From a virus (taxonomy: Duplodnaviria; Heunggongvirae; Uroviricota; Caudoviricetes): a stretch of DNA of 64,000 nucleotides. Positions 1 through 64,000 of the stretch are shown here, piece by piece. Within the stretch, counting starts at the first letter, position 1. Every line of letters begins with the position of its first letter. The notes beneath the pieces were generated by a model. The model was given only the letters and a program-made list of their open reading frames with translations, was not told the DNA's origin and ran no database searches. The translations under genes and the position numbers were made by a program. The DNA lies in IMG/VR virus record IMGVR_UViG_2778261638_000005, positions 6,684 through 70,683 of that record; one strand, 5' to 3'.

Positions 1-492
1 CTAATCCCGCTTCCTGCGCCGTCCTGAAATCAACACCCTGTGCTGTCAGCCGTTCAAACTCAGAAAAACCCTGTAGAGAAGTTACCGCCGCAGCACCTCC
101 GACCGGACCACCGAGCGTTGTACCGACAACAGCCTGCCCGCCCATATCGAACAACCCATAAAGAACCTGCCCGGCGGTTCCGGTTGTCGCGGCATCAGGC
201 GTCAGCCGCTTAACCTGCTGCTCTGCTAGTTTTCTCTGCTCAGCAATGTATGAAACTGAAGTGTCATTGAGCGAGGTGTTTTCGTTAACAAACTGAGCAA
301 TCGGGGATACGATTTTATCCATCCCTGCCCATAGCAACTGATCTGGCTTTGCCACCAGCCCGGAGTACAAACCAGACAATGCCGCTCCTACAGCGTTGTC
401 GAAAAAACCAACATCGCTGTTAAAGCCAGCTGGATTTGATGCTGCTTCGTCAAGCTGCTGATTCTGGTTTACTGGATTAAGGCCAAAGTAAC
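1..492 (-). CDS. phage virion protein, N-terminal part (gene runs off the window start)
   Basis: ATG at 492 on minus strand, open to position 1; absent from ORF track because there is no in-window stop; Gly/Ala-rich; immediately follows the 837-aa virion protein. Confidence 0.4.
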
Positions 493-3006
493 TCATTGCG
501 GAATATCTCCGGAGAATCTCTGACGCTTCTGTGTCAGATTAAGAACAACGGGAGAACCATCATCTTTCAGCAGATAACCAGTACCAAGTTTCACCAGGTA
601 CTGACTATCGCCGTAACTTTGCAAACCATACTGACCAGGCGGTGTTTTTATCCCGGTGCCGACAACTTGTTCATTCCAAGCCTGATTAACCTGCTTATCG
701 AATTGCTCTGCAGACATTCCCCACGGCAAAAGGACATTCCCCATTCCGTTATAGTCATGCACGCCACCTGTAGCTACGTTAACAGCCTGTTTCCAGATAT
801 CAGTGTCAATTTCGCCTGATATCACGCCTTTTTTCGCCATCACACCAGCGTAATAGTCCTTTGCGATCTCGTATGCCATTGATGCCCCCTGAGCATCACC
901 AGCAAATGCATCCTTCACCATGTCAGAAAACTCAAGGCGAAGATCAGCATCTTTAGGCATCGGAATACCTTTCGCATCATCAGTACCTTTACGAGCCGCC
1001 GCGCCAGCAAGAATTGTCTGCGCAGCGGTTTCAGGAGACACGGAAACATCCGGATTAAACCAGTTTGTTTCTGCCAAAATACCACCAGGCTTGTCCATCA
1101 GTATCCCGGCAACGGCAGCAGATGGAGCGTTGGCACTGATCTGCTGTAGTGCTGACATATACACCTGCCCACCACCAGTGCTCTGCCTGATGGTATCGAG
1201 ATATGCTGCCTGTTGGGAAACTGGAGCATCACGAAAGAAAACACCGATCTGATTGGCCTCGTCTTTGGAAAAGAACGTCAGTGGAGTGCCATATGACTTA
1301 GCAAGGTCACTGATCTGAGCGGCACGCAAGGCAACGCTCTGTCCAAAGTTATCCTTATTGCTCATGTCGATAGGCTTTGCCTGTCCGGAGGCAAGAGAGA
1401 ACTGCACAGGATCCGACTGCCGCTGCTTTATCACCTGATTTGCAGCCGAAACAACGTTGTCATAAAGAGCTGCGCGAGACGCATAACCCTCTCCTGTCTC
1501 ACCAGTATCCGGGCGTAATTGCTCAACATATGCGGTAATGCTGCTTGTCGGCATGTTGCGGAAAGAGCCTATATACTGTCCGGCGATCTGCGTATTTCTG
1601 AACTCGGTATATCGCAGGTTTCCTTCTCTGACGCCATAAGCTGCAATAAAATCATCCTCACCAGGTGGGTTAGGAAATTCAACGCCACGCATATACGCAG
1701 CCGTCGCATCGCGAACCTTGCTGTCAATTATCGTTTTATATTCAGCCTGCTGCTGCCGACGCAGTTGATCCGCCTGTCGCATAAAACTTGCCTGAGCCTC
1801 AGGAGATGCCGCATCGAATGCTGCATTACCGGTATAGCGTTTGGTGTTGGTTGGAATTGTTGATAAACCAAGTGCTGCACTGACACCAGCAGTTAACTGC
1901 TGATCACTGTATGGCTGGCTACCGTTCTCATGATGGATAATGGCTGCACAAAGCGCCTTCAGGGTATCAGGATTAGATGCATCGAGAGGATCATCAGCAG
2001 AAACGCCAAGTTGTTCGCACACTGCTTTGATATACGACATAGTATCATTTTTATCAGTAGGCGGTGCCCAGCGATTAATTATCTCGCTGACGGTATCAAT
2101 ACCCTGCCTCTGATACGACATCAGGTTTCGCCCTAATGCACGAATCCCGTGTTCAGGTGTTTCGAATTTAGCAAATCGACCATCATCACCGGTCTGGCCT
2201 ACCCACGGATTAGTTTTGCTGTATTCGAGATTTCCTGGGTTATTGTTGCGTATGCCACGGGCACGCTCGGAAGAGTCACTATCTGCTACAGCACGGCGAG
2301 CTCCAGCAGCAGTATCACTTAACTCGCCATTATTTTGGATGAATGCGGTCGCATTGTTTGCCGACCACTGGGACAATGCGGCATCAGCAACCTTCTCTTT
2401 AAACTCGATTTTCTTGGCCTGGATTTGCTCGTCGCTCCAGCCATGCGCAATGCCGTAATCCTCAATTTGCTGGAAAGTTTGCTTATTAGCCAATACATAT
2501 GCGGCATTGTCGCCATACAATGCTGCGGCATTTTTACCATTATTCAGCAGCGTCGCCTGAAACTGACCTTCTTCGTAGGCATTAATTTGCCCTATCTCGT
2601 GCCGCCCGGCCTGCGTAGTGAACTGAATGCGCTGCTGCTGCGCCTGCTGCATGAAAGCATTACGAGTCTGTTCATCCGGCAGCGACATAGCCAGTTGCTC
2701 GACCTGGGCATCAAACTGCTGCGTATACTCCTGACCTTTTCCAATAGCATTTTTCCCTTTCAGGTTAAGCAAACCTGTTTCAGGGTTATTCAGCAGATCG
2801 CTGCTTATCTGGCTTAAGCTAAGAGAAGCATCCTGAGCCATAGCAACATTCGCACGCTGTTTTGCCTGCGCAATAATACCTGCATATTGCTCTGCAACAT
2901 CGCCAAGTACATCACCGACATTTGGTGTCTGAAACGATGAGAATCCCTGCGTCGAAATCCCTCTGCTCTGAACCTGACGGCCCGATGTTGTTGGTACAAC
3001 TGGCAT
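493..3006 (-). CDS. large internal virion / ejection-type protein with possible muralytic motif
   Basis: 837 aa, Gln/Ala-rich; central NNNPGNLEY...GIRALG motif; distal position in a podovirus-like structural module. Confidence 0.45.
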   Translation of the reverse strand: MPVVPTTSGRQVQSRGISTQGFSSFQTPNVGDVLGDVAEQYAGIIAQAKQRANVAMAQDASLSLSQISSDLLNNPETGLLNLKGKNAIGKGQEYTQQFDAQVEQLAMSLPDEQTRNAFMQQAQQQRIQFTTQAGRHEIGQINAYEEGQFQATLLNNGKNAAALYGDNAAYVLANKQTFQQIEDYGIAHGWSDEQIQAKKIEFKEKVADAALSQWSANNATAFIQNNGELSDTAAGARRAVADSDSSERARGIRNNNPGNLEYSKTNPWVGQTGDDGRFAKFETPEHGIRALGRNLMSYQRQGIDTVSEIINRWAPPTDKNDTMSYIKAVCEQLGVSADDPLDASNPDTLKALCAAIIHHENGSQPYSDQQLTAGVSAALGLSTIPTNTKRYTGNAAFDAASPEAQASFMRQADQLRRQQQAEYKTIIDSKVRDATAAYMRGVEFPNPPGEDDFIAAYGVREGNLRYTEFRNTQIAGQYIGSFRNMPTSSITAYVEQLRPDTGETGEGYASRAALYDNVVSAANQVIKQRQSDPVQFSLASGQAKPIDMSNKDNFGQSVALRAAQISDLAKSYGTPLTFFSKDEANQIGVFFRDAPVSQQAAYLDTIRQSTGGGQVYMSALQQISANAPSAAVAGILMDKPGGILAETNWFNPDVSVSPETAAQTILAGAAARKGTDDAKGIPMPKDADLRLEFSDMVKDAFAGDAQGASMAYEIAKDYYAGVMAKKGVISGEIDTDIWKQAVNVATGGVHDYNGMGNVLLPWGMSAEQFDKQVNQAWNEQVVGTGIKTPPGQYGLQSYGDSQYLVKLGTGYLLKDDGSPVVLNLTQKRQRFSGDIPQ

Positions 3007-3018
3007 CTTATTATCCCC

Positions 3019-3558
3019 TTATCGACCGGTTGGAGTGCCAACAGCAGCAGAAATCGGCGCAGCCTTCTGAGAGAATGGGCTCCACGTTCCTCCGCCCATC
3101 TGGTATGCACCGTATGCTTTTAGTGGTGCCGTTAACAAAGTGCTGGTCATCGATGATTTAGCAGCCGACTGAGCAGCAGCCCCCTGTGCCTGAGCATTCA
3201 TTCCCTGAACCTGATACCCATATGCCTCACGCTGAGCATTATTCACTGTCGTTAACGCATCAAGAGTGCCGAACTGAGCATTATCCGCAAAAACGTCAAG
3301 AGCTGTTCCGCTACTTAATTCCGCACCGGTAGCCCCCATAGTGGCCGCCGCAGTGCCTGAGCGTTGACGCATTTCACGACGACGCTGATCCGCTTCAATA
3401 TTCCCACGATTGATTGAATCCTGTGCCTGAGCTTCAGCAATTTCAGTATTCCGATCAGCTATGGCTGACTGGTATTTTGCCTGCTTGCTCTGGCTGTACA
3501 TTGACGCGGCTGTGGATGCCACTGTGACGGCAACCAAAGCGATGGCTGGGTTACACAT
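3019..3558 (-). CDS. putative internal virion protein
   Basis: 179 aa, N-terminal hydrophobic segment then Ala/Gln-rich region; structural-module position. Confidence 0.35.
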   Translation of the reverse strand: MCNPAIALVAVTVASTAASMYSQSKQAKYQSAIADRNTEIAEAQAQDSINRGNIEADQRRREMRQRSGTAAATMGATGAELSSGTALDVFADNAQFGTLDALTTVNNAQREAYGYQVQGMNAQAQGAAAQSAAKSSMTSTLLTAPLKAYGAYQMGGGTWSPFSQKAAPISAAVGTPTGR

Positions 3559-4022
3559 TATTTTCTCTCCATGTGAAATCTGTGGAAATTAAGACCAAGA
3601 GCACCATAAGGCGCGGCTTCTTCAAGCCTGAATCCAAGCCAGTGCAGCCATGCTTTGGCAACATGGTTTCGCTCGTCGACGTAGTTTTCCAGGCGCGGAT
3701 AAACTGCCAGCATCTGCTGCAATACAGGGCGGCAGTGGCGAAGAAATGTCTTCTGATATTTTTCAATACGGCTGGTTCCGACCAGCCAGGGCGTACCATT
3801 GCCACCAATCATTGACGCCGGAGATACACCAAACATGGTTACCAGTTCTCCGTTTGCAAATCCTGACCAGGCCATGGTCGCAGTGCGCAGACCAACACGC
3901 AGCGCATCTTCGGTAGTCATCAGCGATACAGCATACAGTTCGTCAATATCAGCCTGACGAACATCCGGCAAAATCATCTGAAGATGCTCTTCGGTTGCGG
4001 GAATAATTTGAACATCGATCAT
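3558..4022 (-). CDS. hypothetical protein, structural module
   Basis: 154 aa ORF, translationally coupled to neighbours. Confidence 0.35.
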   Translation of the reverse strand: MIDVQIIPATEEHLQMILPDVRQADIDELYAVSLMTTEDALRVGLRTATMAWSGFANGELVTMFGVSPASMIGGNGTPWLVGTSRIEKYQKTFLRHCRPVLQQMLAVYPRLENYVDERNHVAKAWLHWLGFRLEEAAPYGALGLNFHRFHMERK

Positions 4023-6493
4023 CAGAATCCCCCAACAGTAAGGCGAGGAATAACGGCAAGAACAGACAGCGGCAACGGATCAAGCTGACGGATTTTTACA
4101 CGTCCGTTTTTGCCCCAGTTACTGTCCAGTTTCACTTCTACTTTTCCGGTAGCGTCATCAACAGGATCATCGTAGAACTCGAATTCACGCTGTGGATATT
4201 CGTACCATTTACCGCCGGGAGTAGTCGCCCAGATGCCGCGACTGGCATTCACAACCAGAGTAACGGACGGGATCACCTGTTTTTTGTCCAGCAGCGTTTC
4301 CTGTCCGTTAATGTTGATATCCAGTGTTTCGAATTCAGCAGTTATTGGCAGGCCGATGTGCACTACAGCCCCTGGTGATTCAAGCGTGACGGCACCTCCG
4401 GAAACTACTTTCTGTGGTTCCACGTTCGCATCAGAGAGGATGTTTACGGTCTGACCTTCAAGATGAGACAAGCCGCCAAATGCCCGGCGCGCCATCTGCC
4501 AGTTCGTGGTGGCCACATTCCTGAGGGATGGCGGGACGTTCCTGTTAGCACGAACCACTACAGCGGTGTTGCTGGTTACAGAAATAATGTCGCAACGTAA
4601 TTCTTTTGACACTTCATCGCCAGTATCAGGATCAGTTCCGGTATAAGGGAACTGTAGTTGCGCACCGACATCACTACTGGTGAAGTACGCACCACCAGAA
4701 ATACTGATTGTATATTCCGCGCGGTAATCCCATTCGCCAGAACCACCAGTGATGGTCATCGTTCTGTCAGACGTATTTCTTCCATCATAGCTAAGGCCAG
4801 AATCAACAAAGAAAGCATCTTCATCGCTGGTAAATAAACGGCTGGACAGCCGCTCGATGTATCTCACTGTTTGCCCGTTAACGGTTCGGTTAACGACGAA
4901 ATACACCGCATCTTCATTGCCTTCGCTGATACTGCATGTGCTTTCATATTTTCCGGTACTGGATTGTGGTGCCCATGCAAAAACCTGCTGATCACGCAAA
5001 TAGGTCATCACCAGTAATTTACCGTCATCACGAATGCAGAAGGCGCTGGAGTAAGGGACAATAGAGAAGCACCAGTCAACAATGCTGTGCTTCTGAAAAA
5101 GATGATTGGCAAGGATGGTCAGGTCGTTCCCCTGATAGCCGTCAACATCGAATGAGTAGGCCAAATCACGGACAACACTGCCTTTCTCCTGGACGAACAG
5201 AGCAATATTCGCCACGGCAATTGGTGGGACATTGCTCGAGCCATTTGATCCCTGAGAGCTGAATGCAAATGATGATGGGGTTAACACTTTGTTCTGGTCG
5301 CCGGTGATGACGTACTCACCTCCGGAAGTCAGTGCCACCAGCGAACCGACATCAATCAGGTGGCGGATCTCATTAACCTGACGCCCGGCATAGGTGTAGA
5401 TAATTCTGTCGTCATCCTGCGTAGGATTGCTTTTGCCAAAATCCTTATAATCCCCGGTACGGCTGGCCCAGATAGTCTGAGGGAACGCAGTCGATGCGGC
5501 GAAGTAAAGACGTTGTTGATAATAAACAACAGTGCCAGGATAACCATTAACACTGTTCCAGGTATATTTAGCCCATTTATAGCTGGCATTATCCTCGCCA
5601 ACTACCTGCGAAGGGATATAGGAAATCACCTCGGCAGTTGCAGTAGTTCCATTTGCAGCAGTGATACGGGCAATGCCAAAACCACTGTGCAGATATTCCC
5701 ACTCAATGCCAGTATCATCATCACCGGATCCGCCCCAGCCATCCCATGATGTGCCTTCTGTATGCGAAGGGCGCAAAGTACCTGTTTTGCCTGCTGTAAC
5801 GGCGCGATAGTAGTTACTGTCTGCACGGCGAATATCGCCAATCGACGTACTCTTACTGGTTTCCCATACCGGCACTGAATCCACTGCAGGCTGTTCCAGA
5901 TAGAACAATTTTCCTACCTGCTCCGCGCCAAAAATAGAGGCGCTTGCCGTTAACGTAATTGTCCCGGTGCTGGCGCTGGCATAAACCGTCACTGACTCGT
6001 CAATATTGATATCTTCAAATGGCCCGTTCTTCGTTACCACATCAACCAGTTGCCAGTTGTCATGAGCATATCGGCGCAACTCTTTCGGCGGGTATGCCGG
6101 GTGAACCAGCGTAAGCACGTCGGCGCTTTGCGTGAATTTAATTCGGAACAGATCGGCTTCAGTATATGGCGTGGCAATTTCATAAATAACATTGCTGCTG
6201 TTCAGCACCAACGCACCATCTTTGATAACGCGCATGTACTGGTGTCCGAACTCCAGAGCATAGGTCTGAACCGTCGAGAACTGGAACGGGATCAGGCGGC
6301 ATTTCCGATTTGGGTATTTGGCGGCACCGACAAAACGCGTACCAGGTCGATTCTCAACGCCGCCATACTGCCGCACGATAAAGTTATCGCACTTGCGCAA
6401 TGCCACCTGGTACTTCGCCATGTCAATACGCCCGTACAACGACGGTCCAATCTCACCACCGGCAAAGCTGGGCTGGATCCAACTGATAGCCAT
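4022..6493 (-). CDS. tail tubular protein B-like (nozzle) protein
   Basis: 823 aa, directly after a tail tubular A-like gene; size and order as in T7-like gp11-gp12. Confidence 0.45.
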   Translation of the reverse strand: MAISWIQPSFAGGEIGPSLYGRIDMAKYQVALRKCDNFIVRQYGGVENRPGTRFVGAAKYPNRKCRLIPFQFSTVQTYALEFGHQYMRVIKDGALVLNSSNVIYEIATPYTEADLFRIKFTQSADVLTLVHPAYPPKELRRYAHDNWQLVDVVTKNGPFEDINIDESVTVYASASTGTITLTASASIFGAEQVGKLFYLEQPAVDSVPVWETSKSTSIGDIRRADSNYYRAVTAGKTGTLRPSHTEGTSWDGWGGSGDDDTGIEWEYLHSGFGIARITAANGTTATAEVISYIPSQVVGEDNASYKWAKYTWNSVNGYPGTVVYYQQRLYFAASTAFPQTIWASRTGDYKDFGKSNPTQDDDRIIYTYAGRQVNEIRHLIDVGSLVALTSGGEYVITGDQNKVLTPSSFAFSSQGSNGSSNVPPIAVANIALFVQEKGSVVRDLAYSFDVDGYQGNDLTILANHLFQKHSIVDWCFSIVPYSSAFCIRDDGKLLVMTYLRDQQVFAWAPQSSTGKYESTCSISEGNEDAVYFVVNRTVNGQTVRYIERLSSRLFTSDEDAFFVDSGLSYDGRNTSDRTMTITGGSGEWDYRAEYTISISGGAYFTSSDVGAQLQFPYTGTDPDTGDEVSKELRCDIISVTSNTAVVVRANRNVPPSLRNVATTNWQMARRAFGGLSHLEGQTVNILSDANVEPQKVVSGGAVTLESPGAVVHIGLPITAEFETLDININGQETLLDKKQVIPSVTLVVNASRGIWATTPGGKWYEYPQREFEFYDDPVDDATGKVEVKLDSNWGKNGRVKIRQLDPLPLSVLAVIPRLTVGGF

Positions 6494-7098
6494 CAGGACA
6501 ACCTCGCAATGGTAAACTCATCAACCGGTGGCTGTGGTTCCTGTGATTCATTCTGGCTATGCGAGCCAGCACTAAGAATCACGCGATTGTACATATTGAG
6601 GGCAAACGTACCGAGGTCTGCATTCCCAGTCAGCGCCATGTTAATAGCTGCCGCAAGACGCCAGGCCAACGCCTCCATAAAAATGGCATCAAACATGTTC
6701 ACATCTGTAACGCGAGAGACATACTTGAGCCATGCCTGAGGCTGGTCTGTGTAGATCAACTTTCCTGTTCCGTTGGTGTCTGCACCAACTTCGTACTGAA
6801 CGCGCATTGCTGCTGTTGGATTGCGTACACCAGGAAGCATAATTTCAGTAATGCGCAGACAATCGGACGGGTACTGATACGCATATTCCCAGTCAGGCGG
6901 TGGATTGCTCGTATCTGCAAGCGACACGCGTTTGGTAGCAAAGTTCCAGTCAAAATCAGAAAGCACAGCATCACGGCAGGCCTCAAAGTGCAGCGAACAT
7001 TCCCCCGCTTCCTTGCTGGCTTCCGTCAGGCTGTTAATGCTGCGGCTATTGCCAATATTGGACAGCGCACGATTGCAGATCTCTACTACAGAGGCCAT
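6493..7098 (-). CDS. tail tubular protein A-like (adaptor) protein
   Basis: 201 aa; N-terminal LSNIG...SL pattern recalls T7 gp11; follows the capsid genes. Confidence 0.4.
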   Translation of the reverse strand: MASVVEICNRALSNIGNSRSINSLTEASKEAGECSLHFEACRDAVLSDFDWNFATKRVSLADTSNPPPDWEYAYQYPSDCLRITEIMLPGVRNPTAAMRVQYEVGADTNGTGKLIYTDQPQAWLKYVSRVTDVNMFDAIFMEALAWRLAAAINMALTGNADLGTFALNMYNRVILSAGSHSQNESQEPQPPVDEFTIARLS

Positions 7099-7427
7099 TA
7101 CTCACCCCCATTGCCGTACAGGGTTTCAGCCGCTGATTTTTCTACATCCCCGGAAACAGGAGCGATCGCCATATCAGTGATCTGCAGATCGGCGCTGCGA
7201 TTAACACCATCGTCAGTTTCTCTGGCAGACAGGCCTCGAATAACAGCCTTTGCAGTTATCATCACTTCTGTTCCGACGCCCTGAGGTTGCGCCTTCAGCT
7301 TATTCAATGTGTCGTTATTAAGAGTGATGCACAGCCCCCACGGGTATTCATCGCGAGTTCTGGTTTCTCCGCTCTCATCCTGGTAGCTGTCAGTGCCGGT
7401 TTTGAGGTTTACGAGTTCCATATACAC
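7098..7427 (-). CDS. hypothetical protein
   Basis: 109 aa ORF in structural module. Confidence 0.35.
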   Translation of the reverse strand: MYMELVNLKTGTDSYQDESGETRTRDEYPWGLCITLNNDTLNKLKAQPQGVGTEVMITAKAVIRGLSARETDDGVNRSADLQITDMAIAPVSGDVEKSAAETLYGNGGE

Positions 7428-7436
7428 TCCTGCAAT

Positions 7437-7455
7437 AAAGGGGCCGAAGCCCCTT
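7437..7455 (-). terminator. candidate stem-loop terminator after capsid-proximal genes
   Basis: GGGGC-N4-GCCCC hairpin followed by TTTATT on the minus strand, intergenic between two minus-strand genes. Confidence 0.3.
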
Positions 7456-7471
7456 ATCTGATTCGCGAGGC

Positions 7472-7816
7472 TTACACGCCCAGTTCTTTACGCTTATCTG
7501 CGATCTTCTCGCGGAGCGTTTCGGCTTTGGCGTTATGGTGTGGCTTCTCGTTAAAGAGCAATTCGTACTCTTCACGGAGCTTATCCAGTTCACCATCATC
7601 TGACACATCGTTGATGATTTTGGTGCTGGTTGCTGCCATAGACACCTTTCCTGCTACCTTTGCTTTTGCCTGTCTGGCTGCATCGTTAACAGGTTCCAGT
7701 GCGCTACCAGGCTCACCTTCGTATTCGATTTCTGCCCCCTCCGGCCACAGTGTGTTATGGATATGAGAGAGGCGCAGAACGCGGTATCTTGGTTTCTCAC
7801 CTGACATCGATATCAC
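7472..7816 (-). CDS. hypothetical protein
   Basis: 114 aa ORF, charged C-terminus. Confidence 0.35.
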   Translation of the reverse strand: MISMSGEKPRYRVLRLSHIHNTLWPEGAEIEYEGEPGSALEPVNDAARQAKAKVAGKVSMAATSTKIINDVSDDGELDKLREEYELLFNEKPHHNAKAETLREKIADKRKELGV

Positions 7817-7817
7817 C

Positions 7818-8255
7818 TTAACCAGTTACTTTTGAGCGGATCGGATACGGCGTATTGGCATCAACATCAAGACTGATACCAGCAGTGAATTCGCCAGCCG
7901 TTAGTGGGCCAGTTGCGACGGAGTAGTTAACACGCAGATATCGCTTAACACCGGCAGGCACCTTTGCAGAAACAATTCGTTTACCTGCTGTCAGGGCGGT
8001 CTTTGCCAGTGCGCCACTATCATAAATAGTGGTCCATGAGCTGTTATTCTCACTCGTCTGCAACTGGATGTTTACAGTTGCATCACCGCTTGCCGCGGCG
8101 GCTGTGTTAACCAGCGCCCAAAACTCAAGCGGGTAACCCACGCCGATATCACGATGTTTTCCGTCAATTGGACCGAGATCGATTACGTCAGTAGAAGCCG
8201 CGGTATTCGTAACCGCCTGAGCTTCGGAGAACATCAACAGTTTGTCGGTGATCAT
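7818..8255 (-). CDS. putative head decoration / accessory capsid protein
   Basis: 145 aa, Thr/Ala/Ser-rich beta-type composition, immediately downstream of major capsid gene. Confidence 0.3.
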   Translation of the reverse strand: MITDKLLMFSEAQAVTNTAASTDVIDLGPIDGKHRDIGVGYPLEFWALVNTAAAASGDATVNIQLQTSENNSSWTTIYDSGALAKTALTAGKRIVSAKVPAGVKRYLRVNYSVATGPLTAGEFTAGISLDVDANTPYPIRSKVTG

Positions 8256-8306
8256 CTTCTTTCTCCATTAGTGGGTCTGTTACGACCCACAGGTTAATAA
8301 CAGGCG

Positions 8307-9299
8307 TTACACCACGCGGGCTTCTGTTTCCAGAAGCGCATCAGTTTCACGGATTGGTACACCACGGAATGAAGTCCACCACTCGCCTTCTGTCTCTTTT
8401 ACGCTGATCGCCAGAGATGTTTTCTCCAGAGATTGCAGATCAAGAGCCTGGCCTACAGTGCGGTTCATGTAGAACACTGGGCGCCCCATGCCACGGTTTG
8501 GAATGCGATGCAGTGCTTTAACCATCAACTTCGCAATATTTGCGGCAGAGGAAGGTTCTGAAAGATTGCTGACATCGATGTTTGCAATGCGAACGACATA
8601 ACGCCAGTCACGCAGAGCAAGTCCGTTATCCCATTTGTAATGGGTACGGTAGCCTTCGTACTTGCCGCCATTAGCATCTTCCAGTGTCACTTGGCCTTTA
8701 TCTTCCATCTGAATGCCAGCCTTCTGCCCTTTCGGGAAGATGCCATGCACGGTGTTTTCGCCCCACACCACTAACCAGATTGAGGTGTTATCTGTACCCG
8801 TGCCACCAGCATCAATGATGTTCTGAGCATTACCCGCAGACAGGCTGGAATAGCGGGAGGACAGTCCCATAAACTGCTGAGGGTTAACGCTGGAATCACC
8901 ATAAAACAGCGTCTGCGCCATCTGCTGATTCATCGCTTCAATAAATGCTCGGTCTTCAGACAGGCGGAATTCGGCGGTATTGCCGTTCAGATCAGCCAGT
9001 GACTTATCGACCTCAGCATAGGTTTCCAGCATGCCAACGGAATCGGTGACCTGCACTGTGGTTGATTTGCTTGGCTGTACGCCATAGTTCAGCAAACGCC
9101 AGGTAGCTGAAGGTAAACCAGAACGAATGGTGGTTCGGTGTCCGGTAGGAAGGTTCCCTTCGACAAAAGGCATATCCTGAAGGATCGGGTTAGTTTGACC
9201 GAGAAGCTCGATAATCTTATCGACTTTCCCGTTTGGATCGACGCGCTTACCCCAGTCAGCCAGCGTTAGCGCAGTTAAGCCTTTAACAGCCATTGTCAT
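8307..9299 (-). CDS. major capsid protein
   Basis: 330 aa ORF between scaffold and tail genes; typical size and position. Confidence 0.65.
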   Translation of the reverse strand: MTMAVKGLTALTLADWGKRVDPNGKVDKIIELLGQTNPILQDMPFVEGNLPTGHRTTIRSGLPSATWRLLNYGVQPSKSTTVQVTDSVGMLETYAEVDKSLADLNGNTAEFRLSEDRAFIEAMNQQMAQTLFYGDSSVNPQQFMGLSSRYSSLSAGNAQNIIDAGGTGTDNTSIWLVVWGENTVHGIFPKGQKAGIQMEDKGQVTLEDANGGKYEGYRTHYKWDNGLALRDWRYVVRIANIDVSNLSEPSSAANIAKLMVKALHRIPNRGMGRPVFYMNRTVGQALDLQSLEKTSLAISVKETEGEWWTSFRGVPIRETDALLETEARVV

Positions 9300-9307
9300 T
9301 TCCTCTC

Positions 9308-10009
9308 TTATTTGCCATAGAGCACTTCGGCCGCACTACGCTGGCCTTCATTACCACCGGTGACCATGCCATCTTCAGACATCGCCTTTCCGATTTTCAC
9401 GAACGTTTTGACCAGATCAGGGTGATTACCCAGCCCGGTGGCGTTCAGATACTCTTTGAGTTCAGGTGTCCCGAACTGGTCAAGCGCACGCTGTGCGGCG
9501 CTAAGGTTAGAAATCAACTTGTCGCCACCGATTTCTTTGTCAGCTTTTACATCCGCAGCCCACTGCTCGGTTGTTTTCTGCCAGGCTTCTGCCTGGCGCT
9601 GCTGAACACCTGCCAGAATCTTCGGATAAGCATCAACCAGCTTTTGCGCTTGCTCGTTGGTCAGGTTAAGTTCTCGCGCCACCGGCTCGAATTCCTTCAA
9701 CGCTTCTGTATCCAGCTCTACGCCTTCGGCAGCCTGAAACTCGTACTTCTCAGGCGCACCCTCCGGTTTATCGCCGTCCTTTTTTTCACCCTGCTTATCG
9801 CTTTCAGGCTTTTTGTCATCAGCAGGTTTATCGCCATCAGCAACAGGTTGTGTCTTATCACCTTCCTGTTGTGATGGATCACCAACTGGAGCAGGGTTAT
9901 CACCTGCAGGCGCTGACGGTTCTGACGCAGCCGGAGCTGCTCCACCATCGACTGGTTGCTCATTGCAAAGACGGCGATACAGCAAACGCTCAAATAAATT
10001 CATGATCAC
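9308..10009 (-). CDS. scaffolding protein
   Basis: 233 aa, highly acidic low-complexity N-terminal half (D/E/K/P-rich), between portal and capsid. Confidence 0.55.
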   Translation of the reverse strand: MIMNLFERLLYRRLCNEQPVDGGAAPAASEPSAPAGDNPAPVGDPSQQEGDKTQPVADGDKPADDKKPESDKQGEKKDGDKPEGAPEKYEFQAAEGVELDTEALKEFEPVARELNLTNEQAQKLVDAYPKILAGVQQRQAEAWQKTTEQWAADVKADKEIGGDKLISNLSAAQRALDQFGTPELKEYLNATGLGNHPDLVKTFVKIGKAMSEDGMVTGGNEGQRSAAEVLYGK

Positions 10010-10302
10010 TCCTGTTCACTGGCCTCTTTGGCCATCTTCAAATACTGTTCAGGGCAATGCGCCATAACGCGCTGAAACAGTTCCAGCGCCAGATTGCGTT
10101 GCCCCTCATTAAATGCCATTGCCATAGCGTCCATCGGTGAGATAGCGGAAAACACACGGCCTTTCTCCAGCACCGACCAGACAACGCGACGCCCCTGTTC
10201 ACTGCTCATGACAAAGCGAATGTCATCAATTTCACGCTGCGCCATGTCACGTTGCTTACGGGCGTTTTCTTCTTTCAGTTGATCGTCTTCGTAATCTGTC
10301 AT
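10006..10302 (-). CDS. hypothetical head-module protein
   Basis: 98 aa ORF overlapping portal stop and scaffold start. Confidence 0.4.
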   Translation of the reverse strand: MTDYEDDQLKEENARKQRDMAQREIDDIRFVMSSEQGRRVVWSVLEKGRVFSAISPMDAMAMAFNEGQRNLALELFQRVMAHCPEQYLKMAKEASEQE

Positions 10303-11978
10303 TGTGATTGCCCACCCTGACCACTAACTGCATTCGCCATAGCTGACAAAACACTCGGATCCGAAGTTTTAGCTTCGCTTAGCGTCTTGGCACCCTGTGC
10401 CGCCGCCATCCCCATCGCCATCATTTGTTGCTGCTGTTGTTGCTGTGCCCGTTGCTGGCGAGTCTGCTCAACCTGTTCCTGCGGAACAATGACGGTTGGA
10501 GACACTCCGGACATATCAGCGAATGCATCGATCGCCTGATCAACGTTGAGTTTGTCGAGAGCTTCTGGTTTCGCTTGCGCAAGTTGACCAATGAAGTTGA
10601 CCGTAGACGCCAGACTGGACAGGCCGATAGACTTCTGCGCCTGAGCCATGACGGAAATGTATTCGACCTTCAGGGGCATACCTTCCATCGCGTCAGGCGG
10701 TGGCGGCAGCATTTTTTTACGCACCATCATCGAGAAAGCGCGGTCAATGAGAGGATTAAGACATTCGTCGTTCAGACGCTCCAGAACCGGCCCCAACATC
10801 AGAAGTTTTTCTTCTTTCATTTCGATCACCGCTTCAACAGGCATCGAGCGGGTATTGATGTTCTGCAACATCATGAACAGATCGACAAAGTAGGCGCTGT
10901 TAATGATTTGGCGAGTGTCCTGAATGTCTGCTACCAGATCTGCTGTACTGGGGTTAACCAGATAAGCAGGCCTGAAACCATCCTGACCAGTAATCTGATC
11001 GATATACGTGATGTCGCCAGGAAGAAGGGAGGCGCGCTGATTCTTGAGGGAAGTCGGAGCAACCATCGGCGGATTGGTGGCTTTATCAATCAACTGCGAC
11101 TTGCGCTTCTGGAGAAGCTGCAATGCCTTAACAGGTCCAAGCGCCAGCATACCCGGGCATGATGATCCATAAACATCTTCGCCGTTAACTTCCCAGCGCG
11201 GAGCCATAATTGGAAACTCATCGAATCCGGACTCACGCAACAACTTGTCGTTATCGCCACCAACCTCGTAATAAACCGATTTGAATGGCTTGTTCTTGCT
11301 ATCCAGCTTCGATGTATCGCGGTCAATGTTCGGGTAAACCGAATGCATCACTTCAATCCACTTCTCGTAGGTGCCGCTTTCCCACATGCTTTTTACGGAT
11401 TCGCTGACGTTATTTAGCCCGAACTCCTGAACAAGCTGACGAACAGTCATAGAGAACTTGCGAAAACAGGTGTCCACACTGCCACGAGGTGAGTTAGCCA
11501 GGTAGTAACTGCCTATCGGGAATGGCATTGTGCGAATGATGTCCTCGTCATCCTCCAGCACTGCCATTGCACCAGTGCTGTATGTGCCGAGGCTTCCGTA
11601 TAACTGCGGCAGAGACTGATAGAGATTCGACTTATTGAACATATCGTTCATGCGGTTCTGCACCGCCTCAAGCCACAACTTAACAGGGCCATAATCCATC
11701 ATTTCAGGATCTGGCGTAGCCAGGCGAAACCACGGACGCGCGGGGCTTGTGATGCCTGACATCATGCCGCTGGCGAGAGTGCGCGCCGCCATAGTCCCGG
11801 TCGAATCAATAATGCGTGTATTGCGTCGATCGTTACGGTTGACCTCAGAAGTCAGAAAGCGGGAACCACGCGGGTTGATGTAATCACTCAACTCGCGCCA
11901 GTGCGGCTCGAACGACTGACGCTCGCTTTCAAGTTGTGCGAACTGTTTGTTCAATCGCTCTTTAGTTGTTTCCGCCAT
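10299..11978 (-). CDS. portal (head-to-tail connector) protein, podovirus/T7-like
   Basis: 559 aa; Gln/Ala/Met-rich C-terminal tail (QQRAQQQQQQQMMAMGMAAAQG...) like the T7 gp8 C-terminus as recalled; sits between terminase and scaffold. Confidence 0.8.
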   Translation of the reverse strand: MAETTKERLNKQFAQLESERQSFEPHWRELSDYINPRGSRFLTSEVNRNDRRNTRIIDSTGTMAARTLASGMMSGITSPARPWFRLATPDPEMMDYGPVKLWLEAVQNRMNDMFNKSNLYQSLPQLYGSLGTYSTGAMAVLEDDEDIIRTMPFPIGSYYLANSPRGSVDTCFRKFSMTVRQLVQEFGLNNVSESVKSMWESGTYEKWIEVMHSVYPNIDRDTSKLDSKNKPFKSVYYEVGGDNDKLLRESGFDEFPIMAPRWEVNGEDVYGSSCPGMLALGPVKALQLLQKRKSQLIDKATNPPMVAPTSLKNQRASLLPGDITYIDQITGQDGFRPAYLVNPSTADLVADIQDTRQIINSAYFVDLFMMLQNINTRSMPVEAVIEMKEEKLLMLGPVLERLNDECLNPLIDRAFSMMVRKKMLPPPPDAMEGMPLKVEYISVMAQAQKSIGLSSLASTVNFIGQLAQAKPEALDKLNVDQAIDAFADMSGVSPTVIVPQEQVEQTRQQRAQQQQQQQMMAMGMAAAQGAKTLSEAKTSDPSVLSAMANAVSGQGGQSQ

Positions 11979-11992
11979 TTCAATGACTCCGG

Positions 11993-12199
11993 TTACTGAC
12001 CAAGTAGCGTTTTACCGCTGGTATTAGCGGTTGATGTGTCGCCCTGAGAACCGGTAAGCAGCGTAGAACTACGACCAGCAGCAGCGCGACGGCGACGAGT
12101 TTCTTCGTCGCGGGCATCAACAACGGCGGCATCCTGCTCCTGTGGTGCTGCCTGAACTTCTGGTGTTGCAGGCACTGATGGTGAGCTACCCATGCACAT
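11993..12199 (-). CDS. small Ser/Thr/Ala-rich protein (putative)
   Basis: 68 aa ORF with GGAG RBS 8 nt upstream, just upstream of portal. Confidence 0.25.
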   Translation of the reverse strand: MCMGSSPSVPATPEVQAAPQEQDAAVVDARDEETRRRRAAAGRSSTLLTGSQGDTSTANTSGKTLLGQ

Positions 12200-12626
12200 A
12201 TCAATGACTCCGTACGCAATTAAATTATTACCAATTTAACCACATATGATTTATTTATCGTAGTCGGTTGACATTTAACGCACGAATTATTACCTTTCAG
12301 GTAACCAAAAAGTTCATTCCGGTTACTAACCTGACTGGCTTGTCGTTAAATTGAACAGGTGGAGTGAGCTTTTATTTTGAGCAGTACGGCGTATGGCACA
12401 TGCGCCGATAGCGGCCTGGATACGTTTAAGGGGCACCCTCCCTTGCTCGGGCAAACGAACCAGGTAGCCGGAATGTGCAAGTCGAGCGGTTTTATTCCGC
12501 GCACGGGGATTCACCATCCCGGCGATTCGGTGTGACGCCTCGGAAGAGACGAGGGTACAACGATGAGAGCATTTATGGAGCCGCGACAAAGTGTGGTGCC
12601 TTAACAGGCTAAGTGCTCTCAGCGTT

Positions 12627-12703
12627 GTGGCATTAGCTCAGTCGGACAGAGCAACCGCCTTCTAAGCGGTTGGTCGCAGGTTCGAATCCTGCATGCCACG
12701 CCA
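12627..12703 (+). tRNA. tRNA-Arg (anticodon TCT)
   Basis: Cloverleaf read from sequence: acceptor GTGGCAT/ATGCCAC, D-arm GCTC-AGTCGGACA-GAGC, anticodon stem ACCGC/GCGGT with loop CTTCTAA, T-arm GCAGG-TTCGAAT-CCTGC, discriminator G, CCA. Confidence 0.85.
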
Positions 12704-12864
12704 GAATCACGCCTAAGGACCGTGATGCCAGAAGTTCCAGTGCTTGGCGGTGATGGTTTCCCTTGAAGGACTATCACCGCACTTTTTACAGCAGGACGCC
12801 ATTGCGATGACTTCATGCTGTAAACCCGTACAGCCACGGAAGGAAGAACTCATTGCTTCCAGTT

Positions 12865-12889
12865 CGCCCGGTTCGCCGGGCATTTTTTT
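12865..12889 (+). terminator. rho-independent terminator-like hairpin
   Basis: GCCCGG-ttcg-CCGGGC stem followed by ATTTTTTT, downstream of the tRNA. Confidence 0.5.
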
Positions 12890-12900
12890 AAGGTGAGATT

Positions 12901-13257
12901 ATGAACGACCAGCAAATCGAAAAAGAAATCGTTGAGAAAGGCAAAACGGCACCGCGAGTTACGCCTCAATATATCGAAAGCATCATTCTTGAAGAGCATT
13001 TCTTTACTGCTTATGACGGCATTCGTGCCGCCAATATGGGCGTTGGCGATTCATGGACAGCGCATAACTCTACAGACCTCCTGACTTTCTGCGTACTGGT
13101 GCTGAAGAATGGCTTCACCGTCACCGGAGAGAGTGCCTGTGCAAGCCAGGAAAACTTTGATGCAGAAATTGGTCGGAAGATTGCCCGGCAGAATGCTGTA
13201 AACAAAATCTGGATGCTCGAAGGTTACTTGCTGAAGCAGAAGCTAAGCGAGCAATAA
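12901..13257 (+). CDS. hypothetical protein (opposite-strand moron-like gene)
   Basis: 118 aa ORF with AAGGTGAG RBS; only plus-strand gene in an otherwise minus-strand morphogenesis block. Confidence 0.5.
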   Translation: MNDQQIEKEIVEKGKTAPRVTPQYIESIILEEHFFTAYDGIRAANMGVGDSWTAHNSTDLLTFCVLVLKNGFTVTGESACASQENFDAEIGRKIARQNAVNKIWMLEGYLLKQKLSEQ

Positions 13258-13347
13258 CACCGTGACATGTCACAAACAGCCAGCCGATGAGCTGGCTTTG
13301 TTTTATCCTCACCAGAGGATATCAGCAGCATTATCCCCTCCAACGGA

Positions 13348-14823
13348 TTAAGCATAGGGATCGTAATCTGTGATGGCCTTGCCTTGCTGGTTCTGCTGCC
13401 CGGGAATTCGCAGACGCTTCGACACAGGGAACGCAAACGTCAGCAGTAGCGCATCGCCTTTACCCGGCGAACGCCCAAGCCGCTCCTTGATATCTTCCTT
13501 CGGTTCGATAACGATTTTACCGTCCACTCGAACTTTGTACTCAGCCGCCGACAGGTCGTCCGCTGTTTCCTGGTCATCAAGCATGCCACCCAGCCTCAGC
13601 CATGTCTTGCATGAGTTGAACATCTCCCCACGCTTGTTGAGCATCTGCGGGTCAGTAGACGCGCCACCGAACGGAACAAGTTGCCATGTACGACCCCAGC
13701 CGTCACCGATTGACTTCAGACCAGTTCCGTAACCGAAGTCGATGAACACTGCGTCAGCCTGGTACTGGTCTTCAAAGTCAGCGATACGCTTCGCCATAAT
13801 CAGATCGTCAGTGGTCTTGTTGCCAGTCCACAGCACCTTACTGTGCAGCCCCTGCCGCAGGTATATCACAGCGTCATCAACGCCGGAGTATGCCGGGTCA
13901 ACGCCGATTATCACCGGAGCATGTGCAACCTGCGCAGCGGTTACCACCCGTTTCATTGCCTCGTCAGTAAGGCCAGTAGGGATAAACTGCAATTCAGATG
14001 CATCCGGGAATATGCCGCGCACACGGATTTTAACGAAGTCGCTGTCTTCCCCGTAGTCATCAACCCATTTCTGCAACTGCTGTTTGTTAGTGCCTTCCAC
14101 CGTCCGGCTGTCAATCTGCGCACACTTCCAGCGGTGTTTGTACTTGCGGAAACATTCACGGAAACGCCCGGTGTTACGCGTCGGGTTTCCGAACGCCACC
14201 CAGATAATCTCAGTGTCTTCGTCCGTTAGCGCACCCTCGGCAACTTCCCACACCAGATCCGCAATGTTCGACGCTTCATCGAATACCACGATGATGCGTT
14301 TGCGCTCGTTGTGTAGTCCGGCGAATGCCTCAGTGTTGTGCTCAGACCAGGGGATTGCGTCAGCTCGCCACCGCTTGTCGTGCCCAGGGTCATTGCTGTA
14401 CATCGCGGTAGCGGTACAGGTAAACCAGTCTTTCGTGATAGCAAGGTTCGACCACTTGATAATTTCCGGCCAAGTCTTCGTTCGTAGCTGGTTGTCGGTG
14501 TTGGCGGTCACCACGACCTTACAATCCTCGCAAGTGGACATGCCCCAGTTGATCAGCATTGAGATGAATGCGGATTTACCAATACCGTGACCCGAAGCAC
14601 GTGCCAGCATAAGCGGCTGATAGCGCGTCTCTGGATTCTGCAGGTGATCACGTATCTCTCGGAACGCATCAGCCTGCCACTGACGTGGACCGGTGGCATG
14701 TGCTAATTCAGTCCCCTCTTCCCCCCACGGGAACGCATAGAGGGCATAGCCAAGCGGATCGTGAGTGAACCCTGCAATATCCTCGATCAACTGCTCTTCA
14801 GGAGATAACGCTGTATCTGTCAC
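13348..14823 (-). CDS. terminase large subunit
   Basis: 491 aa; Walker A-like SGHGIGKS and Walker B-like IIVVFDEAS; nuclease-type C-terminal half. Confidence 0.85.
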   Translation of the reverse strand: MTDTALSPEEQLIEDIAGFTHDPLGYALYAFPWGEEGTELAHATGPRQWQADAFREIRDHLQNPETRYQPLMLARASGHGIGKSAFISMLINWGMSTCEDCKVVVTANTDNQLRTKTWPEIIKWSNLAITKDWFTCTATAMYSNDPGHDKRWRADAIPWSEHNTEAFAGLHNERKRIIVVFDEASNIADLVWEVAEGALTDEDTEIIWVAFGNPTRNTGRFRECFRKYKHRWKCAQIDSRTVEGTNKQQLQKWVDDYGEDSDFVKIRVRGIFPDASELQFIPTGLTDEAMKRVVTAAQVAHAPVIIGVDPAYSGVDDAVIYLRQGLHSKVLWTGNKTTDDLIMAKRIADFEDQYQADAVFIDFGYGTGLKSIGDGWGRTWQLVPFGGASTDPQMLNKRGEMFNSCKTWLRLGGMLDDQETADDLSAAEYKVRVDGKIVIEPKEDIKERLGRSPGKGDALLLTFAFPVSKRLRIPGQQNQQGKAITDYDPYA

Positions 14824-15494
14824 TGATTACCATCCTGACGTTCTTTGAGTCGCTTCCTGGCTGCTGCTATGCGATCAGCAATTGTCACATTCACATTAAC
14901 ATCCAGACGTTCTTTGAACGCGTTGACATCAACATGCTTACCAATCAGCTCAAGGTTCTTCACCTTGTCAGGCCATTTAATTTTTTTGAGGATTGTCTCT
15001 ATCGAATCCTCGTTCATGTTCATGATGGTCGATGACAGATCAAAGCCACTAAGCGTAGTGCGCCAAATTTTCGGCCACTCACGGATTGGTTTAAGGCTCC
15101 CATCGTCGTTGAGGATGTCGATCACGTCCATCTGGTCGATCTCCACCAGGCGCATGAGAACGTAATCAGCACTGACGCGCATTCGTTTGTTGCGCTCCTC
15201 CATCAACTCGGCAATCCGTTTTTGAATGCGTTCATCGCGCATCATGACACTGGCTTTAACTGCCGCTGTATTTGGGGAGAATCCTGCGTTAATCGCTGCC
15301 TGAGTCTGGTTTTCAGGCGTTTTGATGTATGACTGGCAATAAGCCTCCTGCATTGCTGTTAGTGGCTTAAATTGCGTTGATTTGCGTTTATAGGTTTTAG
15401 GTTCAGCAGGCATCATAACCACCGTGGTAATAGTTACCGTTGTGGTAATAGTATCATGCAAAATAAAGCCGCCATAGTTGGCGGCAGTATTCAA
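14820..15494 (-). CDS. terminase small subunit
   Basis: TPENQTQAAINAGFS HTH motif typical of terminase small subunits; probable true start at MMPAEP (15416); coupled to large subunit. Confidence 0.7.
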   Translation of the reverse strand: MNTAANYGGFILHDTITTTVTITTVVMMPAEPKTYKRKSTQFKPLTAMQEAYCQSYIKTPENQTQAAINAGFSPNTAAVKASVMMRDERIQKRIAELMEERNKRMRVSADYVLMRLVEIDQMDVIDILNDDGSLKPIREWPKIWRTTLSGFDLSSTIMNMNEDSIETILKKIKWPDKVKNLELIGKHVDVNAFKERLDVNVNVTIADRIAAARKRLKERQDGNQ

Positions 15495-15534
15495 AACCCA
15501 TCAAATTCATCATGCATAATCTACTCGTGACATG

Positions 15535-15873
15535 TCACACTATTAATTTCGTTTCATGCCAGCCTTTAGTCACCCAGCATTGCGAGTCACCATTACACGG
15601 GCATGAATTAACTGGAACTCTCTCGCCGCACTTACCGCAACGTTTTCTGCTGATCGATTTTATACGCCCGCGCACGCGTGCATCATCCTGGCGGATCAGT
15701 AACGCTATATACTCACCAAATTCGTAAGGCGCACGCCCGGGGCGACGCGTGGCACAGTTACGCTCCAGCATTTCAATTTCCTGAGCATCAAGCACAATTT
15801 CCAGCTTACGCACACCAGATGCAGCTTGTCTGGCTCTCTGAGCGGCTTTGCGCTCTGCTGATGATTTAGCCAT
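15535..15873 (-). CDS. hypothetical protein, Cys-rich C-terminus
   Basis: 112 aa, CGKCG...CPC motif. Confidence 0.4.
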   Translation of the reverse strand: MAKSSAERKAAQRARQAASGVRKLEIVLDAQEIEMLERNCATRRPGRAPYEFGEYIALLIRQDDARVRGRIKSISRKRCGKCGERVPVNSCPCNGDSQCWVTKGWHETKLIV

Positions 15874-16288
15874 TCTGATTTTCCTGCATCATGAGAAATA
15901 CAATCATGGCGGCGCGGAGTGGGTTGTTGTCTATGGTAATAAATTCACAAAATCTATCCGCCTCCCACCAATATTCATTCTTCATTCCAGGATTATTTCT
16001 TTCGTATGCACATATGCTGATCTGATGTTTTGCGATTACAGGCCATGAGGCGCTCGGATCATTGCAGTAGTCAGGTAAAGGGTTTAATGGCTCAAAAGTT
16101 GTATCAGCATTTCCGTAATACCATTTGTTGGTGTTATTCCCTGATGTTTCCGGTTTACATGCCCAAAGGCCTTTAAAAATTATGTCTCCTACCATTCTGT
16201 TAATTTCAAAATCACTTAACTGTGAATAGTCCATTACTTCACCTCCTGCGGCGGTTCTGGTAGCGGCATCCAATTGATTACATCGCAT
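15866..16288 (-). CDS. hypothetical prophage protein
   Basis: 140 aa ORF, probable start at internal MDYSQL. Confidence 0.4.
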   Translation of the reverse strand: MRCNQLDAATRTAAGGEVMDYSQLSDFEINRMVGDIIFKGLWACKPETSGNNTNKWYYGNADTTFEPLNPLPDYCNDPSASWPVIAKHQISICAYERNNPGMKNEYWWEADRFCEFITIDNNPLRAAMIVFLMMQENQNG

Positions 16289-16617
16289 TCAGGGATGCTG
16301 ATATCATCACCAAGCCACCCTTGACCTTCAGACCAGCATTGCACGTAATACCCGTATTCTGTGTTCACTACGCACCACTGCGCGTCGTCCGGCATTTGCT
16401 CACTACAGCTTATCCAATCATCCGGAGTTACCGGAGAGTTGCCCGATAGCTGGTTCAACTTGTAAGTTTGGCTTACAGGTTCTGCTTCCAGCGATGCCAG
16501 TGCAATTCGTGCCAGCTCTTCCGCTTCTTCTGCTGGCAGTACAACGTTGCTACCAGGTCCGTATGTTTCGCGCCACTGCTTGATTGTCAGCAGTCGCTCT
16601 TTGGTTATAGTGGTCAT
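16234..16617 (-). CDS. DUF551-like prophage protein
   Basis: 127 aa, acidic Trp/Cys-containing C-terminal half typical of DUF551 proteins in enterobacterial prophages. Confidence 0.45.
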   Translation of the reverse strand: MTTITKERLLTIKQWRETYGPGSNVVLPAEEAEELARIALASLEAEPVSQTYKLNQLSGNSPVTPDDWISCSEQMPDDAQWCVVNTEYGYYVQCWSEGQGWLGDDISIPECDVINWMPLPEPPQEVK

Positions 16618-16874
16618 TTGTTAATCCTCAAAACTTTATGCCCGGGCGCAAAAGCACGCGTTTTGTCTTTGCTTATTCGCCAGCCATCCTTGCGCGCCTC
16701 TTTTGCACAGCCAGCCCATGACGTACCTATATACTCACCGAAGTCTGGCGACTTATATTTGCCATCTGTACATTGGAGGCAATCACAATAGAGATGCATG
16801 GTGTAACTTGCAGCGATAGCCATATCACTCTCCTTTAGTGCGCAAGTGGTTTTTCCAGCGGTTTTGCGCCGCAC
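16614..16874 (-). CDS. hypothetical protein
   Basis: 86 aa ORF, Cys-rich. Confidence 0.3.
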   Translation of the reverse strand: MRRKTAGKTTCALKESDMAIAASYTMHLYCDCLQCTDGKYKSPDFGEYIGTSWAGCAKEARKDGWRISKDKTRAFAPGHKVLRINK

Positions 16875-17182
16875 TGGGCTTTTTGCAACAGCTGTGACCC
16901 ATCACCCCGCAACACCCCGTCAACCTCACTCGTCTGTTACTAATCCTCAACCATCGCCAGACCCCAACACCGTTTCTGCTAGCTAACAGAATTTTTGCCT
17001 TACGGTTTTTCATCGTTTTGTTCTCCTGCGTTTCCTTGCTGCTCGTTTCGCCGCTGCAACGCCTGTACGGCGTTTCGGTGCCGGAATGATGCTGTCAGCC
17101 ATCAGGACATACGGCTTTGCAATTAGCGCAGAAGCCCAAAAACGAGTCGGGTACGGTAACAAGCCGATACATGCCACACGCA

Positions 17183-17854
17183 TTACTCACCTCCTTTGAT
17201 GCGAATGCCTGCGGCGCGTGGCACATTAACTTCCACGATGCGCACTGTTGGTTTGTACATCTCAATCGCTGTCAGCCAGTCAGCTCCTGTCATGCGCTTT
17301 TCCGCATCGCCATTAGTCCACTGAACCGGTACACCAATAGCCTTCATCGCAATTTCTATTTCCCCGGCAATGGCGCTTTTCCCGCAACCAGTAAAACCAG
17401 ATACAACGACAAGAACTTCGCCTTTGGCTGGTTTTATTTCCCGAGCTTCCAGTTCTGCTATGCGCTTACTTCCATCCGCGATTACTCCCTCGTAATACTC
17501 ACGCTGCTCGTTGAGTTTTGATTTTGCTTCCTCAAGCTCAACACGCAGTTCCCTTACCGTTAGCGCAATTTCCTCGTTCTCCTGGTCACGGCTTTTGATG
17601 TATTGCTGGTTTCTTTCCCGTTCATCCAGCAGCGCCTGCACTACTTCAGGGTTGAAATCTGCGATATAACGAGCGTTGTTCTCTGCGTTTTTCTGCCCAT
17701 CAAAGCCGGGCCATTTGATAACGTCTTCACATCGTTTATCACCAGGTGTATGCACCGCATATGTACCAGTACCAGACGAAATAAATGCGACCCATTCACC
17801 CTGTGTTGCCAGTTGCGCCGCTTCACGCAGTGCCTGATAGTCAATCTTGCTCAC
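17183..17854 (-). CDS. Ead/Ea22-like protein
   Basis: 223 aa; N-terminal MSKIDYQALREAAQLATQGEW and central coiled coil typical of the Ea22-like family. Confidence 0.5.
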   Translation of the reverse strand: MSKIDYQALREAAQLATQGEWVAFISSGTGTYAVHTPGDKRCEDVIKWPGFDGQKNAENNARYIADFNPEVVQALLDERERNQQYIKSRDQENEEIALTVRELRVELEEAKSKLNEQREYYEGVIADGSKRIAELEAREIKPAKGEVLVVVSGFTGCGKSAIAGEIEIAMKAIGVPVQWTNGDAEKRMTGADWLTAIEMYKPTVRIVEVNVPRAAGIRIKGGE

Positions 17855-18471
17855 TGGTTGCCTCCTTTGCGAAGCTGGGCGGCGATATCTTCGAGAACGC
17901 CATCAGAGAATGAACGGTCAAAATCGCCTTCCGGCGCATTAGCCATAAACTCAGTAGAGGTAAGAATCATCCGGGCAATATCAGCGGCGTTCTTCGCAGT
18001 ATCATCAATAAAACCAGCTTCCCAGGCAGCCAGCATTCTGTTCGCCACAAAGTAAGCGCCCTCCTTGCGTGCTTCAGTCTTCACTTCAGCCAAGAAAGCG
18101 TCGGTGGCTGGGGTTTTTATTTCGTTAAGTGCATCACTGAATCCACCTCTCTCCATACCTAGCTCTGCTTCGTAATCGGCATCGAATGCAGCGTCTTTGC
18201 AGAACTTCTTCAGCTTTGCATTCTCCGCTGCCAGCGCCGAAAACTTCTCGTGTGCCAACTTAACAGCTGCATCAGCCTGCTTAATTGACTCAATCGCTCT
18301 CTGGTGGTCTTCGGCCAGCGCATTAGCACGCACCAGTTGCACTTCCAATTGCGTTGCCAAATTGCTGATCAGCTTTGCCACACTACGCATATCAACGGCC
18401 CCACATTCTGCTTTCAGTTCCGAAGCCATCTCATGCCCGGCGGAAACTAACCCTTTGATATTACTTTCCAT
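17851..18471 (-). CDS. hypothetical protein
   Basis: 206 aa helical protein, overlaps neighbour by 4 nt. Confidence 0.4.
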   Translation of the reverse strand: MESNIKGLVSAGHEMASELKAECGAVDMRSVAKLISNLATQLEVQLVRANALAEDHQRAIESIKQADAAVKLAHEKFSALAAENAKLKKFCKDAAFDADYEAELGMERGGFSDALNEIKTPATDAFLAEVKTEARKEGAYFVANRMLAAWEAGFIDDTAKNAADIARMILTSTEFMANAPEGDFDRSFSDGVLEDIAAQLRKGGNQ

Positions 18472-18532
18472 CTTTACCCTCGCTTATCCACATAACTTAT
18501 TGATTACATTGATAACTAAAAAGATCGTCGAT

Positions 18533-18877
18533 TCAGAACTCTTCGATATTCCAGCCGCCACCTGCTTTCTTTGGCTTAACCGTTACCCCGATGATTCGGA
18601 ACGGATACTGATCTGCGGCGACTTTGGTTTTCACCCTGGCGTCGTCGGTCCAGAAACCTTTCACTTCATGCAGTTCCATCTCACCAGTGGCGAGCATCAC
18701 AGCGAAATCTGGCGTATAGAACGTGTTGTCAGCCAGCCGCAGCTTGATACCCTCGAACCGATACCAGGCGATTTCCCCTGCACGTTTACGCTGCTCAAGG
18801 TGCTGGCAATACGCAGATTCTGTTTTGTTCATCTGGCCTGTTTTGAGTCGACCAAGAGCCTGTATCTGCTTTCTCAT
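18533..18877 (-). CDS. putative PD-(D/E)XK-type nuclease family protein
   Basis: 114 aa; TPDF...GEMELHEVKG resembles a PD..ExK motif; first gene downstream of P in the resident phage. Confidence 0.4.
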   Translation of the reverse strand: MRKQIQALGRLKTGQMNKTESAYCQHLEQRKRAGEIAWYRFEGIKLRLADNTFYTPDFAVMLATGEMELHEVKGFWTDDARVKTKVAADQYPFRIIGVTVKPKKAGGGWNIEEF

Positions 18878-18880
18878 GAT

Positions 18881-18957
18881 TTACCCCTGAGGTAATTAAA
18901 AACCACATAAGACACGAAATCAATAGATTTTAGAATATTTCATTACCCAGAAGGTAA
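18881..18957. promoter_or_regulatory. two TTACC-N5-GGTAA palindromic operator-like sites
   Basis: Perfect copies at 18881-18895 and 18943-18957, same motif as at 58187-58201 and 58899-58913 in the immunity region. Confidence 0.45.
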
Positions 18958-18994
18958 TTATTGAGGCGTAAAAAAATGCGCTATCGCGCTGGTA

Positions 18995-19091
18995 TTACTT
19001 GATAAATCCTGCCGCCTTTCCCCGCCTGTATTCCTCCATCAGCCACTGCGCCGGTGTTATTCCCCCCAGGGTGGCGGCGTTAGGCATGCAC
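18995..19091 (-). pseudogene. displaced 3' end of replication gene P (separated from its 5' part by the Mu-like insertion)
   Basis: Joining host sequence at 56001-56004 to 19091 downwards with one GCAC copy gives an in-frame continuation of P for about 30 codons ending at TAA 18995-18997. Confidence 0.35.
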
Positions 19092-19100
19092 TAAAGCGCG

Positions 19101-19175
19101 CAAAATCATTTGATACCGTTTTGAATTTTTTTTGATACCACCCAAAACGGCACAACGAAAAATTATTTGATACTA
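19101..19175. repeat. right-end transposase-binding repeats (three TTTGATAC cores, attR-like)
   Basis: Cores at 19109-19116, 19131-19138, 19166-19173; 22-bp spacing of the first two as for Mu R1-R2. Confidence 0.6.
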
Positions 19176-19910
19176 ATCGGGAGTGCTTTTAGGGTATGGC
19201 TGAACCCTGAATAGCTTAGTATTTAGCCGCTTCCTTGCTCGCTTGTTCAGGAACCTGATGTAGCGATACTGATTAAATTTGTGCACCACGGCACGCTCTT
19301 TATTAGCCCGTAAATACACGCCTCGTTGTCCACCGCGCTTAATTGCGTTCATCGTTATCTCGTGATACCACTCACCATCCAGCTCGTAGAACGTGCTTTC
19401 ATGGCTGCCAATAAAATCAAAATTCGACGCCTGATACACAACGCCTGCGCGTCCGCAGCGTTCGTCAGCAAAGGACTGAACCCACTCCACTGACGGATAC
19501 AGTAATCTGATAACTTTCAGCGCGTAGCTGATGGCCCGTGATTCAGAGTTGCGGGGCATGTCGTCGTGTAGCCACATGCGATTCAACTCCATATAGCCCC
19601 GGTTATCCGTTTCAAGCACGACACGACGACCTGAGTTGGGGTTAAGGGCATATCCCCACTGGAGAACGCCAACCAGATCGCGTCCGCTGAATACTCCCAG
19701 GTGGAGGTAAGAGTTATTCACAAAACGGCGGGAATAGTGCTTTGTCTGAATAATTGTGCGGGCCAGCCAGCAGGATATGGTTTCAACGCGCAGCTCCTTT
19801 GAACCATAGCCAACAATCTGGCCTTCATACTCAATAACGCACGGTTTCGTCAGAATGCGTGATTTTTTCTCTTTTCCCACAATGTTTCTCCGTGGGATGC
19901 TCGCAGGCAT
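19173..19910 (-). CDS. mom: Mom DNA-modification protein
   Basis: Last gene before the right end, overlapping com as in Mu; start codon uncertain (ATG at 19910 or GTG near 19880). Confidence 0.7.
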
Positions 19911-20019
19911 TCAGCATTATGATGTGACGTTTGCAACGCGGACACCTGATTTCAATGTGATCAAAGGAATCCGCCTTAAATAACAGTTTGTTGCAGTTTT
20001 TACAGCGAATTGATTTCAT
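19831..20019 (-). CDS. com: Com zinc-finger translational activator of mom
   Basis: 62 aa with Cys at 6, 9, 26 and 29; directly upstream of and overlapping mom. Confidence 0.8.
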
Positions 20020-20130
20020 CTCACCTCCTTTGCATCAATTCGCCACTATCTTAAAAAACATCATGGGTTGAGTGTGGTTATTGGGGCATAATCGATCTGT
20101 ATTACCGATCGATTTAATTGATTCGATCGT
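20020..20130 (-). promoter_or_regulatory. mom operon regulatory region with three clustered GATC sites
   Basis: GATC at 20094-20097, 20107-20110, 20125-20128 within about 35 bp between gin and com, as in the Dam/OxyR-controlled Mu Pmom region. Confidence 0.55.
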
Positions 20131-20695
20131 CGTTTTCTATATGCGCTCGTTTCGCGGGGTGTTTTTTATACAGAGTTGACAGGGCCACATCGTAGATCAA
20201 TGCAACCTGCTTGCGGGGGATTCCTTGTGCTAATAAACGCCCGGCCTGCTCCCATTCCGCTTTGGTTAGTTTAGGTGGTCGCCCACCAATACGGCCTTTA
20301 TTTCTGGCGGCAGCAAGTCCAGCCATCGTTCGCTCGATGATTAGTTCTCGTTCCATTTCAGCCAGGGCACCCATAACGTGGAAGAAAAAACGCCCCATTG
20401 GAGAAGATGTGTCTATGCTGTCGGTCAGACTGCGAAAATTAATCCCTCGCTCCCGTAGTTCCCCGACGAGAGAAATCAGATGTTTCATGCTTCGCCCGAG
20501 GCGATCCAGTTTCCAGACAACCAGCGTGTCACCTTTTTGAAGGCGCTTTAAAGCGCGTTTTAATCCCGGTCGGTCTGTCTTTGTCCCGCTTAATTTATCT
20601 TCAAATATTTGTTCACATCCTGCACAAACAAGAGCGTTTCGTTGCAGGTCTGTATTCTGGTCATTTGTTGATACCCTTACATAGCCAATCAGCAC
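20114..20695 (-). CDS. gin: Gin-type serine DNA invertase
   Basis: 193 aa; N-terminal YVRVSTNDQ catalytic serine motif of resolvase/invertase family; C-terminal HTH; adjacent to invertible segment. Confidence 0.9.
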   Translation of the reverse strand: MLIGYVRVSTNDQNTDLQRNALVCAGCEQIFEDKLSGTKTDRPGLKRALKRLQKGDTLVVWKLDRLGRSMKHLISLVGELRERGINFRSLTDSIDTSSPMGRFFFHVMGALAEMERELIIERTMAGLAAARNKGRIGGRPPKLTKAEWEQAGRLLAQGIPRKQVALIYDVALSTLYKKHPAKRAHIENDDRIN

Positions 20696-20749
20696 TCTGG
20701 ATCTCCCGTTTAAAAGCGCAAATCATGCCATGCAGGCCGGAAACAACCA

Positions 20750-20777
20750 TTATCTAAAACCTCGGTTTACAGGAAAC
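20750..20777. repeat. gix recombination site (gin-proximal copy)
   Basis: TTATCTAAAACCTCGGTTTACAGGAAAC; inverted copy at 23813-23840 with 2 mismatches; matches the Mu gix sequence as recalled. Confidence 0.8.
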
Positions 20778-20931
20778 GGTAAACAGGGCTGGTAACGCCG
20801 TTCAAAAGACAGGCGATACCTTATCCGGTGGGCTTACTTTTGAAAACGACTCAATCCTTGCCTGGATTCGAAATACTGACTGGGCAAAGATTGGATTTAA
20901 AAATGATGCCGACAGCGACACAGATTCATAC

Positions 20932-21780
20932 ATGTGGTTTGAAACAGGCGACAACGGCAATGAATATTTCAAATGGAGAAGCAAACAAAGCACCACAACA
21001 AAAGACCTGATGAATCTTAAATGGGATGCTTTGTCTGTTCTTGTTAAAGCCCTTTTCAGCAGTGAAGTAAAAATATCGACAGTCAATGCACTGAGGATAT
21101 TTAATTCATCTTTTGGTGCCATTTTTCGCCGTTCTGAAGAATGCCTGCATATCATCCCTACACGAGAGAATGAGGGGGAAAATGGTGATATAGGGCCACT
21201 ACGTCCCTTTACGCTTAATCTCAGAACTGGCCGCATAACTATGGGGCATGGTCTGGATGTTACAGGAGATATAACAACTAACGCCTGGGTGTATGCAAAC
21301 AGGTTTGCTATTAATAGTGGCTCAACCTCATGGATTGATATGCGAAACCAGAATGTCATTTTTGGTAGAAACGCAGTATCAACAAGTTCTGCGCAGGCTT
21401 TGTTAAGACAAGACCATGCAGAACGCAAATTTTTTGTCGGTGGACTTGGTAACTACCAGTTTGGTTTTTACATGATTAATAACTCAAGGACAGCCAATGG
21501 CACCGATGGTCAGGCGTACATGGATAATAACGGTAACTGGCTTTGTGGCTCGCAAGTTATTCCTGGCAACTATGGCAATTTTGATTCCAGATATGTGAGA
21601 GATGTTCGCCTGGGTACGCGAGTTGTTCAATTGATGGCGCGTGGTGGTCGTTATGAAAAAGCCGGACACGCAATTACCGGATTAAGAATCATTGGTGAAG
21701 TAGATGGCGATGATGAAGCCATCTTCAGGCCAATACAAAAATACATCAATGGCACATGGTATAACGTCGCACAGGTGTAA
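20932..21780 (+). CDS. alternative tail-fibre variable domain Sv' (silent orientation)
   Basis: Open frame continues upstream to the gix site at about 20779; C-terminus INGTWYNVAQV parallels the S C-terminus INGTWYNAGSI; would fuse to the constant S part after inversion. Confidence 0.7.
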   Translation: MWFETGDNGNEYFKWRSKQSTTTKDLMNLKWDALSVLVKALFSSEVKISTVNALRIFNSSFGAIFRRSEECLHIIPTRENEGENGDIGPLRPFTLNLRTGRITMGHGLDVTGDITTNAWVYANRFAINSGSTSWIDMRNQNVIFGRNAVSTSSAQALLRQDHAERKFFVGGLGNYQFGFYMINNSRTANGTDGQAYMDNNGNWLCGSQVIPGNYGNFDSRYVRDVRLGTRVVQLMARGGRYEKAGHAITGLRIIGEVDGDDEAIFRPIQKYINGTWYNVAQV

Positions 21781-22311
21781 ATGATGCAGCATTTAAAAAA
21801 TATTAAGTCTGGAAATCCTAAAACGAAAGAACAATATCAGCTAACAAAGAATTTTGATGTTATCTGGTTATGGTCCGAAGACGATAAAAACTGGTATGAG
21901 GAAGTGAAAAACTTTCAGCCAGACACAATAAAGATTGTTTACGATGCAAATAATATTATTGTCGCCATCACTAAAGATGCCTCCACGCTTAACCCTGAAG
22001 GTTTTAGCGTCGTTGAGGTTCCTGATATTACAGCCAACCGCCGCGCTGATGATTCAGGAAAGTGGATGTTTAAGGATGGAGCTGTAGTTAAACGGATTTA
22101 TACGGCAGACGAACAGCAACAACAGGCCGAATCACAAAAGGCCGCATTGCTTTCCGAAGCTGAATCAGTCATCCAGCCGCTGGAACGCGCTGTCAGGCTG
22201 AATATGGCAACAGACGAGGAACGCACACGACTGGAAGCATGGGAACGCTACAGTGTTCTGGTCAGCCGTGTGGATACGGCAAATCCTGAATGGCCACAAA
22301 AGCCTGAATAA
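21781..22311 (+). CDS. alternative tail-fibre assembly protein U'
   Basis: 176 aa; N-terminus near-identical in pattern to U ([18 protein letters not shown]); convergent with U. Confidence 0.75.
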
Positions 22312-22316
22312 AAATT

Positions 22317-22338
22317 AAGGCCCGCTATCGGGCCTTGT
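22317..22338. terminator. bidirectional stem-loop between convergent U and U'
   Basis: GGCCCG-ctat-CGGGCC hairpin between the two stop codons at 22309-22311 and 22340-22342. Confidence 0.5.
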
Positions 22339-22339
22339 C

Positions 22340-22873
22340 TCATTCAGGTTGTTCGGGAAATGTTACTGGCAGGCTGGAGGTGTCTGTAGATTCGACTTTC
22401 TGCGCATAGAGCATCCACTCAGTTAATTTTTGTTTATTCTCGTCGGAAATGATGCCCAGCCGTAGCTGTGAGTCCCATAGCTGGGTTTTATCCCTGACAA
22501 GTTGCAACAGGCTTTGTTTTTCATTCTCTGCCTGCTGCCTTTGTTCCTCCTCGGTATAAGTTCGCTTTATCACTACGCCATCTTTGAACATCCATTTACC
22601 CGAAATATCAGCCCGGCGATTTGCTGTAATATCAGGAACCTCAACGACGCTTGCGCCTTCTGGATTAATTGCTGAAACATCCTTTTCAATACAAATAATA
22701 ACGTCGTTGTGGTCATAGACCATTTTCAACGTATCAGGCTGAAAGTTCTTTTGTTCCTCATACCAGTTTTTCCCATCCTCTGTATAAAGCCATTTGATGT
22801 TAAATTGTTTCGTTAGCTGGTATTGCTCTTTTGTTTTAGGGTTGCCAGCAGTAATGTTTTTTAAGTGCATCAT
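22340..22873 (-). CDS. tail-fibre assembly protein U
   Basis: 177 aa, paralogue of U', immediately after S. Confidence 0.8.
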   Translation of the reverse strand: MMHLKNITAGNPKTKEQYQLTKQFNIKWLYTEDGKNWYEEQKNFQPDTLKMVYDHNDVIICIEKDVSAINPEGASVVEVPDITANRRADISGKWMFKDGVVIKRTYTEEEQRQQAENEKQSLLQLVRDKTQLWDSQLRLGIISDENKQKLTEWMLYAQKVESTDTSSLPVTFPEQPE

Positions 22874-22875
22874 CG

Positions 22876-24336
22876 TTAAATACTCCCCGCGTTATACCAC
22901 GTCCCATTAATGCAATACTGAATTGGCCTTGCCTGAGTTGTATCAATTAATTCATCACGGTTTCCGTTAACTGAACCTGTAACGACATAACCTGACCTGT
23001 CAGACCAGCCGGGACCATTCCATGTCTGAACAGATGACAGACCGCCCAGGCGAATACCTGTAATAAACCTTGAGTTACATTCTGCCTGCGTATATGCACC
23101 AACATCCCCCGCAGAGGGTTTGCGGGTTGTGGTGTAAAACTCTGACCAGTTAGCTTCAAAGCCATAACCATCACGCGCTGAACGATAAAAGATACCGCCG
23201 TTCTTATAATTCACGCGGAACTGTACAGCAGGGCAACTCCCCGCATTCATATTGAAGTGGAGGATTAATGTCGATGCGCCACTGATATCTGCATCATAAA
23301 CGCCGCTATTCCAGTTCCAGCCAACAGCTTTATCATTTGCAACCCTGCTTCCTGTTTGCCCTAAAGCAAATGCAGGCTGCTGGTTTTTCGTGTTGTAGTC
23401 TCTTCGCCAGCCAGGAGCATAAGCATCACCATGATTAATATAAGTGAATTGAGCGTTAGTAATTCCGCCACCGCTGGACGTGCTCGGGGTGGTTACACGG
23501 ATGGTCATGGCTCCTTTATTACCCATAACCTCAATAACGCAACCTGCAAGATGAATAGTTCCACAGCCAGTATCGGTAATAATTTTATTATTGCCGTATG
23601 ACCATGAACATTTGCACATCCAGTATGGGTGATTGAATGCCCCTTGAGAATCCAGCCATTCAATCAATTGTGCCGTCGTCCAGTTTCCTGCACCTGTGCT
23701 AATAGCACTGTGAAAAGCGCGACATGCACCAATATTTTTTGTGAAAGTATCTTTTCCTGGAATATCTGCGCCGTTCTGGTTTTTCTGTAATGCGCCAGAA
23801 GCCTGATTTACCGTTTCCTGTAAACCGACGTTTTGGATAAACAGCGGCTTATTGGGAATATCTGCTCCGTTCCGGTCTTTTGCCAGACGGGCATTGGCAT
23901 TATCCATCGCAATTTTCACCGCTTTTGCGGTGGCTGCCAGCGTTTCACTGGGGCTGTCAGTGGCACTGGTTAGCTGAACGAGTCCTTTTTTGTTCAGGCT
24001 GGCATCATAGATATCCAGATTTTCACGTGCTGTACGCTGTGCTGATGCCCCGGCAGTTTTAATTTCACTGAGGTTATTTTTTATCAGCAGCGCGTTATTG
24101 CTCATAATGGCTTTAATGGACAGTGCAAGCTGGTTTAATTTTGTTTTATCCGGTTGAATACCGGCTTCTTCCAGCGTGTTTAATAACTCCGCCTGCACAA
24201 TATTAAACCAGTCCATGCCGGGCCATGTGATAACATTATTCCCGTCACCTTCTGAAAACCAGCGAACGATAGCACTACGCTGGGCGGATACGGGCGGCAT
24301 GACGGTTACGCCGCTGTCGTTATCAATATAAAACAT
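22876..24336 (-). CDS. tail-fibre protein S (constant N-terminal part plus variable Sv part inside the invertible segment)
   Basis: 486 aa; gix site lies inside the gene at 23813-23840; internal NGADIP repeat. Confidence 0.8.
   Translation of the reverse strand: MFYIDNDSGVTVMPPVSAQRSAIVRWFSEGDGNNVITWPGMDWFNIVQAELLNTLEEAGIQPDKTKLNQLALSIKAIMSNNALLIKNNLSEIKTAGASAQRTARENLDIYDASLNKKGLVQLTSATDSPSETLAATAKAVKIAMDNANARLAKDRNGADIPNKPLFIQNVGLQETVNQASGALQKNQNGADIPGKDTFTKNIGACRAFHSAISTGAGNWTTAQLIEWLDSQGAFNHPYWMCKCSWSYGNNKIITDTGCGTIHLAGCVIEVMGNKGAMTIRVTTPSTSSGGGITNAQFTYINHGDAYAPGWRRDYNTKNQQPAFALGQTGSRVANDKAVGWNWNSGVYDADISGASTLILHFNMNAGSCPAVQFRVNYKNGGIFYRSARDGYGFEANWSEFYTTTRKPSAGDVGAYTQAECNSRFITGIRLGGLSSVQTWNGPGWSDRSGYVVTGSVNGNRDELIDTTQARPIQYCINGTWYNAGSI
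23813..23840. repeat. gix recombination site (copy inside S gene)
   Basis: GTTTCCTGTAAACCGACGTTTTGGATAA, reverse complement of the 20750-20777 site with 2 mismatches. Confidence 0.8.
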
Positions 24337-24878
24337 TAGTTATCTCCGTCATGGTAAACAAATTTATAAATCTGATGTGCGGGTTTATATTTCTCCAGTA
24401 AACATTCCAGCGCACCCGATTCATAAACACGTAACGGCGTCAGAACATTATCCAGCACCGTTGCGTTGCGATAATTTTTAATACCGTAAATATTGACCTG
24501 CGTAACCCACTGGCCTTCTGTGGAATCCGTCAGCCTGACGGTAAAACCGTACTGTGCAGCCAGCCATTCATAAAAGCGCCGACTCAGATTGCCGGTCATA
24601 CGCATTTTATTCGCGGCAGCCCGCTGGCGTTCGGACAAGGTGCCGTTTTCGCTGGTACAGTCCGGCAACCCCAGAAATGATTCCCACTCCCCCAGATACC
24701 AGCGGGATGTGGACGGGAAACGCTCCCGCAGCATTTGCCGCGCATCATCCGCCGCAGTGGCAATCACGTCGCTGATGGCCTGCGCCAGCGCAGATAATTT
24801 GCTGTCGGGGCTTTTATTCCAGGCAAGCCCTGACGGCAGTAATTGCAGAAAGGCCGTCTGATAGGGTGTTACAGCCAT
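24336..24878 (-). CDS. baseplate/tail protein (Mu gp48 position)
   Basis: 180 aa; position and size in conserved Mu tail order. Confidence 0.6.
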   Translation of the reverse strand: MAVTPYQTAFLQLLPSGLAWNKSPDSKLSALAQAISDVIATAADDARQMLRERFPSTSRWYLGEWESFLGLPDCTSENGTLSERQRAAANKMRMTGNLSRRFYEWLAAQYGFTVRLTDSTEGQWVTQVNIYGIKNYRNATVLDNVLTPLRVYESGALECLLEKYKPAHQIYKFVYHDGDN

Positions 24879-25951
24879 TCAATTGTCCCCGGTGTTAACA
24901 GTTCCGTATTCTCCGAACGCTGGATCTCTGTCGGGAAACGCACTTCAAAATCATCCAGACCGGTAACACCTGCCACCGCACGGATAATACGGGAGGGGGC
25001 AAGTGCGCCGCCCGGCGTCACCTCATTAAAAAACATGGTATTAATGGCGTGGGTAATAGCCTGTTTCAGTTCGGCTGTCTTCGGTGATATATAAATCCGT
25101 GGATTTACCGGCTTTGCCTTTGGCGCAAATACAGTGACATTTACACCGTCAGGCTGTCCGACAATCAGACCGGTGATCGGGTCAGTATGACCGGCGATAT
25201 AATCTGCCACGCGTTCCACGTCTGCCGGTTGTGGAAAAATATTGCTCCGGTTATCCATAACAAACGTCACCCCGACTGTGCCACCGCCTTTCCATGTCGG
25301 AAAACACCAGGCACGGGTAACGCCGCTGACTTCACGTGCCCAGCGGACGTAATCAAACTGATTACCGCCGAACGGAGGATACTGGACACGATATTCCAGC
25401 CGTGACAGCAGCTCCGCTGCACTCTCAATATCAGCCCCACCGGAAAACCCTTTTACAGTGATGGCATCGGAAACAACACAGGCAACCGGGGTGATCAACG
25501 TTAAAAGGGTATTCTCACCGGTATTTCCTGCTTCACCGGCAGCCAGTGCGGTAACGGTAATTTCCGTCGTTCCTGCACGGTCAATCACAATGGCATCAGC
25601 CAGGCTGTAAACCACACCATCAGCACGCTGCCAGCGTGTACCGGCAGGAATGGTGGTCGCTGCCGATGTGGTGACAGTCAGCGGGCCGCTGGCGGCTGTC
25701 GCCTGTTTGCGGCGCACGCCCCAGAACCGGCAGTGCTCCAGCAACTCATCTTCATCTGCTGTCGACGGGATAATCTGCCGTCCAACCCATGAAATATGCT
25801 CGTGACAACCGGCAGCAAGGCCCGCCTGAGCATAAGCAATGGCACTCAGCGTTTTTTCACGGGCCTGAGGCCAGCTACCCGGCAGGCGCTGTTCAATATT
25901 CTGTTCTGTACGGGCAATCAGCGATGATAATGTCGGTGGTGAATAAGCCAT
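24869..25951 (-). CDS. baseplate J-like protein (Mu gp47 position)
   Basis: 360 aa; baseplate wedge position. Confidence 0.65.
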   Translation of the reverse strand: MAYSPPTLSSLIARTEQNIEQRLPGSWPQAREKTLSAIAYAQAGLAAGCHEHISWVGRQIIPSTADEDELLEHCRFWGVRRKQATAASGPLTVTTSAATTIPAGTRWQRADGVVYSLADAIVIDRAGTTEITVTALAAGEAGNTGENTLLTLITPVACVVSDAITVKGFSGGADIESAAELLSRLEYRVQYPPFGGNQFDYVRWAREVSGVTRAWCFPTWKGGGTVGVTFVMDNRSNIFPQPADVERVADYIAGHTDPITGLIVGQPDGVNVTVFAPKAKPVNPRIYISPKTAELKQAITHAINTMFFNEVTPGGALAPSRIIRAVAGVTGLDDFEVRFPTEIQRSENTELLTPGTIEWL

Positions 25952-26389
25952 TTAAACCCCGTTAAATGCTGCTTTAAACTCATAAGGAATAACGGAACCA
26001 TCCGGTAATGTCAGTGCAATGTAGAGGTATAACCAGCCCTGATGTAACTGTTCCGCTCTGATGTTAATCGCACTTACCCGGCCCGCTGTTTTCAGCCATT
26101 CCAGCGCCTCTTCGGCATACCCTCTGGCGCGTTCCAGCGTATCCGGTGTGGCTTTTTCACGTGATAACAGCCATAACCGCGAACCGATGGGGCGGTCGCG
26201 GTAACTGTCACCCCACCATCCACGGCGATCATCTGAACCATCCGGCAGCGTGTCAGAATCCAGCGCGCGCCGGTCTGTAAACAGGGAGATTGTCACATCG
26301 GTTGTCAGGCTGTCGTCGGTCAGCATATCAATGCCATCCTGTGCAATATCGCCGCGTCCGTTCGTCCAGATAATGGCTAAATCGGTCAT
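25952..26389 (-). CDS. baseplate wedge protein, GPW/gp25-like (Mu gp46 position)
   Basis: 145 aa, conserved order. Confidence 0.6.
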   Translation of the reverse strand: MTDLAIIWTNGRGDIAQDGIDMLTDDSLTTDVTISLFTDRRALDSDTLPDGSDDRRGWWGDSYRDRPIGSRLWLLSREKATPDTLERARGYAEEALEWLKTAGRVSAINIRAEQLHQGWLYLYIALTLPDGSVIPYEFKAAFNGV

Positions 26390-26979
26390 TGCATTGGCCC
26401 CGTGGTTCCGCCGCTGTCGCCACGGTGGATATGCTTATCCGTCGATTTGCCATTGATGATGGCATCCGGGGCAGTAATATTGCTGTCGAACTGGCTTTTA
26501 CCTTTAACGCCCAGACCTTTCTGGATCTCAACGTCGCCGGTAAACGTGGTTCTGGGTGTGTCAACGGTCATACTTTCATCAGCGTAAACCTCAACCGTTT
26601 TACAGGTAATGATGCAGCGTCCGTCCTTTGTCAGCCTGATACGATGCCCCTCGTGGTGGTAAATGCCTGCATCACCCGGTTCAAGATTTGTCGGGCGGTA
26701 GCGGCGGTCTTCCACCACAACGGCAATCCCCTGATCACGTTGTGCGCCTACACAGGCAATCAGCGCCTCTGCGCCCGGCAGGGGAACGCTGAAATGCCCG
26801 TAATTTTGCAGGCGCTCCACTTCATCAGATTCCTCATCATCCAGCAGGCCGACCTGCAGGTTCTGAACCTTTCGCCCGTCGTTAATCACGTTAACAACAG
26901 CGCGCGCAAGCATCAGGCGCACACGACGCATCAGCGGCGTCAGCAGGCGGTTCAGGGCGGAATCATTTACTCTTTCCAC
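26386..26979 (-). CDS. baseplate spike/assembly protein V-like (Mu gp45 position)
   Basis: 197 aa, conserved order. Confidence 0.6.
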   Translation of the reverse strand: MERVNDSALNRLLTPLMRRVRLMLARAVVNVINDGRKVQNLQVGLLDDEESDEVERLQNYGHFSVPLPGAEALIACVGAQRDQGIAVVVEDRRYRPTNLEPGDAGIYHHEGHRIRLTKDGRCIITCKTVEVYADESMTVDTPRTTFTGDVEIQKGLGVKGKSQFDSNITAPDAIINGKSTDKHIHRGDSGGTTGPMQ

Positions 26980-28106
26980 GGCGGCGTTTTCTCCGGGTGT
27001 CTGCGATAATAATCTTCAACCAGCGCATCAATACCGCCGTTACTGTCGCCGCCTTTCCTGTTTTTACGGTCGCTTTCAACCGGCACCAGAAAGCCTTCGC
27101 GTGGTGCAAGGCTGACGCGGGTTTTCAGCCCGTCCTGGTCATTCAGTATCAGGGTGACTTTGCTGACCAGTAATTCCGTGGTTTTGATGGCATATTTCGA
27201 GGCATCAATAGTGACCAGCAGGTTCGGCATCCAGAGTTGCCCGTCCTTGCGAGTCCATCCGTCAATTTCAGCCTCAAAGGTGATGGATTTTGCCAGTCTG
27301 CGGCGTTGCTCACGCAGGGCGCGGGCCTGTGCATCCTTCGCCGTAATTTTGCTGTCAGCAATGATGATCATCGGTCTGTAACGGGTTACATCACTGTCAG
27401 TGGCGGTCCCTTTCCGGGAGACGATACTTTTCGCATCAATATCATCACCCTCAGCACCGTTTGCGCGGGCATACCCCTTGACGGTGTATTCGCTGAACCG
27501 GTCGCGGAAGTCTTCCTCAAAATCCAGTGTCAGCAGATTTTCTCCGAGAACCAGCTCATCAGTGGCTGTGCTGGCAGCCCGGCTGAATACCAGCTCTCCT
27601 GCGGCATTGCTGGTCATCAGTACACCGCGTGCGCGGGAGGCACGCACCAGCGCCTCATAAACGGTTTCTGAATGGTCCAGCGTGAAGCCGGGAAAAGCTG
27701 CCGAACTTTCCTTATCGGAAAGCTCCCAGCGAACGGTAACGCCATAAGGAGCGCACAGGTCACGCGCAATCTGCTCCAGTGTGCGGTTTTTCCACTGTCC
27801 GCCACTGTAAACGGCAGCACAGTCAATCAGGTCAGCCGTTTTGTCACGTCCGGCGATAGTGATTTTCATGCTGTCAGCGGTCATCTGGCGTCGCCGCGAA
27901 TCGATATAACCGGTGCAGACAATCTGCCCGTCGATTTCCAGCGTGAACGCCTTCCCCGGTGCCAGCCCGGATAAATCTGTACCCGGTGGCACATTCACCC
28001 CCAGCTCAAAATATCCGGCTACGGATTCAATGGAGCGGGTGACAGAGACTGACGTCCAGCCGGTAAAAAGCCTGCCATCCGTTCGCAGCGTGACGGTATT
28101 ACTCAT
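26967..28106 (-). CDS. baseplate hub protein (Mu P position)
   Basis: 379 aa, matches Mu P size and order. Confidence 0.65.
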
Positions 28107-29586
28107 TAATCACCTCAATACTGACACCACCGGGAACAAACAACGGGTTGCTGATACCGTTCCTGCGGGCCAGCCGTTGCCAGTTCCGGCTGTTTCCTGT
28201 GTAACGGTACAGAGCCACCATTGCAGGCATCGTCTCCGGCAGGCGGTGCGTTTCACTGCCCGCCAGTTGCAGCCCGCGTTTTTCCAGGTCGGCAACAACC
28301 AGCAGACGCAGTTGCGTAAGCTGAACGCTGTCTGTCGAAAAGCCCTGCTCAGATGCCGTCAGAATGACGGTATCCAGCGCTGCCCCCAGCATGGTGGCTG
28401 TTTTTCCGATATCGGACACACTTTCAAATACCGGGGGCGTGGCTGTACCACTGTCTGAAAAGGATACCTGTGAAAAGCCGCCGTCCGGGGTTATGGCAGT
28501 TAACTGTAACTGTCCCTGTGTGACGGTAGCAGATGTGCTGCTGGCCCCGCTGGCTGTGCCGGTTGTGGTGGACGGAGCATCCAGTACAGGTGCACGGGCG
28601 GCATTATCCATCCGGCGACTGAAATCCAGTGCCGCAGTCAGTGCCTGGCTTGCTGCCTCCGCCCGGTATGTCTGCGCCGCTGCCAGCATGACGTAGTTCA
28701 GTGTGGCAATATTTTTTTCTGCAACCGGACTGTTGTACGAGGTTGTGATTGTCCCCTGTCTGCCTGTGGTGGCGGCATGGCGACGTTCGAATCGCTGCGC
28801 CAGACGGTTCCAGGTGGAAAATGCTGTCCGGGTATCGCATAACGATGAAACGCCGGACAGCGCCCCCATCAGCGAGGAGGCCAGCATGGCAGGCTGGTTA
28901 ATCAGGCTGGTCACAGAGCCTTTCATCGCAGAAAGCGATCCCATCAGACCGCTGACAGTCTGCGTAACCCCCAGATTGTCCACCGCATCACTGATATCAT
29001 CGATGACACCGGTTACAGCTTCCATCACGGCGGTTGCCGCCGCAGTGCCATCTTTTACGGTCTGCCAGACAGAGGACAGCGTATCTCCCAGAGAACCGGT
29101 TACAGCAACGGCCTGTGCCGGTACGGCTGCACTGGTGTCTGTCTCTGAGTCCGGGGCAGTATCCTGCAACGACGGATAAACGGTAACGGTGAACGCGTAA
29201 TAATTCAGTTCATCCGCTTTAGTGCGGCATTCCCATGAATCCACCATGACGTCCACAGTGCCGAAATCAGGATGTACCAGCTCACCGCTACCCGGAGCAT
29301 CAAGAGCATCCATCAGCGCACCCGCTTCATCTCTGGCTGTTTCTGCGTTGCTGTTCAGAATGCAGGCGCTGAATGTACGGGAGCGAAGCTTTTTCCCCAG
29401 GTCATTGACGCCGCCGGTATCACGTAACGGGTACTCGCGTTTAACCAGGCGACGTCCGCCAGCCTGTTTTTGCTCCTCGATGACGAGAAACGGCACGTTA
29501 CGAAACGTGCCTTTGCCGGTTGTTTTCTTACCACCGCTGATTTTATCCCGGACAGCATTAACGGCATTTAAAGCATCTTCAAACAT
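28099..29586 (-). CDS. DNA circularisation protein N-like
   Basis: 495 aa directly after tape measure, as Mu N. Confidence 0.65.
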
Positions 29587-29590
29587 GGTT

Positions 29591-31663
29591 TTACCAGCCT
29601 GTAATGTAGTTATCGCCCGCGTAAATATTCAGCCCCATACCGTCCTCGGTGACGCGGGAACTGGTCAGACGTAACCCCTCGCCAAGTTCGACGCGCAGCG
29701 AGGCTTCCGCATTCACTTTTTGTTCCTGCGGTTCCTTATCCGGGGCCGTCCATTTCTGATACAGGTCGGTTACAAAACCGCCCAGATACTCCCCGGCGAC
29801 ACTGCCCAGCGTGGCACCGGCAACCGTACCCAGCGGTCCGGCAAGGCTGCCAACGGCACCGCCGAGCCATGCACCGGCTGTACTGCCAATTGCGCCTGCT
29901 TTTTCATGGGTTGACGCCTGCTCATCCATCAGGACGGGGGCAAGCTGGAGTGCCCCCATTACCGGGCCACCCAGACGTGACAACGCACGACCGGCACCTT
30001 TCCCCATCCAGCCCAGCGCCCCGGCACCTTTTGTCACAACCCGACCGATCGCACTGCCTGCAAGTTTGTTTCCGATACCGGAAAACCACCCGCCAACAGC
30101 ACGCCCGGCATCAGCCAGCTTTCCGACCGTTCCCGTAACCAGTTGCCCGGCAGCACTGCCTGCAAGCCTGCTCAGAAGACCGGATTTACCGGGTAAAGGT
30201 AATGGTGCAGGCCGTGCTGTTACCGGTACGCCGGGTGGGGGTAATGCCAGTACAGGGCGTGGTGCAGGTAATGCCAGCGGCTGTGGCCCGGACAGCAATA
30301 ACGGCTGGCGGGGTAACAGCGGGGCCATTCTTCCGCCGCTCCGTCCGCGACGACCGCCGCCACTCCCGTAGCCACCAAATCCACGGGGCCAGTTGATGAC
30401 AAACACACGCTGAATGCCAATACCCTGCAACAGCGTCTCAGACGTCATGGCATCCGGGACCGGCAGACCTGCCTGCCCACGTTTGCGGTTTCGCATCCAG
30501 CGCCACATACGACGCCCGGTTTTAAACGGATAACTGGCAACCTGCCATGAGGGTTTTGCCACGGCCCAGCCTGCTCTCAGGGCTTTATTGGCAAGCCAGA
30601 CAGACACCAGAACAGCAGCCAGTTTTTTCAGGCTGACAATATTCTGGTCAACCCATGCCAGCGCATCTTTACCCGGTTTCAGCCAGCGCCATAATTCCTG
30701 CGCCGCGATTTTTACCGTTCTGAACGTGGTCAGAAATTTCTGACCAATGTTTTCTGCCAGTGCATCAAGTTCCCCGGATTTATCCGCCATGTCGTGCCAG
30801 TTAAGCACCCGGCGCATCTCGTTCTTGATTTCTTCAAAGGGGCCGCTGTTTGCCACCTTTATGCGAAATTCAAGCAGGTTGGCTTCCATCTGGGCGAACA
30901 TCCCGTCCCAGGAGTTCATCGCACTGGCCTGTGCACCTTTTGACTGTTCTGACAGCGTACTGAATACCGTCAGAATGGATTTCATGCCCAGCTTGCCCTT
31001 TGTACCCAGATCACGGATTTTTTTAACGTCCGTTCCCGTTGCATCCGCCAGCGCCTGATAAACGTTGATACCGTAACCGGTCAGCAGGTTGGCATCCGCC
31101 GCTGTGATTTGCTGGCGGGCAAACATCTGTTTCAGTTGCAGTGAGGCACCCTGTGCAGTGGGTAAATCCCAGCCGTGCATGGCCCCCTGATCCTGCAACA
31201 TGGTGATGAACTGTTTCGTCTGTTCATCCGTCATGCCGAAGCCTTTCGACGAACGGATCTCATCAAGAACACCACTCAGCCCCCACGTGGTGTCCTTCGC
31301 GTTCTGCTTCGCCCAGGCCATCATGGCCTGCGCTCTGACCTTATCGCCGTGATACAGCGAGTTCATGGCGATGATCTGCTGCTCACGCTGGGCGGCTGCA
31401 CCAATAAACAGTTTATTGGCGGTGTAACCCACGCCAGCGATACCCAGCGCCCCGGCTGACAGCATTCGGAATGTACGGGTTGACAGTGAACCCATTCTGT
31501 CAATGGCACCAGAAACGCGCACAACCTCCATACGCAGGGCACGAAGGGAACTTTGCCCGCTACGGGACAGGGCGTTTATCTGGTTCGAATACTGGCGGGA
31601 ACGCCGGGAAAGATTGCCATTAAGATCAATAATGACAGACGCCTTTAAGCGTTTCCCGGTCAT
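29591..31663 (-). CDS. tail tape measure protein
   Basis: 690 aa, long helical N-terminal part, Pro/Gly-rich repetitive C-terminal part. Confidence 0.8.
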
Positions 31664-31807
31664 AGAGATTTCCTGATTTAACGGTGATATTGAGAGAGGG
31701 TTTTAGCCTGCTGGCAGTGCCGGAAAAAGCGGGACAGCGGGAGAGACAAGGCCCATTCCGGGCCACTTTTCAGAATAACGCCAATCGCTGTCGCCGCTTT
31801 CTCAATA

Positions 31808-32242
31808 TCATTCCGGCACCGCAGCCACTCGCCCCCGTTCTTGTGTCAGCGATGCTGCCACAGCCATGTCGTACATTTCTGTAGCCAGCGACAGACGCTG
31901 GAAGTCATCAACAGACAGCTTGCGCATCAGCGCCAGCGATAACGGGCCTTTGATGCAACCCACGCTGGCAATCTGTCGGCGCAGCATTTCCAGTCCCATC
32001 CGGGACGGGGAACTGACCAGCACCGGGCCTTCCTTGCTCATTACCAGCTTTTCAGCAGCCGCCTGGGCATCAATCAGATCGCCTGCGGTCAGTTCACGCA
32101 GCGTCACGTCATACTGCATTTCAGTCTCGTCACCGGTGCCGAACGGCAGGCCGTCTTTCAGTTTCAGCACGCCGGACTGAATTTCTGCCACAATGCTGTC
32201 ATGCAGTTCCTGTGCTTCAGGACCTAAATTCATTTCGTCCAT
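31808..32242 (-). CDS. tail assembly chaperone (Mu gp41 position)
   Basis: 144 aa between tube and tape measure. Confidence 0.55.
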   Translation of the reverse strand: MDEMNLGPEAQELHDSIVAEIQSGVLKLKDGLPFGTGDETEMQYDVTLRELTAGDLIDAQAAAEKLVMSKEGPVLVSSPSRMGLEMLRRQIASVGCIKGPLSLALMRKLSVDDFQRLSLATEMYDMAVAASLTQERGRVAAVPE

Positions 32243-32251
32243 TGTTTCCCC

Positions 32252-32608
32252 TTATGCAATGCGTTTGCTTTGTTTTGCCATCAGTACCAGCGAAATTTCG
32301 CCGCCGTCGTTTTTCGGTTCATCTGCCTGCCAGGCATTCGCCATCATCCAGGTTTCACCGGTGTCTGCCTGAAACTCTGCCGTGATGTTTTCCCAGCCGA
32401 TGATTTCATCCAGACCGATATCACCACCGCCCGGAATTTTGCATTCCAGCTTTGCGGCACGTGGTTTACCTTTCCAGCCATAAACCCGCGAGCCGGTCAC
32501 TTCTTCACGGGTGATACCGGAAGGCGTGAAGGAGGCACCTTCCATCGTTTCAAGCTCCATGCCATTGACACGGATGAACGCCACCCCCTGACGCTGATTT
32601 CCAGCCAT
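32252..32608 (-). CDS. tail tube protein (Mu M position)
   Basis: 118 aa directly after sheath. Confidence 0.7.
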   Translation of the reverse strand: MAGNQRQGVAFIRVNGMELETMEGASFTPSGITREEVTGSRVYGWKGKPRAAKLECKIPGGGDIGLDEIIGWENITAEFQADTGETWMMANAWQADEPKNDGGEISLVLMAKQSKRIA

Positions 32609-32617
32609 AAATGCTCC

Positions 32618-34105
32618 TTACAGAATGAACTGAACTTGTGCCGCGAAAATGCGGAACTGGTTAATCAGATTCGGGCCGCACAGCACATCAAGACGGTCTT
32701 TGTCGTCCTTGTTACGTGCCACATACAGCTCCTCTTTGAACGTGTCGAAATCCTCGACCAGTCCGGCGTTTTCCCATTCTTCAAACAGTGCCAGCAGCTC
32801 CGTTTTGATCACGGATGGCGTCACCACGGCCTGACCGGTGGCAAAGCGGGTGCCATCACTTGCCAGCTTGTAGTTCGGGAATTTCTGCGTGATGCGGGTT
32901 CGCAGTGAATAACGCAGATAACTCAGCGTGGCGATGGTATTCACGTTCAGATAAGACGGATCACTGTCACCGTACTTGTTTGTGCGGTACATCGTGATCA
33001 TGCGTTCAATCTGCATTTCACCACCATCATTCACGTTAAACGTGGAGATGCCGTCAAACAGCAGCGCATTACGTTCTGACCAGGTGAAACGATCCCCCAC
33101 CGCAGGCGGCATTCTTCCGGGCAACGTCAGCGTCTGGAGAGGACGCGCCGGGTCGATGGAAAGCGCCTGGCTGGCAACGGCACACAGTGTGGCGGCGTAC
33201 AGATATGACGGTTCCGGTGCACCGGCAATCCCCATACAGGAGATCAGATGATCATTACGACTGACACCAAACGTGGAAATATCCCCATACGTGCCGGACA
33301 GCACTGTCACGGCAAAGCCATCAGCCTGATTGACCGGTCCCCAGCGTTCCTGCAATTCAGTGCGTAACAGATTCAGGTTCGGTTCATCGGTATAGGGCAT
33401 CACAATATATTTGTATTGCAGATCGCCCATTCCCGCGATACTTGCGCTGATATCCGGGTTGCCATTTTTCCCGGAGGCGGCTTTGAATGCCGTGATAATC
33501 CCGTAAGGGGTGGTTTCACCCGCGTAATAGTTCCAGCGCACATCCACGGCAGATAATGCACCCGTAAATTTTGCACTCAGAACCACATCTGCATGGGTGT
33601 CATCATCCCCGCTGTCTGCGCGAACTTCTGCCGTCACCGGTAAATCCGGCTGGCCTTTGATTCGGGCAACCAGCAGGTCAGCCAGCGCCGCTCCCGTTGC
33701 ACCTGCTGCGACAGATACCGCCAGTCGCTGACCGGCAATGTAAGTCACAAGCGAGCCGTTTTCGCCTGCCGTTCCTGACAGTGAAATTTCACCGACAGCA
33801 GCATTACCGGTGCCGTTCCCCTGCGGAATACACCACAGCTCCGCCACGCGGTTAGCGTTCAGGAATGCATCTGCCATCAGTGCCAGCATGGAACCCTGAC
33901 CAAACGCCGCACTGGCCTGTGAGCCGGAACGGATACGGACAGGCACGTCTGGTGCCGCACTGGCTTTACTTCCGCTTTGCCCGAACATCAGCACGCGCTG
34001 ACGGGGTGCCGGTGTTCCGCTGACGGCATTACTGTTATCAAATTCGATATACGTCAGAGGAACGCGAACATCTGACGGGATCGCGTTAAATGAAATATCG
34101 CTCAT
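32618..34105 (-). CDS. contractile tail sheath protein (Mu L position)
   Basis: 495 aa, size and order. Confidence 0.8.
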
Positions 34106-34308
34106 TTCGATTTACTCCGTTTTTTCGGCGCAGCGTCGGTATCATCCGCCGTGTTTTCGGTGCTCCCGACTTCAACCACATCACCGGCTGCAAGGCGACG
34201 TATCCAGAAACTGTTACGGGGCTTTTCTTCTCCCTCCGGAGCCAGTAATTTCATCGTGAGCGGGTCACGGATGGCTTTTCCCGCTGCGGGTTTAATTTTC
34301 AGCATCAT
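34102..34308 (-). CDS. small Mu-type tail/head completion protein (gp38 position)
   Basis: 68 aa coupled ORF. Confidence 0.5.
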
Positions 34309-34840
34309 GATCCTTTTCCTGATTCACATTGATATGTGCGGCAAATTCCGGGGTTTCGTCCGGGAATTTCCAGGTCTGCCAGTGACGCTCGTAATCATCC
34401 AGCGAATCCATGTCCACCACGGACGGCAGCGGGGTAGTGCCACTGAACAGAACGCCGTAAAGCACCACACCGGCATTGATACGGTTGTCGTCACAAAGAT
34501 TTCTGACCTGCGTCAGGCTCATCCCGGTGGTCGGGCCAAACGTCTGACCGTTAACGCCGGCAATCAGTCGCTCCACAATCTGATAAATACCGGGCCGGTT
34601 TACCGGTTCCCCGTTCAGCAACTCCGCCACGACAAAAAATGCCCAGCGACTTTCAACTTCCCGACGCGTACGCCCCTCACCACAGCCCATCCATGCCAGA
34701 AATACCGATGGCGGGGCCAGAAAGAGACGGTGCACATCCTCGTTAGTCCATGTGCCGGTAAGGGGTTCCACCTGCCGCAGGGTTGCCCCAAACGACTCAC
34801 GAACGCGCGCCAGCAGTGCGGCTTCGGTTTCTTCCAGCAT
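34292..34840 (-). CDS. Mu gp37-like virion protein
   Basis: 182 aa, conserved order. Confidence 0.55.
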   Translation of the reverse strand: MLEETEAALLARVRESFGATLRQVEPLTGTWTNEDVHRLFLAPPSVFLAWMGCGEGRTRREVESRWAFFVVAELLNGEPVNRPGIYQIVERLIAGVNGQTFGPTTGMSLTQVRNLCDDNRINAGVVLYGVLFSGTTPLPSVVDMDSLDDYERHWQTWKFPDETPEFAAHINVNQEKDHDAEN

Positions 34841-35265
34841 CAGATAAACCCCTTCTGTTTTCGTGAAAAAACAGGCGGATCAGACTGAACCTGCACAAGA
34901 TCCTCTCCCTCCGGCGACGCTGCCGTTCTGCTTTCCACGCCGGGATCTGTTTTGCCATCGCGCACCTGTTCCAGCCAGCGCACCGTGTCCCTGTAAGTTG
35001 CGGTGATCTGCTCGGTGGGTTGTGATTCATTCAGATAAAACCAGGCCACCACGCAACACTGCCGTTTCAGCAGTGAGGGGACGACGGTAAGCGGCAGAAC
35101 AAAGCGCGCGGCGAGATAGCCATCAATAAAAGCCGAAGCATCTGCCAGTGCCTGTTCTGCCACGGCATCATCCGGCTGCCCGTCCGCTGTTTTAGGGCGG
35201 GTGAGAATATCCAGCCGCGTACGTGTATAGCGGGCGCACAGGTCATTTACCGTCGCGTAATTCAT
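34840..35265 (-). CDS. Mu gp36-like head-tail joining protein
   Basis: 141 aa, conserved order. Confidence 0.55.
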   Translation of the reverse strand: MNYATVNDLCARYTRTRLDILTRPKTADGQPDDAVAEQALADASAFIDGYLAARFVLPLTVVPSLLKRQCCVVAWFYLNESQPTEQITATYRDTVRWLEQVRDGKTDPGVESRTAASPEGEDLVQVQSDPPVFSRKQKGFI

Positions 35266-35672
35266 GCATCCGCCTCAGCCAGCGCCGCTTTGATTTGCGC
35301 ACTGCTCACCGGTTCCCCCAGCGCCGCACTGACGGCTTTCACTTTGGGTTCTCCCCCTGCGGTAAAGTGCTCCGGGTTTGCCTTATCCAGACCGGCAACG
35401 GTCGCACGGATACGGGTATTCAGATCGCCCACACCCAGAACGTCCAGCCCCCCAGCCTCAGCGAGCGTTTCTGCTGACGATGCAGATACCACAGACAGCA
35501 CGCTGTCGGCACGAATGATCGCCAGTTGTTCTTCGGTGACTTCCACGGTGTTTTCGCCACGCGTAAAGGCGATTCCGGCGCGGCGGTAGACCGGACGAAG
35601 GCATTTAATAATCGCCGTGCAAGTGATGCGAGAAGTGTCCAGCCGTTGTGAATTAAGCGAAGTGCCTGACAT
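35262..35672 (-). CDS. Mu gp35-like protein
   Basis: 136 aa, downstream of major head gene. Confidence 0.5.
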   Translation of the reverse strand: MSGTSLNSQRLDTSRITCTAIIKCLRPVYRRAGIAFTRGENTVEVTEEQLAIIRADSVLSVVSASSAETLAEAGGLDVLGVGDLNTRIRATVAGLDKANPEHFTAGGEPKVKAVSAALGEPVSSAQIKAALAEADA

Positions 35673-35738
35673 AACACATGCTCCTCCTTTTCCTTTAAAT
35701 CAGGTTAAAAGGCGGTCTGAACCGCCTTTTAATGACGG

Positions 35739-36656
35739 TTACAGGTAGTCAGCGACAACCAGTTGCAGCTTGCCCTTCATCTCGTTGGAGACGGTGGTAT
35801 TGCCATCCGCGAACAGTTCACGGTTAAGCAGTTGCTCTGCGGCTTTTTCCAGCCCGACCGGTACAACGATATGCGTCGGCTTCAGGCCCAGCTTCTTACC
35901 GCCATCACCTTCAAAAGATCGCATCAGTTGCCAGCCCTTCCAGAGGTTATCCAGCGTCAGATCGCCTTTTACCGCGACAGCCATCTGCCAGAAGCCGTAA
36001 CCGGCAGCACGGCGGGCGCTGGCACCAAACAGGAACTCGTTATCCATAAAAACGTGGTCGTCATCGATACGGGTACGTGCGACCAGCTCCGGTTTGCGGC
36101 GCTCCTGGAAAATCAGCGGTTTGACTGCGCGGGAGCAGTCCAGCAGATAGAACGGCAGACCGCTGAAGCTGTCCTGCTCAACGATGTTGGAGGTATTAAC
36201 CGCGCTGCCCGTGCCGTCCACATTCGGATATACCGGATGCTCCTTGTCGAAGAAGTTCTGACCGTCATAGCACGGCTGGGTAAAGCCATCTTTCAGAAGT
36301 TTAAAAATCAGCTCATCCGGCTGAACTGCCGCAGAACGGCCCATCTCCTGAAAAATCGGCGCATAAATACCCAAATTGTCATCGTCAAAGTCATCGCGGG
36401 AAATACCCACGGTGCCTTCAAACGTTTTATTGGCGATGGAGTAGCCATGCGCTTCCATTTGCTGAATGGTTCGCTTACCCACCCATTCTTTCAGGGTCGG
36501 GAATTTACCCAGCCAGCCATAGGTATTACTGCGGGTGGAAGAGTTCACCACCATTGCAATTTTGCTGTACTGCGACGGGGCGTCTTCAAGACCGCCCTGA
36601 AAATCCTTACGCCAGGAGGTCATCAGGGCTTTAATGGATGCCGGGGTGACAATCAT
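35739..36656 (-). CDS. Mu-type major head subunit (T)
   Basis: 305 aa after protease/scaffold gene; matches Mu T size. Confidence 0.8.
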   Translation of the reverse strand: MIVTPASIKALMTSWRKDFQGGLEDAPSQYSKIAMVVNSSTRSNTYGWLGKFPTLKEWVGKRTIQQMEAHGYSIANKTFEGTVGISRDDFDDDNLGIYAPIFQEMGRSAAVQPDELIFKLLKDGFTQPCYDGQNFFDKEHPVYPNVDGTGSAVNTSNIVEQDSFSGLPFYLLDCSRAVKPLIFQERRKPELVARTRIDDDHVFMDNEFLFGASARRAAGYGFWQMAVAVKGDLTLDNLWKGWQLMRSFEGDGGKKLGLKPTHIVVPVGLEKAAEQLLNRELFADGNTTVSNEMKGKLQLVVADYL

Positions 36657-37738
36657 TTTTCTTGTTCCTGTTTCATTTTCAGATACTCAGCCTCAGTAAT
36701 GCCGAGCGCCTTCACTGCTGCCTGTTCATCAGCAGACAGCACCGCCACCGCCGGTTTTTCCTGCGACGGGATTTTCGCTGTGGTGGTCTGCATGGCAGAT
36801 AACGCAGCGATGGGCTGTTTTTTCTCAAGCTGTGCCGACAGTGCCGCCACGCCAATCTGACCGCCAAGCTGTTCCAGATAGGTACGTTCGCTTTTGAAAA
36901 TGCGGCCTTCCTGTTCCGCCTTGTCCAGAACGGCGCTCAGGCTGGCTGTGGCGCTTTGTGCAGTCGCCTGTGCCAGTTCATCACGCAGGGCGTTGTAGCT
37001 TTCCACAGGGACGTATTTCGTCAGGTCAACGGCGGCTTTCTGTGCCTTTTCCAGTTCGGCGGATAACGACGCCACTTTTCCGGCATCTGTTTCGAGCGCA
37101 TCAAGCGCACTCAGGGCCGCGCTGGCCTGTTCATCGGTGATGTCTGCATTTTCGGGGACAGTCACCCCAAGACGCGCAAGCAGCTTGCGCAGCGTTTCAT
37201 TCATGGGTTTGTTCTCCTGTTGAAGGATGTCGGGAAGGTCTGCCGCCAGTGCGGTCAGCTTTTTCATGCCGGTGGCACCGGGGTCATTGGTCAGCGCAGC
37301 AAGGCGGATTTGCAGCACCGCACCGGAGGCGGTGTCATACGGAAAAACAGCAGAGAGATAACCAAATTCGCCGTCATCGATGCGCTGCTGGGCCGCCGCC
37401 GTCCAGCGTGGGTGGATAAATAACCCTTCACCTTCACGCCACTGCATTTCATCGGCGTTAAACCAGCCAGCCGCGACGAGTTGTTCCGGGGGTAATCCTT
37501 TGTCCTTACGTAGCTGGTTATGCTCGTAATCAATCAGCACGTCCTGGTTGAGCGCGCGAACGCCTTCAACCAGACGCCCGGCAATCTCACCGTCGATGAA
37601 CCACCCCTGACCACCTGTCACATCAAACGGGCGACCATCACGGGCACTGAAATGACCGGCAGGCAATAGCTGGCACCAGCCGTCATCGTCAATGGACAGC
37701 GCATTCAGTGCGGCAATGCCAATCGCGTGTTTTTTCAT
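36653..37738 (-). CDS. Mu I-like head protease/scaffold
   Basis: 361 aa; N-terminal protease-like domain and Ala-rich coiled-coil C-terminal scaffold domain. Confidence 0.75.
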   Translation of the reverse strand: MKKHAIGIAALNALSIDDDGWCQLLPAGHFSARDGRPFDVTGGQGWFIDGEIAGRLVEGVRALNQDVLIDYEHNQLRKDKGLPPEQLVAAGWFNADEMQWREGEGLFIHPRWTAAAQQRIDDGEFGYLSAVFPYDTASGAVLQIRLAALTNDPGATGMKKLTALAADLPDILQQENKPMNETLRKLLARLGVTVPENADITDEQASAALSALDALETDAGKVASLSAELEKAQKAAVDLTKYVPVESYNALRDELAQATAQSATASLSAVLDKAEQEGRIFKSERTYLEQLGGQIGVAALSAQLEKKQPIAALSAMQTTTAKIPSQEKPAVAVLSADEQAAVKALGITEAEYLKMKQEQEK

Positions 37739-37934
37739 GTCCTGCTGCTCATCATGGTTTGTGAGCAGTCAGTTTGCGGGAGGTGCGGGAAAATCTGGGG
37801 TTATGCTATTTGAGTACTGGAGAAAGAAAGTGGAAGGAAGATAAAACGGGATTCATACACCGTTAAATACCGGTTTAAAAATCCCGTGGCGCGTTTTAAA
37901 AAATCTGTGCGGCTGATTTCATGTCTGATTCCGT
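37739..37934 (-). promoter_or_regulatory. central intergenic region between G and I: candidate strong gyrase site and/or C-dependent late promoter
   Basis: 196-bp non-coding gap about 18.1 kb from the left end, the position where Mu carries its SGS. Confidence 0.4.
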
Positions 37935-38405
37935 TTATTGCCTCAGAGCGGCGCTGACGCGTTTTCTGATGGCATCAAAAATTTCCTGTTCCCCGGTCTT
38001 ATCCAGCCCCATATAAGGACGCGCAGGAACGCCTGCCGGGCGGGGTGCCATATCGGGTGTACCGCCCCACTGATGAATGGCAGCATAAATTTTTGGCGAA
38101 CCAATCAGGGCATAATCCTGTCCATAATCGGTGGTAATGCTGCGCGCCAGATCGCCATGCAGGGTAAGAATACTGCCCGGAACAAATCCATGATCCTGAC
38201 GCCATGCCTGCCACGAATCGCTCCATGCTTCCCAGCCTTTCCCTGTATCCGGGTCTGCCTGCCGTTCAAATGCCTGTTCCGTGGATGACAGCAGCGCCGC
38301 AGCCATCACACGGGGAATGGCGCGGTCACGTGTAACGGTTCCCAGTTCATCCAGTGCAAGCTGAATACGTCGCACATCCACGGCAACGTTCATATCAAGA
38401 CTCAC
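37935..38405 (-). CDS. Mu G-like virion morphogenesis protein
   Basis: 156 aa, between F and I. Confidence 0.7.
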   Translation of the reverse strand: MSLDMNVAVDVRRIQLALDELGTVTRDRAIPRVMAAALLSSTEQAFERQADPDTGKGWEAWSDSWQAWRQDHGFVPGSILTLHGDLARSITTDYGQDYALIGSPKIYAAIHQWGGTPDMAPRPAGVPARPYMGLDKTGEQEIFDAIRKRVSAALRQ

Positions 38406-39757
38406 TTATTCACCTCCACATGCCCCTCCAGTACGTCAATCATCCCGTCAGCAATCGCGGCTTCAAGCGACTGTGCAGATACGCGGCTGATACTGACCAG
38501 CACATCCGCACGGTCATTCTGCCTGCCGACTGTCTGTGATGTTCTGACCACAATCCGGGCCATGCCGTCACGGGTTGCCACAACATACAGCAACTGGTGG
38601 TTCTCCCTGTCCCACAATACCGCCTGTGGTTTTGCCATCAACGACGGCAGACGCTGTAAATCCTCCGGTTTCAGGGCGGCATCAGCAGTGGTCGCCAGAC
38701 TTTTTCCATTCATTACAAGCAGACGGGCGGGCATATTCCCGGTGCGCTGATATACGGCCTTCGCCACGGATCCCGTCATAAACCCCAGCGCCCGGATTTC
38801 ATGTCCGGCCCGGCGTGATTTCGCCAGACGTTTAAGCCAGAGGGAAAAAGCAAGCTGACGCTCCCGGCTGTTATTCAGTGTCTGCACAACCTGCTCACGC
38901 AGCTGCGCGTCGTGAATTTCCACCAGTTTTCGAATCAGTGCCTGATCCGTACCAAACGCCGCCGAACCCGGGTTATATGACCAGCCCACATCCGGCGTCA
39001 TTTTTACCCGACCGTTGTCAAACGTGGTTGACGATGTGCGGAAAATCTCTCCGGTGCTTTCATCCGTACCGGCATCCACTTCGCGGGTATTCATGAATGA
39101 TGCACCATAACTGACCTGTAGCCCTGGTTCTTTCATGCGGGCCGCAGACAGCGCCCGGACGCGACAGCGGCAGTTCCAGCCATTGGGCGGGTAATGCGTC
39201 TGCCAGAAAATGTCGTCATACCGGAAAACCATATTGTGCAGCCGCGCATGTTCCGGGCGTGTTCTGCCATCCATAACGGCAACGTACTGCCAGTACGGAT
39301 ACAAATCTGCGGTATTCATCATCTGTGCATAACGTCCCGCCCCGTACGCTGTACGGGTATTGACGTTATAAATGGTTGCCAGACGACGCGGACTGCCCAG
39401 TTCGATTTCCTTCGCGTTTCCCTCTGCATCCACGATGATTTGTTTTCCCCACCATCCGAGTTTTTGCAGCCGGGGGGCCAGTGTGCGGGTAAATTCCTCA
39501 CGGGTGATGCCTTCACTGACAGCCCGCTCCACTTCCTCACGGATTGTGGTCAGGACATCCATCCGGGTGGCTTTGGCAACGGTAAAGGCGCGGGCGTGCG
39601 CGTCTGCCAGTTGTTCGTACCAGTTCCAGGTGATGTTGTAGCCTTTGGCGCGGAAATACGCGACAGCCTCCTTTGGCGGGAGGCGTGCGGCATACGCCAG
39701 ATCAATGGTCTGCTGCGGCATCCAGACGCCCCCATATATCGGCAACAAAAATGGCAC
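38402..39757 (-). CDS. Mu F-like head morphogenesis protein
   Basis: 451 aa, follows portal. Confidence 0.75.
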   Translation of the reverse strand: MPFLLPIYGGVWMPQQTIDLAYAARLPPKEAVAYFRAKGYNITWNWYEQLADAHARAFTVAKATRMDVLTTIREEVERAVSEGITREEFTRTLAPRLQKLGWWGKQIIVDAEGNAKEIELGSPRRLATIYNVNTRTAYGAGRYAQMMNTADLYPYWQYVAVMDGRTRPEHARLHNMVFRYDDIFWQTHYPPNGWNCRCRVRALSAARMKEPGLQVSYGASFMNTREVDAGTDESTGEIFRTSSTTFDNGRVKMTPDVGWSYNPGSAAFGTDQALIRKLVEIHDAQLREQVVQTLNNSRERQLAFSLWLKRLAKSRRAGHEIRALGFMTGSVAKAVYQRTGNMPARLLVMNGKSLATTADAALKPEDLQRLPSLMAKPQAVLWDRENHQLLYVVATRDGMARIVVRTSQTVGRQNDRADVLVSISRVSAQSLEAAIADGMIDVLEGHVEVNK

Positions 39758-41240
39758 GGGTCAGCATGTCGATAAGTTCTGCATCATCCATCTGCGGATA
39801 TAATGAAGCGGCTTTGTTCATGGCGGCTTCCGGGCCATCTTTCAGCACAGAAAAAATGACGGGTTTCAGCAGGGGATCAACCGAACGCTGCCAGTCTTCC
39901 GGTGAGACGCCCATCCGGTCGATATCATCCTCCTGCGGGATATCTTCAGCGGATAATGCGGCCTCTTTCTGCGGACCGTTATCCATGACGACCGGTTGAG
40001 CAGTAAACACGGCTTCATCACCGACCGGTTGTGGAATATGGAGTTTTTCCTGTATCCAGGAGACCGGAATACGCATTCCCGCCGCCAGTTTCGGAATGGC
40101 GTCAGACAGTGCCGTAATATCACCCGCTTCACTGGTATCAAATACAATGCCCGGCAGGCGGTTAATATCAATGGTGCTGTCACTGTTCAGTGCCAGCAGG
40201 GGATAAATCAGGTCACGGTTAATACTGCGGGCAAGCTGGCCCACATCCGCATTACGGATTTCCCGGCGAACCTCATCATGCACTTCACCCAGCGACCGCG
40301 CACCTTTATCGCCAGCCTCTGTGGTCAGGGTGCCGCCCAGAATGGCTTTTGAAATCGCTTTTTCTGCCCAGCCAATCATCGCCATAAAAGGGTCTGACTG
40401 ACCATCTGCGGCGCTCTGAAAATCCAGCGTCATCCCCATCGGAATAATGCCACCGGCACGTCGCCCGATATCCATCACGGCCTGCATCAGCGTGGCTTTC
40501 TCGCGGTTCGTTGAGCCGGTCGGATATTTACCGACGCGCATGGGGAGTCCGTAAATTTCCAGAAACTCTGCAAAATCACGCACGGAATAGTTTTTAAAAA
40601 TAAAAGGCCAGATAAGCGTGCGCACAAGGCCATTGGTGCCGACATACCCGGTGCGGGATTTGGCCCGGTGCATAAACCAGCCGAACGGTTGCAGCTCCAG
40701 CCCGTGATAAGACGCATCACGCAGGCGTAATTCGTTCAGATTGTCGGGGTTCGCGCAGAACAGCGCCGGATCGCGATGATGCAGCGCCACCGGCACGCGC
40801 ATTTTCCCCAGCCAGCCCCATTCAATCTCCTGCATGGAATAGCCCTTGAGAATGGCATCACCGGCATCAAACAGGGCATCTTCAAACCACGCCGCATCAT
40901 GCAGATATTCATTCAGCATGTCGGCGTCTTTTTTCTCCTGTGCGCTGGCATCACGTGCCGGAGCGATGCGCCATTCCAGCGCCTGAATGGCAAGGCGGCG
41001 TTTGCTCAGTTCGGAAAAAAGGTGGGTGTCCTTTTCTTCCATATCAAAGGCCAGGTCAGCCTGTGCTGTCAGATCACCGCGTTCGGCATCACGCAGCATC
41101 TGCGCGGCCCGGTTCGGCGTCACACCACTGGAAGGATGCTCCTGCGTACGCTTCATGACCATTGCCAGCTCATCGCTGCGGGTCTGCATTTCATCGTCAA
41201 AATCAAACGGCTGCCCGGAAATATCCAGAATACGGCCCAT
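39702..41240 (-). CDS. Mu-type portal protein (gp29-like)
   Basis: 512 aa immediately after terminase large subunit. Confidence 0.8.
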   Translation of the reverse strand: MGRILDISGQPFDFDDEMQTRSDELAMVMKRTQEHPSSGVTPNRAAQMLRDAERGDLTAQADLAFDMEEKDTHLFSELSKRRLAIQALEWRIAPARDASAQEKKDADMLNEYLHDAAWFEDALFDAGDAILKGYSMQEIEWGWLGKMRVPVALHHRDPALFCANPDNLNELRLRDASYHGLELQPFGWFMHRAKSRTGYVGTNGLVRTLIWPFIFKNYSVRDFAEFLEIYGLPMRVGKYPTGSTNREKATLMQAVMDIGRRAGGIIPMGMTLDFQSAADGQSDPFMAMIGWAEKAISKAILGGTLTTEAGDKGARSLGEVHDEVRREIRNADVGQLARSINRDLIYPLLALNSDSTIDINRLPGIVFDTSEAGDITALSDAIPKLAAGMRIPVSWIQEKLHIPQPVGDEAVFTAQPVVMDNGPQKEAALSAEDIPQEDDIDRMGVSPEDWQRSVDPLLKPVIFSVLKDGPEAAMNKAASLYPQMDDAELIDMLTRAIFVADIWGRLDAAADH

Positions 41241-42895
41241 TACCAGCCCCCTCGTTCAAACTGGTGATAATCATCAAAATCATCGTTATCAACATCATCA
41301 CCACGGTGGCGTGGTGGCAGCGCCTGTATGCTGTCCTCGTCGATAACAAAACCATTCATATAAGACGCTCTGACAGCCATACAGAGCGCCACGGCAAAGT
41401 CGCCATGTCGTCGGCCTTTACCGCCTTCATCTTTTGTGCGCCCCTTATCAATCTGCGGAATACCTTTGTCCACCTTGATATGAAGCAGGTCATCAAGTGT
41501 GGTCTGGTGCCGGGCAATCGTGATGTTCTGCGCTTCAAACTCGCCTTTCAGTTTTGGCATCCACTCCTGATACCAGGATGCGGTCAGATTCACACAGTCG
41601 ATCATCTCCGGGCCATAAATCAGACGGGCGGCTTCTGCCAGATAACCGCCGTTACCGGTGGCATCAAATGCAGCGCCGGTAAAACGGGGCAAACGGGACA
41701 GAATGAATAAAAGGATTTGTCGCTGCTGGTCATAGGTCACATTACGCAGCTCCACGCGGAAACATTCGCGTTTGCGTAAGTCAGGCGTGATGGCAAGTGG
41801 CACAAACACCGTCAGGTCGCCACGGCGTGCAAAGTCTTCGCCCAGTACGTGTTTATTGAGCGGCGACAGCGCATCGAGCAACGGGAGCAGCTCCTGTTCA
41901 CACCAGTCCTGAACGATGCCGTGGCGCATTTGTGGTGTCAGCGATTCAAAATCGTCCGGTGCTTCAAAACGCAGAATCGGGATATCCCGCGCTGGCGTCA
42001 TGGCGGCTTCAATCAGCACGCGTGACAGATAAGCGCCCCCGGATTTTTTAGGAATGCAGCCGTATTCCTCGTCGGCACTCTCTTTATTCGGCGCATTCCG
42101 GTACAGGCCATCACGCCAGGCTTTTTCCGCTTCCGGCGACCACGGCTGATTCGTGACGTAACAGATACGTCGGTACAACCCGTCAGCGATGGCATCATCC
42201 AGCGTGATGCGGTGAACGCTGTAATCCTTGCGCCCCTCGCGCGCATCCTGAATGTACTGATTAAACAGATTATCGACGCCGTTATGTGTCGATATGATCC
42301 GCACGCGGGCACCCCACATGGTGAGAGCAAAAGCCGCTTTCAGGAGTTCGTCCAGGGCTTCATGAAATGCCGCCTCATCAATCACCACGTCCCCCTGCAA
42401 ACCACGCAGGTTAGACGGACGGCTTGACAGCGCCTGCACCTTAAATCCGCTGTTAGGGAAACGGATCATATAAGTGAGGATTTCTTCTTTTTTGTCGCTG
42501 TCCCAGAAGGTCTGCTCCCATACGTCAGCCTTTGCCAGTTGGTTAAAGGCGCGGGCAAACAGGGCACAGGCGGCAATGTATTCCAGCGCCATTTCCTGAC
42601 GGGACCCCACATAAAAGACGTTGCGACCACCGCGACGCCTCGGCTTTGCGGCCGTCATGACATTGCGGCCCGCTTCGGCCCATGTCAGACCGGTACGACG
42701 GGATTTTTCAGCAATACAAATCTGGCTTTCATCCTCAAACCAGCGGCGCTGATAACCCAGAAAAACCGGTTCATTGCGAGGCTGTGCTTCCCCGATATCG
42801 GTAACGATATTCACGCCCAGCAGTTCGGCTTCCTCACGCAGGTCGATTTTTCGGGGGGCATGAAGGGCTTTAAGATTGTTTTCTCTGGTGTTCAT
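41240..42895 (-). CDS. Mu-type terminase large subunit (gp28-like)
   Basis: Track ORF extends to 43087 but probable start is MNTREN at 42895; about 551 aa. Confidence 0.8.
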   Translation of the reverse strand: MNTRENNLKALHAPRKIDLREEAELLGVNIVTDIGEAQPRNEPVFLGYQRRWFEDESQICIAEKSRRTGLTWAEAGRNVMTAAKPRRRGGRNVFYVGSRQEMALEYIAACALFARAFNQLAKADVWEQTFWDSDKKEEILTYMIRFPNSGFKVQALSSRPSNLRGLQGDVVIDEAAFHEALDELLKAAFALTMWGARVRIISTHNGVDNLFNQYIQDAREGRKDYSVHRITLDDAIADGLYRRICYVTNQPWSPEAEKAWRDGLYRNAPNKESADEEYGCIPKKSGGAYLSRVLIEAAMTPARDIPILRFEAPDDFESLTPQMRHGIVQDWCEQELLPLLDALSPLNKHVLGEDFARRGDLTVFVPLAITPDLRKRECFRVELRNVTYDQQRQILLFILSRLPRFTGAAFDATGNGGYLAEAARLIYGPEMIDCVNLTASWYQEWMPKLKGEFEAQNITIARHQTTLDDLLHIKVDKGIPQIDKGRTKDEGGKGRRHGDFAVALCMAVRASYMNGFVIDEDSIQALPPRHRGDDVDNDDFDDYHQFERGGW

Positions 42896-42902
42896 AACCC
42901 TC

Positions 42903-43493
42903 TCATGCCTTACCCAGCAGCACATCACGGATACGCTGCTCCAGCTCTTCGCTGATGCCATCCTGCCCGCGCAGTTCTTCACTGACGGCGTTTGCCGCTT
43001 CTTCTGCGAATGCCTGGCGGATTTCTTTCTCGCGCCGGTGGCTGGACATTGCCGTGGATTCCAGACGCTGTGCCGCCAGCATGGCATTTTTCAGCAGGTC
43101 AATATCCACGTCAGATTCCGGGTTTTCGATTTGCCGCATCATGGCCTTAAAAAGCTGGCTGCGGGCCATTTCCAGAATCAGCTTTGTGGTTTCTCCCATT
43201 GGCTTGTCACCAAGTTCTGCGGTCAGTGCTGACGTCATTTCACGCATCTGTCGCAGGTTATGGCCTACCTGCTCGACGTTCGTCGCGTAACGGTTCAGAC
43301 CGGAACGGGAGAGTTTCATCTCATCCGGCAGGCCAGCGTCTTCAATCAGTACGTTAATTTCTTCCAGAATGCGGGCCTGTGGGATCGCTTTATCACGCAG
43401 CATTTCATGCAGCGTTTTACGTACGTTTTCCGGCAGTAAATCCACTTTTGAAGCCCGGCCCCGTGTTTTCCTGTCCATCACGCCTCCTGTCAT
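42903..43493 (-). CDS. Mu gp27-like protein (putative terminase small subunit)
   Basis: 196 aa directly upstream of the large terminase. Confidence 0.6.
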   Translation of the reverse strand: MTGGVMDRKTRGRASKVDLLPENVRKTLHEMLRDKAIPQARILEEINVLIEDAGLPDEMKLSRSGLNRYATNVEQVGHNLRQMREMTSALTAELGDKPMGETTKLILEMARSQLFKAMMRQIENPESDVDIDLLKNAMLAAQRLESTAMSSHRREKEIRQAFAEEAANAVSEELRGQDGISEELEQRIRDVLLGKA

Positions 43494-43780
43494 GCACGGG
43501 GACGAGGACGCTTGACACCGGCAACGCGGGCACGACCTTCCGCCACATCCTGACCTCGGGAGGTCAGCGTTACGACATAAAAGCCGCGCAGGTTTTCCAC
43601 GGTGACCAGTTGCTGCTCTGCCAGCCAGTCAATCTGGCCGCGAACCACATCGCGGGAAACGTTGTGTCCGTATGCATCCAGACAGTCCTGAAGGATGGAT
43701 TCGTTTGCTTCGTTATTGCAGTCCATCAGGGAACGCAGGATGACCAGACGACGGTCTTCGGTCAGAATATCGTTAATCAT
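43490..43780 (-). CDS. Mu gp26-like protein
   Basis: 96 aa, conserved position. Confidence 0.45.
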   Translation of the reverse strand: MINDILTEDRRLVILRSLMDCNNEANESILQDCLDAYGHNVSRDVVRGQIDWLAEQQLVTVENLRGFYVVTLTSRGQDVAEGRARVAGVKRPRPRA

Positions 43781-44094
43781 GAATTACTCCGGTTTACTGC
43801 GTTTTCAAGCAGCAGCTCCAGTTGATGGGAAAATGACTGCACCCGCTGGGACAGCACCCGGATATCGCCGGACAGCTCTGCAATTCGCAGGCGCATTTCG
43901 TGTACATCTTCTGTGCCAGGGATGCTGGCGTAGCGGGTTTCCATTTCGGTCATCCGGTTTTCAAGACGCTCCACACGCTCAGTGCTGGCAAAACTACGAC
44001 GCATTGCCCAGACGGCCCCACCGGCCACAACAGGCAACAGGTAAGGCCATAACGCTAAAACTGAAATCAAATCCATTATTCTGCTCCACGGCAC
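43777..44094 (-). CDS. membrane/coiled-coil protein (lysis-region)
   Basis: 105 aa with N-terminal hydrophobic helix then coiled coil. Confidence 0.4.
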   Translation of the reverse strand: MPWSRIMDLISVLALWPYLLPVVAGGAVWAMRRSFASTERVERLENRMTEMETRYASIPGTEDVHEMRLRIAELSGDIRVLSQRVQSFSHQLELLLENAVNRSNS

Positions 44095-44270
44095 CAGTGG
44101 CAGTAGTTCGCCATCGGCTGCTGTCTCAGCACATCAGGCCGCAGCTCACGACCGCAACCGGCACACAATACAGGCGGGTCATACGCCGCCGGGCGGGGAA
44201 TATCACGGGTATCCCCCTGCCAGAGTTCAGCGAGCAGCAGCGCCACCGCCCGGTTCTGGTCTTCGTTCAT
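44076..44270 (-). CDS. small Cys-pair protein (lysis-region)
   Basis: 64 aa with CAGCG...CHWC. Confidence 0.4.
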   Translation of the reverse strand: MNEDQNRAVALLLAELWQGDTRDIPRPAAYDPPVLCAGCGRELRPDVLRQQPMANYCHWCRGAE

Positions 44271-44568
44271 AAATTTCTTTCCTTCGGGTCTCCTGTTCCC
44301 GGACTGATGCCTTGTCGCGGTTGCACTGCCCGAGCGCCATCAACAGGTCAGCATTCCAGAGAAGGGATGCTCCCCACGTCAGGGGCTGTGGCATGGGCGG
44401 AACGGGCGTTGCTTCCGTCAGTTCTGCATCAGTTTCGGGCAGGATCACCACCGATGGCACGGGTGCGTTTTTCGAGTTCCCGCAACCTGTCAGCAGCAAC
44501 GGCAGGCACAGGACGAGTGCTGCAATTGTCACCGGTAATGGCGGTTGTAATTTTTTGTTTTGCATCAT
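44227..44568 (-). CDS. o-spanin (outer-membrane lipoprotein)
   Basis: Probable start MMQNKK at 44568; signal peptide with lipobox LLLTGC; partly embedded in the i-spanin gene in another frame. Confidence 0.6.
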   Translation of the reverse strand: MMQNKKLQPPLPVTIAALVLCLPLLLTGCGNSKNAPVPSVVILPETDAELTEATPVPPMPQPLTWGASLLWNADLLMALGQCNRDKASVREQETRRKEIYERRPEPGGGAAAR

Positions 44569-44815
44569 GATGTTCTGTCTCGTCTGCCAGCCGCGCGGCA
44601 CGATTTGCGGCACGGATAGCGGAAAATACCTGCATCGTCTGTTCCTGACCGTGTAACAACCATTCAGCCGTGTTGCGGGCCTGTTGCTCCGTCTGTAATT
44701 CACGGCGCAGCGTCTGGTTATCGTGGCGGGTGCTGTCCAGCCTGTGCCACAACACCCCGGACAGAACGGCGGCAAACACGGCTGCCAGCAGTAAACTTTT
44801 ACTGGCGAAGGTCAT
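44429..44815 (-). CDS. i-spanin (inner-membrane spanin subunit)
   Basis: 128 aa, N-terminal transmembrane helix and coiled-coil periplasmic domain; overlaps o-spanin and endolysin. Confidence 0.6.
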   Translation of the reverse strand: MTFASKSLLLAAVFAAVLSGVLWHRLDSTRHDNQTLRRELQTEQQARNTAEWLLHGQEQTMQVFSAIRAANRAARLADETEHHDAKQKITTAITGDNCSTRPVPAVAADRLRELEKRTRAIGGDPARN

Positions 44816-45317
44816 CCGCCCCCCTGATATTCCAGATAGCCATTTCCACTTCGCGACGGTTCATCAGTCCTTTCCATTTATGGCCTGCGGCAAACACCCA
44901 GCGGGCCATCTGGTCACGCGCTCCGGCGTAATCACCGGCATTGAGTTTTTTCAGCAGCGTTGATTTACTGAATGCGGTAACACCGGTGTTGAAAATAAAC
45001 GTTGCCAGCGCCGTTTTCTGATATGGCGTCAGCGGCACCCTGACAAGACGATCGATTGCCGCATAAACCGGTTTTAAATCACTGTCGAGAAGAGCCATAC
45101 ACTCCGCATGGCTGTAACGGCGCATTTCGATATCCGGCCCGGTATGTCCCACACAGACCGTAAGCACACCGGCAATATCGCGGTAAGGCATATAAGCGAT
45201 ATTTTCCAGATGGATCAGAGACTGACGGGTCATTTCCTGATAACCACCCACACCGCCACCGGCAATCGTTGCCGCCAGCAGTGCGGCTTTCAGTTTTTTT
45301 GGTATCCCCGCCATCAT
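44799..45317 (-). CDS. SAR endolysin, T4-lysozyme-like (Mu lys position)
   Basis: 172 aa; N-terminal signal-anchor-release type hydrophobic segment (LKAALLAATIAGGGVGG) followed by lysozyme-like domain; downstream of C. Confidence 0.75.
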   Translation of the reverse strand: MMAGIPKKLKAALLAATIAGGGVGGYQEMTRQSLIHLENIAYMPYRDIAGVLTVCVGHTGPDIEMRRYSHAECMALLDSDLKPVYAAIDRLVRVPLTPYQKTALATFIFNTGVTAFSKSTLLKKLNAGDYAGARDQMARWVFAAGHKWKGLMNRREVEMAIWNIRGADDLRQ

Positions 45318-45408
45318 GCTTCCCTGAAAAAATGCGCTGATGGCAGTCTAAAAAATCAGATGGCAGGTGCGGGATTATGGTGACAGGAAATAACCGGCAG
45401 GATGCCGG

Positions 45409-45831
45409 TTATTTTGGGCTTTCAGGTGAGAACAGATCAGGCTGATGACGTCGTGTATGCAGCTTTCTCTGGCGGGCAATAATCTGGTAGATCTGCGGCT
45501 GGGACAGGCGGTACTGGCGACGCAGTTCTTCCATGTTACGACCATTAAACTGGCAGTAAAGCAAATCGTCACGTAACGCGGTCAGGATCGTATCGCCGCA
45601 GGGGATGTAAAACTGCCGTCCGCCCAGAAAACAGGACAGGGCAACGGCCTGTTTACGGGCAAGCTCACGGGGATTGCTGACGTTCTGGCGTTTCAGTTCG
45701 TTTTCCAGAACATCAATCAGATCAACCACCGAACGGGGCCAGCGTGATTCCAGTTCCGGGGCCGGGATGTTATCAATATGTCCGATTAACTGGCGAATTG
45801 CCGGATCGTGTTCAAATAAATCATGCTGCAT
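45409..45831 (-). CDS. late transcription activator C (Mor/C family)
   Basis: 140 aa; paralogue of mor product at 46810-47199 with shared C-terminal HTH pattern (FNGRN...ELRRQY). Confidence 0.8.
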   Translation of the reverse strand: MQHDLFEHDPAIRQLIGHIDNIPAPELESRWPRSVVDLIDVLENELKRQNVSNPRELARKQAVALSCFLGGRQFYIPCGDTILTALRDDLLYCQFNGRNMEELRRQYRLSQPQIYQIIARQRKLHTRRHQPDLFSPESPK

Positions 45832-45843
45832 ATTTTCCCCCGG

Positions 45844-45963
45844 TTAACAGACAGAAAGATACACCACGGCACTGATGGTTATCAGAACCACAAGGGCAAT
45901 CACTTTTATCGCACTCATCAGCGTGGACGGCCCGAAACATTCATCACTGAATTTTCTGTACAT
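45844..45963 (-). CDS. small single-pass membrane peptide (not in ORF track)
   Basis: 39 aa MYRKFSDECFGPSTLMSAIKVIALVVLITISAVVYLSVC; sits between 76-aa gene and C. Confidence 0.35.
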   Translation of the reverse strand: MYRKFSDECFGPSTLMSAIKVIALVVLITISAVVYLSVC

Positions 45964-46174
45964 GGTATTTTTCTCTGTAGCGCCGGCAATGGTGGATAAT
46001 TTCTGGCATATCAACGGACTGCCAGCCTTTCATGTAATAGCTCCCGTGGGTGCCATCGTGCCCTGTGTAATCCATTGGCTTTGGTGGCGGGCCTCCGGCC
46101 TCCCGATGTAATACCTCCTGTTGTAAACGTTCGCGCCTGCCGAACTGAAAGGACGCATCCCACCCTTTACCCAT
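45944..46174 (-). CDS. hypothetical small protein
   Basis: Probable start MGKGWD at 46174, ATG overlapping upstream stop (ATGGGTAA). Confidence 0.4.
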   Translation of the reverse strand: MGKGWDASFQFGRRERLQQEVLHREAGGPPPKPMDYTGHDGTHGSYYMKGWQSVDMPEIIHHCRRYREKYHVQKIQ

Positions 46175-46727
46175 GCAGAACCTCCCGACAGGCGCTGGCG
46201 AGCAGATCCAGACGGTTAAACCAGCCATTCAGATATTTCCCCTGCGAGGCACTGGATTTGATAATCCCTGCGTAATAGCGGGAACGACGCAGGAAGCACT
46301 GCAACAGCAGCCAGTCAGTATCGGCACGCAGAACGGCTGCGCGTGTGTTTTTACCGACGATGCCATCATCATCAACACCTGCTGCCGCCTGGAGGATCTG
46401 AATCGCGCGTTTAACACCGAGCTGAACGGCAGCATCAAAAACGAATAAGGAAACGCCATCAGGCCATTCGTTACACTTTGCCGCCAGCCAGTAATCACGC
46501 CAGTAGATCTGCGCCGCCTGCTCGCGGGTTAAATCCTTAATGCGGGTATCAGGTTTTCCGTCACCGTTAACATCGGTTTTGCCATCAATAACGCCGTCGC
46601 GACGGTCAGAGATACCGTATTTCGTTTCGCCGCCACGGTCAGTGGGATCATCAACATATCCACCTTCAACATCAGGTCGTATAACGAAATTCAGCGAATG
46701 AAGGAATGCAGGGGAAAACTCAGGCAT
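46167..46727 (-). CDS. GH108-type muramidase with peptidoglycan-binding domain
   Basis: 186 aa; GYVDDPTDRGGETKYGIS motif characteristic of glycoside hydrolase family 108; C-terminal PG-binding-like region. Confidence 0.65.
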   Translation of the reverse strand: MPEFSPAFLHSLNFVIRPDVEGGYVDDPTDRGGETKYGISDRRDGVIDGKTDVNGDGKPDTRIKDLTREQAAQIYWRDYWLAAKCNEWPDGVSLFVFDAAVQLGVKRAIQILQAAAGVDDDGIVGKNTRAAVLRADTDWLLLQCFLRRSRYYAGIIKSSASQGKYLNGWFNRLDLLASACREVLHG

Positions 46728-46809
46728 GTTGCCCTCCAGTCATGAACGTTTTGTCGTCACAACAGAATATTGAGGGCGTAAAAAAAGCCGGATTAACCGG
46801 CTTTACTGT

Positions 46810-47199
46810 TTACAGAAGTGAAGGCTGGTACTGGCGGTATTTCAGCCGTCGCATCCGGCGAATGGCCTTGTAAACCGTATTGAAAGTGACACCATAACGG
46901 GTGGTCAGTTCGCTGACGTTGCGACCGTTAAAATCATTCCAGATACGCAAATCCCGAATCAGCGAGTCCAGAACCTGACCGCGCGGAATGTAGACCTGAC
47001 CGCCCCCCAGATGCTTACAGATAGCCACAACAATCTCCAGTGAATGAGCAGGATCAACACCCAGCCGGGACAATTCCCCGCGCAGTAAATCGTTCAGCTC
47101 CGCCAGCAGTGCCGGAAAGCGTGACGTATCCTCTGCGGGATTGTCAAGATGTGCCAGGATGGTGTCATCCTGCAAATCACCAAATAAATCTTCCGTCAT
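46810..47199 (-). CDS. mor: middle operon regulator Mor
   Basis: 129 aa Mor/C family; upstream of C and lysis genes. Confidence 0.8.
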   Translation of the reverse strand: MTEDLFGDLQDDTILAHLDNPAEDTSRFPALLAELNDLLRGELSRLGVDPAHSLEIVVAICKHLGGGQVYIPRGQVLDSLIRDLRIWNDFNGRNVSELTTRYGVTFNTVYKAIRRMRRLKYRQYQPSLL

Positions 47200-47747
47200 T
47201 GTGCCATCCTCCGCGTCTTTCTGGCATGGGCATAAGCCGCCGTCATGGCATCATAGCCGCGCAGTTCACGACCGGACGGACTGACCGGCAATGGAAGCCC
47301 GTGACGGGAAAAGGCTTCACGAATACAGCGGATGTGCCACTGCTTGAGTGTTTCGAGGACTGTCAGCAGCGTGTCGCCATGACACCACGCCAGTGTGGAA
47401 ACGCCCTGTCCGCCGTTGCGTTTCGCGGTCAGGCGTTGAACATATCTGTCCAGCGCCACATCACCGCCATCGGTAATAAAACCGTCTTCTGCCATCTGCT
47501 GCCAGATTTTATACACCTTCTCGCGGGGTGTGACATGCCCCTTAAACCGACGGCGTGGGTGTTTATTCTGCTTCTTAAAGCCGCGTTCTTTCATGGCATC
47601 GAGCACCTGTTTCAGTTGCGTAACCGTAAGCTCGCGGCAACTGATTTTGCCCGTTTTCTGCATCAGAAAAGCGCGGTAAGTGTCGTCGTCGAGTTGTAGA
47701 TCACGACGGGCGACATGAATTAATTTAATCAGGGATGTGCGACTCAT
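47196..47747 (-). CDS. Mu gp16-like protein (DUF1018-type)
   Basis: Probable start MSRTSLIKLIHVARRDL at 47747 with GGAGG RBS; track ORF extends further upstream. Confidence 0.65.
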   Translation of the reverse strand: MSRTSLIKLIHVARRDLQLDDDTYRAFLMQKTGKISCRELTVTQLKQVLDAMKERGFKKQNKHPRRRFKGHVTPREKVYKIWQQMAEDGFITDGGDVALDRYVQRLTAKRNGGQGVSTLAWCHGDTLLTVLETLKQWHIRCIREAFSRHGLPLPVSPSGRELRGYDAMTAAYAHARKTRRMAQ

Positions 47748-47820
47748 GATCGTACCTCCGGAAAGGGGGCGGTGCTGCAACACCGCCTGTACTATTGATA
47801 ACACTGAAAATGGAGACAAC

Positions 47821-48060
47821 ATGTCTGTAGAAAACAATGCGTCAATCACTTTTAACCTGGTTTCAGGTCTGATGGTGAAACTTGTTCGTAACAAGATTCT
47901 GACAAAGTGGGAAGCTCAATCCATACTGGCCTCTGCAATTCTTGAAAACGTTCAGAACCAGGAGGGGGTTACTGATTCGGATCTTGATGCACTTCGTCTG
48001 AAACTTGCTATGTCGGATTTCAGCGTTGAAAAAGAGCCTCCACAAGACGATCAGGCGTAA
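47821..48060 (+). CDS. hypothetical protein, opposite-strand gene inside Mu early region
   Basis: 79 aa from ATG 47821 with GGAG RBS 5 nt upstream; fills the only gap in the minus-strand early gene array. Confidence 0.4.
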   Translation: MSVENNASITFNLVSGLMVKLVRNKILTKWEAQSILASAILENVQNQEGVTDSDLDALRLKLAMSDFSVEKEPPQDDQA

Positions 48061-48316
48061 TCACGTCTGATGGTTTAAGTCCCAGCCTGCGGCGAATAAA
48101 TGCGTCGCGGGCTTTTTTGTTATCCAGTGAAACTTCATCTGCAATAATATTAATTTCATGCTGGATAATATTCACAGTAACACGAGCAGAAAGCCCTTCA
48201 CGGATAGCAATATCAATAATATCGCGCATACGCTCAAGCATTTTAGCTTTCACCAGTTCTTCATCCAGGTCTTTAGGCGTAAATTTAGTTTCATTATTCA
48301 TATTATTCACCTTCAC
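48020..48316 (-). CDS. hypothetical early protein
   Basis: 98 aa ORF. Confidence 0.45.
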   Translation of the reverse strand: MKVNNMNNETKFTPKDLDEELVKAKMLERMRDIIDIAIREGLSARVTVNIIQHEINIIADEVSLDNKKARDAFIRRRLGLKPSDVITPDRLVEALFQR

Positions 48317-48485
48317 AATTCATGCACGCCGTGTCATCGCCCATATCGCAGTGGTTGCATTTCAGCCCGCCACAATGAGGGCACTCTTTCAGATATTCAG
48401 GGGCTTCATTACCGCAGGTCGGACATGCCTGTTTCACCGTGGTAAATTTCCCCAGCCACGAATACGATGTTTCATTGTTTTCCAT
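48303..48485 (-). CDS. small zinc-ribbon protein
   Basis: 60 aa with CPTCG...CPHCG...CNHC...CMNC. Confidence 0.45.
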   Translation of the reverse strand: MENNETSYSWLGKFTTVKQACPTCGNEAPEYLKECPHCGGLKCNHCDMGDDTACMNCEGE

Positions 48486-49023
48486 TGTTTACCCCCGCCT
48501 GTTCCAGTGCCATAACTGGTGCGTCAGAACAGTCAAGAATGAGATAGCGCAGTACATGGTCGGTGATATTCCATGCGTTTGAGCTGCAAATAAAACGCCC
48601 TGGCCGGATATCAATATAAGCCATCACAAAACGGGGCATTCCCTGTTCGCACATCCTGTTATCCACTTCTGCAACGATGTGAACGGATTCACAGGTCAGC
48701 ACGCCCGTTGCAAACTCTTTTGCCAGCGCGGGGATGGTATTACCTTCCACCCAGGGTAATGAGCGACGCCAGTTGCACCACACCGCATCATCAACAGCAG
48801 GCTGCTCAGTTGCGTTTCGTCTTACAGGCGGCGTCGGACGTGGGCGCGGAACGTCATAAAATCCGTTGCATTCGGTGAGAACACCGGCATCAACCGCATC
48901 ACGCAGGAAATACACCATTGACGAGGGCAGCATATTCATTTTTTCAGCCAGAACCCCGCAGGTCAGACGCCCGTAAGCCCGTAATAATGTGCTGACACCA
49001 TTCAGAACTTTTGCATCAATCAC
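48472..49023 (-). CDS. hypothetical early protein
   Basis: 183 aa ORF. Confidence 0.45.
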   Translation of the reverse strand: MIDAKVLNGVSTLLRAYGRLTCGVLAEKMNMLPSSMVYFLRDAVDAGVLTECNGFYDVPRPRPTPPVRRNATEQPAVDDAVWCNWRRSLPWVEGNTIPALAKEFATGVLTCESVHIVAEVDNRMCEQGMPRFVMAYIDIRPGRFICSSNAWNITDHVLRYLILDCSDAPVMALEQAGVNNGKQ

Positions 49024-49026
49024 CGG

Positions 49027-49581
49027 TTATTCCTCCGTCAGCGCCACAAATTCAGAATGTTTAATGCGCTGGCATTCGGCGGGAACCGGTCCCTTCACTT
49101 CGCCAGCCAGAAGGTACACCGCAAACAAAATGCTGAATCCGTCACGGCTGTGGTGCATTTTCCACACGGACCTGATGTCAAACAGGTCAACGTCGGTAGC
49201 CACGTTAAGTTCATTGCACAGCCAGCGCGGAAAATCCGGGTTTTTTTCGAGCTGATTTTCACAGTCCCGGATGAGCTTCCCGTACTCACGGCCTGCCGGT
49301 ATTGTCATATCCGGCATTGCGCCCCATAACTGAATATCACCAATGAAAAGTGTCCTTGATTTAATCTCCCATCCTTCCGGTGGTAAGTAGCTAAACCAGA
49401 CATGCGTAACCCTCTCAGGCCCTTTGTCACCAGACAAAGACACACCGATTGCTTTCACTGATTGCTGTAATGACTCAATAATCTCACCACGCTTAACAGA
49501 AACCTCTTTCAGCCAGCGAATCGTATAACCGTTAGCGGCTGTGTCACTCAGTTTAAAATAAGCACATGCTTTCATTTTCAT
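49027..49581 (-). CDS. hypothetical early protein
   Basis: 184 aa ORF. Confidence 0.45.
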   Translation of the reverse strand: MKMKACAYFKLSDTAANGYTIRWLKEVSVKRGEIIESLQQSVKAIGVSLSGDKGPERVTHVWFSYLPPEGWEIKSRTLFIGDIQLWGAMPDMTIPAGREYGKLIRDCENQLEKNPDFPRWLCNELNVATDVDLFDIRSVWKMHHSRDGFSILFAVYLLAGEVKGPVPAECQRIKHSEFVALTEE

Positions 49582-49672
49582 TCTCTCCGGTTCTGATTAA
49601 GGCGCGAGTAGTCCTCTGACGCATCGCGCCATAATTAAACGAATGTGAATTAATTAAATATTAATGGTGGTA

Positions 49673-50197
49673 TTAAATACCGGCTTCCTGTTCAAACGGA
49701 ATAATGGAAAAATCTTCAATTCCCGATTTAACCGTAATTCCGGCAACACCTGCGACGGCTTTTGGTTCCAGTAAAATCGCCTCCTTGTTGATTTCCTGCT
49801 TCGTGCGAATAAAGCGTTGCAGGCCAAGACGCTCCAGCGTTTCCATCACTGCATCCATACCACGAATACTTACTGATGGTGGACGGACCCGCCACGATAC
49901 ATCACCGGTGACAAGATTCGCCGTCTTCACTTTGCCGCCGTTCGTCAGTTCGTCGCGGTTCGCTTCACACCATCCCTGAACGCCTTTTGAAAGGGTTTCA
50001 ATATCGGTTTTAATCGGTGCAATTCGGGCCGCAAATTTCTCCGTAATTTCCGCGATGGCATCATTCATTTCCGTTTCCAGACGTGATGCTTCGCGCTGTA
50101 AATCCCCGATGCGTTTAATATCGGTAATCACCGCATCGCGGTTTTGTGGCACATAAGCCGCTGCGGCACTCTTGATACGTTTTGCTGGTTTAGCCAT
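49673..50197 (-). CDS. gam: Gam, Ku-like DNA-end-binding host-nuclease inhibitor
   Basis: 174 aa; N-terminus MAKPAKRIKSAAAAYVPQNRDAV matches Mu Gam as recalled. Confidence 0.8.
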   Translation of the reverse strand: MAKPAKRIKSAAAAYVPQNRDAVITDIKRIGDLQREASRLETEMNDAIAEITEKFAARIAPIKTDIETLSKGVQGWCEANRDELTNGGKVKTANLVTGDVSWRVRPPSVSIRGMDAVMETLERLGLQRFIRTKQEINKEAILLEPKAVAGVAGITVKSGIEDFSIIPFEQEAGI

Positions 50198-50216
50198 AAA
50201 TTAAAGCTCCTGTTAA

Positions 50217-50516
50217 TTAATATCCGCTGTATACAATGCTGGATACAGCTCGATTGCTTAATTCCATCTTTCGGGCAATGACATGAATATCCAGTCCTTC
50301 TTTATAAAGTTCACGACATAAATATTTGTCGTGTTCACTGATTCGGTATACACACAATGATATTCCGTGCCTTCTGGCATGTGCCCGGAGGGCGGTTGTG
50401 GCGACTTTCAGTTTTTCCGCCATTTCTTCAACGGTCATTTTCCCGACGTTGGCTTCGATAAATTCCCGGTCTTCGCGTGACCAGCGCTTACGATTATACT
50501 TCATGTCAGCCACCAT
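50217..50516 (-). CDS. putative DNA-binding early protein
   Basis: 99 aa, HTH-like MTVEEMAEKLKVATTALRAHARRHG. Confidence 0.4.
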   Translation of the reverse strand: MVADMKYNRKRWSREDREFIEANVGKMTVEEMAEKLKVATTALRAHARRHGISLCVYRISEHDKYLCRELYKEGLDIHVIARKMELSNRAVSSIVYSGY

Positions 50517-50936
50517 TCAGTACAGCAGAGGCTCGCGCAGTGATGCCGGAATATGCCGCAGCGATAACTGAACCGCTTTCAGGGCAAGCGAGGAATAACA
50601 GCAGCGCGCCCAGCCTTTTGCCATTAACCGGTAATCGCGCCAGATACGCTGCCACATTTCACGGGCTTCAGGGTCTGATGCGCAGATGTATTCCCGGTCC
50701 ATGACGTACTCCCATAAATCCACGTTGAACGCACCGCCAAATGCAATGGCGCGGGATATGCTTTCGCCGCAATAACGCGCACAGATGCTGTAATGGTCGA
50801 AAGCAATCAGGTAAGTCTTTTCACCACAATCATCAACTTTTCGGGCGCAAATAAACTCGCGTAATTCACCACCGTTGTTATTGCGTTCCTGAATTCGGAT
50901 TAATGCCTGAATTTCATTTCGGATTTTGACGTTCAT
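50517..50936 (-). CDS. hypothetical early protein
   Basis: 139 aa, Cys-containing. Confidence 0.4.
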   Translation of the reverse strand: MNVKIRNEIQALIRIQERNNNGGELREFICARKVDDCGEKTYLIAFDHYSICARYCGESISRAIAFGGAFNVDLWEYVMDREYICASDPEAREMWQRIWRDYRLMAKGWARCCYSSLALKAVQLSLRHIPASLREPLLY

Positions 50937-50956
50937 TGTCAGCGTTCCTTTGCGAA

Positions 50957-51226
50957 TTAATGTTTAACCACATTCACCGGACGTGGTACTAAATCACATT
51001 CAGCTTCCATACCCACTTTCTTCATAGTGGTCAGCATCTCATCTTTGGCCTTTTTAATAATTTCAGGAGCCATAGTCAGGACTATATTTGCCAGTAAATC
51101 ATGAGGCCCGGTATTTTCCGTTGGCGAGATATCTGCAAGACATGCTTTTGCATCCAGAACTTCTCTGCGCCCATTGCAACTGTCACTACTTTCCAGCCAT
51201 GTAAACTCAAAGATAACCTTTGCCAT
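50957..51226 (-). CDS. hypothetical early protein
   Basis: 89 aa ORF. Confidence 0.4.
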   Translation of the reverse strand: MAKVIFEFTWLESSDSCNGRREVLDAKACLADISPTENTGPHDLLANIVLTMAPEIIKKAKDEMLTTMKKVGMEAECDLVPRPVNVVKH

Positions 51227-51246
51227 TTTTCTTCTCCTTATTGATT

Positions 51247-51492
51247 CTAAATAACTGCGCTGGCTTTTACCTTCGCGCCTTTTACCTGCTTAAAGAAAAC
51301 TGCGCTGCACCACGGACAACATGTCAGGGAATCCCGAATTTCCTTTTCGGGTGAGCATTGCGTCATAATCTGTTCACCGCATCCTGGGCATTTATATGTC
51401 GTCAGCGGCACCCCGTGGCACTGACAGTGTTTAACCCATTCAATATATTTTTCAGCTTTAATACACATCGTTATCTCCAGATAATCTGGCAA
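51247..51492 (-). CDS. small zinc-ribbon protein
   Basis: 81 aa, CQCH...CPGCG...CCPWC. Confidence 0.4.
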
Positions 51493-51698
51493 CCATTAAG
51501 ACGGGCCGTCCATACAGAACGGGCCACCCCGGACTTATGCTCCATAATTCTGACCGCGTTTTTTACCAGTTCCACCGGTGGGTAAGTGATTTCAAGAATC
51601 GGACGCGCCACGCCGAGATATGATTCATTTACATGACTCCCGCGCGCCTGTAACCAGTTCTGCGCATCCGTTGCCATTTTTATATTTCGTGACATCAT
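51471..51698 (-). CDS. small early protein at the Mu kil position
   Basis: 75 aa, first gene downstream of B. Confidence 0.4.
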
Positions 51699-51709
51699 TA
51701 TTTATCCCC

Positions 51710-52642
51710 TTACCACCAGTTCAGTAATTTCGGGTTGCTGTAAACCTCTTTAAAAGCTGCTTTAATGTAGCCTTTGGATAGAGGAACGCCTTTCCCGCTG
51801 GCAGCCAGCCACGCCTGATTCAGCGTATGAGTTAATACACGTAATGCACCTGGTTTTTCCGCGATGCTCTGCATGAGTGATAATTCATCTTCGCCCTCAA
51901 TGCCCCAGGCTTTCGCAATTGCCACCACGTCAGCCTTTTTGGCTTTACGTAGTTGCTTTGTTCTGGCGAAACGACTGAACAAACGTGCAAGGTCATCTGT
52001 TCCCCGGTGTGTGGCTTTGGCTAACTGGTGTGGGTTGCCAATCAATACCATCCCGACGCCGGTTGCATCCTGAATGGCGCGTAACTGCTCCAGCCCGTCC
52101 ATGCTCAGGTGGTCAGCTTCATCCACAATAACCAGACCGCGTGTGCCATTCAGTTTTTTGCGAATGGCGCGGGTCAATGCGCCTTTATTCCTTTGCGGAT
52201 TATCAATTCCCAGCGCGTCTGCCAGCTCCAGCAGACACTCAGTCACTGTTGAGTGTGCAGGGGAAAGGGTCACCATCCAGGTATTAGATACACGGTTACT
52301 GTATTCACGGGCCGCAACGGTTTTACCAACACCCGGCACACCAACCAGAACGCTGATACAGCCCATAACACGCACGGTCTGAAACAGCTCGCGCAAATCA
52401 CGGAGGGTTTGTGTTTCCACAAGTTGTGGTGCGCCAGGTAACTCCAGACTTTTTTGCCAGCTCTGATGCCACATCAGTAATTTGTCATGCATCCCTTCGG
52501 TATCACCTTTGTAACGGCCTTTGCGAAGTTCAGAAAGAGTGGCCTCCGACACCCCCGCTTCTTTAGCAATAGCGCTTTGTGTTTTTACGCCGTCAGTAAT
52601 AAGTGTGTTAATCGTGTTGAAAACATCATTAATATCGGTCAT
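51710..52642 (-). CDS. B: transposition ATPase B (target DNA activator)
   Basis: 310 aa; Walker A GVPGVGKT, Walker B LVIVDEADHL; N-terminal HTH; downstream of transposase. Confidence 0.9.
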   Translation of the reverse strand: MTDINDVFNTINTLITDGVKTQSAIAKEAGVSEATLSELRKGRYKGDTEGMHDKLLMWHQSWQKSLELPGAPQLVETQTLRDLRELFQTVRVMGCISVLVGVPGVGKTVAAREYSNRVSNTWMVTLSPAHSTVTECLLELADALGIDNPQRNKGALTRAIRKKLNGTRGLVIVDEADHLSMDGLEQLRAIQDATGVGMVLIGNPHQLAKATHRGTDDLARLFSRFARTKQLRKAKKADVVAIAKAWGIEGEDELSLMQSIAEKPGALRVLTHTLNQAWLAASGKGVPLSKGYIKAAFKEVYSNPKLLNWW

Positions 52643-52715
52643 ATTATTCTCCGTTTATTCAAATCAGCTTTGTTTCCTTCGTTTAACAGTCCGTTCCCGC
52701 GGACTGTTTTTTTAT

Positions 52716-54803
52716 TCAGGCCAGCGGATCATCCTGTTCCTGTATGGCTACAAGCTTCTGCAAACCCAGCCTGAAATCGCGTTCATAATCTTCGTCGTAA
52801 TCCTCCTCATAATCCTGTTGCTGGATGGTTACCGTATTGCCAACCGGGCGATAAACATTATCCAGCCAGGGTTCAGCCTGTTTGTGCTCCAGTATCTGAA
52901 TGCCTTCATCCTCAGCATCACGAATTTTTTCCTCAGCACGTTTGCGCATTCCTTTAATACGCTGCTGTTGTTTGTGATATTCAGCACTGACAGCAAAGGC
53001 TGCGCGTTTATTGCCGTTCCATATCGCCTCACAGATAAAGCTGCCGTCCTTGCGACGTACCGTAATTCGCTCGGCGTCATGAATGTCATAACTGATAAGT
53101 ACTTTGCGACCGTGTTCGTCACGCAACTCCGGCGCGTAGTAAATATTGTTCAGCCACTGAATTTCGCACCGTCTTACCGGGCGTTCCACCATCGGGCGGA
53201 ACATGTCGCGCAGCTCAAGATCACTCAGCCACTCAATTTCGGTGCCTTCTTCTGCCAGGCGTTTTTTTCTGAACTCTGCCGGGCTGTAATGCCGCCCGTT
53301 CGGTTTCATTGGCAGCTCAGAATGCGGGCGGTTGTTGTACCATTCCACGCCTTCACGAATAGCCTCAATAAGCTCCGCCCACGATGGTAGCTCGCGCATT
53401 GCAGCTTTCTGGCGGTCGTTCAGAGGCTTGTCCTGTTGCATGGCGTTAAACGCTGAACGCAGATCACGGTTAAGTACACGCAACGATTCCCGGTCAGCAC
53501 CCTTGCCAAAATAGGTGCGATACCTCCTGGCTATACGCATCGGCAGTGTCCGGTTCAGGCGTTCAATAATGCCGCGCCCCTGTGGATTACCGGCAATACC
53601 GGTAGGGTGTTTAATCCCCAGGCGGGGCAGAATACCCACGATCTCTTTGTCCAGTATGTCAGCCGTTTCACCAGAACCATTATCCGAGTAATACAGAAAC
53701 GGTTTTCCGTGGTTGCGAATGCCGTGCTGTATCGCACCGGCAACGGCGAACACGTTCTCGGCAAGGTCAAGACTCCAGCCAACAACAAACCGGGTTCCAC
53801 CGTCGATCACAAATGTAACTTCCGGTGAGAATGGACGCCCGTGGATCGGATGTGCACATTTCAGCTTCATACCGTGACCGTCACCAATCCAGACATAATT
53901 CACCGGCATAGCTGTCCAGTCGCGGCGGGTGAATCCTTCAAGCTGACGGTATTCACTGCCGGTAACGCGCCCTTTTTGTTTCACCACTTCCGGCAGTTTT
54001 TTCATGGCATACCGGACAACATCATAGGAAGGCATCACCTCCAGCATGTATGGTTCGTCCGCATGGCGACGCTGCCAATCAGCGACAAAATCCTCATAGG
54101 CTTCAGACATAGGCCTGCCGTTAGCCTGACGATACTGCGCCAGAAATTCAGGCAGCCAGCTAATTTCTTCCGGTTTTATTTCGTCGCGCTTTCCTGGTGC
54201 CAGTAACAGCAGTCGTTCTGCGGCATTCTGTGCTTTGTTAAACGCAGCTATCCAACGTTTGAGCGTAATTGCGCTCAGAGTTCGCTCTTTTCCTTTACGG
54301 GCATTAGCAGTAATGACCAAAGATTCCAGGCGTTCTTCCAGGTTACCCTGCGCTAACCGCGACACAATAAAACGTATAGCGCTGGCACAACTGAATCCCG
54401 GCTCCTGGCTAATTCGTAGAACTTCACAGACAAGAGCAATGCGCGCTTCTGCAACTTTACGTTGATTTTCCGTAAGCGCATTCAGACGCTCTTCTACCAA
54501 TTGTGGCGAACCGCGATATGCCTCAACAGGCTGTACAACATTTTGTTTGCGTTCACGCTTTACAGGAGGCTGGGTAGTTATCTCCCGCGGGGCGCTTGCC
54601 ATCAGTTGAGCTACATGTCGCTCACGTAACGCCCGTTGTGTAACCGGAGGGAGGCAGTCGATGCTGTATTCAATGGTTTTTGAACCCGCACGTTTGCGCC
54701 TGAAATGCTCAGATGAGGCCAGTTTCCTTATGGAATACCGCACCCCTTGCGCAGTTCCCGGCATACCTGGTAACCCTACAAGCTCATTAACTGATACAAA
54801 CAT
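52716..54803 (-). CDS. A: DDE transposase A
   Basis: 695 aa; Mu-A-like catalytic core; N-terminal end-binding domain diverged from Mu A as recalled. Confidence 0.9.
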   Translation of the reverse strand: MFVSVNELVGLPGMPGTAQGVRYSIRKLASSEHFRRKRAGSKTIEYSIDCLPPVTQRALRERHVAQLMASAPREITTQPPVKRERKQNVVQPVEAYRGSPQLVEERLNALTENQRKVAEARIALVCEVLRISQEPGFSCASAIRFIVSRLAQGNLEERLESLVITANARKGKERTLSAITLKRWIAAFNKAQNAAERLLLLAPGKRDEIKPEEISWLPEFLAQYRQANGRPMSEAYEDFVADWQRRHADEPYMLEVMPSYDVVRYAMKKLPEVVKQKGRVTGSEYRQLEGFTRRDWTAMPVNYVWIGDGHGMKLKCAHPIHGRPFSPEVTFVIDGGTRFVVGWSLDLAENVFAVAGAIQHGIRNHGKPFLYYSDNGSGETADILDKEIVGILPRLGIKHPTGIAGNPQGRGIIERLNRTLPMRIARRYRTYFGKGADRESLRVLNRDLRSAFNAMQQDKPLNDRQKAAMRELPSWAELIEAIREGVEWYNNRPHSELPMKPNGRHYSPAEFRKKRLAEEGTEIEWLSDLELRDMFRPMVERPVRRCEIQWLNNIYYAPELRDEHGRKVLISYDIHDAERITVRRKDGSFICEAIWNGNKRAAFAVSAEYHKQQQRIKGMRKRAEEKIRDAEDEGIQILEHKQAEPWLDNVYRPVGNTVTIQQQDYEEDYDEDYERDFRLGLQKLVAIQEQDDPLA

Positions 54804-54805
54804 TT

Positions 54806-55042
54806 TTATGCCACCTTACGAGCGTAACGGCTGGGCCAGATCTCCTCCGGCGCAACACCAATAGCATCAGCAATAATGCGCTCATATTTTGGGCATTTGC
54901 GGTACAGGGCATTCTTTAAAGAATCCTGGTTTAAACCGGCTTCAATGGACAGAGAGCGTAAAGTAAAACCTTTTACATGCACCGCCGCGACAACATGCGC
55001 GGGGTGCCAGTCCTGTTTAACAACTTCATTTATAGACATCAT
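54806..55042 (-). CDS. ner: Ner-like DNA-binding regulator
   Basis: Probable start MMSINEV at 55042 with AAGGA RBS; C-terminal EEIWPSRY matches Ner family. Confidence 0.8.
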   Translation of the reverse strand: MMSINEVVKQDWHPAHVVAAVHVKGFTLRSLSIEAGLNQDSLKNALYRKCPKYERIIADAIGVAPEEIWPSRYARKVA

Positions 55043-55182
55043 TCGTTTATCCTTAAAAGTTATCTGCGCGGATAACACCGCCGGATAATCTCTACAGATA
55101 AATATTTGATCACTACAAAAGAAAAGTAAAGGTGTTTTATCTCTTTCTTTGGTTGTTTTTATCTACAAAAGGATATTTCTTT
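55043..55182. promoter_or_regulatory. divergent early promoter/operator region between ner and c
   Basis: 140-bp AT-rich intergenic region between divergent repressor and ner genes. Confidence 0.5.
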
Positions 55183-55767
55183 ATGAATCATATGGTTAAC
55201 AGAAAAGAAAGAAGCACTGAAAAAGAAAGTGATTTTTCTTTTCCTGTGTTTCAAAAAGAAAGCATTAAAGAGCGCCTAGCCATGCTAATGCGCGGGCGCT
55301 CCAAGACTGCCGTGGCGAAGGCGTGGGGGCTACCGTTCTCAACACTTAACAACTACTTTGAGAAAGATGCGACACCATCTCTACAAGTAGCTAGTCAGAT
55401 TGCTTTTGCAGAAGGGGTGAGCATTGATTGGCTTGTTTTTGGCAAGGAGGATATAGAACCAATATCACCTAAAATAGATGAAAACGTCCAATTGCCCCTA
55501 GATATAACGCTACAGCGCCTTCTTGCTATACTAAGTGCTTTAGAAGCATCAGAGGCAGAGCGATTATCAAAAATCCTCGCGCTAAATGGAGCTAAGTACT
55601 TGTCACGGTTACTTGAACCAGAGAATCAAGAACTAATCCAACTTGAAGGACGAAAACGTGCAGCAGCTCTACTTTTAGATCATTTATCGGATGAAAGAGT
55701 TAGAGAGATTTTGGCAGAAATTGAAAGCGATAAACTCTCAAGTAGTTTAGAATCGAAGGCGGGCTAA
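55183..55767 (+). CDS. Mu-type c repressor
   Basis: 194 aa from ATG 55183 (AAGGA RBS); divergent from ner, reads toward left end. Confidence 0.7.
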   Translation: MNHMVNRKERSTEKESDFSFPVFQKESIKERLAMLMRGRSKTAVAKAWGLPFSTLNNYFEKDATPSLQVASQIAFAEGVSIDWLVFGKEDIEPISPKIDENVQLPLDITLQRLLAILSALEASEAERLSKILALNGAKYLSRLLEPENQELIQLEGRKRAAALLLDHLSDERVREILAEIESDKLSSSLESKAG

Positions 55768-55794
55768 TTCCAATAGCCCGCGGCTGGTTTTTTA
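55760..55794 (+). terminator. terminator-like hairpin after repressor gene
   Basis: GCGGGCTA-N7-TAGCCCGC stem followed a few nt later by TTTTTT. Confidence 0.35.
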
Positions 55795-55829
55795 ACCTGT
55801 TTAAAACGTTAAAATCGCAGAAATCAGTA

Positions 55830-56000
55830 GTATCAAATATTTTTTCGTTTTTAGCTTTCTTTGCGACAGTAGTATCAAATCACATGTTGTGCGCATAACA
55901 CTGTTTTACGTCATAACTGTTTGTTTTATCCCATCAAATCCCGTTTGATCCACTTTCCTCCCGGATTTTTCAGCAGTATCAAATGATTTACCTCTCTATA
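55830..56000. repeat. left-end transposase-binding repeats (three GTATCAAA cores, attL-like)
   Basis: Cores at 55830-55837, 55872-55879, 55976-55983; spacing 42 and 104 bp mirrors Mu L3-L2-L1; adjacent sequence GAAAAATCCGGGAGG...GATGGGAT resembles the Mu left end. Confidence 0.6.
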
Positions 56001-56639
56001 GCACCCGAAACTTCGCCCTGGTGGATGGTAAACGTCTCTCCCTGTTTCCGGAGGCGTACTCATGGGTTCTGGCTTTGCCTGTATGCTGATCACCGGATCG
56101 GGTATCTGCTGTCCGGAAGCCACCTTTTTCGCCCAATCATCGAGCAGCCTGCGCGCGTGTTTCTCAACCTCAATCTCGCTAAGCTGGCGCTGATACATTG
56201 CACGGCGGGTATCACATACGACCCAGTACATAACCGGATGCCGCCACGGGAATCTTTCGGGACCACCAGGATATAAACTTTTTTCCTTGCTGTACCGGTG
56301 AAACTCCGTCATCACATCGTCAATGGTGACGCCAAGAACCATCTTGCTGTCTTTGCACCACTTGATGAATTGCCCTGGCGACGGCCAGAACGGAGAATCA
56401 CTGGCGCGGGCGTGGCGCATACCAGCAGAAACCTGTTCACGGGTTCGGATCCCCCCTTCAGCAAACGCAGCAATCCACTGCTGTTTTGCAGCAACTTCCT
56501 GCTCTGGCGTCTTCAGGTTGGTTACCACTGCCGCCGGAAACAGTTGTTTCAACTGTTTGAAAAGGGCATCAACAAGCCTCTCTGCTGACATGTTCACTAC
56601 GTTGTCATTGTTGGTGTACTGATGCTCATAACCTGACAT
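55926..56639 (-). CDS. lambda P-like replication protein, 3' end interrupted by Mu-like insertion
   Basis: FAEGGIRTREQVSAGMRHARASDSPFWPSPGQFIKWCKD matches lambda P core; the last 24 codons are encoded by the Mu-like left end. Confidence 0.75.
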   Translation of the reverse strand: MSGYEHQYTNNDNVVNMSAERLVDALFKQLKQLFPAAVVTNLKTPEQEVAAKQQWIAAFAEGGIRTREQVSAGMRHARASDSPFWPSPGQFIKWCKDSKMVLGVTIDDVMTEFHRYSKEKSLYPGGPERFPWRHPVMYWVVCDTRRAMYQRQLSEIEVEKHARRLLDDWAKKVASGQQIPDPVISIQAKPEPMSTPPETGRDVYHPPGRSFGCYREVNHLILLKNPGGKWIKRDLMG

Positions 56640-56689
56640 GCGAGAAAGGGCCTCTCCGTCACGGTTTTGTATTGCGGTAAAAACGTTGT

Positions 56690-57505
56690 TCACAAGAAAT
56701 CCTCCCATGCTTCAGGGCTGTTCCAGTGCGGAACGTTGTTATCAGGTAATGTTGATTGCTTCTGTCTGCTAATCTGCAGCCGCCTTGCCAGCTTCTGCTC
56801 CCACTGTGCCTGATGGTATGCCTTACCCTCAGCCATCCAGTAAATTCTGAACTCTGCAAGTTCCTGTGCCGTTGGCAGACTGTCCAGGTAGATCCCCTGC
56901 AATGAGCTTTTCCGAAGAAAGTCATCTGATGGCTGCCATTGTTCATGCATGACAAATTTGCCTAATTGCCCTGGCCCACCAGGAGGAACAAAGTTATTCA
57001 TCACGGCGTTGTTTGCGCCGGGGTCATGAGGCACAGAATTCCCGTTTTTTGTCCTGCTCTCCCTCTCTTGGTTAAATGACTGGTTATATGACTGGTTCTG
57101 GATCCCGTTTTTGGGATCATTCAACATCCCGTTTTTGGGATCATTCAACATCCCGTTTTTGGTTATATTACCGTTTTCGGGAACATTACCGTTTTCGGGT
57201 TCATTCCCCCCTTCCCGGTTGCCTTTAATGTTCCCGTTTTTGGTTATATTAAGAGAGAAAACCCGCACTCTTTTCGTCGCTCCCTTTCTCTCTTCGGTAT
57301 CTGAAATAAGCCCCATTTTCATGAGCGATATAAGCCCGGCCTGCACGGTTTTTTTATTCAGGCAAGTGTCTTTAACGAGGCGTTCTATGCTGGGGTAGCA
57401 GAGGTTATATTCATCGGCTCTGTCAGCCATCGAGAGCAGTATGAGCTTTAATGATGAGCTACCTGGATCTGTCTCCCAGGCCCAATCTGTTGCATGTCTG
57501 CTCAT
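56690..57505 (-). CDS. lambda O-like replication initiator
   Basis: 271 aa; repetitive Asn/Gly-rich central region encoded by DNA iterons; precedes P. Confidence 0.75.
   Translation of the reverse strand: MSRHATDWAWETDPGSSSLKLILLSMADRADEYNLCYPSIERLVKDTCLNKKTVQAGLISLMKMGLISDTEERKGATKRVRVFSLNITKNGNIKGNREGGNEPENGNVPENGNITKNGMLNDPKNGMLNDPKNGIQNQSYNQSFNQERESRTKNGNSVPHDPGANNAVMNNFVPPGGPGQLGKFVMHEQWQPSDDFLRKSSLQGIYLDSLPTAQELAEFRIYWMAEGKAYHQAQWEQKLARRLQISRQKQSTLPDNNVPHWNSPEAWEDFL
57120..57270. repeat. replication origin iterons inside the O-like gene
   Basis: Tandem repeats such as ATCCCGTTTTTGGGATCATTCAAC (x2), CCCGTTTTTGGTTATATT, ACCGTTTTCGGG (x2). Confidence 0.7.
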
Positions 57506-57520
57506 GATTAATCTCCGCTA

Positions 57521-57784
57521 TCAGCTTGAATGTTGTGGGGAGGAATTAATCATGATCTGCTTAATTTCTGCCCTGATGCGACGGTTTGATTCCATGGTGC
57601 ACTCAACACAGTGTCCGTTGTAAACCCAGCGTTCACTGTCATGTCCGTGCTTACATGGTTTTCCGGTGTAGTAGCGTTTAAGTCCGCGCTTTGCGGCATC
57701 AATACGTGTAATGATTTCCATGGTAAGCCCTGTTATTAGTATTGGGATTACGGTTATTTTGTGCTGACACAAAAAAAAGATCAA
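57521..57784 (-). CDS. small Cys/His-containing regulator (cII-position gene)
   Basis: Probable start MEIITRIDAAKRG; CKHGH...GHCVEC. Confidence 0.35.
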   Translation of the reverse strand: MIFFLCQHKITVIPILITGLTMEIITRIDAAKRGLKRYYTGKPCKHGHDSERWVYNGHCVECTMESNRRIRAEIKQIMINSSPQHSS

Positions 57785-57871
57785 CCAGATTTGGTTTTTT
57801 ATTACCTTTAAGGTGCGAATAGATATGAAAAGACCGCCGGATGGCGGTCTACAGAGGTTTGTGGCTGGATA

Positions 57872-58102
57872 TCATGAGTAGAAGAAGTATGCCAGTTCTG
57901 CTTTTGAGCGCAGCCATTGTCTTGTTTTACAGGCTTTAAAAAGCCCATTCATCAATACTTTACCTGGCATTTTGCGCTTACCTGTTAAGTGAGTCTGGAT
58001 ATAGTGACTCGTCGTTCCGGCTTCCTGTGCGAAGGCTTCACGCTCATCCGGAGTAAGTGCAAGCCAGTGCTTTTTGAAATCGAAATGTCCGTTATCGCTC
58101 AT
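57872..58102 (-). CDS. Cro/YdaS-like HTH regulator
   Basis: 76 aa, divergent from repressor gene, HTH-like TPDEREAFAQEAGTTSHYIQ. Confidence 0.5.
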   Translation of the reverse strand: MSDNGHFDFKKHWLALTPDEREAFAQEAGTTSHYIQTHLTGKRKMPGKVLMNGLFKACKTRQWLRSKAELAYFFYS

Positions 58103-58256
58103 AGCTATTGCCTGATATTTATTTCAGATAATAAATATTCACCCATAAGGTAACAAAAATCAAGGATAGTTACCTATGGGGTGCATTTACCTGTTGGGTA
58201 ATATTGCTTTAAATTGAATCATCTACTGATTCATATATGAGGCGATTTTCCAGAAA
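58103..58256. promoter_or_regulatory. immunity-region divergent promoter/operator
   Basis: Between divergent repressor and cro-like genes; TTACC-tgttg-GGTAA at 58187-58201 and GGTAAC...GTTACC inverted repeat at 58149-58174. Confidence 0.55.
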
Positions 58257-58841
58257 ATGAAAAATATCCAGGACGTCCGCAGGCAAAATCTCAACGACTT
58301 GATCGACCGTGAATTCAATGGTGTTCAGACGCGGATGGCAGAAAAACTTGGAACTCAGGCAAATCTGGTAAACCGCTGGGCTCTTGGCAAGAAGGTTATC
58401 GGCGACCAGGTTGCGCGAAAAATTGAAGCTGCCGCCAATAAACCACGTAACTGGCTTGATATCGATCGCTCGCTTTCTCAGGAGGGTTTTCAGCCTGTTG
58501 GACCAAGCGACATTGGTCAGCTGGCGGCTCACAACCTGGAACGCTGGATGAGTGAAAGCCGCGACCTTTCAACTCAGGGAAAACTTCACCGCGCATCCGG
58601 CGTCGCCCAGGTGACAATCAGCCGCCTGTTAAACAATGAGGTCAGCGTTTCCATTTCCACTCTGGAGAATGTTGCATCTGCATTCGGGCGTCACGGATAT
58701 GAACTACTGATTCACCCGCACGACCCTGCAACTATCAACTATGACCGCTCGCGCTACGCATTGTTACCTGAAACCGAGAAAGCAAAGATCGAAAGTTACA
58801 TTGAATTTGTCATCAACCAGAACGAAAAAAACAAACAATAA
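58257..58841 (+). CDS. putative prophage repressor (two HTH-like segments, no peptidase domain)
   Basis: 194 aa; position and orientation of cI relative to cro-like and O/P. Confidence 0.5.
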   Translation: MKNIQDVRRQNLNDLIDREFNGVQTRMAEKLGTQANLVNRWALGKKVIGDQVARKIEAAANKPRNWLDIDRSLSQEGFQPVGPSDIGQLAAHNLERWMSESRDLSTQGKLHRASGVAQVTISRLLNNEVSVSISTLENVASAFGRHGYELLIHPHDPATINYDRSRYALLPETEKAKIESYIEFVINQNEKNKQ

Positions 58842-58863
58842 AATCATATTTTTCAGTAAGTAA

Positions 58864-58886
58864 GCCGCCATTTGGCGGCTTTTTTA
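58864..58886 (+). terminator. rho-independent terminator after repressor gene
   Basis: GCCGCC-attt-GGCGGC followed by TTTTTTT. Confidence 0.6.
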
Positions 58887-58896
58887 TTGTCTATCT

Positions 58897-58915
58897 AATT
58901 ACCTTGCAGGTAATT
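58897..58915. promoter_or_regulatory. operator palindrome AATTACC-N5-GGTAATT at leftward-type promoter
   Basis: Perfect palindrome with core 58899-58913, followed by TTGACA at 58934. Confidence 0.5.
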
Positions 58916-58994
58916 TTTTTAACTCATATCTATTGACATCAAACCAAATACGCATAATTATTACCTCAACGGTAACAAGCCGAGGTGACAAGTT

Positions 58995-59147
58995 ATGCAG
59001 TGGAAAATTATCAACGGTTGGTACTGTGTTACTGCATGCGGATTCATGAGCTGGAAGTTCCGCACCTTACAGGAAGGCATTAAGTGGGCTTTCGTCAGCA
59101 AAGAAGCTCGCGATGTGGCCAACGATAACGAGATATGGGAGGGCTGA
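58995..59147 (+). CDS. small protein, first gene of the early-left-type operon (not in ORF track)
   Basis: 50 aa from ATG 58995 with GAGG RBS; stop 2 nt before next gene start. Confidence 0.3.
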   Translation: MQWKIINGWYCVTACGFMSWKFRTLQEGIKWAFVSKEARDVANDNEIWEG

Positions 59148-59149
59148 TA

Positions 59150-59449
59150 ATGAACGTTAATCAGCAGAAAAATCTTCAAAAAATCATGCTGGCGTTCGAC
59201 AAGGACTACCGCCTGTCAGAACAGCTATATGACCGACAAGTTGAACTGATTGAGAGCATCCGACTTCATCAACTGGCCTCAACTTTCGACGTTGTAACAG
59301 GCAAAGGCGTTCGCCAGGAAGTACTGGAGGCCGCTAAAGACAGCCCTGAGTTCGAAGAACTAATGGATGCCTACCGGCGAGAGGCAATGGCAATTATCGC
59401 CAGCTGGGATCTGGCAGATCAGCTTGATGGGCAGAGGGACGCGGCATGA
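59150..59449 (+). CDS. hypothetical early protein
   Basis: Probable start MNVNQQKN at 59150; overlaps exonuclease start. Confidence 0.45.
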   Translation: MNVNQQKNLQKIMLAFDKDYRLSEQLYDRQVELIESIRLHQLASTFDVVTGKGVRQEVLEAAKDSPEFEELMDAYRREAMAIIASWDLADQLDGQRDAA

Positions 59450-60267
59450 AACCGGGAATTTATTTCGACATCAGCAACGAAGACTACCACGCCGGTGACG
59501 GCGTGAGTAAGTCGCAACTGGACATGGTTGCCAAGAATCCGGCGCTTCTTAAATGGGTTCAGGCAGCACCAGAAGACGAAGAGAAAAAGTCTGCACTGGA
59601 TATGGGAACCGCATTGCACTGCCTGCTTCTGGAACCTGGAGAATTCGACAAACGCTTCATCGTTTCACCGAAATTCGATCGTCGGACAAAACAAGGTAAA
59701 GCTGACGAAGAAGCATTTCTTCGTGATGTGACGGATATGGGTATTGCGGTACTTGATGTCGAGCAGTGGCGAAAACTGGAGCTGATGCGTGATAGCGCAA
59801 TGGCTCATCCGGCGGCACGCTGGATGTTGGAAGCACCTGGTTACTGCGAAGCATCAATGTACTGGAACGATGAAGAAACGGGTGAGTTGTGCCGAATTCG
59901 TCCAGACAAATGGCTGAACGAGCACAACGTGATCGTCGACGTGAAAAAGGTTGCGGATATGGACCGTTTTGCACGCCACATCGAGGAATTCCGCTACCAC
60001 GTGCAGGACGCAATGTACCGCGAAGGCGCAATGAGGGTTACTGGTCAGCCGCATGGTTTTTTCTTTCTTGCCGTGAGCGAAAGCATTGATTGTGGTCGGT
60101 ATCCGGTACGCGTGTTCGAGCTGGATGCGCAGGATGTCGATGCCGGGCACACTCTGTTCCGCCGGGATCTGAATACCTATCACGAATGCCGCATCAATGA
60201 TGAATGGGGCGGTGTGGAAATCATTAAACGCCCTGAGTGGGCACGCAAACAGGATATGTACATATGA
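59446..60267 (+). CDS. PD-(D/E)XK recombination exonuclease (YqaJ/RecE-type)
   Basis: 273 aa, upstream partner of the annealase; acidic/Lys motif IVDVKK. Confidence 0.6.
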   Translation: MKPGIYFDISNEDYHAGDGVSKSQLDMVAKNPALLKWVQAAPEDEEKKSALDMGTALHCLLLEPGEFDKRFIVSPKFDRRTKQGKADEEAFLRDVTDMGIAVLDVEQWRKLELMRDSAMAHPAARWMLEAPGYCEASMYWNDEETGELCRIRPDKWLNEHNVIVDVKKVADMDRFARHIEEFRYHVQDAMYREGAMRVTGQPHGFFFLAVSESIDCGRYPVRVFELDAQDVDAGHTLFRRDLNTYHECRINDEWGGVEIIKRPEWARKQDMYI

Positions 60268-61205
60268 GCAACGACATCGCAAACATCAACGCACCAGTAG
60301 ACACAGCAATCGCTGGAACTGCTGCAACTATTTTCAGCCCAGACGGCTTGAACCAACTGATGAAATTCGCCGAGGTAATGGCGCAAAGCCGCGTAACGGT
60401 ACCGGCGCACCTCGCCGGGAAACCAGCTGATTGCATGGCCGTGGCAATGCAGGCTGCGCAGTGGGGAATGAACCCGTTTGCCGTGGCTCAGAAAACCCAT
60501 GTTGTGAACGGCACGCTAGGTTATGAAGCCCAATTAGTAAACGCAGTTATCTCAACAATGTCGCCAACAAAAGATCGCATCAACTACGAGTGGTTCGGGC
60601 CGTGGGAACGCGTGATCGGTAAGTTTGTTGAGAAAACATCCAAAAACGGCAATCCGTATATCGCACCAGGCTGGACTCTAAAAGACGAAGAAGGTTGCGG
60701 TGTTCGCGTATGGGCAACCATGAAGGGCGAGGATCAACCTCGAGTGCTTGAGTTAATGCTGTCTCAAGCACAGGTAAGAAACTCCACACTTTGGGCCAGT
60801 GATCCGAAACAACAACTCGCATACCTTGCGACAAAACGCTGGTCTCGCTTGCACTGTCCTGACGTAATCATGGGCGTCTACACACCAGACGAATTACAGG
60901 AAACGGCACCGCGCGTTGAGCGAGACATTACTCCGCAAACGATCACTGCTGCGGGAATGAACAGTCTGATCAACGCTAAACAAGTGAAAAAGCCTGATGA
61001 GCAAACGCGTAAAGCGGATAGCCGTGCTCCAGAAGAAATGCTAATGGCCTTTACCAGCGCAGCGATGAATTACAGCACTGTCTCCGAACTGGATAAGGCT
61101 TACAAATACATTGCACAAAAACTTTCAGATGATGACGAACTGCTGGCAAAAGCCACCGACGTTTACAGCGTTCGTCGGGAAGAATTAAACGAAACATCTA
61201 TGTAA
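60264..61205 (+). CDS. RecT/Red-beta family single-strand annealing protein
   Basis: Start ATG overlaps exonuclease stop (ATGA); ERDITPQTI resembles lambda Bet ERDITPVND. Confidence 0.6.
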   Translation: MSNDIANINAPVDTAIAGTAATIFSPDGLNQLMKFAEVMAQSRVTVPAHLAGKPADCMAVAMQAAQWGMNPFAVAQKTHVVNGTLGYEAQLVNAVISTMSPTKDRINYEWFGPWERVIGKFVEKTSKNGNPYIAPGWTLKDEEGCGVRVWATMKGEDQPRVLELMLSQAQVRNSTLWASDPKQQLAYLATKRWSRLHCPDVIMGVYTPDELQETAPRVERDITPQTITAAGMNSLINAKQVKKPDEQTRKADSRAPEEMLMAFTSAAMNYSTVSELDKAYKYIAQKLSDDDELLAKATDVYSVRREELNETSM

Positions 61206-61254
61206 CCACCACCGCGGCGCCATACGCGCCGCACTGCAACCAAGAGAGGTATTT

Positions 61255-61503
61255 ATGAAAGGTGCATTAGGTAAGAAGGAACTCCTGGCGGTGGTGCCAC
61301 TGTCATGGAGCACTATCGACCGTATGGAGCGCGCAGGGGAATTTCCTAAACGCTGGTATATCACCGATAAACGCTGCGCCTGGAACCGTGATGAAGTTGA
61401 GCGTTGGCTTGATGAACGTCAGGCAGCAAGCCCGGCAGAGTTCCAGGGTAAAAAACCTCCTGTTCAGCAACGTGTATATCGTCCCGTGAGCAACGCGGCA
61501 TGA
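61255..61503 (+). CDS. AlpA/excisionase-like DNA-binding protein
   Basis: 82 aa, winged-helix type motif LSWSTIDRMERAGEFPKRW. Confidence 0.5.
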   Translation: MKGALGKKELLAVVPLSWSTIDRMERAGEFPKRWYITDKRCAWNRDEVERWLDERQAASPAEFQGKKPPVQQRVYRPVSNAA

Positions 61504-61612
61504 GTGCGCTGCTAAGGCACTGGAGCAAATGGTCAGGATGGTACTTATTCCTGGCTTCTGTTTCAGCATGGCTTTATCTGCTGGCATTAATTTTCAGAGA
61601 GGGTTGGATTAA

Positions 61613-61912
61613 GTGAGAAAGTTAAGCCGACTTGAAAAATATCACATGAACAAGGTTTCAATGCGCAGTCCGTCAAAGATTGTCGCAGTTACTCCTGCGG
61701 CGATAGAGTTCGAAAAACGCGCAATTGAAAGAGAGAAAAAAGGACAGTTCCGCATTGCCGCTCACCTTTGGCTTCAGTGTATGGATGTTGCTTCTGGTGA
61801 TGTTGAGCGTGCAAGGATCGCGGTTCGCAGGGACCAATGTATCACAAAAGGTAACGGCCTTCGCCGTGGCGACTATAGCGGCATAGGATGTTGTGGGGTG
61901 GTTTATGACTAA
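61613..61912 (+). CDS. small regulator, possibly ANR-like
   Basis: Probable start MNKVS; FRIAAHLWLQCMDVASGDVERARIAVRRDQC pattern. Confidence 0.3.
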   Translation: MRKLSRLEKYHMNKVSMRSPSKIVAVTPAAIEFEKRAIEREKKGQFRIAAHLWLQCMDVASGDVERARIAVRRDQCITKGNGLRRGDYSGIGCCGVVYD

Positions 61913-62555
61913 GAAATACACACTAATCTATGCAGATCCACCCTGGGTATACCGGGACAAAGCCGCAGATGGTAATCGCGGTGCCGGTTTTAAATATCCG
62001 GTTATGAGTGTGCTGGATATCTGCCGCCTTCCTGTGTGGGATTTGGCCGATGAAAACTGTCTGTTGGCCATGTGGTGGGTGCCAACACAACCACTCGAAG
62101 CACTAAAAGTTGTTGAAGCCTGGGGATTCCGTCTGATGACCATGAAGGGATTCACGTGGATAAAATGTGGTAGTCGACAACCAGATAAACTGGTTATGGG
62201 TATGGGTCACATGACTCGCGCCAATAGTGAAGATTGCCTGTTTGCAGTAAAGGGAAAACTACCTCCGCGCATTAATGCAGGGATCGTTCAGTCATTTACC
62301 GCACCGCGGCTTGAGCATTCAAGAAAACCAGATGTCGTTCGTGAAAAACTTGTGCAATTGTTAGGCGATGTTTCTCGCATTGAACTGTTCGCCCGCCAGT
62401 CGTCTCATGGCTTCGATGTTTGGGGTAATCAGTGCGAAGACCCGGCAGTGCAACTACACCCTGGATACGCGTTGGATATTGCCAGATTAACAAATGCATT
62501 CAGCAATGCTCCGCTGTCACCAACAGACAACCAGGGGCGGGAGCGTGCAGCATGA
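61893..62555 (+). CDS. MT-A70 family N6-adenine DNA methyltransferase (orphan)
   Basis: LIYADPPW catalytic motif near N-terminus; no adjacent restriction gene. Confidence 0.8.
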   Translation: MGWFMTKKYTLIYADPPWVYRDKAADGNRGAGFKYPVMSVLDICRLPVWDLADENCLLAMWWVPTQPLEALKVVEAWGFRLMTMKGFTWIKCGSRQPDKLVMGMGHMTRANSEDCLFAVKGKLPPRINAGIVQSFTAPRLEHSRKPDVVREKLVQLLGDVSRIELFARQSSHGFDVWGNQCEDPAVQLHPGYALDIARLTNAFSNAPLSPTDNQGRERAA

Positions 62556-62746
62556 ACCGGGCATCACCAGCAGATTTAAGGAAATGCCTTGAAACTGCAA
62601 ACATGCTTGCACACAGCGGGATCAGGTTTGTTCCAATTCCCGCTGTCACTGATGCTGAATTTGCAACACTGTCAGCAATATTCGCAGATAAAATTGAATC
62701 ACTGGCAGCAGAAGCCGAGATGGAAGAAAATCAGCAGAATAATTAA
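62552..62746 (+). CDS. small hypothetical protein
   Basis: 64 aa, ATG overlapping methyltransferase stop (ATGA). Confidence 0.4.
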   Translation: MNRASPADLRKCLETANMLAHSGIRFVPIPAVTDAEFATLSAIFADKIESLAAEAEMEENQQNN

Positions 62747-62749
62747 ACG

Positions 62750-64000
62750 TTATTCCCCCGCCATCCACTTCTCAAACTTCGACGGGGAGAACGGAATCAG
62801 ATCCGTATGCTCCCCGTTAATCCAGGAATCAATCATATCGGCCCACTGCTGCAACATGTAGGCGCGCTGTCTGGCATATTCCGCTTTGTTATATACGGCG
62901 CGCACACCTTTCTGCTCATGTGCCAGAGCCTTTTCAATCCAGTCTGAAGGATAACCAGCCTCATGCAACAACGTACTGGCTGTACGGCGCATATCATGTA
63001 CAGTGAAGTCCTGAATATGCTCACCATCTTCATTTATTATTTTCACCGTTCTGTCGATCAGAGAGTTCAGCGCGGCATTAGATAATGGCTTCCGGAAGTT
63101 GTAACGACCAGGAACCAGATATTCACTTCCACCAGCGCACATCTGCAACCCTACCAATATATCCTGTGCCTGTTTAGGCAGGTAAATAACGTGCGCCCGG
63201 CTTCCCTTCATGCGGTCTGAAGGAATTGTCCATGTCCATTTTTTAAAATCTATTTCATCCCACGTTGCATTGGTGAACTCGCCTTTACGAACCATAGTGA
63301 TAAGCACCAGCTTTAAAGCCATTTTCATAGTGCCCATAGCACCAATGGCATCCAGCGTACGGAAGAACAGGCCAATTTCTTCTGGTGTCAGTGTTCGCTC
63401 TCGTGGTTTAAATATGGCGATAGACGAAGGTTTAATGTCAGCCGCAGGATTAAACAAACCATGACCACGGTCATTGGCGTGACGGTATACGCTGCTGATG
63501 ATCTCCCTGGCCTGTACTGCTGTTGCCCGGCCACCGCGTTCGACAATCCGGTCACACAAATCACGAACCATCGATGTGGTAATTTCAGCCATCATTTTGT
63601 TGCCAAGAACCGGAAGTATGTCACGGTCTATCACTGCCTGCTTCATTGCGCGGGTACTTTCAGCCAGGATGACGTGTTTCATATAACTGTCGGTATGTAC
63701 CGAAAACGTCTCGGCACCACGAATCTTTTTGATACCGTCACGTTTAGCCGTAGCCGGTGACTGGCCTGCTTTAAGCAGCTTCTTTGCAGCAATCAGTTCT
63801 TCTCGAGCTTCTGCCAGGCTGATACCGTCACGCCCATACTGCCCGATTACCAGTGTTTCGCGGCGACCGTTGATACGGTAGTCATAGCGAAACGAGACCG
63901 TACCTGACGTAAGTACAGCTACATACAGCCCGTCACGATCGGAGACTTTGTATAGTTTGTCCTGCGGCTTGAGGTTTTTTAATTTTGTATCGGTAAGCAC
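62750..64000 (-). CDS. tyrosine integrase (P4-type family), start at or just beyond window end
   Basis: 416 aa; N-terminal LTDTKLKNLKP; C-terminal catalytic region with R...HDMRRT...Y motif pattern. Confidence 0.85.
   Translation of the reverse strand: MLTDTKLKNLKPQDKLYKVSDRDGLYVAVLTSGTVSFRYDYRINGRRETLVIGQYGRDGISLAEAREELIAAKKLLKAGQSPATAKRDGIKKIRGAETFSVHTDSYMKHVILAESTRAMKQAVIDRDILPVLGNKMMAEITTSMVRDLCDRIVERGGRATAVQAREIISSVYRHANDRGHGLFNPAADIKPSSIAIFKPRERTLTPEEIGLFFRTLDAIGAMGTMKMALKLVLITMVRKGEFTNATWDEIDFKKWTWTIPSDRMKGSRAHVIYLPKQAQDILVGLQMCAGGSEYLVPGRYNFRKPLSNAALNSLIDRTVKIINEDGEHIQDFTVHDMRRTASTLLHEAGYPSDWIEKALAHEQKGVRAVYNKAEYARQRAYMLQQWADMIDSWINGEHTDLIPFSPSKFEKWMAGE

Follow-up and report, generated by a model that had tools for sequence, protein, structure and literature searches.

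Immediately downstream of the repressor gene rep, the early-left-type region of this prophage opens with a short protein-coding gene, here called s50 (Table 1). The window (the whole stretch of 64,000 nucleotides that was analysed) places it between the prophage repressor and a series of genes that begins with a 99-aa protein, an exonuclease and a single-strand annealing protein. The s50 stop codon lies 2 nt before the ATG of the next gene (59150), whose own Shine-Dalgarno sequence, GGGAGGG at 59137-59143, is contained within the last s50 codons.

A preliminary description of this DNA had proposed a 50-aa ORF with a ribosome-binding site and a stop 2 nt before the next gene, and each of these details was borne out. 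It had also pointed to an operator palindrome and a TTGACA element upstream of the ORF; there are in fact two perfect TTACC-N5-GGTAA sites, which flank TTGACA-17-AATTAT. The proposed role of s50 as first cistron of an early-left-type operon agrees with the gene order as well: the repressor-controlled promoter is followed by s50 and then by the exonuclease, RecT, an AlpA-like gene, a methyltransferase and the integrase.

Table 1. Features at and around the s50 gene; positions refer to the window.
Feature	Position	Strand	Remarks
Rep, prophage repressor with two HTH domains	58257..58841	+	5' of s50
Intrinsic terminator of rep	58862..58889	+	parts rep from the early-left transcript; also placed at 58862-58881; annotated in phiV10
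Repressor operator-type palindrome TTACCTTGCAGGTAA	58899..58913	.	TTACC-N5-GGTAA; 5' of the -35 hexamer
PL-type sigma-70 promoter (predicted)	58933..58961	+	TTGACA (58933-58938), 17 nt, AATTAT (58956-58961); 10/12 positions match
Repressor operator-type palindrome TTACCTCAACGGTAA	58961..58975	.	TTACC-N5-GGTAA; overlaps the -10 hexamer and the inferred transcription start; 20-34 nt before the ATG
Antisense ORF, 72 aa	58961..59179	-	wobble positions in common with s50; rejected as a gene
Shine-Dalgarno sequence of s50, GAGGT	58982..58986	+	8-9 nt 5' of the ATG (GAGG = 58982-58985)
s50, protein-coding gene, 50 aa	58995..59147	+	ATG at 58995; 50 sense codons encoding MQWKIINGWYCVTACGFMSWKFRTLQEGIKWAFVSKEARDVANDNEIWEG; TGA at 59145-59147; epsilon15 gp37 / PhiV10p39 / PHROG 898 family
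99-aa gene, PHROG 856	59150..59449	+	coupled to s50; slot held by lambda-type Gam or phi80-type GamL in relatives
PD-(D/E)XK exonuclease, DUF3799, RecE-like	59446..60267	+	3' of the 99-aa gene
RecT single-strand annealing protein	60264..61205	+	3' of the exonuclease

Promoter, operators and control by Rep

From the geometry of the promoter, transcription of s50 would start at about position 58968, so that the leader would be about 27 nt long. In the type-A loci, a -35 hexamer of the same TTGAC type is found at the same spacing to the flanking sites. The palindrome TTACC-N5-GGTAA occurs nine times in the window against an expectation of 1.03, a number reached by none of 100 shuffles, and the corresponding sites of epsilon15 match the three binding features labelled 'repressor, lysogeny' in its GenBank record. 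Whatever the architecture of the leader, 17 of 18 examined loci have a copy 27-34 nt before the s50 ATG, locus L021 being the one with a degenerate site. This arrangement might suggest an operator specific to s50, placed beside the ribosome-binding site for autoregulation. The idea is weakened, since operators that abut a start codon are a general feature of this phage, the same layout preceding the resolvase and small-terminase genes.

As an RNA, the leader is predicted to fold without unusual structure (z=-0.69). A search of Rfam gave no match to it above threshold, and the sub-threshold matches centre on the rep terminator and the intergenic region.

A structural paper on the Rep and Ant proteins of SPC32H has reportedly come from Kim et al., in PNAS in 2016. 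Lytic transcription is switched off by overexpression of Rep in ZX5, a near-identical phage (PMC9782041). Judging by the geometry of promoter and operators in the window, s50 would be the first gene to be expressed upon derepression.

The s50 reading frame and its family

The gene is already known, although always as a hypothetical protein. Its amino-acid sequence is identical to RefSeq WP_001198620.1 ('hypothetical protein') and to PhiV10p39 (YP_512294.1) of phage phiV10, whose record describes the latter as similar to epsilon15p37. The description of the ORF as unannotated is thus wrong for public data, and holds only for the ORF track used in the preliminary description. Identity to epsilon15 gp37 is about 79%, and residues 1-50 align with positions 1-50 of the 50-position profile of PHROG 898 (E=1.9e-38). 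Both gp37 and PhiV10p39 occupy the same slot as s50, between rep and the 99-aa gene, and are the same gene; its position between rep and a gp36-like gene, 5' of exonuclease and RecT, is also the same in the records of phiV10, epsilon15, PAT1, BUCT711 and BUCT554. The surrounding region is 95-99.8% identical to phages of the phiV10 type (Uetakevirus) and recurs in prophages of 545 of 5426 complete E. coli genomes (about one in ten). The element that carries s50 is a phiV10/epsilon15-type, Uetakevirus-like prophage. As a sequence feature, s50 therefore offers nothing new, since both RefSeq and the records of the type phages already include it.

Indexed and exhaustive HMM searches delimit a narrow family that is confined to Enterobacterales. 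Clustering gives about 60 groups at 90% identity, and at 50% there are 19 representatives; every one carries the name 'hypothetical'. When 1.84 billion representatives were searched exhaustively with the profile, 19 matches were obtained, and all belong to this narrow family except P0030, a repetitive protein of 1929 aa that is a false positive. IMG/VR holds 393 relatives of s50; the best 80 loci all encode the identical protein and therefore add no diversity. No match to s50 was found in Pfam, NCBIfam or PADLOC. The PADLOC result extends to the distant family members P0036 and P0033, to three neighbours in the window and to the 348-aa protein of locus L022. Searches of Pfam, NCBIfam, PADLOC and PDB sequences did return DUF2985, Phage_zn_bind_5, Sharpin_PH, Mucolipin-2 and AcrIIC5, all below threshold and mutually inconsistent, and these were discarded. 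In the searchable literature, no functional data were found on the s50 accessions, on the family or on the phages concerned.

Taken alone, a 50-codon ORF does not rise above chance here, because 5.5 kb of this DNA contain 76 ORFs of at least 30 aa. It is accepted as a real gene because it is conserved. The reading frame, its ATG, the Shine-Dalgarno sequence and the stop adjoining the next start persist in all of 22 loci, which represent nine genera of enterobacteria, namely Escherichia, Salmonella, Klebsiella, Enterobacter, Citrobacter, Scandinavium, Pseudocitrobacter, Erwinia (Erwinia dacicola) and Serratia; additional loci came from sequencing-read assemblies, with proteins matching Hafnia and Serratia entries. 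The preliminary description had named conservation in related prophages as the check on its proposal and loss of the frame as the refutation; across the 22 loci no such loss was found. Nearly all homologous loci have a purine-rich Shine-Dalgarno sequence of the GAGG/GAGGT type. The homologues range from 47 to 54 aa, with frame-preserving length differences.

The pattern of substitution is that of a coding sequence in its larger part. Among 15 distinct sequences of codons 1-33, variable sites are distributed 7/7/25 over the three codon positions (binomial P=8e-5), and comparisons in pairs give dN values of 0.01-0.13 with saturated dS. In the last 14-17 codons, dN/dS lies between 0.4 and values above 1. 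By these sequence comparisons, residues 1-36 are under purifying selection and the 14-residue tail is variable. The C-terminal tails fall into two unrelated types, each of which goes with different downstream genes, so that the 3' end of s50 looks like a mosaic junction, in which the same codons also carry the ribosome-binding site of the next gene.

The opposite strand needs to be considered as well, since the antisense ORF of 72 aa is likewise open in most loci, its wobble positions being common with those of s50, and since the record of Enterobacter phage Tyrion calls this ORF (gp39) and not s50. That it is the true gene, or that there is no gene here whatever, is nevertheless extremely improbable. 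The antisense frame is shortened to 22 aa in the Scandinavium locus (L016), its start is not conserved, with the first start codon shifting between loci, and its transcription would run against the operon. In a six-frame comparison, codons with synonymous-only changes stand against codons with amino-acid changes at 8 versus 24 in the antisense frame and at 15 versus 15, without stops, in the plus frame. The other examined records with gene calls at this place, including RefSeq PGAP, phiV10 and epsilon15, call the plus ORF. On this comparative evidence, the plus frame is the gene.

Predicted protein and operon context

With an alignment of 36 sequences that included distant members, AF2 gave a model with a pLDDT of 74.9, and its five models converge (69-75). 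The predicted secondary structure consists of three strands (residues 2-6, 9-14 and 18-22) and a C-terminal helix (residues 25-48). An alignment of 14 close sequences had yielded an unusable, helical model of low confidence (pLDDT 54). The s50 product is thus predicted, with moderate AF2 confidence, to be a soluble beta-beta-beta-alpha mini-protein. Both predicted turns carry a glycine (G8 and G16) that is at least 90% conserved. The near-invariant positions are W3, G8, T13, G16, S19, F22, W31, F33 and A38; conserved aromatic residues comprise W3, an aromatic residue at position 10, W20, F22, W31 and F33, and conservation of basic residues is limited to positions 21 and 36. Protein binding is favoured over DNA binding because the conserved residues are mostly aromatic or small, with few basic ones among them. 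A putative zinc or disulfide motif, CxxxC at residues 11 and 15, was rejected, as both cysteines are replaced in distant members.

Foldseek searches with the model returned nothing significant, the best E values being 2.7 in the PDB and 0.25 in BFVD. Those in BFVD are weak and comprise small phage proteins that are themselves uncharacterised, along with a DUF2188 protein and the N-termini of HNH endonucleases and integrases.

The moderately hydrophobic appearance of residues 5-20 (IINGWYCVTACGFMSW), together with the helical form of the first, shallow AF2 model, could be taken to indicate a small membrane peptide with a hydrophobic N-terminal segment, either type-I-toxin-like or holin-like. 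This is highly improbable. When the highest Kyte-Doolittle mean over 19 residues is taken for each of 36 members, the values have a median of 0.78 and peak at 1.45, short of the rule-of-thumb limit of 1.6; a transmembrane segment is excluded because the hydropathy is too low. The best-scoring segment contains two to five polar or charged residues, with E, N, H, Q or K in distant members, and the better-supported model is a beta-sheet, with the conserved G8 and G16 at its turns.

In every locus, s50 is the first cistron after rep and the promoter, except in two Serratia-type loci, where an ORF of 60-70 aa precedes it and s50 is second. What follows is far more variable. In the window, in epsilon15 and in Klebsiella the next gene encodes the 99-aa PHROG 856 protein. 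In locus L111 it encodes a lambda-type Gam (Pfam E=3.6e-12), in the order s50-gam-exo-recT, and in L024 a 94-aa protein of no assigned family. Proteins of 300-348 aa follow s50 in L018, L020, L022, L023, L025 and L027; in L025, a phi80-type GamL (NCBIfam E=2.3e-20) is encoded 3' of the 326-aa gene that comes after s50. A 550-aa RecE-like protein directly follows s50 in L026. Further 3', the operons contain a DUF3799 or YqaJ exonuclease, RecT, an AlpA-like gene, methyltransferases and an integrase adjoining guaA.

Despite this exchange of neighbours, the s50 stop codon in the loci examined either shares nucleotides with the next start (as ATGA or GTGA) or comes 2-4 nt ahead of it, with any downstream gene. 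The spacing was taken from our own scan, and from annotated or called downstream starts where the scan had taken an upstream in-frame start. By this arrangement of stop and start codons, s50 is translationally coupled to whichever gene comes next.

Of the records in the phage collection, the same 36 contain Rep, s50 and the 99-aa gene, and the s50 family is found only beside this type of rep gene. Across loci, conservation of the s50 core is about on a par with that of Rep and Cro, while exonuclease, RecT and the genes in the second slot are exchanged; a claim that s50 is exceptionally conserved relative to its neighbours is thus unsupported. Since s50 stays while the recombination genes are shuffled, it belongs with the immunity/PL end of the operon. 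An anti-RecBCD function of s50 itself was considered and rejected, because s50 co-occurs with a true Gam (L111) and a true GamL (L025); the s50 sequence has no match to Pfam Gam or NCBIfam phi80_GamL. Occupying the slot of Gam or GamL, the 99-aa gene is likewise a candidate, in its case for a novel anti-RecBCD protein.

Possible functions and relation to known systems

Time and again, small genes at the head of early operons have proved to encode host-takeover or regulatory factors. The overall best explanation for s50, which may be about as readily right as wrong, is that it is a real, translated early gene under the control of Rep, with a product that acts in trans by a Kil-type mechanism. 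On inactivation of Rep, s50 would be made first, in step with the recombination genes. Its product would act in trans by binding a partner, and the peptide might cause a transient block of cell division, or of another process in the host, for the time in which the functions for recombination and replication are at work. The more particular assignment as a Kil-type host-interference peptide is plausible and put forward tentatively, by analogy of position, because s50 lies where lambda and P22 keep kil, 5' of anti-RecBCD and recombination genes. The preliminary description had already pointed out that first genes of early-left operons often encode small host-interference proteins, and the support for this idea in s50 is likewise positional.

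Several other roles have to be weighed against the Kil-like one. The location of s50 would also suit an accessory cofactor of the recombination module, similar to Arf or Abc1 of P22. Such a protein would be small and dispensable, and would either stimulate the reaction of exonuclease and RecT or shield the substrates of that reaction. In support of this, genes for a RecT-type annealing protein and an exonuclease are always present in the operon of s50, which is coupled to the first gene of the module; moreover, the recombination module of P22 includes small helpers of unknown mechanism (PMC12315714), and P22 arf, with 47 aa, is of similar size. A specific cofactor would, however, be expected to co-vary with its partner, and s50 instead tracks the Rep/PL region. 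The adjacent recombination genes are freely swapped while s50 stays: the exonuclease may be of the DUF3799, YqaJ or long RecE kind, the RecT proteins beside s50 are only 26-78% identical, and the next slot is held by Gam, GamL or the 99-aa protein. Comparison with P22 Arf by hhalign shows no similarity (probability 0.13%), and the cofactor role is rather unlikely. A purely cis-acting leader cistron, whose translation would itself load ribosomes onto the downstream recombination genes or sense translation while the peptide is functionless, would account for the close stop/start arrangement (overlap, or a gap of 2-4 nt) seen in all examined loci, and for the placement of the next Shine-Dalgarno sequence inside the last s50 codons. 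Such a role is very unlikely in view of the strong purifying selection on the amino-acid sequence of residues 1-36. Arrest and sensing peptides are conserved at the C-terminus, which is the most variable part of s50, and the leader RNA shows neither marked structure (z=-0.69) nor an Rfam family above threshold.

The arm-binding N-terminal domain of lambda Int and the AP2 class are small beta-beta-beta-alpha domains, and s50 is predicted to share their topology, a three-stranded antiparallel sheet followed by a helix. On this basis, s50 might be a minimal DNA-binding regulator of this fold class that, as first gene of its operon, acts in a role like that of Cro, Ner, Cox or Apl in other phages. 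The integrase and HNH endonuclease N-terminal regions and the DUF2188 protein among the weak BFVD matches (TM 0.54-0.62, probability up to 0.92) point the same way, as do the resemblance of the s50 motif INGWYCV to NNGYYCY of lambda Int (common NG[WY]YC), the net charge of +4 of the core in the window, and the position beside the immunity region, with an operator-type palindrome shortly before the ATG in nearly all loci. Against this stand several observations. None of the Foldseek matches is significant (E at least 2.7 in the PDB and at least 0.25 in BFVD), and those in the PDB include no Int N-domain, Tn916 Int or AP2 protein. With hhalign, the probability is 11.5% over 7 columns for the lambda Int N-domain and 0.6% for the integrase N-domain of a related prophage (L007), and the Pfam models for arm-binding and AP2 domains do not match s50 even at E<=10. 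Conserved basic positions are restricted to 21 and 36, the charge of the core falls to between 0 and +2 in distant members, and operators that abut start codons are, as described above, general in this phage. A DNA-binding regulator is hence regarded as unlikely.

Besides the Kil-like reading, it is possible, if doubtful, that s50 founds a new class of 50-aa beta-beta-beta-alpha early proteins in the epsilon15-type immunity region of Enterobacterales phages, with a mechanism unrelated to those of Kil, Arf, Gam and N. If so, its product might for example be an inhibitor of a conserved host protein, or a modulator of tetrameric Rep that locks in derepression once PL has fired. There is also a minor chance that s50 is something other than any of the readings listed here. 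The value of the gene is modest and lies in its being a well-defined target: predicted to be soluble, strongly conserved, and always coupled to recombination genes.

Among known systems, the antiterminator genes, lambda N and P22 gp24, have the same map position as s50, in that the repressor gene is followed by operators and PL and then by the first cistron. The s50 protein differs from lambda N in lacking an arginine-rich motif (there are 2 Arg in 50 aa), and in fold and size. At about 27 nt, its inferred leader is too short to include a nut site, and a search of 58.9-59.5 kb found no boxA. Arf and Abc1 of P22 resemble s50 as small genes in a phage recombination module with unknown mechanism, and the P22 genes are non-essential (PMC12315714). 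Arf is encoded directly 5' of the annealing protein Erf, whereas s50 is one to three genes away from RecT.

The Kil peptides of lambda and P22 offer the closest positional parallel. Like s50, they are peptides of about 50 aa that are encoded in a repressor-controlled early-left operon and abut anti-RecBCD and recombination genes. In lambda, kil (47 aa) overlaps gam, with bet and exo next (PMC3961180); in P22, kil overlaps arf, which is followed by erf. The gene orders kil-gam-bet-exo in lambda and kil-arf-erf in P22 may be set beside s50-gam-exo-recT in L111. Both Kil peptides are FtsZ-directed inhibitors of cell division, and the likeness of s50 to them is positional. The predicted fold of s50 is beta-rich, unlike Kil, and hhalign finds no sequence similarity to either peptide (probability 0.19% for lambda Kil and 0.31% for P22 Kil). 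The position within the operon differs too: in lambda, the genes N, ral, sieB, ea10 and cIII come before kil, whereas s50 is first after the promoter. Because sequence comparison places s50 with none of Kil, Arf, Gam, GamL and N, it is described here as a peptide that may work like Kil, and not as a member of the Kil family. The synteny could also simply reflect common ancestry of a single early-region module.

Leaders of the 50-aa gene in relatives

In epsilon15-type relatives, the promoter of the 50-aa gene (epsilon15 gp37 family) lies ~132 nt 5' of the ATG, and the leader is ~70 nt longer than that in the window. A hairpin resembling a terminator forms part of this leader (CCACCACCTGGTGGCTTTCTC in L003 is one example), and a third operator comes after it, just 5' of the ribosome-binding site. 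This arrangement suggests that the epsilon15-type leader is subject to attenuation or roadblock control, and that the short leader in the window is without such control.

The record of Enterobacter phage Tyrion contains gp39, a non-conserved antisense ORF, and leaves out the conserved 49-aa gene on the opposite strand; the gp39 call is probably a mis-annotation.

Coordinates of leaders, genes, palindromes and prophage junctions (L numbers: homologous loci)
Feature	Sequence	Position	Strand
Epsilon15-type leader	L010	1334-1500	
Epsilon15-type leader	L003	5835-6000	
Epsilon15-type leader	L016, L018, L020		
Leader, further relatives	L022, L023, L026, L027		
Tyrion gp39	L011	1405-1617	minus
49-aa gene	L011	1501-1650	plus
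Further TTACC-N5-GGTAA palindromes, phiV10-like prophage	window	12290; 15416 + 15434; 18881 + 18943; 58139 + 58187	
Mu-like prophage	window	19092-56000	
Left flank	window / L001	18937-19091 / 1-155	
Right flank	window / L001	56001-57549 / 152-1700	
99-aa gene (PHROG 856)	window	59150-59449	plus
Exonuclease	window	59446-60267	plus
RecT	window	60264-61205	plus
PhiV10p37	L002 (phiV10)	3597-5357	
300-348-aa gene	L018	4147-5046	
300-348-aa gene	L022	5150-6196	
300-348-aa gene	L025	3249-4229	
300-348-aa gene	L027	5153-6199	
300-348-aa gene	L020, L023		

Operator-type palindromes and the Mu-like insertion

TTACC-N5-GGTAA palindromes, the operator-type sites of the prophage repressor Rep, occur nine times in the window, against one expected. 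Two tandem copies end directly before the ATG (~15413) of the small-terminase gene on the minus strand. In the interval separating gene P from the RuvC-like resolvase gene, a promoter-like stretch has one palindrome on each side, and this pair ends 4 nt before the resolvase ATG at 18877. Given these positions, Rep may directly control, or act as a roadblock to, late and middle genes.

Between 8 and 19 kb, the window carries the terminase, portal and resolvase genes of the phiV10-like prophage. Replication gene P of this prophage is interrupted within its 3' end by a Mu-like prophage of 36.9 kb that shares 96-98% identity with SfMu, Mu and D108 (junctions at ~19091/19092 and 56000/56001); the phiV10-like host is therefore probably replication-defective. 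Alignment to the intact relative L001 shows both flanks, and the two matches overlap by 4 nt, as would fit a short target-site duplication.

Genes downstream of the 50-aa gene

Several Citrobacter, Serratia and Hafnia relatives carry a 300-348-aa gene inserted directly 3' of the 50-aa gene and translationally coupled to it. It has no match in Pfam, NCBIfam or PADLOC, and is an uncharacterised cargo gene in a recombination-module hotspot.

Exonuclease and RecT are encoded by separate, overlapping genes in the window, as in RefSeq E. coli prophages, while the phiV10 RefSeq record has a single gene for a fused RecE-RecT protein (PhiV10p37). Either a frameshift or fusion in phiV10 or differing annotation accounts for this.

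In the window, the 50-aa gene is followed directly by a 99-aa gene without a match in Pfam or NCBIfam, and without BLASTP similarity to the GamL-type protein. One relative (L111) has a lambda-type Gam in this slot; like the phi80-type GamL in L025, the 99-aa gene lies directly 5' of the exonuclease gene. This position makes its product a candidate third, non-homologous anti-RecBCD protein.

Follow-up and report, generated by a model that had tools for sequence, protein, structure and literature searches.

The five tightly packed plus-strand genes at positions 61255–62746 of the analysed stretch of DNA (the window, 64,000 nt in all) make up the part farthest from the promoter in the early-left (PL-type) operon of a Uetakevirus prophage (phiV10/epsilon15 type) integrated beside guaA, and they converge on a minus-strand P4-type integrase gene. 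Prophages of this phiV10 type are common in E. coli, and this last part of their early operon is already annotated and ordinary. As it stands the module matters little, being an annotated block of a well-known phage genus in which every protein belongs to a described family. Its wider meaning is modest and concerns the methyltransferase that it encodes: a catalytic core 83% identical to that of a characterised Stx-phage enzyme is also present in these non-Stx phiV10-type prophages, with the module found in 559 of 5426 complete E. coli genomes. We consider it probable, with moderate confidence, that this operon end carries an active, partner-less methyltransferase most likely acting on DNA.

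The module DNA is 100% identical to that of two complete E. coli genomes in which the genes are annotated (NZ_AP022036 and NZ_CP067426) and 98.4% identical over 1561 nt to genes p36–p32 of Escherichia phage phiV10 (Uetakevirus; NC_007804). Positions 1–19091 and 56001–64000 of the window match phiV10-type phages at 97–98%, with a gene order collinear with that of phiV10. Both phiV10 and the RefSeq E. coli prophages share all five genes, with order and orientation unchanged, as well as the P4-type integrase on which they converge, and there is no substantive difference within the module. Unlike phiV10, the prophage in the window is interrupted by a Mu-like prophage of ~36.9 kb located in the replication gene. 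The window differs from NZ_AP022036 where this Mu-like prophage is inserted, and the ORFs of that region were derived from the window itself.

The operon can be followed from the repressor gene and its terminator (58862–58881) through a promoter-like site, two small ORFs, genes for a RecE-like exonuclease and RecT, and then the genes for the AlpA-type protein, a 38-aa protein, a PerC-family protein, the methyltransferase and an Orf63 homologue. The candidate early-left promoter is a sigma-70-like consensus match (TTGACA-17-AATTAT, 58933–58961, plus strand), the sole plus-strand promoter-like site found by the consensus scan between the repressor-gene terminator and position 62746; in epsilon15, annotated repressor-binding sites occupy the corresponding location. 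Upstream of the module, on the plus strand, lie the genes for a RecE-like PD-(D/E)XK recombination exonuclease (DUF3799; 59446–60267; Pfam 79.6 bits and the RefSeq annotation of the collinear prophage) and a RecT-family single-strand annealing protein (60264–61205; Pfam RecT 151.9 bits, RefSeq CDS coordinates mapped). Folding of the plus strand placed a GC-rich stem-loop without a T-run (GCGGCGC-CAUAC-GCGCCGC, 61214–61232) between recT and the AlpA-like gene, where the RNA of 61200–61260 folds with -17.3 kcal/mol (z = -2.84). It does not match the terminator consensus, and the equivalent site in epsilon15 is annotated as 'stem-loop; transcriptional pausing'.

Transcription of the module ends against the integrase gene (62750–64000, minus strand), which encodes a 416-aa P4-type tyrosine integrase with Pfam Arm-DNA-bind_3, Phage_int_M and Phage_integrase domains. 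Its GTG start coincides with the final base of the window, beyond which attP lies. The RefSeq CDS in the collinear prophage annotation has the same length and adjoins guaA. The stops of the integrase gene and of the last module gene are 3 nt apart, so that the two are transcribed convergently, and no plus-strand terminator was found upstream of the integrase gene, only weak hairpins inside int. This agrees with an earlier note on this DNA, which had described an integrase-proximal accessory module of a prophage transcribed toward the integrase gene. Its features were real and lay where it had placed them, including the DPPW motif of the methyltransferase (61935–61946) and an ATGA overlap at 62552–62555. 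Within the module, four successive junctions overlap: AlpA-like/38-aa (ATGA), 38-aa/PerC (GTGA), PerC/methyltransferase (8 nt) and methyltransferase/64-aa (ATGA). The five genes are more than chance ORFs, since each has a curated-family match and a low dN/dS (medians of 0.04–0.16 against homologues with dS > 0.15), and purifying selection acts on all of them.

The methyltransferase gene (61905–62555, plus strand; phiV10 p33 homologue) encodes an MT-A70-family (class beta) protein, a predicted N6-adenine methyltransferase, of 216 aa from its ATG, or 220 aa from a GTG at 61893. The Pfam MT-A70 profile (PF05063) is matched over positions 1–172 of 172 with 78.5 bits against a gathering score of 23.9. 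DPPW occupies residues 11–14 and aligns with the DPPW of MTA1 and METTL3. With this motif IV, (D/N)PP(W/Y/F), at the N-terminus and the SAM-binding region, like the conserved HSRKP and ELFAR, C-terminal to it, the protein has the circularly permuted order of class beta, and DPPW, TRANSEDC, HSxKP and ELFAR are kept across homologues (22–28 aligned). Sequence matches in the PDB include Tetrahymena MTA1 (E 3.5e-13) and METTL3 (E 4e-6). An MT-A70 fold is predicted by the AF2 model (pLDDT 73.8, pTM 0.72), for which the top Foldseek matches in the PDB were METTL3 (E 2.9e-15) and MTA1 (rmsd ~3 Å over 179 columns). Relatives of the methyltransferase were present in 516 phage records, many Vibrio phages among them; a literature search on the phiV10 or epsilon15 methylase gave nothing useful.

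The earlier note called this a solitary MT-A70/DPPW methyltransferase lacking a partner restriction enzyme, and both statements held, the second as far as PADLOC and the available annotation can test it. All neighbours of the methyltransferase were assigned to other families, leaving it with no linked cognate endonuclease in the window, and among these genes PADLOC matched only the methyltransferase itself, to a Type II methyltransferase model (256 bits). That this model was built from Type II methyltransferases would fit an enzyme that is the modification half of a restriction-modification system with its nuclease elsewhere, and the frequent lack of a detectable methylome motif for prophage methyltransferases (PMC4659465, PMC6602927) would fit a decaying, inactive remnant. 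We regard either state as very improbable. No restriction enzyme was found among the window neighbours, elsewhere in the operon or across the phiV10-like part of the window, the annotation of the intact collinear prophage lists the RecE-like exonuclease as its only nuclease, and the methyltransferase gene moves between phages without a constant neighbour. The invariant catalytic motifs and the median dN/dS of 0.04 argue against decay.

Among characterised enzymes, the nearest relative is M.EcoPA8orf6770P/M.EcoGV of Stx phages, with 83% identity over the catalytic core, and by sequence the methyltransferase belongs to the same clade as this catalytic subunit. The identity was measured over residues 1–187 to gp13 of phage TL-2011c, whose copy has the published phiPA8 arrangement (primer site, gp7 terminator). 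M.EcoPA8orf6770P (gp5 of Stx phage phiPA8) requires PNB-2 for its preference for 16S rRNA (Gong, Chakraborty and Koudelka, NAR 2024, PMC10810198). PNB-2 is the product of the upstream overlapping gene and is bound 1:1, and the C-terminal tail of the enzyme has been proposed to matter for this binding; the purified enzyme alone has almost no activity on DNA, unmethylated GATC DNA included, whereas M.EcoGV expressed alone methylates GATC in vivo (PMC10810198). The proposal of the earlier note, a generic role in anti-restriction or gene regulation, passed over this sole experimental precedent, in which a relative with an upstream partner prefers 16S rRNA. The phiPA8-type system resembles the present one in that a DPPW MT-A70 enzyme is encoded close to the integrase end of a temperate phage of E. 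coli and a DUF1382 gene follows it. It differs in its upstream gene: that for PNB-2 (phrog_1680) is absent from the window, where a non-homologous PerC-family gene takes its place. Searches of the window by tblastn with PNB-2 and HK639_37 gave best E values of 0.33 and 1.9, respectively, and PNB-2 had no match in any of 80 related viral loci. The alignment to the STEC-type enzyme stops at residue 187, and the last ~29 residues, unrelated to the C-terminal ~27 of the STEC type, form a different, conserved tail. Because they lack the partner that gives the Stx-phage enzyme its rRNA preference, these PNB-2-less copies offer a natural experiment: left to itself, the catalytic subunit may methylate DNA (at GATC), may be inactive or may have acquired a different partner.

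The gene in the PNB-2 position (61613–61912, plus strand; phiV10 p34 homologue) encodes a PerC-family small regulator of 99 aa from GTG 61613. Its start is ambiguous, as ATG 61646 (88 aa) and ATG 61661 (83 aa, RefSeq) are alternatives in use in the phiV10 and RefSeq annotation. Pfam PerC (PF06069) is matched at residues 35–80 with 30.1 bits against a cut-off of 22.6, and phrog_868 ('transcriptional activator') over residues 1–99 (E 1.8e-61); the median dN/dS is 0.10. The earlier note had suggested a possible ANR-like protein, but the NCBIfam ANR model (NF033650), whose cut-off is 32 bits, reached only 23.5 over a stretch that the PerC model also covers (residues 35–77, 43 residues), so the protein is placed in the PerC family instead. 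It is like PerC of EPEC and the prophage-encoded Pch of EHEC in being a small prophage-borne protein that matches the PerC profile, a likeness confined to the conserved core at residues 35–80; the Pch genes likewise sit on horizontally transferred or prophage DNA (PMC7369912). A kinship between the PerC-like protein and PNB-2 had been suggested by a BLASTP match to HK639_37 (E 0.005, 32 residues) and a weak tblastn match inside the PerC gene, and it was discarded, as the proteins share no Pfam or PHROG family and hhalign gave a probability of 1%.

The position of the PerC-family gene nonetheless invites the reading that the methyltransferase supplies catalysis in a holoenzyme of two proteins, as in Stx phage phiPA8 but with another targeting subunit: the translationally coupled PerC-family protein encoded upstream or, with less likelihood, the Orf63-like dimer encoded downstream. 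Such a holoenzyme would methylate rRNA or another specific target, tuning spontaneous induction. We consider this unlikely, though it has points in its favour. The solved MT-A70 enzymes act as heteromers: METTL3-METTL14 and the ciliate MTA1c (MTA1-MTA9-p1-p2), which share the fold and catalytic motif IV and are the best matches among solved structures, contain, besides the catalytic subunit, a paralogue that is inactive and further subunits that bind nucleic acid. Set against these eukaryotic writers, the phage enzyme is a bare catalytic domain of ~190 residues followed by a short tail that varies, and the prophage encodes no paralogue of it. The near inactivity of the 83%-identical Stx-phage enzyme alone also points to a partner, and the replacement of the tail proposed for PNB-2 binding by a different, conserved one would be consistent with a partner of another kind. 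The 8-nt overlap of the PerC gene with the start of the methyltransferase gene is likewise consistent with such a pairing, as are the PerC-then-methyltransferase order in about 69 of the 80 related loci and rare in-frame PerC-methyltransferase fusions (P0003 and P0004). However, this synteny is not independent evidence, because it is limited to one phage lineage in which the AlpA-like and 38-aa genes are equally linked. In epsilon15 another small ORF and a gap separate the PerC and methyltransferase genes, and PerC is absent altogether in other methyltransferase contexts. The fusions occur in clusters of 2–3 sequences and could be frameshift or assembly errors, and the PerC-like family is not homologous to PNB-2. 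As to the Orf63-like candidate, its gene is missing from more than half of the related loci. That the PNB-2-less phiV10-type enzymes constitute a second kind of phage MT-A70 holoenzyme, with either protein as targeting subunit, is a long shot; if true, methylation of nucleic acids, possibly of rRNA, and the control of prophage induction would gain a connection with the PerC/Pch regulator family or with the exo-xis proteins of lambda.

The gene downstream of the methyltransferase (62552–62746, plus strand; phiV10 p32 homologue) encodes a 64-aa DUF1382 protein. The homology searches that the earlier note had called for on the 64-aa and 99-aa proteins identified it as a homologue of lambda Orf63, as they identified the PerC-family protein above. 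Pfam DUF1382 (PF07131) is matched over positions 1–60 of 60 (105.7 bits against 27), identity to lambda orf63 is 50% over 62 residues (E 9e-21), PDB 8DSB is matched with E 5.8e-13 and the median dN/dS is 0.06. Lambda Orf63 is a dimeric pro-lytic exo-xis protein (PMC10869804), similar in length, and its gene likewise stands in the early-left operon, with the recombination genes on one side and int on the other. Lambda orf63 is flanked by orf60a and orf61, has no methyltransferase gene in its vicinity and runs in the direction of int and xis, whereas here the 64-aa gene is the last of the operon and abuts a convergent integrase gene.

Its ATG overlaps the TGA of the methyltransferase gene as ATGA (62552–62555), and the two genes might form a dedicated coupled unit in which the small protein serves, for example, as a regulator or specificity factor. 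The same order, methyltransferase then DUF1382, recurs in Stx phage TL-2011c, which is unrelated and joins the two genes differently. We nevertheless find such a unit scarcely credible. The overlap noted earlier is present, but it marks no special link: start/stop overlaps join four successive gene pairs, so that the ATGA coupling is not specific to the methyltransferase, and the downstream gene varies. Among the 80 related loci, the gene after the methyltransferase is Orf63-like in 32 and encodes a NinI-like phosphatase in 14; in about 17 the integrase follows with neither between, in 2 the Orf63 gene is upstream instead, and 9 have a different (replication-region) context. At this position epsilon15 has gp28 and HK639 unrelated genes. 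The gene downstream of the methyltransferase is therefore exchangeable among relatives. A natural variant (P0235) even joins PerC to DUF1382 with the methyltransferase deleted, and orf63 occurs in lambda and other lambdoid phages that lack this methyltransferase. Orf63 also has its own reported pro-lytic phenotype (PMC10869804). On the variable synteny and the Orf63 identity, the 64-aa protein was rejected as a partner of the methyltransferase, and its gene is not a demonstrable partner.

Under the preferred reading of a partner-less, DNA-acting enzyme, the operon would stay repressed during lysogeny and be turned on by induction or infection, and the Orf63 homologue, by analogy with lambda, would be an independent developmental (pro-lytic) factor. 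The methyltransferase would be an active N6-adenine enzyme of the M.EcoGV/M.EcoPA8orf6770P clade, here without PNB-2; as that protein is absent, the enzyme's most likely substrate is DNA, and it would probably work as a homodimer. For enzymes of this clade expressed alone, no specificity other than GATC has been reported. In place of the 16S-rRNA activity of the Stx holoenzyme, this would add further methyl groups to phage DNA during replication, serving protection or timing. Several points temper this proposal. E. coli already encodes Dam, and a GATC activity would therefore be partly redundant. As the Stx-phage relative is nearly inactive alone on DNA, the role of a partner-less DNA methyltransferase is not assured. 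Lysogens express the Stx-phage gene, using a stationary-phase promoter (PMC10810198), so silence in the lysogen cannot be assumed here, where the promoter is a consensus match. In this strain, a lytic-cycle role may no longer be exercised, given the Mu-like insertion in the replication gene.

The first gene of the module (61255–61503, plus strand; phiV10 p36 homologue) encodes an AlpA-family winged-helix protein of 82 aa, with matches to Pfam Phage_AlpA (PF05930; 24.2 bits against a cut-off of 21), phrog_66 ('excisionase and transcriptional regulator', E 2e-16) and the AlpA-family protein in PDB 8c3t (E 1.8e-11), a structure for which we found no descriptive paper. Its median dN/dS is 0.08. 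Placement in the AlpA family thus bears out one half of the earlier label of AlpA-like regulator; the other half fits less well, as the protein is most likely the excisionase or directionality factor of the adjacent P4-type integrase rather than a free-standing regulator; the phrog_66 label and the annotation of epsilon15 point this way. It resembles the AlpA/Vis/TorI-type factors of P4-type integrases in its Pfam family, its length of about 80 aa and its proximity to an integrase with an Arm-DNA-bind_3 domain, a comparison drawn from sequence; here its gene is four genes away from int and convergent with it. Within the operon proposed above, it would accordingly serve as the excisionase for the P4-type integrase.

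A fifth gene, overlooked by the earlier note, follows at 61500–61616 (plus strand; phiV10 p35 homologue). It encodes a 38-aa protein with one hydrophobic helix that matches phrog_17484 ('membrane protein', E 2.6e-27), overlaps both of its neighbours and has a median dN/dS of 0.16, and its counterpart is annotated in both phiV10 and epsilon15.

The five genes of the module lie on the plus strand and are packed before the convergent integrase gene (64000 to 62750, minus strand), which ends facing them, its stop codon 3 nt from that of the last module gene. The first encodes an 82-aa AlpA-family protein (61255–61503; Pfam 24.2 bits, cut-off 21; phrog_66, 'excisionase and transcriptional regulator', E 2e-16; PDB 8c3t, E 1.8e-11). 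It is followed by a 38-aa membrane-protein ORF (61500–61616; phrog_17484, E 2.6e-27), which was missing from the gene list of an earlier note on this sequence that had correctly placed the other four. The third product, a 99-aa protein read from GTG (61613–61912; the phiV10 and RefSeq annotators chose alternative ATGs at 61646 and 61661), had been called ANR-like. The NCBIfam ANR model reaches just 23.5 bits, short of its cut-off of 32, on the same residues that match the PerC model (Pfam 30.1 bits, cut-off 22.6; phrog_868, E 1.8e-61), so the ANR-likeness is sub-threshold and PerC is the supported family. Next come the 216-aa MT-A70 methyltransferase (61905–62555; Pfam 78.5 bits; PADLOC Type II methyltransferase model, 256 bits), with DPPW at residues 11–14 (61935–61946), and a 64-aa DUF1382 protein (62552–62746; Pfam 105.7 bits). 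The homology search that had been proposed for the latter identified it as an Orf63 homologue: it matches PDB 8DSB (E 5.8e-13), which is lambda Orf63 (PMC10869804), and is 50% identical to lambda orf63 in direct comparison (E 9e-21). Median dN/dS against diverged homologues was 0.04–0.16 across the five ORFs, indicating purifying selection.

The earlier account is largely right, including the coordinates of these features, except in its stress on the small ORF coupled to the methyltransferase. The ATGA overlap (62552–62555) is real, but four successive junctions overlap (AlpA/38-aa by ATGA, 38-aa/PerC by GTGA, PerC/methyltransferase by 8 nt and methyltransferase/64-aa by ATGA), and the last is not distinctive. 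The downstream gene also varies among the 80 closest viral-contig loci: a DUF1382 gene follows the methyltransferase in 32, a NinI-like Ser/Thr phosphatase gene, coupled likewise, takes the slot in 14 (L013, L017, L018, L050–L052, L055 and others), and in about 17 the integrase gene comes next with neither before it. The phosphatase also occupies this slot in phage PAS61 (L007:3853–4512). DUF1382 lies upstream of the methyltransferase in two loci, the IMG/VR contigs L058 and L059 having an Orf63-like gene between PerC and the methyltransferase, and nine loci carry the methyltransferase in a replication-gene setting lacking the other module genes. Unlike the window, epsilon15 has another small gene downstream of the methyltransferase and HK639 has unrelated genes there, while lambda carries orf63 without a methyltransferase. 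The Stx phage TL-2011c has the methyltransferase followed by DUF1382, as in the window, but with a different junction. Given this order and the varied loci, the adjacency is recurrent but not obligate, and the site beside the stop of the integrase gene behaves like a slot for exchangeable cargo. Rare natural variants at the overlapping junctions include protein P0235, in which the PerC N-terminus is joined to DUF1382 and the methyltransferase is deleted. The same protein set (P0003, P0004, P0206, P0235 and P0290) also includes PerC joined in frame to the methyltransferase (297 and 263 aa), a fusion of the 38-aa ORF with PerC, and a fragment of PNB-2 (the partner protein of a Stx-phage MT-A70 enzyme) fused to an MT-A70 fragment; given that these clusters have 1–3 members, such variants may be frameshift or assembly errors.

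About 2240 methyltransferase homologues were detected at E ≤ 1e-10, the best-scoring from Enterobacterales and most of them single-domain proteins of ~195 aa. DPPW, GxG..TRANSEDC, HSxKP, ELFAR and WGN are conserved, and the final ~30 residues are variable. The top structural matches of an AF2 model (pLDDT 73.8) were METTL3 and Tetrahymena MTA1, in agreement with the sequence search. In line with the earlier claim, no partner restriction enzyme was found: every neighbour falls in another family (other ORFs in the phiV10-like part of the window encode Ea22-like, DUF551, NinX, DUF1064 and Gp49 proteins), and PADLOC matched only the methyltransferase. The annotation of an intact, collinear prophage holds no nuclease besides the recombination exonuclease; this search covered the window and the relative's annotation, the leftmost part of the present prophage falling outside the window.

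A tblastn search placed relatives in 516 phage records, 188 of them from Vibrio phages and more than 110 from Stx2a phages (~83% identity). The Stx-phage copy studied by Gong, Chakraborty and Koudelka (NAR 2024, PMC10810198), M.EcoPA8orf6770P, was described as apparently unique to Stx-encoding phages. Contrary to this impression, the 83%-identical core is common in non-Stx phiV10-type prophages, the module being present in 559 of 5426 complete E. coli genomes. TL-2011c has exactly the published arrangement, carrying the gp7 terminator as well as the primer site of the published mutagenesis; its enzyme and that of the window share 83% identity over residues 1–187 and have unrelated tails. In that study, the M.EcoPA8orf6770P gene increased spontaneous induction and virulence, which a DPPW-to-APPA mutant did not, and the enzyme formed a 1:1 complex with PNB-2, encoded upstream, that prefers 16S rRNA and 30S subunits (PMC10810198). 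Neither the window (best tblastn E 0.33) nor any of the 80 related loci contains PNB-2 (phrog_1680). HK639 encodes a PNB-2 homologue (55% identity; L006 2912–4160) upstream of its methyltransferase, separated by a 55-aa ORF; as this methyltransferase is only 44–50% identical to that of the window, the pairing seems older than the Stx-phage lineage. The PerC-like family was considered as a PNB-2 relative, but a pairwise BLASTP hit (E 0.005) was not upheld by hhalign (probability 1%).

The window enzyme most likely methylates adenine in DNA, probably as a homodimer, given that class beta methyltransferases are obligate dimers (PMC7544214). REBASE relatives of M.EcoPA8orf6770P are annotated as GATC m6A DNA methyltransferases, and overproduced M.EcoGV methylates GATC in vivo (PMC10810198); no other specificity has been reported for a member of the clade expressed on its own. 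The weak point of a DNA-methylating role is that M.EcoPA8orf6770P, when purified alone, was nearly devoid of specific activity, whether on DNA or on RNA (PMC10810198). The same result leaves room for an activity that depends on the PerC-like or Orf63-like protein as partner, which we consider unlikely, and a fully novel version of such dependence more improbable still.

The 1561-nt module is already known and annotated: it is 100% identical in two complete E. coli chromosomes and 98.4% identical to genes p36 to p32 of phage phiV10 (Uetakevirus), with like annotations; guaA adjoins the prophage in the intact relative. Upstream lie a two-HTH repressor gene (58257–58841), a predicted terminator (58862–58881), a candidate sigma-70-like promoter (58933–58961), two small ORFs, and genes for a RecE-like PD-(D/E)XK exonuclease and RecT. 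No plus-strand terminator was predicted ahead of the integrase gene, and this gene order and promoter-like site thus place the module at the distal end of an early operon of PL type. It corresponds functionally to the exo-xis region of lambda, where orf63 also lies. In the recT/AlpA gap, a GC-rich plus-strand stem-loop (61214–61232; perfect 7-bp GC stem, 5-nt loop, no T-run; -17.3 kcal/mol, z -2.8), whose equivalent in epsilon15 is annotated as a transcriptional pause site, could serve in processing or antitermination. We infer that the operon would be repressed in the lysogen and expressed upon induction or infection, that the AlpA-type protein would be the excisionase for the P4-type integrase, and that the Orf63 homologue would affect the balance between lysis and lysogeny on its own, in the manner described for lambda and for Stx phages. 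On the other prophage arm, an Ead/Ea22-like gene (17183–17854, minus strand; Pfam 141.9 bits) lies beside DUF551, NinX and DUF1064 genes, so homologues of lambda exo-xis genes are split between both early arms in phages of this type.

The phiV10-type prophage is itself interrupted by a Mu-like prophage that spans about 36.9 kb (19092–56000) and is inserted in the 3' part of replication gene P (ORF 55926–56708, minus strand); the host prophage is probably replication-defective. The insert matches best Yersinia phage vB_YpM_5 (97%), D108 (97%) and SfMu (95%), and encodes MuA-like (52716–54803) and MuB-like (51710–52642) proteins on the minus strand, with candidates, by position only, for ner (54806–55078, minus strand) and c (55132–55767, plus strand). 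Comparison of its junctions, ...GGCATGCAC|TAAAGCGC... and ...CTCTATA|GCACCCGAAAC, with the uninterrupted site in NZ_AP022036 (one of the two identical-module genomes), GGCATGCACCCGAAAC, indicates duplication of GCAC, 4 nt being visible; the Mu target duplication is normally 5 nt. None of the complete E. coli genomes in the collection covers at least 80% of window positions 40000–64000. The last gene of the insert belongs to the Mom DNA-modification family (19173–19910, minus strand; Pfam Mom 252.8 bits), and the window thus carries two unrelated phage nucleic-acid-modification genes. A tRNA-Arg gene (anticodon TCT; 12627–12703, plus strand) occupies the late or packaging region of the phiV10-type prophage; the annotated relative has it there too.
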